Shown: positions 1-64,000 of the stretch, piece after piece
Numbering within the stretch: position 1 is the stretch's first letter
Layout of the letters: the number at the start of each line of letters is the position of its first letter
NCBI GenBank assembly: GCA_039096225.1
Contig: JBBPEB010000005.1
Location: 1,116,001-1,180,000, forward strand
DNA length: 64,000 nt
Source of the DNA: Blastocystis sp. Blastoise
Lineage: Eukaryota > Protista > Bigyra: Opalinata
Direction: 5' to 3'
Position numbers and translations under genes: made by a program
Notes under the pieces: generated by a model
The model's database searches: none
Told to the model about the DNA's origin: nothing
What the model saw: only the letters and a program-made list of their open reading frames with translations

Positions 1-2008
1 ATGTTATTCATATAATAGAGTAGAATATCTTTATATATATATACAGTAATACAATTAGGTATGTTTAAATGATGATATATAAATAATAATTCAAAAAACA
101 TATTTTGGGTCTATATATATATAGATTATTATATATGTATAAAGATATAACATATAATAATAGCATACAATATGGTCAATTGCTTGATTATACAAAGATA
201 AATAATGTTTTATATAATTATAATTAAGATTATAGTCACCTATATATATATATATGTTTATTAATATATATATATATACCAAAAATAAGCATATCATGAA
301 TAGAAATCAAAGTATCATTATTTTTATCAAATGATTTAAACTATATATATATATATATAATTATAATTATAATAACTTATCTATAAATAAAACTACATAC
401 AAATATACATAAATTCTTAAATAGATTTATATTGAATAAACTGTTTTCTAAAAGATGTTCTTTTTGTCTTGAAGATTCTTGAAATGCAGTCACGTGCTTT
501 GATTGAGGGATGGATGCGTTATAAGGGATATAAATTGTACTATTGTAACATTCGTACGGTTGTTTTGTAAATAGAAGAAATTCACGCAGAATCGGACATA
601 CCAGTAATTCATATATCGAAATAACTATATATATATATATAGTTTATTATAATAATCTAGATTATTATTTTTATGAAAGTCTATTCTATTCAATTAAATC
701 AATATAAATATATATATATATATATAATACATTGAGTTTTAATTTGAAGTGTAACTTTGAAACAATTACAAACGAATGCTATATACTGAACAACAAAGTC
801 TTTCTATGTATGTATGTATATATATATAGTATTAAATGAATATGATATATAATAGTATATAAATAGAATAATGATTATGTGTATATATATTACTTGAATA
901 GTAAATTGACTTTGAAAGCATTGAACTTGATGATCTATATAATTATAGAATTCAGGAACTGTAATTATATCGTCATTTGAATCAGAATAAGATCTATATA
1001 TATGTAATTATTATTATTAATAATGTATATATATAATTATTATTATTAATAATGTATATATATGTAATTATTATTATTAATAATGTATATATATGTAATT
1101 ATTATTATTAGCAATTTATATATTATTTAAATAAAAATTATTTTTAATAATAAATTAGTAAATCAAATGAACATTATTATCAATAATGTTTATATTATTT
1201 AAATAACAATAATAATAATATATATACTAGAAATCCAAATAACAATAACAATAATATATATACAATAAATCAAAATAGCAATCATAATAGGAAACTAGTT
1301 CGACAAGAAATAAAATAAGATCATCACAAGATATAGTTGTATCTTTTGAATTAATTAATAACTATATATATACAATAATGATGATGAATAAGAACTATGA
1401 TATATATAGAATAAAAAAAATACTTTAGAAAATAATTGTGGCTGAAATATGAATTCTAAAGGATGATTACAGAAGACAGAACATAATCTTTCATAATCCT
1501 GAGATGTTAGTGAAATTCTATGTGCAAGTTGACTTGATACCTCACCCACATGCTATATTGAATAAAACATTTTGAGTAAAGAAAAATATAATAAGAGCCT
1601 ATATAAAGAATCAATATACTTGCATTGTTATTTTAGACCTCTTGCGAAGATCTAAGGCGTGTTTTCGAGCAATTTCTGAAACTAATGTTGAAGACTCCAA
1701 CATATCCAGACTCTATAAATAATAAATTATTGTTTTAAAGAGAACAAATAGATTATATGTAGAACTATGTAACAGAAAAATACAAACGACTTTCTTTTGG
1801 AGAGAGGTGACTGATTTGTTTTGAGTGGAGCCAAAGAAATAATACTTGATTTTTCTAAACTTAAGCAATCTATAAAAAATTCAAAATGAGCATAAACGAC
1901 AGTAATAGAAGCACAAAATATGAACAATTGAATACCTAATTCATATTCTTCATCAGATTTAAAACCTATCTTTTTGAGTTTTGATATAATAAGGTCTTTG
2001 GAATTCAT
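1..2008 (-). CDS. Multi-exon hypothetical protein, 3' end probably near or beyond window start
   Basis: ATG at 2008 (MNSKDLIISKLKKIGF...). GT-AG-bounded, GC-richer exons continue at about 1619-1713, 1423-1552, 893-994, 732-803 and about 405-623. No family recognised. Confidence 0.6.
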
Positions 2009-2446
2009 AAAGGCAATAATAAAAGGAAAATATAAGAACTCAAAAAAGAAGAATTTTTAAAAGAATTCAAAAATGAATTTTTTCTTTTCATATTTTATTG
2101 TTGTTTTTTTAAATAATTTTGTAAAAATAATTTTTGAATTCATTTAGTAATTGTTACACATATATATAGCAAATATAATATAATATCGAAAAAATGTCCA
2201 TTGATTAAGTATCAAGTTATTGTTTTTATTCTAAAATAATAGACTTCTATGATGTACAAAGTAATGTGCATCATTTTAGTTTATTAAATAAGATAATGTA
2301 ACAAAATAAATGGTAATGAGAGAGTCATATAGAAAAATAAAGTATAGAATTGCAATGAATTACGAATAAATGATAACATATACCAATGTATAAAAAAGTG
2401 AAAAACAGAAAAGAACGAAAAAGTATATATATACAAAGAACAGAGA

Positions 2447-2719
2447 TTAAAACAAAGTGACTTTTTTCTCTTCTAAATAATCTCGAATATCAGAGTATAA
2501 TAACACATATTGATTATTCTTTAATAACGGGAATTCTTGACGTATTCTATAGATATGATTATGGATATAATAATTATATTATATTAATGTTTATATGTAT
2601 GTTGGATTATATATATATATACGTTTCTCCAACTACAAAATTAGGGATATCTTCTAAAACACGAACATATACATAAACATTCAAATTGGGACGAGGTACT
2701 AAGTTTAATAATGTTATAT

Positions 2720-2753
<34 letters not shown>

Positions 2754-3644
2754 TATATAATAATAATAATAATATAATTTAGATAATAATAATAATAATA
2801 ACTATAATAATAATAATACATATATACTCATATTATCTCGGTCATTATTCCCGGTATCAGCTAGACCTTGAAATTCAGCGGGAAGAGAATTAACGACATT
2901 ATAATGTAAATAATCACCTTTTATATCTACATATCTATAAATATGTATATACATATATATAATATCAAGTAATATCCCTATATGAAAATAAAAATAACTA
3001 TATATATATATATATACTTTGTTAAGTATTCATACTCTTCATTTGACATTCGATTCTTCATAGATGATTCTTGTATATAATAAAATGCATAAGTCTCAAT
3101 CTATATATATATATATAAAGAATTAAAAAAAAATTATCAATATATATATATATACCTTATGAAGTCTGATTCTTAAATAATTCACAACTAAATATTTACA
3201 TCGATCCAAATCCATCTAAATATTTATATACATTATAATATTCATTAAATAGAATGTATCTTGATATACCTGATACAAATTTGATTCAAAAGATTCATCT
3301 ATGGTAGATACTTGGTTATCATCAAGAATTGATTGCTATATATTACAAATAATATAATTATATTTTTCTTTAATTAATTTATGTAAATAAGCTAAATATA
3401 AAAATACTGTTTCTTTGATCTTAACTAAGAACTGATCGATAATATCTTTGTCATAATGTAATATTTCTGGAGCCGCCTATTTAGATTATATAGAACATCG
3501 CATATGGAGAATAATGAAAGAATTATTTGAACATACTTTTTCGTTATTCATCGCTCTTTGAAGAAGAACATAATTATTAGTTGACTGAGAATCCATAGCC
3601 AAAGAATCCTCAGTACCTAAGAGAGTATCCAAAGAATCCTCCAT
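2447..3644 (-). CDS. SLD5: GINS complex subunit Sld5/GINS4 (multi-exon)
   Basis: Spliced translation includes LQRAMNNEK/AAPEILHYD, MDLDRCKYLVVNYLRIRLHK/IETYAFYY, MSNEEYEY, PRPNLNVYVYVRVLED and YSDIRDYLEEKKVTLF*, matching Sld5 motifs. Confidence 0.88.
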
Positions 3645-3805
3645 CTTTATTCTAAGAACACTACTATTAACTTGAATACAAACAAAACAAATTAATCATA
3701 CAAAAATTCAAGATTTTTCGGTATTTCAAAACGAAAATAAGAAAATAAATACGGGAACAAAATAATGGTTTACAATTTCTTATAATTATACTCTCACACT
3801 ATACT

Positions 3806-4870
3806 ATGGGCCAACCTACAGAGGAAGGATATGAGATCTTAGAAGCTGTTATAAAATGCATTTTAGCTAGATGGAGTACTCTTAATATTGCTGTTGAATA
3901 TGGATTTGGAGGCTCAGACTCTTATTACATGCGATTCGATTTAGAAGACGACTTACTGATGAATATTAAGGAACGTTGGAATGCTAAAGGTGGTATATTT
4001 TCATTATTATTAATGAATTTGCTATAAATTCTTAATTTCCAATATCAACATTGTTTTTATTTTTATATAAATTCGATTCTTCTAGAAAAAGCTAAAATCT
4101 TTTCCGATGAAATTGAAGTTTTCTTACGTGGAGAATTAGAAGACAATTTTAATACTGTCTGTGATGATGAAGATCCAAAACAAGTATATAAAATATTCTT
4201 TTATGTGTTGTGGACAATCTTTCTACTATTTTATTTTCATTTATTATTTTTTAAAAAATTAATAAGATATATTTTCATTTTATTGTAAATAGATTGGAAG
4301 AGAAATTGTTTCTTTTTATAATGAATGCTATAATGGTGAATTAGATCATGCAAATCAATATTTAGATAAATATTTTGGTATATATATTATGTTAAGTGTT
4401 ATTATAAAAAAAAAATATTATGTTAAGTGTTATTATAATATAAATATTATGTTAACTGTTTATTATAAAAAAATATTTCAATATATCTCTACTCATTCTA
4501 TAGATACTGCTAAACAACAAATTGATAAATTAGCATCATTTATTGGTAAGACTTGTGTTGATGAAGTATAAAGATATATAATATAAACTATATTTCTATA
4601 AAATAATAACAATAATTTGAATCATTAGACTATTTATGATAGTTTATTGATTTAAACTATTGTTCAGTTTGATAAAAATTATATATTTATTCATATTATT
4701 ATATATAGGATAATGAAGATGCTGAATTTGAAGAAGATGATGACGATGCTTACGAAGAAGTTCATTGTATGAGTGATTGCGATAGTTCTTCATGCGCTAG
4801 TCATGATGAAGAAAAACAAGAAGAAGAAGATGATGGATGGGTATCTGTTAAAAAAGGGAAAAAGAAGTAA
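3806..4870 (+). CDS. TSR2: Pre-rRNA-processing protein TSR2 (multi-exon)
   Basis: ILARWSTLNIAVEYGFGG, EIEVFLRGELEDNFNTVCDDEDPKQ and an acidic tail ending DDGWVSVKKGKKK* are typical of the TSR2 (WGG) family. Confidence 0.88.
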
Positions 4871-5334
4871 TTCTTTATGATTCTTTGTTATTTGTTTTCA
4901 TATATATATGTATCCAACTTCAATTGTTTTTTTTGCAATATTCCATATGACTTCTTTTTGATTTATTTATATATATCTGTTGATCATTTTATTTTTTGTT
5001 TTGCTTTATCGCTTTTGTTCTTCCGTTATTGTTCACATATACTTCTGGAGCTCTTAGCATGTTATATACCAAAATTCAGAGAATAATTTTTTTATTTAAA
5101 TATATTTTAATTTGAAAAACAAATATGGAGCGTTTCAAAAACACACACATTACTGAATCAGGGGAATATTCAAAAACTCTCCATAAACGACGAAGTTACC
5201 AAAGAAAATTTAAAAATCAATTTTTTTTTGGAATTGAAGCCATTTTGTCTTTACAAGAAAAAGAAAAAGGTTATTTAGGATATCTAATCAAGTTTTTCTT
5301 CTTTTTATTTCAGTTTATTAGATATTTCATTGTA

Positions 5335-6502
5335 ATGGGAAATTGTATGTCTTTAACTCCATTAACAGAGACTGTTGATCAGCCATCAATTGAAATGACA
5401 CCTCCTGATAGAGAAGCACCTGTGTTGCCTGCAGAGTACATAGCAAAGATGAATGAGGATCGTATTCAGGAATGCAAACCTATAGGCTGGCAGAATCCAG
5501 ATGTGTTAAAGTATGGTTATTTATTGATATTTAGTTGTTTAATAAATACTATGTATATTTTAAAATAATATAGATGGTTGGATATCATTGGTTTAGGAAG
5601 TTACAGAACATATTTTTTGAAAAATGGTGTTAATGGTGAATATTTGCTTCAAATAGATCCTGATGATATAACAAATACATTAATGATTCAAAATGATATG
5701 CATAAATTATCTCTCCTTAAAGCAATGTATATTATTTTTTATTAATTTTAAAACAATAATATTATATATACTTTTTCAACTATATATATATAATTTAGTG
5801 ATGTTTTAAAAGCTCAACCGAATATTGATTATACAAATTGGCGATGGTCTGCTGATAATATCTTAACATGGCTTGAAATTCGTGGTTTAAGTATATTAAA
5901 ACAATCGTTTAAAATCAATGCTGTTCACGGGGGATTATTATTTGGATTCACCAAAGAAGATTTTCAAAATTATGTATATATATATATATATAGTGTTATT
6001 TTATATATTTTAATAAAGTTATTTAAAAAAAAAATCATTTTTTTCTTGCATTTTAAAATGATATTCTATTATTGTTATATTATATAATTATAATAATAAT
6101 AAATCTATTTTAATAATACTAATAATAATTCTATATGTATAACTATATATATATATATAGTTACACATAGGTACAGAATTTGGTAGTTTACTTCATCTCG
6201 ATAGTTTGATGGCATGTATTGAATATGAAAAAGTGAAAGCGAAAAAGAATTATTCAACCCGTTGTTCCTTAGGGGGAAGCTCGTTATTCTCGGAAGACGG
6301 ACAAATTCAGGCGATTTCAGAAACAGAAGATCCAGTGGATGAAGAAGATAAAATTAAGTATATTTATAAATTATATTTATTATATTTATTATGTTTATTA
6401 TGTTTATTATATTTATTATATATATAATATTTATTATATTTATTATGTTTATTATGTTTATTATGTTTATTATGTTTATTTTTATTTATTATATTTATTA
6501 TG

Positions 6503-6538
<36 letters not shown>

Positions 6539-7217
6539 AGTCTCTATATATATATATATATAGTATAATCCCCGAGTGGTCTCTGCGCGAAGTGTGCGCC
6601 TGGTTGTCGGACCATTACGTGGGTCATCTCAGCGATACTTTTATTAACTATGGCGTCAACGGCGCTTATCTTCTTACTCTTGGTATACTATTATTATTAT
6701 ATATAATATTTATTATTATATGTAATATTTATTATTATATATAATATTTATTATTATATGTAATATTTATTATTATATATAATATTTACTATATATATAT
6801 ATAGATCGAGATGTATTAGAACAAGGTATGAATTTAACAAGTGTACTTTCTAAGTCTGTCGCTAAGAAAATTGATAAATTGAGAACTGCATATAAAGAAG
6901 GAATATCTGTTGAACTTGGCATTAAAAGTATATATATTATTATTATTATTAATCTTTTTCATATTTTGTCATTTCTTCTTCTCCTTCTTATAATTATAAT
7001 AATATTATTATTATTATTATGAATATTTTTCTGATTCATACAGCTATTATATAATAATTATTAATATATATATATATATATATATAGTAATAGATGATGA
7101 CACATCGAACTCCACTTCTCTTCGTCCTTCTATGGCTAAATATATAACCGAAGAATCTCCAGATATTATATACTTGGACACTCCTGAAGAAGATAAAAAA
7201 CTAGATGTGAAGGTATA

Positions 7218-7272
<55 letters not shown>

Positions 7273-7309
7273 TATATAGAAAGTATCCTTATCTCATGTT
7301 TCCTTATAA
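5335..7309 (+). CDS. Putatively N-myristoylated protein with three SAM domains (multi-exon)
   Basis: Starts MGNCMS. Three SAM-like units: WQNPDVLKWLDIIGLGSYRTYFLKNGVNGEYLLQI; WSADNILTWLEIRGLSILKQSFKINAVHGGLLFGF; WSLREVCAWLSDHYVGHLSDTFINYGVNGAYLLTL. The last exon is less certain. Confidence 0.75.
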
Positions 7310-8151
7310 ATAATACTATTATAAATAATATATATATTTCTATTCTATATTTTGTATCTGCTGTTCTTTTATTCTCTTTGTTGTATGTTTATTCTTTATG
7401 TATATGTATATATATAATTAACCATTTCATTTATGCACAGTCTATTTTATTCATTTTTAAACAATTTGATAGTTATTTTATTCTTTATGTTCTCATTATA
7501 TATATATATATTAATTAGCGTTATTTATAGTTCTTCTGTTTATATATTAATAATATAATACCTATATATCTATCTTCATTTTAAATTCATTCATATATTT
7601 TTTTTTTAAATTCAAATCATTTGTCTCTTTTTTTCCATTTTTTTCTTTTTTTTATGTTGTATTTTGTCTTATTGTCGTTCTTATTATCATTAAACATAAA
7701 TTATATATTATTTAAATAATACAAATTCTTTCTTTGTTTTCATTCTAAAAAAAATTTTTATATCCTTTTTATTCTAGTTTTATATATATATATATTTGTA
7801 TAATAGTATTCAAAAATTTATTGTCATGTAATATATTCAATTAAATTCCATAAATTAAAGAATATAGATTTAAAAATATATGCTTTATCTAGTAAAAAAA
7901 ATATGGTTTCTCTTAACATAACAAATTGATTTAATGACTATATTTAAAAATTGAACCAAAACATAAAACAATGGATATTTAATGAAAAAATTTAAAAAAT
8001 ACTAATAAAAAAGCAGAAAATTATTATCACAAAGGTATATATATATATATATATAATACTTATTGAGCAGTATACTAATGATAGTCAATTCTAGAAAGAC
8101 AATCTGAACAATATATAATGATTTTGAAAAGAATCTCTTTTATCTTTTAGC

Positions 8152-8669
8152 TCATTGAGAGTTTGCAGCTTCAATATTCATATCTCGAATCTCCTCGAAT
8201 GCCTCGGATATATTTGTATATTTATAAGGAGACTGTATTTGACATTTCATTTCATTTCGATTTTTAGTTTTGCTATTGGTATCTATACCTGACTTTGGAG
8301 GTTTTACTATGTCTTCACTATTATTTTTATCATGAATAGAATCATTCAATTCAATTTCCATTTTGTCTTCTTGATCACTACTTGTAGCTACGTCAATAGG
8401 AATAGTATCAGAAGTTTCTACATCATGAATGGCTTGTGATTCTCGCCTGCTCTTCACAGATTCTAACCATTGGTCATATACATCATCCCATAAATTTGTT
8501 TTTTCAACAAAATCTAATGATTGGAGTTGATCAGATATCGGATAAGAATCATCAGGACATCTACAGAAAGAATTTGATGGATGTCCATATAATATTCTTA
8601 TGTTGATTTCTTCAATAATGGCTTTTAATACTTTTTTTCGATCTCTTTCTTTTTCTATTAGGCAGGACC
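8152..8669 (-). CDS. Terminal exon of a hypothetical protein; upstream exons uncertain
   Basis: About 170 codons open from an AG acceptor near 8670 (SCLIEKERDRKKVLKAIIEEINIRILYGHPSNSFCRCPDD...) to TGA at 8152. Confidence 0.45.
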
Positions 8670-9686
8670 TATAATTTTATATGATGAATCATAAGAACAT
8701 ACATCGTATGACAAATTCCTTTAAAAGAAAACAAAGGAAATAAACAAAAGAAAATGCATATTCATTTATAAAACGTGCCATGAAGAAAAATAAATTGTCT
8801 TATTGGATAGTCTCATTCTTTTCAAGAAATATACCAATCATTTTATGTATTTTAGTAAATTAATTTTCAAACGATATCTTTGGAATATTATTGTGTTTTT
8901 CTTTTATTTGCTATTTATATAAACTATACTTACAGAAAAAACTTATAAAGAAGTTTTCCATGAAAGTATATATGATAGAAACATAAATGAAAACACTTCC
9001 ATTTCAAAATAACTATCTAATATAGAATTTGATTCTTTATTGAATGATTCGGAGACATAGAAATAACTATATTTCAACGGTAATCTCAATATGAACATAT
9101 GGTTTCGTCTTCACCATCAAAAACAAAAAATAGAGTTATTTGATAAAATAGAACATATACATATAGAATGATAGTTGCTGAAATAAATAAATCAAGAAAA
9201 CACAGGAAATAATCATAAAAAAGAGACTCTGAAGAAGATTTCTTATTTGAGTCTTTTATACTGTTTATTTATGGTCTCTAGAAAATAGTTACTTTTTAAA
9301 AGTTTATACGAATATAAATAATCATTTCTTTTATATGTGACATGATTCTACATAATGAGTTGATAGAAATAATTATTTTGAAATATATAAATCTATTGGA
9401 TAAAAATACAAGAATATCCAATAATATGTATTTTAAAGGTCATAGTTTCAATGAAGTCGCATCACTCTTCTTTTATGTGTATAGTATATGCATATATATC
9501 TTAACGTGGTTCTACTGTCTAACATATATATGTATTTGCCATAAAAAACTATATTAAAGAAATTATTGTATATTCAGTATTATATAAATTTTTCTTATTA
9601 TTATTTGTTAAAGAACCCTTTTTTAATACATGACATATATATTATAATTTGCTTATTATTAATTCTATAATTATTTATGTTGTAGG

Positions 9687-10750
9687 AGACGTTTCATGTT
9701 AAAATTGAATCCGAATACGAATAAACAAGAAAACACGACAATTATGTTTTCCTTTATTAAAAGATACACAATTCAATTCATCATCAGTAAATACATAGAT
9801 TATAGTTTGTTAGCATCAATAAATAATTATTCCTAAAGAGATCAATGAATTCAAAAGAATTAATTGATGATTTTGGTTTTTATTCCATAGATAATGATTT
9901 AGATTCATTAGACTGGATAATCACAAAATATATAATTCAGAAAAGAAATAGTAATTCTATTCTTGAAGAAAATGAAGCAAATCAAATTCGAAATGTAAGT
10001 CTTTTTTCTTATAAAACAAATAGTAATTAGTTGAAAATATATTTCAAAGTGTATATTATATAATTAGCTTATAATGTGTATAAAACAAAAAGTCATAACT
10101 AATCGAAATCATTTCTTAAAGATATATATTGAGGAGCCAATTATTAGTACATATATTATTTGCAAAAGATATGAAATATAGGCGATGACTTTCATAAAAA
10201 ATTACCAAATAATGAAAAATATGGTATATTTTTGAGGATCTTCTATAGTATTCTATATATAGACATATGGTGTTGTAAGAATTGCTGTTTATATAATCCA
10301 ATTTCTTGTGACCATTGTGTTTATTGCTCATTCTCAAATATATATAATGTATATATATAGTAAAAATCATTTAAATAGTCTTATTAAATTATTTGTATAT
10401 AGAATGTTTCTTATATAATTCACTATTTTGAAAATATATATATAGGGATCTAATGAAAATAGAAAACAACACGAAAAAAATGATGTGATTCTAAAATATA
10501 ATTATTGCTCCATGTAAATATTTATTCAATAATATAGTATTATTTATTATTATATACTGTTATAGGCTATTATTAAAATAGAGTATATAGTATAAAATAC
10601 TATATATAAATACTATATTATTATATAGATGTTATGAGAGAATGAATGAAGTTTGTTTTATACCTTGTGGTCATGTCACGTGCAAAGAATGTTCGAATCG
10701 AATTCCTGAAGTACACAAATGTCCTTTCTGTAAACAAGAAATAGAACAAC
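9687..10750 (+). pseudogene. C3HC4 RING-finger gene, disrupted near its 3' end by CACTA element 1; upstream exon appears frameshifted
   Basis: Exons at about 10445-10512 and 10629-10750 give CSICYERMNEVCFIPCGHVTCKECSNRIPEVHKCPFCKQEIEQ. The original end (QIDIHL*) resumes at 19169-19188. Confidence 0.75.
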
Positions 10751-11876
10751 CACTATGGACATTTTGTGTTTTTTTGACCCTATTTCCCGTAAGAGAAACA
10801 ACAAAATGACTGGGATTTTTTAATCAAAAATACGTTGGCCTAAACTCGAGAAAAGAGTGTCCGCCAACTTGTCAAGTTTCTCTCTTTTTGACGAGAAAAA
10901 CTTAAAAATAACTCTACAAAATATATTGTTTATTTATATAATCATAGACATTCTAAATATTGACTATTTTACAGTGTTTTATGATTTAAAATGACTGTTT
11001 AAAACCAAAAAGACTTTAATTTTTTCTCTGAAGTCTATAATTCAGGAATGGATTACATGAGTGAGAAGTTTTTAAAATTTGTGTATTCTCTGAGTGATAT
11101 ATTATCATTTCAATCATTCTCGTCAAGTCCTTTTACAATATAAACCATTATACAGCCTAAATCAACACACACCTAAAAATTTCTTCTTTTTGATTTCCCA
11201 AGGAAAAAACAATAAAATGACTTGACTTTTTTATTCATAATTTTTTAGCCTAAAGACGACAGCATTCTTTTAGCCAACTACCCTAGAAAGTCAAAACAAT
11301 TAAAAATTCAAAAAAGAAAAGTAAAACAGAAGCTCTTGTTTTTGTTTATTGATTATCGTCAATAAACCTGTTTTTAAAAATATGACTTTAGAATATCATT
11401 CAGGACTTGATTTATAGTTCAGGGTATCGTTTTAAGGTTTAAAATAGCTTTTTTAAGAGAATTCATAATTATGTCCTAAACCAAGAGGAGTTGTGCGTTT
11501 TTATCATCTCTGTTGTTAGGCATACTTATACACAACATACTCAGCTTACAAAATTGTTTTTCCTGCTTGTTGTGATTTCCACTCATTTTTAAATATTTGA
11601 TTTTTAGTTTCAAAAGTTGTATAGAGTCTCTATACATGCCTGTAAGAATCGTTTTTAATAATAAAAAGTCTAAAATATTAAAGAAAAGTGACAGTGAAAA
11701 AAAGGAGGGAAAAAATATTTTTTTGAGTTTCTAGATATTCCCGCAAAAATGATTTTTCTTTTAAGACCTGAATACACCCATACGCTATTGAGCCTATTGA
11801 CTTAGAAAATATTTCATTTGTTACATATTTTTTTTATTTTTATTCTATTTTTATTTGCCTTTATTTTTAAAAATAG

Positions 11877-12329
11877 AAGCTCATTTTAACTTCAGACTGT
11901 TCCCTTGTATGTATATTGCTATTTTTTATTCTTTACCCATATTAACATTCTCCCATTCTCTAGCATGTATAGGTTCCTGCTCGTCCGTGGTTATAAGAGT
12001 CCTCTTCAGTCCATGTCAACAACGTCTATGATGTCAAACTGTTTTTAAAGTATATATGTATTTATTTATTTTTATAATTATCTCTTATCTTTTTATTTTT
12101 TATATTGCTGTAATATTATATGATAAAATACTTATCGTATATTCATTCTATCTATTATTAACTTTCTTTTTTTTTTCTTGAATTAGAATTCTAATTCATT
12201 TTATTATTTATTTTCATTATTTTTATATTTTTATTTATTATTATTTATTTATTTAGGTTGTTTTCTACTGTTTCTGTTGGTTATCTTTCCCTATGACTCA
12301 ACATCACCAAATTCATTTTTTTCTATTAG
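11877..12329 (+). ncRNA. Element-1 spliced exon array 1 (no ORF)
   Basis: GC-richer blocks bounded by AG/GT at about 11877-11907, 11973-12049 and 12257-12329. No continuous reading frame. Transcription is inferred, not shown. Confidence 0.4.
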
Positions 12330-15800
<3,471 letters not shown>

Positions 15801-16063
15801 TGCATTCCTTATTATTATAGATCTCTATATATCTATCTTTGTCATTTATTATAAATTATTTTTCATTTTTTTTATTAATCTCAATAATTAAAGACCCTAT
15901 CTCATTTACTTTATATTTCTTTCTCTTTTATTCTTTTTTACTTCTTTTCCCTTCTTCTAGCATCCTTTTTCACTTATACATATATAAATATATCCTTACA
16001 CATCATACTGACTCATTATTCCTACTATTTTACTTTCATTTATGTATTTTTATTCTATATTAT

Positions 16064-16132
16064 CCTTAAGCTTATATTGGTAAGTATCTATCAGTTTATG
16101 ATAGAAAACAGGTTCAATTCCTGTCTTAAGGT
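16064..16132 (+). ncRNA. tRNA-like cloverleaf (atypical or pseudo-tRNA) inside element 1
   Basis: Stems CCTTAAG/CTTAAGG, CTTA/TAAG, TCTATCA/TGATAGA, and ACAGG-TTCAATT-CCTGT with B-box GGTTCAATTCC. Linker lengths and anticodon loop are non-canonical. Confidence 0.55.
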
Positions 16133-18040
16133 CAATTACATAACTAATTCTTTATATATAGGTATCAATAATTATATTATATTAATTTTTTCAAAAATTA
16201 TCTATTCAAATAGATGAAGATAAATTAGATCAATTACTATTTTTTCTTTACATATGTATTTATTTCATCATTGAATGCATTGATAATATATAGATCAATC
16301 AAAAATAGCATTCAAAATAATCTTTTTAACAAAAAGAGACACAATAACAGTCAATTACTTCTTAAGTGTATTATAAAACAAAATAATCTTCTCAAAAGAT
16401 TATTCAAGTCGTTTTATAATGAGTATATGTGAAAAATTAGTTTAGTTCAAAATAATAATTCTAAATTTTTCAAAATTATATTATCAAATGATTCTGCGTA
16501 ATTTTTTTTTCATATAACCACTATACCCTTTTACACAAGAAAATAATCATTTAAATACATTTTTAAGTTGATAAACAATAAATTAAGAATTTATTCTTGT
16601 TAAAAAACAAAATTCTTAGAAAATATTACTAGAATCATACAAATAATCAATGCAACTATTCAATTATACACCTTTAACGTGATTTAAGACAAGTCATAAA
16701 AATGGAGATTCTCAATATTTTATATTTTTTAACTAATTGATATTTTAATAACTTTTAAACTTCATTTAAACACTAAATATGTAATATAATATGTTTTTGT
16801 CATTTTCGAAATTAGAATATGTATTTCAAATAATTTTAGTTTTACTAAAAATCACTTAAAATGAATACACAGAGTTTGTAGACAATAAATAAATTATGAA
16901 TAAAACTATATATCGATATAAGACTTTTTTTGACAAAAAAGTGATTTTTGCATTTGTTTTATAATAAACTATCAACACGACTCCGACTATTCAACTAAAA
17001 ATATATAAAATATGATTTTTGTTTGTTTATACGTATATTTGATAATAGTAAGTCCTTGAATACTAGAAAAAGTTCTTGCTGAGTAATTATAAAATACTAT
17101 TTTGATTTGTTTTTGATATTATTTAAATGAAAAACACTATTTGCATGAAAAAACGCTTACCTTATGTATATCAAGTCTATTTAAAGGTATTAGAAGACTT
17201 TAACTTGATTTCAATTATTGCTTTAATTCACTTTAAAAATATTTTTTCCACTCTCTTTGTCATATTGTGATAATAAATTAATAAAAAATCGGGACAAATA
17301 CATTAAAAAGATAATATTTCATAACATTTTCGACTCTAGACCTTTTTATCTTCATTTTCTTTATTTTATCATTTTATTGAAGATATGTGATTTAAACTGA
17401 TTCTTTAATTAATGATTCAGGCAATCATTCTGGATTATATAAATGACTTTTATTCTGGAAATAGAAGTTTCAGAGTCTTCTCTATAAGTCTGTATTGTAA
17501 CCTATATTTATTTTTTAAAAGACTTATACTTACTGAGTGATACTAAAAATAATTTTGACAATTAAGGATAAAAATCACTCTTCCATAGTCAAAACTGATT
17601 ATAAAATGATATAATGATAAATAACTATATAATTCTTTAAAATAAAACAATTTTTGTATTACTTATGATAATTATGATAAATTGAAAATAACAATAACAA
17701 TATCCATTTTCCTCATAGAAATAAAATTTTTCTTTCTCTTTTATTCTTAACCATTCATTTCATTTATGATGAAGATTCTCTATATTTAGTAGATATGAGA
17801 TTATTCATGTTTATTTTCATTATTTCAGCTATATCTTCTAAATTCCTATTACACCCTTTTATAACAAAACAAAATGCTACATGACTTATCACATATTTAT
17901 TTTATTATATCTTATATGATTAATATGATATATTATTAAATTATTACTTTATTTCATATCATATGATACTATTATGATGGTAGGTGTTTGCTGTTTCTTT
18001 ATATTTTATTTTTTTCTACTCTACTCATTCATTTTCTATA

Positions 18041-18646
18041 GTAGCTGTCTCTGCTTGGTGTTTTGACACTTGCTGGTCTCCTTAAACGTTCTGGTCCTTC
18101 TTGTGTGTGGTCGTGGCTCTCTTATAGATGGGTTCTTTAGGTCTAGAATGGAAGGAATCAATGTTAAAAGAAGGTATATATCATCTATATTATCTATTAC
18201 ATATTATATAACTAACCCCACTTTATATTTATATAGCATTAATGTATATATTTATATTTTATTATTCTATATTAATTTACTTTATTATATATTATTATAT
18301 TATATAACTTACTCTATCTTTATATAGGTTTCCATAAGTTCTGTTGCTGTCGTTGTTGGCCAATTGGAGAGAATGGTTTATAAAAAGTATATATATATAT
18401 TTAATTATATTGTTTTATTCATTATACTATTTATCATATATCTTTTATAGGATGGTTCTTTGTCTTTGATTCCTTGCCTGTCTTGTAATGATTAGAAAAG
18501 GTATATATTTTTTATTTTATTATTATTTTAAAATGTTATATATATATTATTATTAGTAATACTTAACTAATATCATCTCTTTATATAGGTTGGTTAGGCT
18601 TAAATGCAAATTAAAGACTGAAACTGTCCTGGTTGAAATATTATAA
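18041..18646 (+). ncRNA. Element-1 spliced exon array 2 (no ORF)
   Basis: AG/GT-bounded exons at about 18041-18173, 18327-18386, 18451-18500 and 18589 onward. CTTGCTGGT...GGTCCT resembles CTTACTGGT...GGTCCT in the arrays of elements 2 and 3. Confidence 0.5.
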
Positions 18647-18937
18647 ATTAAATATTATATATATTTTATTATATTATTTATTATATGTTTTATTATCTTT
18701 TTATATATTTATTATTATTGTTTTCTATTATTTGTTTTTATGATTATTTGATAATATTTAATTTGTTTGTTTTGTTATATCGTTTATTATTACACCACAA
18801 AAAGAATAAAAAAAGCCAATAAATGAAAAAATAGAGAATATTTAAAACCATTTTTATTCGCCAATTATTGTTTTAAGGTGCGTCATACTTTTGCACTGCT
18901 TTTCGATTTTATAAAATCACTGAAACTCTGACAAAAA

Positions 18938-19140
18938 ATTTCACTGCTCACCACTGGGGAAACCAAAGCAAAAAAGTCGTTGGACCTTTTGTCAGCTACC
19001 CTTTAAAATTTTTTCACTGCTCCACCACTGGGGAAACCAAACAGAAAAATCAAATAACCTTTTGTCAGCTACATATTTAAAAATTTTCACTGCTCACCAC
19101 TGGGGAAACCAAAACAAAAAAGTCGTTGGACCTTTTGACA
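18938..19140 (+). repeat. Three subterminal tandem repeats of about 72 bp (TTTCACTGCTCACCACTGGGGAAACCAAA...CCTTTTG)
   Basis: Copies at about 18939, 19012 and 19086, next to the right TIR of element 1. Confidence 0.9.
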
Positions 19141-19567
19141 GAAACCTGAAAAAATGTCCATAGTGAACAAATTGATATACATCTGTAAAATTATAATAAT
19201 AATAATTATATATGTATATTCTTTATTATGATCTGTATTATTATTAATATATATTAATAACATGTTTTTCTTTCTATCGTTATACTAACACTATCAGGTA
19301 TTCCCGTGATACTTTTTGGAGAGTTTTGCCAAAAAATGACTAAATTACTTTTTAAGACTATTTTCAGTCAGGCGAAAAGAGTAGCCAAAAACTAGGTTAT
19401 TTTTGTCGAATATGGTCTTTCTTTTCATTCGTTCAGAATTCTTTTAGAAACGTCATTTTATTATTAATTTAATCGTTGTGTGAATGATAATCAATATATA
19501 TATATAACAAAAGACAATAAATAATATATAATAATTAAAATAGCAAGAAAGATAAGAAAATAATAAT

Positions 19568-20073
19568 TATTTTGATTTGTTTTGATAAATTGGCAACTGT
19601 ATCTGAGGACTATATATATAAATTGATAGAACTAATAATAATATAGATAATATAGAATACATACCTTCTAACATCACTTCTAGACCAACTCTTGAACAAG
19701 AACCAAAACTATAAAAATAGAATGTAAAAAAATAAATATATTATAACAATATACCTTCTAAATCCTAGCAGTGTAGACCAAAAGGGACACCAGAGAGTAC
19801 CTAGAACCTATAAAAAATTAAATTAGTTAATTTCAAAAAAATAAAATATAATTAAATACCTTCAGAAGCATTGATTTGTTGACCAAGGAGACCTGAGACA
19901 ATAGTTGAACCTATATAAGATAATAAATAATAATAGCAGAGAGAATGCTAAAAAATATATACCTTTAATACAACCAGATTTCTATACGTTCAGGCCCGGA
20001 AACTCATAAACTAACTTTAAAAAAGAAGACCAATTAGGACCTATTAGAATCTATTTTGACACACCAGTAAGCC
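19568..20073 (-). ncRNA. Element-2 spliced exon array 2 (5 exons, no intact ORF)
   Basis: Five AG/GT-bounded exons. Same exon-intron layout as 26570-27078. Confidence 0.55.
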
Positions 20074-21069
20074 TATATAGAATAAGATAAATAAAAAAAA
20101 TATTATATACATTTAATAATATATAAAATATAGTTGTAAATTAAAGAAAAATAAAAATAAATATGCGAAAAAGTTGAATCTTATAAACAAAGAGAAATTC
20201 CCCCTTACAATTTTTTTTTTGTATGATAAAATTCTTTACAAAATCTGGGTTTCCAGGGGTTAAAACATTTTTAAATTTTCCCTTTTTCTCTAATAAAAAG
20301 TCTATTTGAATATAAAAATGATTTATAAATGTAATATGTGTTTATGAACCTAAATTATTTAATTACAACATGTTTAAGACTTATTAGAACAAAAATATAG
20401 TTATTTAAAAAATCTTTAATTACAATTAAATATATTTGTCTGCTATTTTTATATAATAGTATTTTATTTATAACAAGAAGGTCCTAGATAATCAAGAGAA
20501 ATATTTAGTATAATCACTTATAGAGACATGATTCAAAATTTATAAACTTTTGTTTCTAATATGATTTATTTCAACAATTTATCGATTATTGTAGATGTAT
20601 AAATAAAACGAGAATGTTTGAAAGCTTTGTGAGTTGTTTAAGACATAATAAAGAATGTAATTTATTAAAGTATAAAGTAGATTAATATTTACTCTTTTTT
20701 CTATTATTCCAAAAGAATTCTATAAATAATTTTATTCCTAAATATCAACAAAACAAATAGAGTAATATATAAAGAAATAAAACAAAATAAAAGATAGATA
20801 AAAAAGATAATATATAGTATATATATAGTAATATATCATTATAATATATATAATATGAATAATTTATTAAACTCCTTTCTATTCTATATATACATGATTA
20901 TAAAACCATATATAATTTAAATATATATATATATTGATATAGTATTATAAATATATATATATACAAGAGTTATCATTATCTTAATACATAAAGGAATCAT
21001 CCAAAAGTTTATATAATAATAATAATATAATAATAGTAATAACAATAAGTATATAATATATATATATAT

Positions 21070-22771
21070 ATACAAGATATATAATAACCATGTTTCTGAT
21101 AATCATGGTTATCAATAAGGAACATAAAACGTGAGTATTATAGGAGGTATATAGTTGTATATATATGTTTTATATGGTGGTAATTCTTCAAATAGATAAT
21201 GATCCTTTTTCTGTAGTTTGTATGGAATTGTAATAACTATATATATATATATATATTATATCAAAATATAATAATAAAGTATATATATAAATATATAATA
21301 TCACGAGAACAATAAAGTATATATATATATACTTGAGAAATTCTAGAATAAGTATTTCCCACGATTATAATTCATAAAGACAACACGCTACTCTTAGTAG
21401 GGAAGATGAAGTAGGAGATAACAGGATAACAGTATATAACCACGGGGATAATTAAGTATATCCTATAAAATATGTAATAAGAAAATCATGTGACATAAGT
21501 AGCTGATAGAGGGATTCAAACATTCATAGAATACATATATTCTATATAATAATAATAATAATAATAACAATAATAATATATATATATATATATATATATA
21601 CAAAGTCATCCAGTATATTTATATCATATATATCTTCTTATCCGCGGTTTTCAGTCGGTTACGAAGAGAATATACATATTGAACATCAATAGCTATATAT
21701 ATTATATAATATAATAATAATAATAATACACACAATAATATATACAATAAATATAATGTAACTATAATAAAACCATAATAAATACAAAACATACAATGAT
21801 CATTATCTTCTTCTCTTTTTCCTATATAAGTAAACATATCTATCATTTCTTTTTCTTTTTTCTTTCCTGTTTCTTCTTCACCTTCAATTTCAACCGTATT
21901 CAGTATATGACTTAATCCATAAATCAGTTCTCCACTAGGTTTTTCTTCTCCTTCTCCTCTTTCTTTCTCTTCATATGTATTCATTAATCCTATTTCTTCT
22001 TCTTCAGGTACTTCCATATCATTATCAATCATCAAATCATTTCCTGTATCTTTATATGCACCTGTGAAATAATTAGTAGTAGGAGGAGGAGGAAAAGGAG
22101 GACTATAGACTTCTTTTAAACTATTATGACTCATAAAAAAGGAAATAGAATAAATATCAATCTTTTTAATGTATGTAACTGAGGAGGTATATAAGAAGAA
22201 GGACAACGAGCTATTTGTATAATTTCTTCTATTCTTGTTAATAAGGTATATATCATATCTTGAGGAATATAATTCAATTCATATATATATAGACTTACTA
22301 ATATTGTTTCTCTTCTTTGTATTATATATAATAATATGATATAATATTATAAGTAAGAAACGAGATAGTACAGTATATGAATTGAAATGGATTTCAAAGG
22401 AAGGTTTAAAAGCATAATAAACTGAAGAATAATTTAAAACACTTATATAAATATATTGCATTCTTTAACCATGTTGTTAAGAAGTAGCTCTCCGATTTAT
22501 AAAGTGGAATCAATGAGAATATCACGTGCTTTTCTTCATTTGATTCGGGAGTACAAATACATCCTTAACGGAAAATATACTCACCAACTGTTTTCTATAA
22601 TAATAATAAGAATGTTATTATAATACATAATATATACAATAGAATTTCGAATAGAATCAGGAATAGGTTGTGATTCAGGGATGTCATTTATATATATAAC
22701 TAACAATTTTACTTAATACTTTAATACTCTATAAATAATATGAATATAAGTATATATATATATGTATAATT

Positions 22772-22802
<31 letters not shown>

Positions 22803-23703
22803 AGTATATATAAATATATACTTGTACTGTACATATATCAACACTTGTATTTAATAATAAACTTTGTAAATATTCACGTTCTATATATAAGAATATATAA
22901 TAATAAAAAGCATAATACTATATATATATATACGTTGATTAGGGAAGAAAGGGAGTAGTTGACATATAATGGTAGTTGCTTGAATGTATTCATATATACT
23001 GCTATTATGAACAGCTTCATAAAATATATCAATATCCTTATTTGTTAACTATATATATAAGAATAAGAATATGTATATATATAATAATAAGAATAGAATA
23101 ATAAGTAAATACAGGGATAACAGTGCATATATATTGAAGAAGAGAGAGAGACAATCGTAACGTTTCTGTATTTAAACACTGTTGGAATAACACATCTAAT
23201 ATATCCTATATATAATAAGTAACATATATATAAGTAATATATATAGATAGTTATATATACTCTGTCTCGTATATATTGAACAAGTGATTTATAAATAGCA
23301 GATTTCTTTACCGTTTGAAGATCATTAAATAATGTAGTTAAATTCGTTATTCCATCAATTTTATTTTTCATGTTTGATCTCATCAACTTATATATATATA
23401 TATTAATATATAATTTTTGATAATCATAAGGATCTTGATAACTATATATATATATATATATATTAATAATATAATAAATCATAATTACATTTTTCGTTTT
23501 TCAGCAAATTTCAGTGTATTTGTATATTCATCAACATCAATTTGGCGGGGAAAATCACTTGGTAAAAATTTTTATAAACTATATATATATACATTTCATT
23601 ACAAATAGTAACAAGTGAAGGAAGAGAAGTAAGTATATAAATATATATGCTTAATTTATACATAGAGAATAAGTATTCAAACTATATATATAATAATAAT
23701 AAT

Positions 23704-23749
<46 letters not shown>

Positions 23750-24460
23750 TTTTCCAAAGTCGATATCTGCCCATAATGATTGTAATACATTCATATATTC
23801 ATATAAAGAGGTTTCAATAGCTTTATATAAAAAACTATAGGGTTTACAATAATATCGTTTATCTGTATATTCCTCGACAAATGATTTGAGTTTCGTACTG
23901 AGAATGGGGTCTGTTGGAGGGGGATTGAAGGGAGTCACCAGACGATCACGTGCTGGAATTTCTTTTAGAATCGTATATGAACCTTGAGGTAAATCAAAAA
24001 TAAATGCTCTATTATCACTATTTCGTATAAGTGAATATGTATATTTATCAGAAATGGGGGAGTAAGAAAGATCTATTATGGTATAAATCTGTTTGTCCTG
24101 ATGATAATAAATAAGTAAATTCTTATCATGAGATGTATTGGTTAGTACAAGTGACGCATCTAGATGACGCTCCAGGTAAGGAAATGGCTCTACTCTATAA
24201 TAATATATAATATATAATATATGTATAATAATAAATAACAAATAATATATATATATATATATATACATATCAACTTGAATATCTTCTAATCCATAAATAT
24301 CTGCTTGTGTATATCCATCTTAATAAACTCTGTATATATTCTTATATATACCTCTCTCTTCAAAGAAATCAAGCACTATTCCCGTGATTGTATAATTATC
24401 ATTAACATGAATAGACATATAGAGACCAATATCCTTTGTAAAATCAGTCTTTTTAATTTT
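21070..24460 (-). pseudogene. Captured intron-containing host-like gene fragments (cargo of element 2)
   Basis: Exons such as VEPFPYLERHLDAS...WADIDFGKD, FLPSDFPRQIDVDEY and EVYSPPFPPPPTTNYFTGAYKD. Several frameshifts. Homologous to 28025-31320. Confidence 0.7.
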
Positions 24461-24900
24461 TAAAGAACACACCAGCAACCTAATTCACCAATGGCAACTA
24501 AAAAGCACCTTCCTATATAATATAATATATAATAAACATATACTAAAAATAGAGTAAATTAAAAAAAGAATAAAAGAATATTGTAACATAGGAAAAGAGA
24601 AAAAAGAAAAATATCTAAATGCAAAGAAAAAAAAATATATAATTATATACCTTCTAGACTTTGTTAATTGATTATTTGAAGTACCGACAAGACCTAATAA
24701 ACAACCTAAAAAAATTAAAAATAAACAAATGTAATAAAATACCTTATAAGAAAAAACCCAACAAGTACACATGATGAACCACTTTGAAACCGACCTGGGA
24801 GAATATCTGTCAGGAAAAGGATTTACACAATGGAAAACTAAAAAGAATTATGAAAAAAAGTAGAAAATATCTAATAAATAAATACTTATAAAGTGCATAC
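24461..24900 (-). ncRNA. Element-2 spliced exon array 1, running into the cargo
   Basis: AG/GT-bounded exons at about 24743-24837, 24651-24705 and from about 24512. Homologous to 32718-32983. Confidence 0.45.
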
Positions 24901-25936
24901 CTGTATAAAAAACACCATAAATAAGTATAAAAATATCTATATATGTTTGGTTATAATAATTTAAAAATAAAGATGAATTCACTAATATAATAAAATTTGT
25001 TAGTCAAATACTAAAAATTTTCGTAAAAATAGCTTTTATATTTTTTTTTAATTTTTTATGACTCACTACTAAAATTACAAGTTTTAAACGTTATGTACTG
25101 AGCTATTGACACAACACTATTGTATCTCACTACTTTCAAGTTTTAAAAAATTACTCATTTTTGTTGACTCTCTGATCTGTTGACTGACTCGTCTAAAAAC
25201 TATTAATTTTGACTTAAAACGATTGCATGCTACATAATTAACTCTAAAAGTGACTTTATAAAAGACTTTTATTTGATTCTGAGGAAAAGTAGTTTTTTTA
25301 GAAGTTTTGGCATACTCTTTGTATGCGGAACTTTAAGTCATAATAAAATCAAATGAAAAAACTCTTCTAAAACACTTATATCCTCTGATAGTCAATAAAA
25401 TATAAATAGACTCAGTTTTGAACGAGAAAAATATTCCCGTAAATATTTTAAAAATTCAAAACTCTGGTCTGACTGCCCATGGAACAAATAGGCTCGGCTC
25501 AATTTTTCAGTGTAAAAAAAATATAATTTTTTGACTTTTTGGCTGAATTTTGGTTTCGAACCATAGAGGTCTTTTTATTCATTTTTAATTATATATGTGA
25601 CTCTGAGAGGGTCTTCACTTTAAACACAACTATAAAATATTTTAAAATATTGACCCTCATTTTCTTCAGAATTGCGACTTTAAAATAAATAAAAACGGTT
25701 TGGATATCGTGTGATCCTCTGTAAATAAAAAATATTGTCAATTCTTTAATAAAATATGTTTAATAGGGTTTTTGTGTCTAAATCAAAAGTCGACTTAAAA
25801 TTTTTATGAAAATTTTGTTTTTTTTTGCCTAAGTCTTTTTTTTGTTATAATTTTATTGGCTGAATAAGTTTTGAACGAAAATTAACCAATCAAAAAGCTT
25901 TAAAAATTAAAAATGACCTGGTAGTGTAATAATACT

Positions 25937-26347
25937 CACTAGTAGGCATTTTGTTTTTTAGTAAAAAAATCTATCTAATGGGTAACCAAAACCTTATCTA
26001 AAAAAAGGGCTATTTTCTTATCTAACGACAAAAAATCTTCTCTAACCATATGCCAGGAAGTTATCTAACACGTCTGACCCAGCTGGCATCTTTTTTTTTA
26101 AGAGCAGTTTTTGGTGTTTTTCTTTTCTAACACAAGGCAAATATATGTCTATTCACTAGTAGGCATTTTGTTTTTAGTAAAAAAATCTATCTATTGGGTA
26201 ACAAAACCTTATCTAAAAATGAGCCATTTTCTTCTCTAACCATATGCCAGGAAGTTATCTAACACGTCTGACACAGCTGGCATCTTTTTTTTTAAGAGCA
26301 GTTTTTGGTGTTTTTCTTTTCTAACACAAGGCAAATATATGTCTATT
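25937..26347 (+). repeat. Tandem duplication of the left end of element 3 (217 bp + 194 bp), each copy starting with the TIR
   Basis: CACTAGTAGGCATTTTG at 25937 and 26154. Both copies end ATATATGTCTATT. Confidence 0.92.
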
Positions 26348-26569
26348 TGTATTTTATCTGCTCTAAAGGTATCTATATTTTTCTCTAATACATATTTTAA
26401 ACACATTATCATGTATTTTTAAGATAAAATTTGGGTGCTATTTGTTGGATAAAACCTGTCTTATTTATTTAATTAATCGTTGTGTGAATGATAATTAAAA
26501 TTATATTAACAAAAGACAATAAATAATAATAAAATAATTATAACAATAATAAAGATAAGAAAATAATAG

Positions 26570-27078
26570 TTATTTTGATTTGTTTTGAGTAATTTGATAA
26601 CATTTTGGATCACTATAAATATATAAATGATAGGAATGATAATAATATAGATAATATATAATATATACCTTGTAATGAAACTTCTAAAGCGACTCCATGA
26701 AGAAAAACCACAACTATAAAAATATATTGAATAAAAAATAATATAATATAGCAATATACCTTCTCAATCCAAATAGTGTGGACCAGGTAAGACCTCAGAG
26801 AACACCCATTATCTTTAGAAAAAAAAAATAGTTAATTTCAAAAAATATTAATATAATTAAATACCTTTAGAACCATGAAGTTGTCGACTAGGGAGACCTC
26901 CTACAACATCTGAACCTATAGAAGATAATATTAATAAAAAAACTACAACAATGGAAAAAAATATACCTTTTATAGCACCGGATTTCGGATCACCTAAACC
27001 ACACAACTCATGAGTTAACTTTAAAATATGAAGAGGAATCAGGACCTATTTGAAGCTATTTCGACGGACCAGTAAGCC
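26570..27078 (-). ncRNA. Element-3 spliced exon array 2 (5 exons, no intact ORF)
   Basis: Paralogue of 19568-20073 with conserved splice sites and diverged exon sequence. Confidence 0.55.
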
Positions 27079-28024
27079 TATATGATATAAAATAAATAAA
27101 TTATATAGTATACATTTTAAAAACTATATAAAATAGTTGCGAATCAATTAAAAATAAAAATAAATATGAAATTTTTTAGAATTTATTTTAAAAATACATA
27201 CATGGCCCTAAAAATACAGAAAATCTTTTTTTTTCTATAATAAAAGTCTCTATAAATTTCTTTATTTCCAGGGGTTATCAAATCTCTAAAATTCTCCTTT
27301 TTTCTACTAAAACGTCTATTTGAATGCTAAATTGAGTTATAAATGTATTTTATATGTATTAAGCTAGATTACTTCATTACAACATGTTTCTAGACTTAAA
27401 AGAACAAAAAATTGTTATTTTTAACAGAATGTAATTTCAATTTAAAATATTTGTGAGTAATATATATATAATAGTATTTGATTCATAATATAAATGCCAT
27501 AGAGAATAAAAATATATATTTGACATAGTTGTTTATAACCTCATTATTCACATTTTACGAACATTTTTATTATAATATATTTTATTTTAATGGATTGTTG
27601 ATATTACAAGTAAGTGAATGAATTGAGAAGGTTTGCAAGTTGTTATCAACATAAAATAATAAAATCTAATAAAAATATAAACAGGATTAATACGTATTCC
27701 ATTTTACTATTATTCGAAAAGAATTCTTTACAATAATCTCATTCTATAATATTTACAAAACAAAATGAATAATATATAATTAAATATAACATAATAGAAG
27801 ACATATATAAAAGTTAATAGACAATAAAAATATATATATGTATATGACTTCTTTCTTTATCCTATATAAATTAATTATAAAAATATCTATAATTTAGTAT
27901 ATATATATATATGACATTTTTCATCATCTACAATATACAAAGCGCATTATCTATCAGTCTATATAACATATATAATAATAAAATAAAAATATTAAATATA
28001 ATAAGTATAATAGTATATATATAT

Positions 28025-28483
28025 ACAAGACATATAATAATGTTTTGATAATTATGGTTTTCAATGAGGGATATAAAACGCTGGTATTATAGGAGGTATG
28101 TAGCAGTATATATATTGATGTATCTGTAGTTCATAAGTATATAATAAGCCTTGTTTGTAGTATGTCTAATATCTATCTATATATATATATATATATATAA
28201 TATAATTAATAACAAATATAAAATAGTAAATAATATATAATATGCTACATCAAAAGTTATATAAAGTGAATATATATATACATAATTAAAATATTCTTGA
28301 GAGTAAGTATTTCCCGCGATTATTGATTTATAAAGACAACAAGCCACTGTAAGGAGGGATGATGAAGGAGAAGATAATAGGAAAGTAGTATATAACCACG
28401 GGAATAATTAAGTATATCTAATAAAATATTTTATAAGAAGACCATATAAGTAGATGAAGAAAGATTCACATATCTATAGATTG

Positions 28484-28537
<54 letters not shown>

Positions 28538-29768
28538 GTAATAATAATAATAATAATATATACAAATTCACCTAGTGTCTTCATATCATATCTATCTTCT
28601 TTATTCGTGGCTTTCAGTTGATTACGAAGAAGAGAATATACATATTGCACATCAATAGCTATATATTATACAGAATATTAATAATAAGAAGAAGTATAAT
28701 AATAATATATAAAATAAATATAATAAACATAACAAACATACAATGATCATTTTCTTCTTCTCGCTTTCCTATATAAGTAAATATATCTATCATTTCTTTT
28801 TCTTTTTTCTTTCCTATTTCTTCTCACCTTCAATTTCAACAGTATTCAGTATATAACTCAATTCATAAATCAGTTCACCAATAGGTTTTTCTTCTCCTTC
28901 TCCTCTTTCTTTCTCTTCATAAGTATTCATTAATCCTATTTCTTCTTCTTCAGGTACTTCCATATCATCATCATCCATTAAATCATTTTCTATATCTTTA
29001 TATGCACCTGTGAAATAATTAGTAAGAGGAGGAGGAGGAAAAGGAGGACTATAGACTTCTAAACTATTATGGCTCATATTAAAGGAAATAGAATAAATAT
29101 CAATCTTTTTTAATGTATGTAATTTAGGAAGTATATAAGAAGAAGGACAACGAGCTATTTGTATAATCTCTGCTATTCTTGTTAATAATGTATACATAAT
29201 ATCTTGAGGAATAGAATTCGATTCATATATATATATAGACTTACTAATATTATTTCTCTTCTTTGTATTATATATAATAATATGATATAATATTATAGTA
29301 AGAAACGAGATAGTAAGGTATATAACTGAAATGGATTTCAGAGAAGGTTCAAAAGTATATAATAAATTGAAGAATGATTTATAACCATCATTTAAATATA
29401 TTGCATTCTTAAACCATGTTGTTAAGAAGTCTATAATAATATATAATAATAATAATAATATATATATATATATATATATACAAAGCTATCTGATTTATAA
29501 AGTGGAATCAATGGAATATCACGTGCTTTTCTTCATTTGATTCGGGAGTACAAATACATCCTTAACGGAAAATATACTCACCAACTGTTTTCTATAATAA
29601 TAATAAGAATGTTATTATAATACATAATATATACAATAGAATTTCGAATAGAATCAGGAATAGGTTGTGATTCAGGGATGTCATTTAAATATAATACTAG
29701 CAATTTACTTATACCTTAATACTCTATATATAATATGAATATAAGTATTTATATATATGTATAAGTAT

Positions 29769-29821
<53 letters not shown>

Positions 29822-30415
29822 AGTATATATATATATATACTTGTACTGTACATATATTATCACATGTATTCAATAATAAACTTTGTAAATATTCACGTTC
29901 TATATATAATAATAAGTATAATTCTATATATATATACGTTGATTAGGGAAGAGAGGGAGTAGTTGACATATAATGGTAGTTGCTTGAATGGATTCATATA
30001 TACGGTTATTATGAGCAGCCTCATAAAATATATCAATATCCTTATTTGTTAACTATATATATAAGAATATATATATATATATAATAATAATAATAAAGAA
30101 TATAATAATAATAAGTAAATACAAGGATAGCAGTACATATATATTGAAGAAGAGAGAGAGAGACAATCGTAACGTTTGTGTATTTAAACACTGTTGGAAT
30201 AATACATCTAATATATCCTATATATAATAAGTAATATATATATATAGTTATATATACTCTGTCTCGTATGTATTGAACAAGTGATTTATAAATAGCAGAT
30301 TTCTTTATCGTTTGAAGATCATGAAATAATGTAGTTAAATTAGTTATTCCATATATATATATATATATATAAAATTATTATATACATCAATTCTATTTTA
30401 AATATTTGATCTCAT

Positions 30416-30467
<52 letters not shown>

Positions 30468-31491
30468 TGATAATCATAAGGATCTTGATAACTATATATA
30501 TATATAAATAAATCATAATAAAAACTAATAATAATTACATTTTTCGTTTTTCAGCAAATTTCAGTGTATTAATATATTCATCAACATCAATTTGGCGGGG
30601 AAAATCACTTGGTAAAAAATTTTAATAACTATATATATAATAATAATAAATACACCATAATATATATATATATATATATATGTATACACCTTTCATTACA
30701 AATAGTTTCAAGTGAAGGAAGAGAGTAACTATATATATATATATATATATGCTTAATTTATACATAGAAAATAAGTATTCAAACTATATATGTAATAACA
30801 GTAATAACATATTTAATATATATATATATACATCTTTTCCAAGGTTAACATCTGCCAATAATAGTTGTAATACAGTTATATATTCATATAAAGAAGCCTC
30901 TATAGATTTATATAAAGAGTAATAATATTAATAATAATGTAGTTTATCTCTATATACCTCAACATATAACTTGAGGTACATACAGAGAATAGTGTCCGTT
31001 AAAGTGGAGATTGAGGGAGTCACGAGATGATCACATGATGAAATATCTAGAATCTTCTATATATCTGGATGTACATCGAAACTATAAATAAGTATTTATA
31101 TAAAACCTATTATCATTATTATATATAAGTGCATAATATTAATTAGAAACAAAGGATTAAAAAATATGTTATCATATAAATACCATATATATATATAATA
31201 TAAATAATATACTTTTTATTCTTATAGTAATAAGTAAGTTGTTATTTCGAATGTATATTGTAAGAATAAATGACGAAAAGAAATGATACATCAGGTAACA
31301 AAATAGCTTGAATCTATAGATTGATAATTAATAGAATAATAAACTAAAAGATAATTATAATAATAATAAATAAATTTACTTGAATATTCTATTATCTATA
31401 AATCTTCACATATTTATATCAATTGAAATAAGTTCAATAGCTATTCTTACATATAATTCTAATCATAAAACAAGTTGTATCTCATATTCTA

Positions 31492-31522
<31 letters not shown>

Positions 31523-32580
31523 CAATGAATAGATATAGATATAGAAACTAATATTCTTATAGTTTTTGTATATATACTAATAAACTAAAATATAATTATA
31601 ATTAAACGTATAATAATAAAGATTATAATATATAATAATATATAAACATATATATACTTGATTGAGTTCCACATGTTCTAGAAGCAAAGAATATAGATAT
31701 AGAATAGGTGATTCCAGGAATAAGACCTAATTTATCTGCATAATTCGTTATATTAATATGAGAACCAACTGGAGTATTATAACTATATATATAATAATAA
31801 TATATAAAATATAATATATACCCTCCATAATCTAAGAATAAATGTTTATTAATAAAAACCCATAATCCATTATTCGTTTCAAAATCTATAAATTGATCTG
31901 TTCTATTCTCATATCTATATATATAATAATAATATTATATAAATATAAAATAATAATATACAAGAAGAATAGATTTGTTTTCATAGTAAATTAATATTTC
32001 TTACCAATATATTCTTCTATTGAACTTAATGCATATCCTCCTTTTACATCTGTTAAAGGAAAATATGTAGGACTAGAAGATATAAAAAATTATAGAATAT
32101 ATATATATATATAAATATATATATATATAAATATACGAGAAATAGCAACAAAAGCCCGAATATTATTATCACCATAATCGTTCACTTTATCACATACTGT
32201 TTCTACTCTATCTTCTTTTGAATATAAATTTGAATATATATATCTATATAAAAAAATATAATAATAATAAATATAAAATATATACTTTGGATAATTTGAA
32301 GGTTGTTTCGTAATAAAATTATCTGTATAATGAATAATACAATCACGAATAGCAAATCCTTTCTCATCTATATATATATAATATATAAATGTTATATATA
32401 ATAAACAAATAAATAAATTCTTATATTAATAATATAATTAAATAGATAAAAATAAATAATTAAATATATATAAATAAACATATATATATACAAACTATTT
32501 TACAACTGATATCGTATTTGGTATTTGAAAATATCAGAGAAACCACAAGATTCAAGAATGGAGTAAGAAATAACTTTTCT
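28025..32580 (-). pseudogene. Captured intron-containing gene fragments (cargo of element 3), including a fibro-slime/PA14-like domain at about 31657-32075
   Basis: Spliced YENRTDQFIDFETNNGLWVFINKHLFLDYGG/YNTPVGSHINITNYADKLGLIPGITYSISIFFASRTCGTQS. Preceded by YFPL...Y*FT with an in-frame stop, and a frameshift further upstream. Confidence 0.7.
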
Positions 32581-32717
32581 ATATAATATATAAATTGAAA
32601 ATATATATAAAATATGAATAGAGTAACTAAAAATCAAATGAATATTTTTGATAGGAAAAGAGAAAAAAGAGAAAATGTGCCAATGCAATATAAAATTAAA
32701 TAGATACATCTATATAC

Positions 32718-32983
32718 GCTCTATATTGTCTTGACTTGTTATTTAGAAGAAGTACTGACGAGAATAACCAAGAAATCTAAGAGAATAAAAAAAGAAATGT
32801 AATAAAATACCTTATAATAAATAAACCCACAAGTCTCTGTTATGGACCTTTCTAAAACTAGTCAAGGAGAATGTCTGAAAGGAAGAGGATATCCAGAATC
32901 GAAAACCTATAAGAATGACGTAAAACACTATGATAAATTTTATAAATAAATACTAACACATTATGAACACTGCTTAGAAACAT
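32718..32983 (-). ncRNA. Element-3 spliced exon array 1
   Basis: AG/GT-bounded exons homologous to 24461-24900 (shared CAGAYATTCTCC and TATAAG/GTATTTTATTACATTT). Confidence 0.45.
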
Positions 32984-33524
32984 CTATAATAACTGTAATC
33001 AGTTCTAATTTGTTCATATAAACAACAAATTTAAAAATATATATATGAATTCATAATTCATTTCTAATTTTTCAAATTTTATCCTTTCTTAAAAAACCAG
33101 AAGTCTGTCTAAATTTTAAAAGTATGTCTAAAAAAAAGGCGAGAACGCTTTGGTGCGTTTTCGTTATCTAACGTGACCCAAAAATATATCTAACGCGAAA
33201 AACGTGCCTACTAGTGACTATTATCAAAAGAGATAACAATAGTATTATATATATATAAGAATATTGCTATCTAGTTATAGTTTTCTTTATATAAAAGGTT
33301 TTTGTGGTGAACCATTAGGATATTTTTTGCATATATATTAATGTAATCCACAATTTTATAAAAAATATCATTTAAATTTCATAACTATATGCATTAGTTT
33401 TATATAATAAGCTAGAATAACAAAAACAAATGATATATAATTGAATGAATGTTTTGTTTTAAACAAATTGTATGTGACACTAATAATAATAATATGAGAA
33501 GAACGTGATGTAATTATTTTTTAT

Positions 33525-35326
<1,802 letters not shown>

Positions 35327-35640
35327 ATTCTACACCAATAAGAGCTCTATAACGTTGTTTTAATGTGTAAATAATTAATATTTACAAAAAACAAGATTTT
35401 ATTTCATTTGTAACTTGAAAATAATAAAATTCTCATGAAAAATTATTTTGCTTTCTATTTTAGAAAAAGAGAACCTTGAAATATAGGGCAATATACCGAG
35501 AGAATCCCGTCGCTAATTATGGGAACAATTGAGAAATTTTGCGTTCTCCTTTTTTTTCTCTACTTTAATCTATTATTTTAAGCCTTTGTCTTTTGTTGCT
35601 TAGTTGATATTTTCATATTTTAAGTATTTTATTGGTGAGA

Positions 35641-36513
35641 ATGGCAACTAGTACATCTGCTGTGGCGAAAATGACATTTCTATTAAATAGTTTTAAGGGA
35701 TTAGCCAAGAGTGAAATAGCAAAAGAATTAACAAAAATAACTGTAATGATTTAATTCGATCTTTCTTTTTATTATATATCTATATTTTATAGAAAGATAA
35801 AAATTATAAAGAATTTTACTCTGCATGTGTATGTTATTTATGCTGTTTTTATTATTAATGTATTTGTAGTTTCAAGCTTTACAACTTAAAAAACAAAATA
35901 TATTATTCTTAGGAGCTCCTGGTGCAGGAAAAGGCACATATTCCAGAGCTGTTTCTGAAATTATGGACATTCCTGTATTTGGAAGTGGTGACTATATTAA
36001 ATCACATATTCGTAAAGACACACCATTTGGCCAATTGTGTGAAGTATTCATTTTCTTATTATTATGATTTATTTTTGTTTTATTTTTAATTAAATGGGAT
36101 TTCTATTGATTGAATTATATTAATTTATATATATATATAGGATTATGTAAATAAAGGTCAACTAGTTCCAGATAATATAGTTATAGATCCTCTTCTAGAA
36201 GCTATTAACCAACCTCAATATACCACAGGACTTATATTAGTATATATATATTATTATTATTATATTTATTATGTTTATTATATTTATTATGTTTATTATA
36301 TTTATTATATTTATATGTTATTGTTTTATATTTTATTATATTTATTATATTTATTATATTTATTATTTTTATTATATTTATTACGTTTTTTATATTTATT
36401 ATATTTATTATATTTATTATGTTTTTACTTATAATCAGAATTATATTATTTATAAATATATATATAGGATGGATTTCCTCGAAATTTGAATCAAGTTGAT
36501 GCCATTGAAAAAG

Positions 36514-36547
<34 letters not shown>

Positions 36548-36656
36548 ATATATATAGTCTAAAGAAATCACATTAGCTATTAATTTCAGACTTCCAACAG
36601 AAATATTAATCAGAAAAATGCTAGGAAGAAGGTATATATAATAAAAATAATAATAG

Positions 36657-36701
<45 letters not shown>

Positions 36702-37182
36702 ATGCCCTAAATGTGGTAAAGGATATAACGTTGCTGATATTCACTCAGGTATATATGTATTATTATTCTATAATAATAATAATAATAATATATATATATA
36801 TATATAGGTGATATTCTTCTTCCCCCTCTCCTTCCCAAATGTATAGATCGATGTGATATTTGTAACGAGCAATTAATACAGAGATCGGATGATAATGAGG
36901 TAGTTATTAAGGACAGAATGAAAGTATATAAGCAACTCACTGAACCTATTCTACATTACTATGAACAAAAAAATATATATATACTATATAGAATATATAT
37001 AGAATATATATACATTTTTATACTTTAGTATTATCTTATATTATTCTAATATTATTCTATTACGTTTAAAGTATTTACATCTATCTAATAATAAACATAA
37101 TAATAATAAGTATAATAAGTATAATAATAATAATAATAAGTATAATAATAATAATAATAATAAGTATAATAAGTATAATAAG

Positions 37183-37219
<37 letters not shown>

Positions 37220-37325
37220 TATATATATATATATAGATATATTACGTGAGTTTGATGTCAAGTTAGGAATGGCCGATTTGCCCGAAATACTAAAATTAAT
37301 ATTAATTGAAAACATCACAAATTAA
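35641..37325 (+). CDS. ADK: Adenylate kinase with Cys-containing lid and N-terminal extension (possible organellar targeting)
   Basis: ILFLGAPGAGKGT P-loop, GQLVPD, LILDGFPR, GRRICPKCGKGYN, QRSDDNEVVIKDRMKVY. Confidence 0.92.
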
Positions 37326-37987
37326 TATATATATATATCATATATATTTGACTTCATCCACTTTATATATATATTATTATATATATATATACATTTTATC
37401 TTTTGTTTTCATTTTCCAATAATTATCATTTTATATATAACTATATATATATATATTCTCATTTTAATATTTTCATTAGCTACTCATCTATATATATATA
37501 TATTCATATAAACTATTCCTCTATTAGCATTTCTATATTTGTATTCCAATTTATAACATTATTTTCAGGGTTTTTATTATATTATTTTTCTCACACACAT
37601 TTATTTCATATTTTTTTATCTGTATATCTGTCTCTCTTTCATTCTGAATCACGCTAACTAACAATCATTAAAATCTAAGGTGTTTTGTTTATAGAGTTTT
37701 ATTAATTATCAACTTGTTATATGAACAATTTTTATAGAAAACTGCTTCATCACATAATATCACTACCTCAGTAGTTTCAACTGCCGAATCTATGTAATAC
37801 AGAGAATATGCATCAATTAATTATGAACTATTTTTTTAAACCACATAAGCTATTTAATCTATATCTCAGTTCCTAAAAGTGATAATTGGTTAGATTTAAA
37901 AAGATAATAATATGCTGAACAATTCATCAAAAATGTGGAAAGAAAATTGTGCTTTTTGGATTTTTGTTTTTTCGATGAACTCGTGAC

Positions 37988-39795
37988 ATGATTGGAGTAA
38001 ATCTTATAAAAACATTTTCATCTTTAATAAGAAAGTCAGACTTGAAGAGATTCGAGTCTACTTTTTCTGTATTGAAGAGCACAATCAATACTCATTCTGA
38101 AGATTTTCTTATGAACCAAAAGTTTAATCAAGAATTAATTAAAGATTATGATGAAAAATTATCAAAAGTTCTTCAAGGTATTCATTATTTACTAGATATC
38201 CACTAATAATTGTTTATATAGGTGGAGGTGAAGCTTCAGTAACAAAGCATCATAAAAGGAATAAATTATTAGCAAGGGAACGTATTGATTTATTGATTGA
38301 TAAGAATTCTCCTTTTCTTGAACTTTCTTCTCTTGCTGGTTATGAACAATATAAAGATGTACCTTCTGGCTCTATTGTTACTGGAATTGGATGCATTCAC
38401 GGGTATTTTGTTTTCATTTAAATATATGTTTTTATTTATGAAAATATTTTTATATTTATATTTATTCGATTATTTTAATAAATCCTATAGTCATCAATGC
38501 ATGATAATAGCCAATGATGCTACAGTTAAAGGAGGCACTTATTATCCAATTACTGTTAAAAAACATCTTCGTGCACAAGAAATTGCTGCTCAAAATCGTC
38601 TTCCTTGCATTTATTTAGGTATATTATTCGTAAATTATCTGTTCATATCATTTTTATATTTAATGTAGTTAATAGTATTTCTTTGCTATAAATTTTATTA
38701 TTATTATTTTTTTAATTTTTTTATTTATTTATTTGTTTATTTATTATTATTTTTTTAATATTTTATTGATTTCCCGTGATTCTTCTAGTGGATAGTGGCG
38801 GTGCGTATCTCCCCGAGCAGGCGGATGTGTTTCCGGATCGTGACCATTTCGGTCGAATCTTTTATAACCAATCAAATATGAGTTCAAAGGGCATTCCTCA
38901 AATATCTATTGTATATATATTTATATAGATTAGTATTATTATTATAGATATATATATTATATTCATAAAGTTATTGTATTGATATTATATTCTATTATTA
39001 ATTATAATATTACTCTATATATTATTGATGATTGGATATTTATTAAGAATTTAACTATATATATATAAATATAGGTTTTTGGTAGTTGTACAGCTGGGGG
39101 TGCATATATACCTTGTTTATCAGATCATAGTATTATCGTTAAAGGGAATGGAACAGTATTCCTTGGAGGACCCCCACTTGTTAAGGCAGCGACAGGAGAA
39201 GTCATAACAGCTGAAGAACTAGGTATATAATATTATATATATAATATATAATAACTATAATATATAATATATAAATAATATATAATAACTATAATACATA
39301 TATATAAATAATATATAAATAATATATAAATAATATATAATATGTATATATATATAAATAGGAGGAGCAGACGTTCATAGCTGTTATAGTGGCGTTACGG
39401 ATTATTATGCTCAAAACGAATATCACGCGTGCTCTCTCTGTCGAGATATTGTCTTTCACTCGAATCTCTCTGATTCCCCACGGGGAAAAGTGTCTTTTGA
39501 CGAGCCGTTATATTCCGTTGATGAGATCGAAGGCGTCATTCCTTATGATTTGAAAAAATCATTTGATATGAGAAATGTATATATATATTATTATATTTAT
39601 TATTATACTTATTATTGTGTTCATTATTATATTTATTATTATATTTATTATACTTATTATTATTATTATACTTATATTTATTATTATAATTTTTATACTT
39701 ATTCTACTTATTATTATCAAGGTAATATCACGATTTGTCGACGGGTCTCGATTTTTGGAGTTTAAAAAGGAGTATGGAACCACTCTTGTTACAGG

Positions 39796-39856
<61 letters not shown>

Positions 39857-40044
39857 TTGCTCATATATATGGTTATCCCGTTGGAATTATTGCAAATAAT
39901 GGTATTCTATTCTCTGAAGCTGCTCTTAAAGGAAGTCACTTTATAGAGTTATGTACACAACGTAAAATAGCATTATTATTCCTTCAGAATATCACTGGAT
40001 TTATGGTGGGAAGCAAATATGAAAAGGAGGGAATTGCTAAACAT

Positions 40045-40084
<40 letters not shown>

Positions 40085-41005
40085 TCGAGTTATATATATA
40101 TATAATTATCTAGTTATATATATAATTCTAGTTATATATATAATTATCTAGTTATATATATATATAATTCTAGTTATATATCTAATTATCTAGTTATATA
40201 TATAATTGTATATTAAAATAAATATAACAATTATATATAGGTGCAAAATTAGTGAATGCAGTTTCTACTTCTACTTCTCCTAAAATAACCGTGATTATGG
40301 GTAATTCATATGGTGCGGGTAACTACGGTATGTGCGGGAGAGCGTATTCACCCAACTTTTTATATATGTATCCTGGCGGGAAAATCTCTGTAATGGGCGG
40401 GAAACAAGCAGCGAGTGTATTAGCTACAGTGAAAAGAGCGGGAATTGAACGAAAAGGTATATAGATTTATATTATTATTATATATATTTATTATATATTT
40501 TTATCTATATATTTATTATATATATTTATTATATATATTTATTTTATTGATAATAATGAATATAACTCTATTATAGGTGGGAAATGGAGTGAAGAAGAAG
40601 AGAACAGCTTTAAACAGCCTATATTAGATAAATATACTTATGAAGGAAGTAGTATTTATAGTACTTCTCATCTATGGGATGATGGTATATTGAAATATAA
40701 AGACACAAGAAAGGTATTAGGATTAAGGTATATATATATTGTTATATATTGTTATATATTATATTAATATATTTATAGTTATATATTATATTAATATATT
40801 TATAGTTATATATATATTAATAATAATATATATTTATATTTATATATTATATTAATAATAATATATATTTATATTTATATATTATATTAATAATAATATA
40901 TATATATATTTATATATTATATTAATAATAATATATATATATAGTTTATCTTCTTGTTATAATGCACCAATTCCTGATCCGAAATATGGTGTCTGGAGAA
41001 TGTAA
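37988..41005 (+). CDS. MCCC2: 3-methylcrotonyl-CoA carboxylase beta (carboxyltransferase) subunit
   Basis: [75 protein letters not shown]-terminal YGVWRM*. Confidence 0.95.
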
Positions 41006-41424
41006 TATATATATATATATATAATTCCAAAATTAAAAAGTTTACAAAAGAATAGAATAATTAAAAAAATAATTTGTTATGAATTTATATATAAACTATC
41101 TATATACTTTCATTTTATTATTTATATCTAAATAATTAAAAGTGTATAAAAATAAAATGTTTATTCTTCATGTGTTGTTATTGTTATATATATATATAAC
41201 TTATAAAAAATTCAATAGTCTATATATATCAATTGTAGTTTTATAAAACTTTATATAAAGTTATTTTATGTATATAACAAAACAAATACATTATTTGAAA
41301 ACATAGTAGTCCTAAACTAGAGAGAGAAAGCTACCATAATATATACAATAATATACAATAAATGAAAATACATTTTAAAATTTTAAATAAATAAATAAAA
41401 AAAAACATTTATATATATATCAAT

Positions 41425-42041
41425 TTATCGAAGATAATTATTGTTAGGAGAGGATCGAGTGACGCGTGTATTGACATTTGTATAATTTTGAGAAATCGGA
41501 ACAGTATTTGAATGTTTCATGGTATTCATAATCGTGGTTTTATTGATATTTGGACCAAGATTAATACTTATATTATTACTCGTAGTATAACTAGTATTAA
41601 TACCATCAGTAGTAAAACTATTTAAATTAGGGTTTAATTGAATAGGCATATTATTTGCATTTTGAGAATAATTTATAGATATATTATTATTATTATTTCC
41701 AGCAGTAGAATTACTAGAATTATCTGTGTTTATATTTAATGTTGAAGAAGGTAACCCTTGCTGTTTCGCGGGAGAGATTGCCCGGGAATTGAGAGAAGAA
41801 GAGAGAGGAACAGAGACACGAGGAGTTGATGAAGATACGGATATTCCCGCGGGAACAGGAGTCGATGTTGAAGAAGAAGTAACTATAGGAGAAAGAGGAG
41901 TCGTTGCTGATGTTGGGAATGGAGAAGAATTATTGGATGCACCATTTTCATAGTTCTTCTTATCAGTATCAATGAGTAAATCAATAGCTTCTATAGAGGG
42001 GAGAGTATATAATTATGTTTATTATTATTATTATTATTATG

Positions 42042-42076
<35 letters not shown>

Positions 42077-42314
42077 ATTATTTTCATAGTAATATATTTG
42101 CTATATGTATAATAAGTATTATTATTATGCATAGTTCATAATAATAATAATAATAAATAGTATATACTTTGAAGTTCTGTATTAATATAGTTCTGTGCTT
42201 CCATGATTTTCTTAAGATATTGAGCTTCGTTGAATGACGTCCAAAGTGAAGAATTGATATTTTCATGATAAATAGGCTTATGATTCGTTAATGTACAGAG
42301 ATGAAGGAATAGAA

Positions 42315-42356
<42 letters not shown>

Positions 42357-42397
42357 GATTATTATTATGATTATTATTATTATTATTAATATTATTA

Positions 42398-42451
<54 letters not shown>

Positions 42452-42463
42452 CATCAGTATTAG

Positions 42464-42548
<85 letters not shown>

Positions 42549-43291
42549 GTATATAAAAATTTAAATAAGAACTTATATAATGATAATTCTAATAATTCAA
42601 AAATAATAATAATACTTTATATATATATAAAGATATAAATTATACATAGTTTCTGTTGGTTCATTAAAAATGAATTCATCATAAAATTCATGCACAACGG
42701 GCTAAATATAATAATAATAATAAAAATAAAATTAAAAATAAATAAAAATAACAATAATAATAAACATAAAAACAATAATAATAAACAAAAACATAATACT
42801 TCTCCTTCTTTATCTGGTTCTCCATTTCCAGGATGTAATTTAAGCCAGTGACCAAATGTAATTGAACTCTCATTTGGATCTTGAAATTCAATTTTTACTT
42901 CTATATCAAATTCACCCCAACCTTGTTCAGTTATTTCAAAAGGATATTGTTCTAAAACTATAATGCGTATTTATTATTGAGTTAATTAAACAATAAAATA
43001 AATATATACTTCGAATGGGTTGCTTAAAACTGGGATGTAATGTAAATTGCACTTTTTTTATAGCGTATGATAAATCTTCTCCATTAACACCACGGATATA
43101 TACTATATATATAATGTAAATAATCATTATTAAATGATAACATACATGTCCAGCGAAAAGGATTCTGTTCAACATTTGGACCTTGCCACCATGCAATACT
43201 TCCTCTTATAAATGGTAGTACAAGCTATATTAAGCATATATAAATATAAACTTTTATTTACCACTTGACCAGTTTTTCTATTCACAGACAT
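41425..43291 (-). CDS. YAF9: YEATS-domain protein (Yaf9/GAS41/YEATS4 family), with one AT-AC intron
   Basis: WTLYIRGVNGEDLSYAIKKVQFTLHPSF, YPFEITEQGWGEFDI, VVHEFYDEFIFNEPT. Confidence 0.9.
42293..42636 (-). other. U12-type AT-AC intron
   Basis: 5' ATATCTTT, branch-like TTCCTTCAT, 3' TAC. Removal gives EPTETMYNLLTNH in frame. Confidence 0.8.
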
Positions 43292-43775
43292 TCAAATAAC
43301 TATACGAAATAAAAGTTAATGATTTATGTTGTTTATACGTATATATATAATAATTGACTATTTAAATGTAAATATATCAACTGTGTCGTTGATATATTTG
43401 AATTCTATTTAAAAAAAATGTGTTTCTTGACTATTTATGTTTTACAAGTCATTATATTAAAATAATCACATTTTGGTATATCAAATTGTTTTTAGAGTTC
43501 TTCTTGATTGTAAAGAGTATTAGGTGATTTAATTGTTTAAAAGAGCATTGCACTAGATTATAGAAGAGTGGTATGTAGTTTATTATTGAGAATAAAATAT
43601 AATTTGTGAATTGAAATGATTGGCTTGGTAGATATGGTCAATATATGTTGTTTTATATAAAGAATATAATGTTAGAAATGCAAACAAAGGTTATTTGAAT
43701 CAATATAAAAGTGAATAATAAGAATTAGAGAGAAAAATGAAGAAATAGAAAACAGTTATTTATAGAAAAAAATAA

Positions 43776-45640
<1,865 letters not shown>

Positions 45641-45803
45641 AATTCTTATATAGATACGTATCTACCAAATAATAAAGAAAATGAATTATCATAATATACA
45701 GAAAATACAGAGATTCAATAATGTTAATAATTGAAAAATAAAGTTTTCCTTGGTTTTTCTACTATTTAAAGTGATTCTTGTTTTTTTCTTCTTTATATCT
45801 ACA

Positions 45804-47712
<1,909 letters not shown>

Positions 47713-47995
47713 TAGTATTCTCTATATCTTTTCTACTATAGAATAGAAATTTTATTTATGTATTGTGTTTTTAAAATAATTATATGTTTCTATCTAATGA
47801 ATAGTCATAAATAATATCATTAATTATTTCAACCAAACAACAATAGAGTTTTCATTTTATAACAAATTATAATTTAAAGAAAACAAAAAATCTATAATAA
47901 TTAGAATATAAACTAAGTATTAAAAAGAGAAAGCCAACAATATTAAATAAACAAAAAAATACTAAAATAAAAAAATAAACTTTTAAATATTCTAT

Positions 47996-49489
47996 TTAAT
48001 AAGTAGTAGGAACTTCTTTCTTTTCTTCTTCTTCTTTTACATTTTCTTTTTCAACAGGAGCTTCAGGTTCAGGAATAGGTTCTATTTTAATAGAATGTTG
48101 TTCTTCTTTTGATTTTATGCAAGAAGGACAAAAAGAAGTATAAGTAGAGAAAATAGAGCATACTAAAGCAAGTAAAAAGATAATAAAATAACAATAAAGA
48201 AGGAAGAAATAACGAGGTAAACGTAATAATGTATAAAGAACACCATCTTGTTGATAATCAGAAGTAGTTTTAATAATATCTTGATTATTCTGTTGAATAT
48301 GTTCAGAAGCTTTCTTCATATATTCATCAGCACTTTGACCAATCATATTACGTATTTTATCAACAGTAAAATTACCTTTTTCATCAGTTACTAAATCTAA
48401 TACATCTTTATATTGTTTCTTTACATTTTCAGAAATAGGAATAAATGTATGATCCATAGTTTCTTGAGAAACATGGAATTTATTCATTAATAAATTTTCT
48501 AAAGCTTCTATAGTTAATTGATCTTTTAATCCATTTGAAGTTTCATTCACTTTCGTTTTAGCTAATTCTTCAAATTGTTTTAAAGTAAATTTACCATCTT
48601 CATCTACAAATATCTTAAGTGATTCTTTCATTAAATTTTCATAATGTTCATAATAAGGATTCATTTTATCTTTTAATTGGCCAACACAATCAGTACAACT
48701 AGTTCTTAATTGATCAAATAACTTATTAGAAACTTGAACTAAAGAAACTTTAAGATTATCACCATCACGAATTAAAACATAATATTCATTATTAGAAGCT
48801 TTCTTAGCTAATTCACGAATATATTCAGAATAATATATGACTAAATGACGAACAGGATCAATAAAATAAGATTTTACGAAATCAGCAGCAGGTTTACAAG
48901 TAATAGAAACTTGTTCAATAAACATACGATTGAATTCATCAAAAGGATTCATAATATCGTCCACTGTCTTTTTAAATTGATCAGCAATTTCAAGAGCTTT
49001 CTTTACATTTTCTTGTTCTTTTATTTCTTCAATAGATTTTGTAGCTATTTTTTTAATTCTATCAGTTACAGTAGTACGAAGGTACTGAATTTTCTCAATA
49101 GGAGCAAGTTCATTCATATCCTTAGGAGTTTCATCAGAAGGTAAAACTTTCTCAATTATCTTTTGACCAGCTTCAGCTATTTTTTCAATACCATCATTGG
49201 TCTTATCATCGAATACTTGTTTCTTTTCTTTAATAAAATTCTCAGCAAGAGTTAAATTATCATTTAAAGGCTTAGGAAGATAAGTTTTCACTTGAGTATA
49301 AGTTTTACACATAAAGCAAACAACACCATTTACCTATATTGATTCAATATTATTAAAAATAATCTATTATGAATAATTTATTATGAAATAATGAAATAAT
49401 AATGAAATAATAATGAAATAATATAATTATCTAAATATATATACAATTTTGCATGGACAACAGTTAGCACTGCAATCAGAGCATTCCAT
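47996..49489 (-). CDS. Helical protein with perilipin/lipid-droplet-like N-terminus and C-terminal hydrophobic segment (2 exons)
   Basis: Exon 1 MECSDCSANCCPCKI splices to the long ORF exon. The hydrophobic stretch FFLLYCYFIIFLLALVCSIF lies near the C-terminus. The CDS is well supported; the product is tentative. Confidence 0.7.
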
Positions 49490-51101
49490 ATTGTTCAAAT
49501 TATTTAAAATCAAACACAATTAAATAAAATAAAATATGTAAAGATCTCTTATCTCATTAATCCATAAAAACGACGTCTCCTTCGAATCGAACTTCTTATG
49601 TTCTAGAAGTTAAAAGACTCTCTTCTTGATTGGATAATTCTAAGATGGTTATTCAATAAAGTCAGTAATTTTGTATTCTAAAAGTTTATATACAGTTTTT
49701 CTGTGAATAAAAACGGAAGAGAAAACAATTGCCGTGTTTAGGCGTTATTTTTATATAATCATGAAGTAAATATATTTTTAGCTATATAAAGAAGATTTAT
49801 TCGTGATTTTATTTTTTAAATAAATGTTCATAGAATTCTATGAAATGAGAAGAAAGATCAGCTCTTTTTGTTTATTATTATGATGTATATCATGATTTAT
49901 TAGAGAGTTGGTGAATTCATAGAATAGTTAGATAATAAGAACGATTAAAAACAGTGTTTTGACTAAAATTAATTTTTTTATAATGTAATACTATAAGAAT
50001 CTTCAAATTATTTGTTTTTTTTAAATATTAGTTGCCTTTATGTATATCACGAAATATGGAGAGTGAATAATTATAAACTTTTTTTTGTGAATTGGAAATA
50101 ATTCATGATTTTTTAAATGAATAAACTACTGAATCCATAACAAAACATTAGGAAAATGAATAAAATAATTGAGTTTAAAATAAGAAGAGAACGACAATAA
50201 GACAAATAACAAAGAAAAACTAAATAGAAAAAAGCAAAACTAAAAGAATACCAAGTCATTGAAGGCAAGATATGAAGAAAGAAAAGAATAGAGAGAACAA
50301 AGAAAAACAATTCGGTATAATATGAATAAACGATTTCATTATTAGAAAAGAATATATATTTATAGCATAATAAATAAATATAGTGAATATGGTTTATCAA
50401 CAACAAAAAAAATATATAAAAAAATATATAATGAAATCAAAATAGCATGAATTCATATAGAACTGATAATAAAAAGACCATTGTTTATAAATGAAAGCAT
50501 AATAGATACTAGAAATAGGTGTGAAATGACAAAATAAAAATAATATGAAGAAAAAATAGAGACACAATATATATGTAAAATGAAAAGAAAAATAGAATAG
50601 CAATGTTTATCAATAGAAAGAATAGAGAGTGTTCTATATATATAATATATATGAAGATTATATATATAATAAAAATATAATGAATATAAGATTTTAAAAT
50701 TTATTTCAATAAACTACAAATCAATATATATATACATATATATATATATAATAATGATAACAAAATAAATATAAAAAATTGTATATAAGATGATACAACA
50801 ATATAATGCAATGAGAAACAACTAGAAGACAAATAATGATGATGTTTTTAATAATAAAAAGTTATATTTATGAATAAATAAAAATAACGAAAAAAAATAA
50901 AGAAAAATGAAAAGAAAAATGATTGACCACAGAATCATTATAGATATATGTGTAAACAATGAAAAGAGAATTACTATATAGTAATATAGAACAACATATA
51001 TATATATATATAAAACTGTCCTACAACACGCACAAACACATAAAAGATTAAAAGAAGATAAAGAATATAGATATCCTAAGAAATAGTATATATAAGATAT
51101 A

Positions 51102-52186
51102 TTAATAACAACGAAGTGACCCACATTCGTCATCATCTTCTAATTGAGCCATCACGTGAGGAGGAATAAACTATATATATATTGAATTAATAGAATATAT
51201 ATATATGAGATATATATGTTAAATTTATATAAATATATATATGTTAACAAAAAATAATATAATATATATGTAACTAAAATTATTATAATATATTGTTAAC
51301 AAAAATTATTATAATATATATGTAACTAAAATTATTATATTATATATGTTAACTAAAATTATTAATATATATATGTTAACAAAAATTAATATAATAAATA
51401 TCATTCAAATATGTTAAAACTATAGATAAATAAAAAAAATATAAATACATCTTGAGAAGAAGATGAGTCTATGTGATCAATTCGACCACATACATCACAA
51501 TTATGTACATAAGAATCATCTAATACTATATAGAAACAAATAATTAATAAATTACGAATAAAATATATATAGTGACATACAACTATAGGAGATTGTACTC
51601 GACTTTCTATTTCTTGAAGCAGGAGAAGGATCTCTATATAAATAAAATATAAATTTATAAAAAAAAAACAATTATAAAGATATTTTTATAAAATTACCTT
51701 TGTTCTATTTCAATAGGTTCACTGGGTGTAGGAGTCTTGGGAGATCTTGGAGAATTGGATCCATGTGTAATCTATATTTAAAAAAAATTTAGGTAATTTA
51801 TTGATCTTATTTATAAATAACAAAAATAAAATATATACTTCGCGATTATACACATTGAGTTTGTTGAAGTATTTTAATCTTGAATTATCATTAGCAAAAA
51901 ACTATAGATAATTGAATAATGAGATTAAAAAAAACTAGAAACACAGGAAATACTCCAGCTTTATCTAAAGGAATTTGATTTGTTTCAAAAGTATAATTAT
52001 GAGGATGTATAGAGCAATTCATATCTTTACTTGATTTTATAAAAATAAAGTGAACAAAGAAAGAAAAATGAGAATCGAATAAAAAAAATGTAATCTAGAA
52101 AAAGAGGATAAAGAAATAATGGTGATGTAATTACGTGGACAAAGAATTCCTCCATCATTTTTAGAAAATTGATTTGAATGGCTCAT
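51102..52186 (-). CDS. Small 7-exon hypothetical protein (about 145 aa), missed by the ORF track
   Basis: All GT-AG exons join in frame: MSHSNQFSKNDGGILCPHMNCSIHP...SPRSPKTPTPSEPIEI...HNCDVCGRID...FIPPHVMAQLEDDDECGSLRCY*. Confidence 0.7.
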
Positions 52187-52981
52187 TTATGGTTTGAATG
52201 GGAATAAGCCAATCAATTGACTATTCTATTAGAATGACACACATCAGTTTTATGGGAGAACAAGTTTCTCGAAAAATACTCATGTTTATTTTACTTTTTA
52301 ATCTACTAAAAATAATATTTTTCATCCAATGATATGGTTGATTTACAGAGGCGAAGGCGAATCAATTACTAGAGAATCAACGAAGCATTATTTGATTGGA
52401 TATATTCATTTGTGAGCCACAAAAAACCAAAGAAAAACACAAAGAAATAATTTTTTATAAAAATTCAGTTTGAGGCTATCCAATAATATAATTCCACCAT
52501 TCATTTCTCTAATGGCTAATATTTTCTTCATGAGAAGAATTGTTTATTATTCTTGCATTTTTGTCATCGACATGATCTTTCCAATCATTGTTATATTTCA
52601 TTTCACGAAGAATTTACTAGATGTAACGATAAATGAATTTAAAAAAGGATGTACATGATATCATCCGTCATATACTCATTCTGCTGTTTTTTAACACATA
52701 TAAAATATTTCATGGGATATAAAATACGTTTGCACATGATGAGAAATAATTATGTTCGTGTTTTTAGAAGAAACTTAAATTTCTATTTTGAACAGAAAGT
52801 TGTGTTTAGATTTTATTGAAAAGAGTAATAATCATTTAATGTGAAAACAAAACCAATAATAATAGAAAGAAAGAAGAGTAATTAATGAATTATTATAGAA
52901 ATTATTAGAAAAAAAAATTGAACAAAAAACATCTAATGAATAGCATCAAACTGTTAAAAAATATATATATATATATATAAA

Positions 52982-55853
52982 TTATTGTTGTTGTGGAGTA
53001 ATTAATTTTCCTTTTTGATAAATAGATCTTGCTTTTTGAAGCATTTTAAAGACTTTACAACAATTTAAATATCCTCTATCTTGTTTACCTACAAGAATAG
53101 GTCCTTGATTCTTCTCATTATCACTATCACTGCTATTATTACTAGCAATAGAACTTGTAGAAGAAGAGGAAGATACTTCATATATAGGAAGAATTTGAAT
53201 ATTTTTAGGTAAATGAGTAGCATCCTTATAATAGCCACTATTAATCTATAGAAAGATATTTTTATATAGAAATTAAAATTTATAGATAAAGAGAATAATA
53301 TATAAATGAGATAGAATAATAATAATAGTACATATATATATACTTGATCAATATGAACCATAAGATCATAAGCTATATCTTCATTTATAATACTATCATG
53401 ATTATACTTAGGATGACTCATTACATAATTACGTATAAACATAGCTCCAGTGGGTATAATACCTATTATAGACATAATTATATATTATATATTATATTAT
53501 TATATATATTATATATTATTATATATATTATTATATATTATTGTTATATTATTATTATATATATATATTATTATTATATATATATACCATTGGCTCTTTG
53601 TCTTAGGAATTCGAGGTATTCATGTACTCTCTTTAAAGAATCTCCTTCTAATCCTATCACTTGTAAATATACTTGAATTAAAGGAATAAAACCAGGGAAC
53701 CAACAATTTCCTCCCATGATTTCATTCATAGATAATTCTGTAAATCCCATATCATATAACTCCTTCATCTTCTTTTGACATTCTGTATTCTTAAAACATG
53801 AACATTTCTCTATATATATATATATATATATATTATTTATAAATATGAATTATATTATATATAAATATGAATTATATTATATATAAATATATATATATTA
53901 TATTATATATATACGGTTATTATACATAATTCGAGTAGGGAACCAGAATTTCTTGGTATTCACTGCATCAACAGCATGAGCTCTCTTCATATTCTCATCT
54001 ACGAGTGAAATAGGTATATATAAATTAAGTTCATAATAAAGAATAGCTCGTTCTAAAAGACCACTAAATACAGTAAAAGCAGCATTTTCAAAATCAGTTA
54101 ATTGTAATTCCATTGGACGAAGTTCGACTCTCCAGGCATGAACGGGTCCCGCGGGAGTCGGAGGTTTCCAGCGGACACTTTGCCAATTACTACTCTGAAT
54201 ATTCTATATAATAATCATAATAGTAATATATATTTAAAGTAAGTAGAATATAGAATAATAGTGGCTAATAATAATAGTAATAATATAGAAATAATATTCA
54301 TTATATATACTTCAAAATGTTCACTAGACTGTTCATCATCCACTTGATCATAATTATCATATGTTACAAGTGCGTCACGTGTAAATAAATGAGCAATATG
54401 GCGGGCAAGGACGGGATCAATTCCTTCTTGTATAAGTGTATTATAGGTATCTTGATCTATAGGGGCAAGGATATCATTATATTCGGGAGGAGCATTTTCA
54501 CTTATATATAAAGATACACTATCATATCGAGATTTAGGAAGAATATTAGGTCCATTTCTTTCTTCAGAAGTACGGTCATCGACACTTTGAGATATAACAG
54601 TCCAACGGGTATCAATATCACTTAAAACCCCGCGGTAAATAGGAGAATTAGCAGTCATAGCCAACATATAAGGAGCAATAACTACTAACTGATCATATAT
54701 ACTTCTACTCTCATTTACATCATAAGATTGAAAGGTAACCTATATATATATAATAAATATATAATAAATATATAATAAATATATAATAACTAATATAATA
54801 AATATATAATAAATATATAATAACTATATATATACCTGTAAGCATGATAATCCCATTCCATATCCCATACTATCCATATGTATATTCGTATCTAAAGGTT
54901 CTTCAATAACTTCAATTCCACGGTTATTTGGAAGAGATGAGTCAGTAACAACAGGATTCCCACGTTTTAATAAATCATGAATTTGATTAATATCTGTATT
55001 TTTATCCATATATAAAGGAACAGTAATATCAATTTTTGATCCTCTTCTTAAACGAATATTCTCTGTTAAACCACTATAATAAAATTATTATAAAATATTA
55101 TTTTCACTATTTAAAAAAACAAAAAACAAAAATAAAAACAAAAAACAAAAAACAAAAAACAAAAAAAAAATAAAAATTAAAAAAAAATTTATTTAAAACA
55201 CATATATATATACTGGAAACGAGGGAATTCACTAGTACATTCATCAGGATAAGAATAAGATAGAGAAGAATGGCTAATACCTTGAGTTTCTGAAGGAGAA
55301 AAGAAATCATCACGACCTAACATAGGAAAACATACAATACTCATCAAAGATTCATCATCTTGAAGAGCTTCAGAAATAATTTGACGTCTTTACAAATAAT
55401 TATTAATTATTATTTATATATTTAAAAAAATTTAAAATATAGAATCTACTTTATATTTAAATACTATTAATATATATACCTTAGTCTCATATTCTGTTCG
55501 ATACTATTTAAAGAATTAGCATATTGATCATAGGGCATACTAGGAGTAGCTTCAACCATATAACTACCATATTCAGGCTTTACATCAATATTAAGATTTT
55601 GTGCATGAACATAATCATCAACTTCCTTTAAAACTTCAGCAGCACGAAGAGAAATACGCACCTTACGATTCTTATGATCGAATTTAACAATTTGATATTC
55701 AATTTCATCTCCCCACTTTAAGTCTTCATCAATACGACTTTGGAATCTTTTATAGACGTTAATAAATTGAATAATACCATGTTTCTTAATATAATCTCTA
55801 GCAGCTTTAGAGTCTTTAAAATTCTGTGGTTTACTATTAATAAGCAGTCCCAT
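52982..55853 (-). CDS. GSH1: Glutamate-cysteine ligase catalytic subunit (gamma-GCS)
   Basis: MGLL...LKWGDEIEY, KPEYGSYMVEATP, IHMDSMGYGMGLSCLQVTFQ, KSRYDS, WRVELRPMELQLTDFENAAF. Confidence 0.95.
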
Positions 55854-57064
55854 TATATGAATAATAATAAGATTATTATTTATTGAATAAGGAAAGCAAA
55901 ATAAATAATGGGATATAATTGTTATACAAAATTTCTTAGCTGATCATGAAAACCGTGAAATTTTTAAAAATTTCTCAGTATATTTTTTAACCTTCTTTCT
56001 AGAAATGGAGAAATTCATAATTCAGCTGGTGTCAACAGTTTTGTTTATCCAATTGTCATCAAAGAATCCGATGACGCAATTCGATCTATTGGACACTTCG
56101 CATTTATAACGTCATTGTTCATCCAATCAAAGAAACAACTCATTTTTTTCTGGAATACTTTCCAGATTCACATTCATTTTTGATTTTTTCCATTTAAAGA
56201 AAAATTTTAAAAAAATTCGTTTTCCAAATGAATCACATTCCCTTTGCTTTTAAATTGTTCTTTTTCATATATTCTATTTCTTTTTTATCCAATGAATCTC
56301 TTCTTTCTAAGATTTTAAACTGAATTTATATCCATTTATATATTCGGTAAAGAATTCGATTCAAACGAATTTATATATTTTATACTTTTTTAAGATTGAT
56401 CATCATCACTGACATAGTCTCTCTAGTAATCGTATAAACACATCTAAGACTCTCTACAAAGTCTCTTCAAATAATAACTTTTTTCACTCTCTCATAGAAC
56501 TTGTGTATCTAAAAATTATCGTCAACCTCGTTTTCTGCTTGCTTTCAAAATGAAATTATACTTTCCAATTACGCTCCATCATTATCTATATACATTAAAC
56601 ACGATTACATTCAATATGAATACCTTTAGAACAAATGCCCATATTCTAACAAACAATTTATTCAACTATTCTAGTCACTATACCATTCTAGTTTTATCTG
56701 TACATCACGAACGAATACTATGATTGATTTCAGTTGATATGAAACTATACATTCAGTCTTTATTCTATCAAATCTTATTTTGTATTACTTAGTTTCTATT
56801 ATACTAGATTCGCATCCTTATAAACTACATATCCTTATTGATAGACAAGTAAAAGACTAGAAATACAACTCAAAATACAGAAAACTCTTTATGAAAAGTT
56901 ATCAAAAATAACTATAAAAATATAGTTATTTATGAAATTCATTCTATTTAATAACTTTTGAAATACTTTTTTTTATTTCTAGAATTAAAGAAACAATTCT
57001 TTCTCTCTAGAATATATACTTGTGAAATCTATATAAAATTATATTTGCTAATCTATAAAGAACT

Positions 57065-59686
57065 ATGTCTACCATCGATGAACCCTTTGCTCAGAATTCT
57101 GAAGATTCTATTGATGATCAAAATGAGAAATCAAACGAGGAAAAACGTAATTATGTTCATCCCCATGCCTGTTGCGTCTGCCATTATTATGATCCACTTT
57201 CTTGTGTTCAATGTCAAGATTGTGGAAAATGGTTTTGTAATGTAAAAACCAGTGCGATGGGATCTCATATCTATTCTCATCTTCGTATATTAAAGCATGG
57301 AACAGTGTCCTTAGAACCAAAAAATCCAAATGGTCCAGTACAAATTTGTTGCCAACAATGTAATAAGACAAACGTATTTAATCTAGGTTGCTATACAGAT
57401 CATGAAACAAAAGAAATTAAAATTGTCTGTGGTTCTGAATGTTTCAAGAAACTAATTCAAAACAATAAAATTGAAGCATCAGAATATATACCTATTATTC
57501 GAGAAAATATGATTATTGCTCCTTTCCTTCGTCGTTATAATCAATATTTAGCTAGTGCTTCTTATTTAAAAGTGTCTGACGATCAAGTTTATGAACTTAA
57601 TAATACATGGAGAACAAATCCTATAGTTAGTATTGATGAAATTCTACCTGGTCGTTTTATTCAAAAAGATCCAAAAGCTGTACCTATTAAGTTTGATAGT
57701 CTACGTCAATATCGAATGATTTTTTCTGATTTAATTATGATGGAACAACAATATGAAATCAATCGATCCAGAACTGATATTATCTTAGTCACTATTTCAT
57801 GGAATACATTAGAAACAAAGAATAAGGATTCTATTATGGAAATGATTATTAATCGAAAAGAAAATCCTATTGAAAATGCATATAAACGTGGTTGTGCATT
57901 CCAATTTGCTCTTCCTAAACAAGGAAACCTCACAAAAGCTGATTTTATCTTAGAAGGATATGTATATGATAGTTATAAAAATAATTTAATTATTCATTTT
58001 TATAATAATGCTTCTCTTACCGAGAGTATTTTAAGTCAAAATACGTTTTATCTTCGTGTTACACCTGGTTTAATTGAATTTGAACGTATGCAAAGATCAT
58101 TAAGCGATTGTAGTGATACTTATTTACTTTCAAATCAATTACAACAAATATTATTAGGAAGTAAAACGATTCAATATGATGATTTTAATAGTTATGTTCC
58201 TAAAGGATTGAATGTAAGTGGTTTTGTCAAAGCAAATCCCTCTCAAGAATTTGCTGTGAATCAAGCGTTAAAAATGCCGTTAACGATTATTCAAGGACCC
58301 CCTGGTACAGGTAAAACAGTAACTAGTACATTAATCATAAAGAAATTATTAGAAAAAAATCCTAATGAAAAGATACTGGTATGTGCTCCTTCTAATGTTG
58401 GTGTCGATACTTTATATAAGAAGTTATGTCAATGTAATATAAAATGTTTACGTGTATTATCACATACATTAGAAATTGAAGATAAATATAAAGATATTCC
58501 ATGTTTACATAATATTGCAGAGGATAATTTACCAACTGATGAATTAAAACAATCTTATTATAATTTAAGAAATAAATTATCTATTGATGGGGATGAACGT
58601 TCAAAATTAATGAAATCTTTAAATCCTTTAAAATTAAAGATTATTAATGAATATCCAGTTATTTGTTGTACTTGTTGTACTGCTGGGGATGAGATATTTG
58701 ATGAAATAAGATTTCCCACGGTTTTAATTGATGAAGCTGCACAATCCGTAGAACCTCTTTCACTTATACCTCTTAGTCATGGATGTAAACAATTCATTTT
58801 AGTAGGAGATGATCAACAATTAGCTGCAGTTATTAAAAGTAAAAAAGCAGCAAATTTAAATTTTGGTCAATCTTTATTTAATCGTTTACGTTTAACAGGT
58901 ACAATTCCTATTTGTTTACGTGTTCAATATAGAATGCATCCTTCCATTTCTTCTTTTTCAAATACTAACTTTTATTCGAATATTCTTATTAATGCTGAAA
59001 ATACATTAAAACTTCATTCAGGTCCTTTCCCTTGGCCTCAAAAAGACAATGGAATTCCAATAATGTTTTGGAACTTTTCATCTTTTGAAGAAATCCCTCC
59101 TAACGGAAAATCATATTATAATCGTACAGAAGCTTATAAAATAGTAGAGATAGTTCAATTTTTACAGAAGAATAAGGTAGATTCTAATAAGATTGGTATT
59201 ATTACTCCTTATAATGCTCAAAAGGATATGTTACAAGATTTAATTCAACCAGATAAAGTTGTAGGTGCTTTTAGTCGAATTTGGGCTGATGGTATTGAAA
59301 TTGATACAGTTGATGGATTTCAAGGTAAAGAAAAAGATTATATTATATTTTCATGTGTACGTTCAAATGAAGAAAAAGGAATTGGTTTCTTAAATAATTA
59401 TAGACGATTGAATGTAGGATTAACTCGTGCTAAATATGGATTAATTTTACTTGGAAATGTTATTAGTTTAAATAAAAATTATTTATGGAGTTTATTATTA
59501 CACTATTATTTAAGTTTAAATGTTATTGTAAATGGTCGATTTGGAAAATTCACATTATTTGAAGATCAATTACCTATTACTCCTGATCCTAAAACAATTA
59601 AAGATAATAATAATAATAATGATAATAATAATAATAATAGTAATGATAAGAATAGTGATAATGATAATGATAATGATGAATCATAA
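57065..59686 (+). CDS. UPF1: UPF1-like SF1 RNA helicase (CH zinc domain plus helicase), single exon, divergent
   Basis: HACCVC...CGKWFCN...GSHIYSHL, IQGPPGTGKT, LVCAPSN, LIDEAAQ, QYRMHP, TVDGFQGKEKD, RRLNVGLTRAKYG. Confidence 0.85.
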   Translation: MSTIDEPFAQNSEDSIDDQNEKSNEEKRNYVHPHACCVCHYYDPLSCVQCQDCGKWFCNVKTSAMGSHIYSHLRILKHGTVSLEPKNPNGPVQICCQQCNKTNVFNLGCYTDHETKEIKIVCGSECFKKLIQNNKIEASEYIPIIRENMIIAPFLRRYNQYLASASYLKVSDDQVYELNNTWRTNPIVSIDEILPGRFIQKDPKAVPIKFDSLRQYRMIFSDLIMMEQQYEINRSRTDIILVTISWNTLETKNKDSIMEMIINRKENPIENAYKRGCAFQFALPKQGNLTKADFILEGYVYDSYKNNLIIHFYNNASLTESILSQNTFYLRVTPGLIEFERMQRSLSDCSDTYLLSNQLQQILLGSKTIQYDDFNSYVPKGLNVSGFVKANPSQEFAVNQALKMPLTIIQGPPGTGKTVTSTLIIKKLLEKNPNEKILVCAPSNVGVDTLYKKLCQCNIKCLRVLSHTLEIEDKYKDIPCLHNIAEDNLPTDELKQSYYNLRNKLSIDGDERSKLMKSLNPLKLKIINEYPVICCTCCTAGDEIFDEIRFPTVLIDEAAQSVEPLSLIPLSHGCKQFILVGDDQQLAAVIKSKKAANLNFGQSLFNRLRLTGTIPICLRVQYRMHPSISSFSNTNFYSNILINAENTLKLHSGPFPWPQKDNGIPIMFWNFSSFEEIPPNGKSYYNRTEAYKIVEIVQFLQKNKVDSNKIGIITPYNAQKDMLQDLIQPDKVVGAFSRIWADGIEIDTVDGFQGKEKDYIIFSCVRSNEEKGIGFLNNYRRLNVGLTRAKYGLILLGNVISLNKNYLWSLLLHYYLSLNVIVNGRFGKFTLFEDQLPITPDPKTIKDNNNNNDNNNNNSNDKNSDNDNDNDES

Positions 59687-60318
59687 ATCAATATTACTTA
59701 AACTATTGAATATATATTTATATTTATATATTTATATTTCTTCTTTTTTGTTTAATTATAATTCTAATTTCTTCTTTAGAATATTTTTTTGTAGAGATTT
59801 CTTTATGATATTCATATTTAATTATTATTTGCTTATATACTCTATTTATTCATATTATATATTATTCATTTAAACACAGTTTTTTATGTATAGATATAAT
59901 CAAGTTTATATATGATTTTATCTTCTTTCTTAATGATATTCATATATATACACTTCAATTTCTAGAATCTCTTATTGTATATTTTAGTTTACAACTTTTT
60001 GCCTTTTTCTATTAGCTATTTTTTTATATTGCATTTAGTTTTGTTACTTATATACATAAATTAAGATATATATTTAATACGTCATATGCAACTAAATATA
60101 TAACTAATCAAATTTAATTTTTATTATTAAGATTATTAGATGAATAGTATTGATATTAATTGTTCTATTAAAAGACAACGATAAATAAAACAGTGAACAA
60201 GAATTAAAGAAACAATGAAAAAAATTAATTTTTAAGAAAAGTGAATATAATAATGTTAATTATAATAATAGTATATATAAATGAATAAAGAAAAGATCTA
60301 ATATTGTAAAGAATATAT

Positions 60319-64000
<3,682 letters not shown>

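Follow-up and report, generated by a model that had tools for sequence, protein, structure and literature searches.

CACTA (En/Spm) transposons of the CMC superfamily have 5'-CACTA...TAGTG-3' ends with short terminal inverted repeats (TIRs) and create target site duplications (TSDs) of 3 bp, with a range of 2 to 4 bp across CMC. Their autonomous members encode Transposase_21, a DDE transposase of the TnpD type, and their subterminal repeats bind a second, TnpA-like protein. Pack-TYPE elements are recognized by the lack of a transposase between the TIRs, by captured coding DNA of the host, by mobile copies with their own TSDs, and by transcription or fusion of the captured fragment. In plants, adjacent insertions have been proposed to be the source of hybrid elements that capture cargo. 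To our knowledge, work on this capture of gene fragments has been confined almost entirely to plants, and what is inferred about its mechanism still comes from rare intermediates. Closely spaced arrays, with copies 38-2137 bp apart and up to three in one gene, are formed by Pack-CACTA1a in Arabidopsis (Catoni et al. 2019, PMC6379663), and Pack-CACTA and other Pack-TYPE transposons of plants are also treated by Gisby and Catoni 2022 (PMC8903248).

We analyzed a 64-kb window (the whole stretch of DNA under study) from the genome of Blastocystis sp. "Blastoise," strain Rus-B, a stramenopile gut protist isolated from the gut of a tortoise, whose genome has 33.3 Mb and a GC content of 23%. Three elements with CACTA...TAGTG ends, E1 (10751-19165), E2 (19289-25926), and E3 (25937-33216), are stacked in this window (features are on the forward strand unless stated otherwise). 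A scan for CACTA...TAGTG pairs with a TIR match of at least 10/11 and an exact 3-bp TSD over the whole window returned exactly these three elements; 200 dinucleotide shuffles gave a mean of 0.24. The earlier note had described this structure from the sequence, with TIRs of 11 to 15 bp, the TSDs AAC, TAA, and ACT, and spacers of 123 bp (E1-E2) and 10 bp (E2-E3), and all these features were found where it had placed them. The TSDs of the three window elements are exact and 3 bp long. Genome-wide searches for the TIR pairs, with counts compared to those of reversed-sequence controls, revealed further copies with 3-bp TSDs for all three families. On this sequence evidence, E1, E2, and E3 are non-autonomous members of multicopy families.

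The largest of the three, E1 (8,415 bp), has 15-bp TIRs (10751-10765 and 19151-19165; CACTATGGACATTTT, 15/15 match between the ends) and is flanked by AAC at 10748-10750 on the left and 19166-19168 on the right. Its family has approximately 38 copies, and the 15-mer occurs 56 times in the genome (reversed control, 0). Among the 25 pairs of this type, 19 have a perfect 3-bp TSD and 6 have a 2-bp TSD. The 5' end is 100% identical in at least 11 copies and the 3' end in at least 17, yet the window E1 is a mosaic of two subfamilies and no other copy is identical to it along the whole length. Its interior includes a pyrimidine-rich low-complexity tract of about 3.6 kb (12300-15900) composed of repeats such as TTC and TCTA, with a GC skew of -0.75 to -0.85 and an AT skew of -0.53 to -0.59, where the only open reading frames are stop-free artifacts of sequence made of T and C. 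E1 also contains AT-rich DNA and, next to the 3' end (18933-19141), a 73-bp unit repeated 2.9 times. Neither a gene fragment nor a copy outside elements was found for the part of E1 that was searched.

E2 (6,638 bp) has 11-bp TIRs (CACTATCAGGT versus CACTACCAGGT, 10/11 match) and the TSD TAA (19286-19288 and 25927-25929). Its 11-mer occurs 27 times in the genome (reversed control, 5), four pairs of this type have a perfect 3-bp TSD, and its first 600 bp are 100% identical in five other copies. E3 (7,280 bp) has 12-bp TIRs (CACTAGTAGGCA, 12/13 match) and the TSD ACT (25934-25936 and 33217-33219); its 12-mer occurs 45 times (reversed control, 4), 14 pairs have a perfect 3-bp TSD, and its first 600 bp are 98-99% identical in seven other copies. 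The near-identity of the copies in all three families points to recent movement, and the 100% identity over the compared parts suggests that some of this activity was very recent. The 5' terminus of E3, including the TIR, is duplicated in tandem (25937-26346, with units at 25937-26153 and 26154-26346), and other members of the family begin at the equivalent of the inner unit.

No transposase is encoded by these elements, as the earlier note had stated: when all six frames of C31:1126751-1149216 (window positions 10751-33216) were searched with the transposase of the family, no match appeared, and a PF02992 profile search gave none inside E1-E3 either. Its assignment of the elements to CACTA/En-Spm (CMC) is supported by elements elsewhere in the genome that have the same TIRs and carry Transposase_21 (PF02992) genes. 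Reading frames of this type (En/Spm TnpD-like) are present at more than 50 loci, all of them outside E1-E3. Those on partner elements match PF02992 in long open frames with 29.6-31.9 bits, marginally above the Pfam cutoff of 28.6, and the same domain is precomputed on the proteins P0001 and P0002. The partner transposases also show a weak match to DUF4218 (E = 0.005). They are very diverse, with 24-54% identity among the loci compared. The KDZ transposase profile (PF18758) had no match genome-wide, and Rfam at the gathering threshold had none in 10600-24190 or 24240-33400. For the CACTATG-type ends with short TSDs, Transib (5-bp TSD) and PIF/Harbinger (TWA TSD) were weighed as alternatives and rejected, given the length and variety of the TSDs and the Transposase_21 partners.

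Candidate autonomous partners sharing the TIRs were found for E1 and E3. The partner of E1 (C23:362896-378401, 15.5 kb) has the exact 15-bp TIR at both ends, the TSD CAT, an uninterrupted transposase exon of 737 codons, and subterminal regions 90% and 93% identical to those of E1. The partner of E3 (C8:2015452-2031433, 16 kb) shares the TIR of E3, is bounded by the TSD AAT, and contains a transposase match. Among the loci seen, no autonomous element had the exact TIR of E2; the nearest relative is a 12-kb autonomous family (family B), related through a 1.5-kb subterminal module. Judged by the autonomous partners, E1 appears inverted relative to E2 and E3. The shared termini suggest that E1-E3 are mobilized in trans, through autonomous relatives that recognize the CACTA termini specific to each family. 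A 22-kb element is present on contig C24.

The arrangement resembles that of En/Spm and dSpm in maize in the CACTA...TAGTG termini, the short family-specific TIRs, and the 3-bp TSD, and in the autonomous TnpD-like gene with its weak DUF4218 match. As in En/Spm, non-autonomous copies sharing the termini are more numerous and there are subterminal repeats; E1 has the 73-bp repeat at its 3' end, and E3 has the duplicated terminus. Unlike En/Spm, the Blastocystis elements reside in a stramenopile gut protist with 23% GC, a quarter of the E1-type copies have 2-bp TSDs, the conserved non-coding subterminal module is very long (1.5 kb), the transposases are marginal to Pfam and very diverse, and no TnpA homolog or TnpA-like protein was recognized. 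The module of E2 (19351-21058) is 80% identical to that of family B and 72-77% identical to those of E3 and an element on contig C28. We treat it as non-coding because its substitutions lack codon periodicity; it also has no Rfam match.

In the uninterrupted host sequence, all three insertion points fall within 130 bp, a clustering similar to that of Arabidopsis Pack-CACTA arrays. The earlier note had placed them between two convergent genes, which is only partly right, since E1 interrupts a RING-finger gene within its last codons. The host spacer between E1 and E2 (19166-19288) contains the displaced last six codons of this gene and its stop (19186-19188), followed by AT-rich 3' sequence. Joining position 10750 to 19169 in silico restores the frame and the stop (...CPFCKQEIEQQIDIHL-stop), whereas with E1 in place the frame continues for 19 codons into the element. 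Near-abutting ends of different elements, 0-143 bp apart, were found at three other loci: 62 bp separate an E1 copy from the candidate autonomous element on contig C23, two E1 copies abut at 917646/917647 on contig C13, and on contig C5 a complete copy has a solo E3-type end 143 bp beyond its boundary. An insertion hotspot is plausible, and the most likely reason for the tight stacking is a preference, which we infer from these spacings, for insertion beside resident CACTA ends. Targeting to tRNA genes was rejected, since ARAGORN found no tRNA in the window.

Selection could also produce such stacks, if insertion were random and survivors piled up at the few tolerated sites, among them existing transposons and the 3' ends of convergent genes. 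The genome is indeed compact, with 8,547 genes in 33.3 Mb and neighboring genes separated by a median of 645-719 bp in tortoise isolates (PMC10690189); two of the three insertions fall in 3' intergenic DNA, and on some contigs (such as C15 and C28) many transposase and element matches lie close together. Nevertheless, E1 interrupts a coding region, showing that the site is not neutral, and spacings of 0-143 bp occur at four loci among approximately 60 elements of the three TIR types. By a rough estimate, which allows for about 300 possible neighbors and is not a full-genome test, random placement would give fewer than 0.2 such pairs. A two- to threefold reduction of the tolerated space is, again roughly, too small to explain this excess. 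We therefore regard selection in the place of targeting as unlikely, and retain a preference for resident CACTA ends as the likely explanation of the stacking, although purifying selection in a compact genome with few tolerated sites may account for part of the adjacency.

The earlier note had also proposed that the interiors hold fragments of host genes, as in Pack-type elements, and the outcome differed among the three. In E1, no fragment was found. E2 carries an intron-split orphan gene on the reverse strand (21622-24772; annotated as WA158_007681, 571 amino acids, P0010) that was seen only in elements of the E2 and E3 types, apart from weak matches (59-61%) at subtelomeric sites. Neither single exons of the E2/E3 gene nor the models P0003, P0004, and P0006 matched Pfam or NCBIfam, with the exception of a subthreshold fibro-slime hit. 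A phmmer search of the largest cargo exon against 1.84 billion representatives returned models of this same genome and no other trusted sequence; matches to Ig-like repeats (E = 5e-7 to 5e-5) were weak and were rejected. A language-model search for look-alikes led only to HEAT/ARM-like clusters, with low scores (0.82), and the AlphaFold model of P0003 has a mean pLDDT of 35.6.

It is in E3 that a probable host fragment was identified. This element is collinear with E2 over approximately 4.9 kb at 77% identity, but the ends of the two differ. On its reverse strand, a stretch of about 0.8 kb with exons and introns (31649-32425) matches the loci L013, L014, L015, L018, and L019 at 86-96% identity, also in the introns, and this similarity is limited to that stretch. 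The parent gene, 8.4 kb long, multi-exon, and subtelomeric, includes a fibro-slime-like exon and is present in at least nine copies near contig ends; L014, L015, L018, and L019 share 7.2-8.5 kb with L013 at approximately 95% identity. An internal piece of about 375 bp of the parent gene is absent from the E3 fragment. The fibro-slime-like piece scores 34.5 bits (E = 2e-8) against TIGR02148, short of the curated cutoff of 45 bits, and the genome-wide search with this profile was not informative, as the domain is split by introns. The fragment is part of a chimeric gene model, also on the reverse strand (WA158_007682, 556 amino acids, P0014), which spans 28090-32573 when delimited by the outermost tblastn matches, including the match to the first exon of P0006 at 32478-32573. 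In P0014, the fibro-slime-like fragment supplies the N-terminal 157 or so residues, and the C-terminal exons of the orphan gene supply the others. Three public gene models (P0014, P0006, and P0016) combine the fragment with the orphan gene, so that a chimeric transcript is predicted by annotation. E3-type copies that carry the fragment and have perfect TSDs of their own include those at C16:1433300-1440894, C23:301944-309039, C29:636954-644150, and C13:330172-339749.

The capture of DNA from a coding host gene by E3 is supported by these data, with the caveat that the parent family could itself be part of a mobile or duplicating block; we consider it a host family for its long multi-exon gene and its at least nine copies near contig ends. 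Were the interiors genuine transposon genes and the 8.4-kb units further mobile elements, the three elements would be ordinary derivatives by deletion and recombination and not of the Pack type. The confinement of the orphan gene to elements would fit this alternative, as would the presence of the fibro-slime-like piece within an element with E2 TIRs on contig C28 and the mutual identity of approximately 95% among the 8.4-kb units (at least five copies compared), which is typical of repeats. However, these units have neither CACTA termini nor clean shared boundaries, subsets of them share extended flanks in the manner of segmental paralogs, and all are near contig ends. Moreover, the elements hold just 0.8-1.2 kb of the unit, to an extent that varies (P0006 versus the window E3), which is the pattern expected for a captured fragment. 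We consider this alternative quite improbable and keep the reading of E3 as a carrier of captured DNA.

With this cargo, E3 resembles the Pack-CACTA elements of Arabidopsis in being a non-autonomous, TIR- and TSD-bounded carrier of a coding-gene fragment with introns, mobile in several copies with different TSDs, inserted close to other elements, related to hybrids with common interiors and different ends, and associated with a chimeric gene model. The differences are that only E3 carries such cargo, that the Blastocystis elements are larger (6.6-8.4 kb), that the neighbors come from different TIR families, with E1 apparently inverted, whereas those of Arabidopsis are tandem copies of one element, that the host is not a plant, and that capture is here deduced and not observed. 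Pack-MULEs of rice and maize are likewise non-autonomous TIR elements that transduplicate gene fragments, and share the chimeric transcripts, which for Blastocystis are predicted from gene models; they differ in belonging to the Mutator superfamily, with a 9-bp TSD and long TIRs. A collapse or chaining of repeat copies into an artificial 22-kb stack by the assembly, to which the near-identity of all three elements to copies elsewhere might lend itself, is very improbable given the matching 3-bp TSD around each element, the continuity of the host flanks once the elements are removed, the unique mosaic structure of the window E1, and a long-read assembly described as contiguous, in 33 contigs (PMC10690189).

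We thus favor, with good confidence, a history in which three different non-autonomous CACTA elements, one of them Pack-CACTA-like, were inserted serially and mobilized in trans. E1, E2, and E3 would have entered, one after another, the 130-bp stretch at the 3' end of the RING-finger gene, each creating its own 3-bp duplication, with the transposase supplied by autonomous relatives elsewhere in the genome. E2 and E3 would descend from a common non-autonomous ancestor carrying the intron-containing orphan gene, and the E3 lineage would additionally have acquired part of the subtelomeric fibro-slime-like gene and swapped both ends. Fragment capture and end swap together would make E3 a Pack-CACTA-like transduplicating element with an annotated chimeric gene. 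A broader and doubtful extension, which we propose tentatively, is that CACTA elements of Blastocystis home to resident CACTA ends, and that end swapping and partial deletion continually build hybrids that capture and fuse exons of subtelomeric gene families, probably surface exposed. If this were true, a currently active Pack-type system of exon shuffling would exist outside plants, in a culturable unicellular eukaryote, with the proposed intermediates (abutting copies, solo ends, duplicated termini, and hybrids) all in one genome. A fast-growing protist with stacked insertions and a chimeric gene besides such intermediates would be a second, independent system for the study of the mechanism.

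The transposons of Blastocystis are, as far as we know, essentially undescribed. The genome paper gives bulk percentages only, 5.6-7.5% in tortoise isolates (PMC10690189). The analysis shows a large and diverse CACTA population in this organism, with candidate autonomous partners. For the annotation, the consequence is that 13 or more of the "hypothetical proteins" in this genome are transposon cargo.

The ends of the three CACTA elements in the window, read directly, lie where the earlier note had placed them, with the terminal inverted repeats (TIRs) and target site duplications (TSDs) that it described. E1 (10751-19165) is bounded by a perfect 15-bp TIR, CACTATGGACATTTT, with AAC on both flanks; E2 (19289-25926) by CACTATCAGGT and CACTACCAGGT, matching at 10/11 positions, with TAA on both flanks; and E3 (25937-33216) by CACTAGTAGGCA (12/13), with ACT on both flanks. 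Spacers of 123 bp (E1-E2) and 10 bp (E2-E3) separate them, and removing the elements, together with one TSD copy apiece, places all three insertion points within 130 bp. When the window was scanned for CACTA...TAGTG pairs that have a TIR of at least 10/11 and an exact 3-bp TSD, the same three and no others came out, while dinucleotide shuffles averaged 0.24; given this mean, one such pair alone could be due to chance, and it is the genomic evidence that decides. The stack, the copies, and the partners were read from the genome assembly sequence, several loci being known by coordinates only. The GC content of the window is 19-28%, and the TSDs are diverse and mainly AT-rich, with no clear consensus.

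Searching the assembly for each TIR with 3-bp TSDs, the check that the earlier note had proposed, revealed TSD-matched pairs of every type: the E1, E2, and E3 families are real, multicopy, and recently mobile. The exact E1 15-mer occurs 56 times in the genome (28 forward, 28 reverse), compared with 0 for the reversed control. An exact 3-bp TSD was found in 19 of 25 E1-type end pairs and a 2-bp TSD (final two left bases equal to the initial two right bases) in the other 6. The first 600 bp of E1 have ~38 genomic matches, including 11 other copies that are 100% identical, and at least 17 copies match its last 400 bp at 100% identity; from the paired end coordinates, full-length copies measure ~8.83 kb or ~8.55 kb. 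The E3 12-mer was found 45 times (4 for the control), with 14 pairs presenting a perfect 3-bp TSD and ranging in size from 6.7 to 28.8 kb, and the E2 11-mer 27 times (5 for the control), with four TSD-matched pairs, the window copy counted among them. Units of 22, 28.8, and 20.5 kb on other contigs (C24:351410-373427, C18:5391-34242, and C8:1842342-1862874) are bordered by exact E1- or E3-type TIRs and matching 3-bp TSDs; such units may represent nested or composite elements, transposed as a single piece.

The assignment to the CACTA superfamily is supported, since the same TIRs are found in this genome on elements with a transposase (on contig C23 for E1 and C8 for E3). Four loci, with open frames of 744-758 codons, matched Pfam Transposase_21 (PF02992) above the cut-off, and a six-frame search with one Transposase_21 protein recovered more than 50 loci at 24-54% identity, most of them with open frames spanning some 560-1,600 codons. 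This search gave no match inside window 10751-33216, which confirms that E1-E3 lack a transposase and are therefore non-autonomous. Candidate autonomous partners sharing the TIRs, whose existence had been suggested, were seen for E1 and E3, but none was seen with the exact E2 TIR. The candidate partner of E1 (C23:362896-378401, 15.5 kb; TSD CAT) has the exact E1 TIR at both ends, is 90% identical to E1 over the first 163 bp and 93% over the last 380 bp, and carries an uninterrupted transposase exon of 737 codons, annotated as P0002 (917 aa). That of E3 (C8:2015452-2031433, 16 kb; TSD AAT) has the E3 TIR and a transposase match within. From the orientation of the transposase in these partners, E1 appears to be inverted relative to E2 and E3. 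Another autonomous family, family B (12.1 kb, e.g., C23:197275-209383; TIR CACTACCGTCGTTTT, TSD ATT), has a 1.5-kb subterminal module that is also present in E2 (80% identity) and E3 (72%).

E2 and E3 are collinear over ~4.9 kb at 77% identity, with unrelated ends, and their common part comprises this non-coding module (19351-21058 in E2 and 26461-27912 in E3) and a minus-strand intron-split gene. The module is kept at 72-81% between CACTA families of both the autonomous and the non-autonomous type, as well as at 30 or more other loci, and showed neither codon periodicity nor an Rfam match in E2 and E3. Its length far exceeds that of the usual subterminal regions. The gene, WA158_007681 (P0010, 571 aa) in E2 and WA158_007682 (P0014, 556 aa) in E3, has 13 annotated paralogues, all in this genome and all "hypothetical." It was queried by single exons and annotated database proteins, without a self-joined exon model, and all matches to its exons in the genome are a few kilobases away from an E2/E3-type end. 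One exon gave weak matches (59-61% over ~45 residues) at seven near-contig-end sites, known by coordinates only. No Pfam or NCBIfam match to it was found, the database protein P0003 being searched from residue 75 onward, and the AlphaFold model was unusable. The paralogue P0016 (WA158_005882, contig C23) has a precomputed PF13358 (DDE_3) domain, which hints that the cargo gene and another transposon are fused in this gene model.

The Pack-type cargo attributed to all three elements is supported for E3. Five fetched loci (L013, L014, L015, L018, and L019, on contigs C14, C26, C16, and C31) match window 31649-32425 at 86-96% identity and nothing outside that stretch. Each holds, on one strand, a long gene (~8.4 kb) of multiple exons, with a fibro-slime-like exon, and the other four have 7.2-8.5 kb in common with L013 at ~95% identity; these loci and the further matches are all near contig ends. 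No CACTA-type boundaries were found at the L013-type loci, subsets of which have extended flanks in common. One exon pair gave a match to fibro-slime TIGR02148 (E 2e-8; 34.5 bits, below the 45-bit cut-off). Judging from these matches, the source of the E3 cargo is a subtelomeric fibro-slime-like multi-exon family. In the P0014 model, the first ~157 residues come from the fragment and are spliced to the C-terminal exons of the orphan gene. A ~375-bp piece of the parent, absent from the window E3, is kept in P0006, the gene model of another element, so the extent of the captured fragment differs between elements. Pack-TYPE elements are defined as non-autonomous TIR elements with DNA captured from coding genes (PMC8903248); the matches support placing E3 among them, with a parent that we infer to be non-mobile. 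E2, whose gene is found near E2/E3-type ends only, is a possible further case. For E1 the Pack-type reading is unsupported; no convincing coding pieces were found in its AT-rich DNA.

Apart from their ends, E1 and its C23 partner, compared up to the 3' 3.1 kb of the latter, are unrelated. A search with window 15950-18750 matched E1-family copies only, and ARAGORN predicted no tRNA anywhere in the window, with no Rfam match at 16064-16132. The window E1 is a mosaic of two subfamilies: its 5' 600 bp show 100% identity to the 8.83-kb subfamily, whereas the interior is closer to the 8.55-kb subfamily (97-99% identity, against only 85% to the 8.83-kb one). On the plus strand, a 3.6-kb tract (12300-15900) consists almost entirely of pyrimidines, with a GC skew down to -0.85. 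At 8,415 bp, the window copy differs in length from the other copies (~8.55 and ~8.83 kb), a difference that may be located in this tract.

When 10750 is joined to 19169, the exon of a RING-finger gene (10629-10750 and 19166-19188) again ends in ...CPFCKQEIEQQIDIHL-stop, so E1 interrupts this gene six codons ahead of the stop. The RING motif is intact, and with E1 in place the frame continues for 19 codons into the element before a new stop. The insertions of E2 and E3 are in the 3' flank of the gene. The first ~200 bp of E3 are tandemly duplicated, TIR included (25937-26346), and in E3-family copies the outer unit is the end in eight and the inner unit in at least six.

Close neighbours recur elsewhere. 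The autonomous C23 element has an E1 copy 62 bp away; at C13:909068-926219 two E1 copies abut head to tail with zero spacer (917646/917647), the match of the upstream copy ending 3 bases before the element end; and on C5 a complete TSD-matched copy is accompanied by a solo E3-type end 143 bp beyond its limits. Random placement of roughly 60 elements in 33 Mb would give less than 0.2 close neighbour pairs, a rough estimate rather than a genome-wide test. The recurrence of neighbours 0-143 bp apart makes the proposed insertion hotspot plausible, and such behaviour would resemble that of known Pack-CACTA elements. The active Arabidopsis Pack-CACTA1a forms insertion arrays spaced by 38-2137 bp, mostly direct repeats and with at most three per gene, and undergoes terminal deletions; together these were proposed to generate hybrid elements in which the DNA between the insertions is captured (PMC6379663). 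The window stack, the abutting C13 copies, the solo C5 end, the duplicated E3 terminus, the end-swapped E2/E3 pair, the mosaic E1, and an element on contig C28 combining E2-type TIRs with an E3-type fragment all fit this scheme. Unlike in Arabidopsis, the neighbours in the window belong to different TIR families.

The genome of the Russian-tortoise isolate Rus-B comprises 33 contigs (33.3 Mb, 23.1% GC), and the Blastocystis genome paper gives transposable element content as bulk percentages only, CACTA elements being unmentioned (PMC10690189). E1-E3 belong to a known kind of element, in an organism with undescribed transposons.

Elsewhere in the window, 57065-59686 holds an intron-free ORF of 873 codons with a poly-Asn/Asp tail, which, by eye, we take to resemble a UPF1-type RNA helicase. 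The neighbouring ORFs also have long poly-Asn runs.
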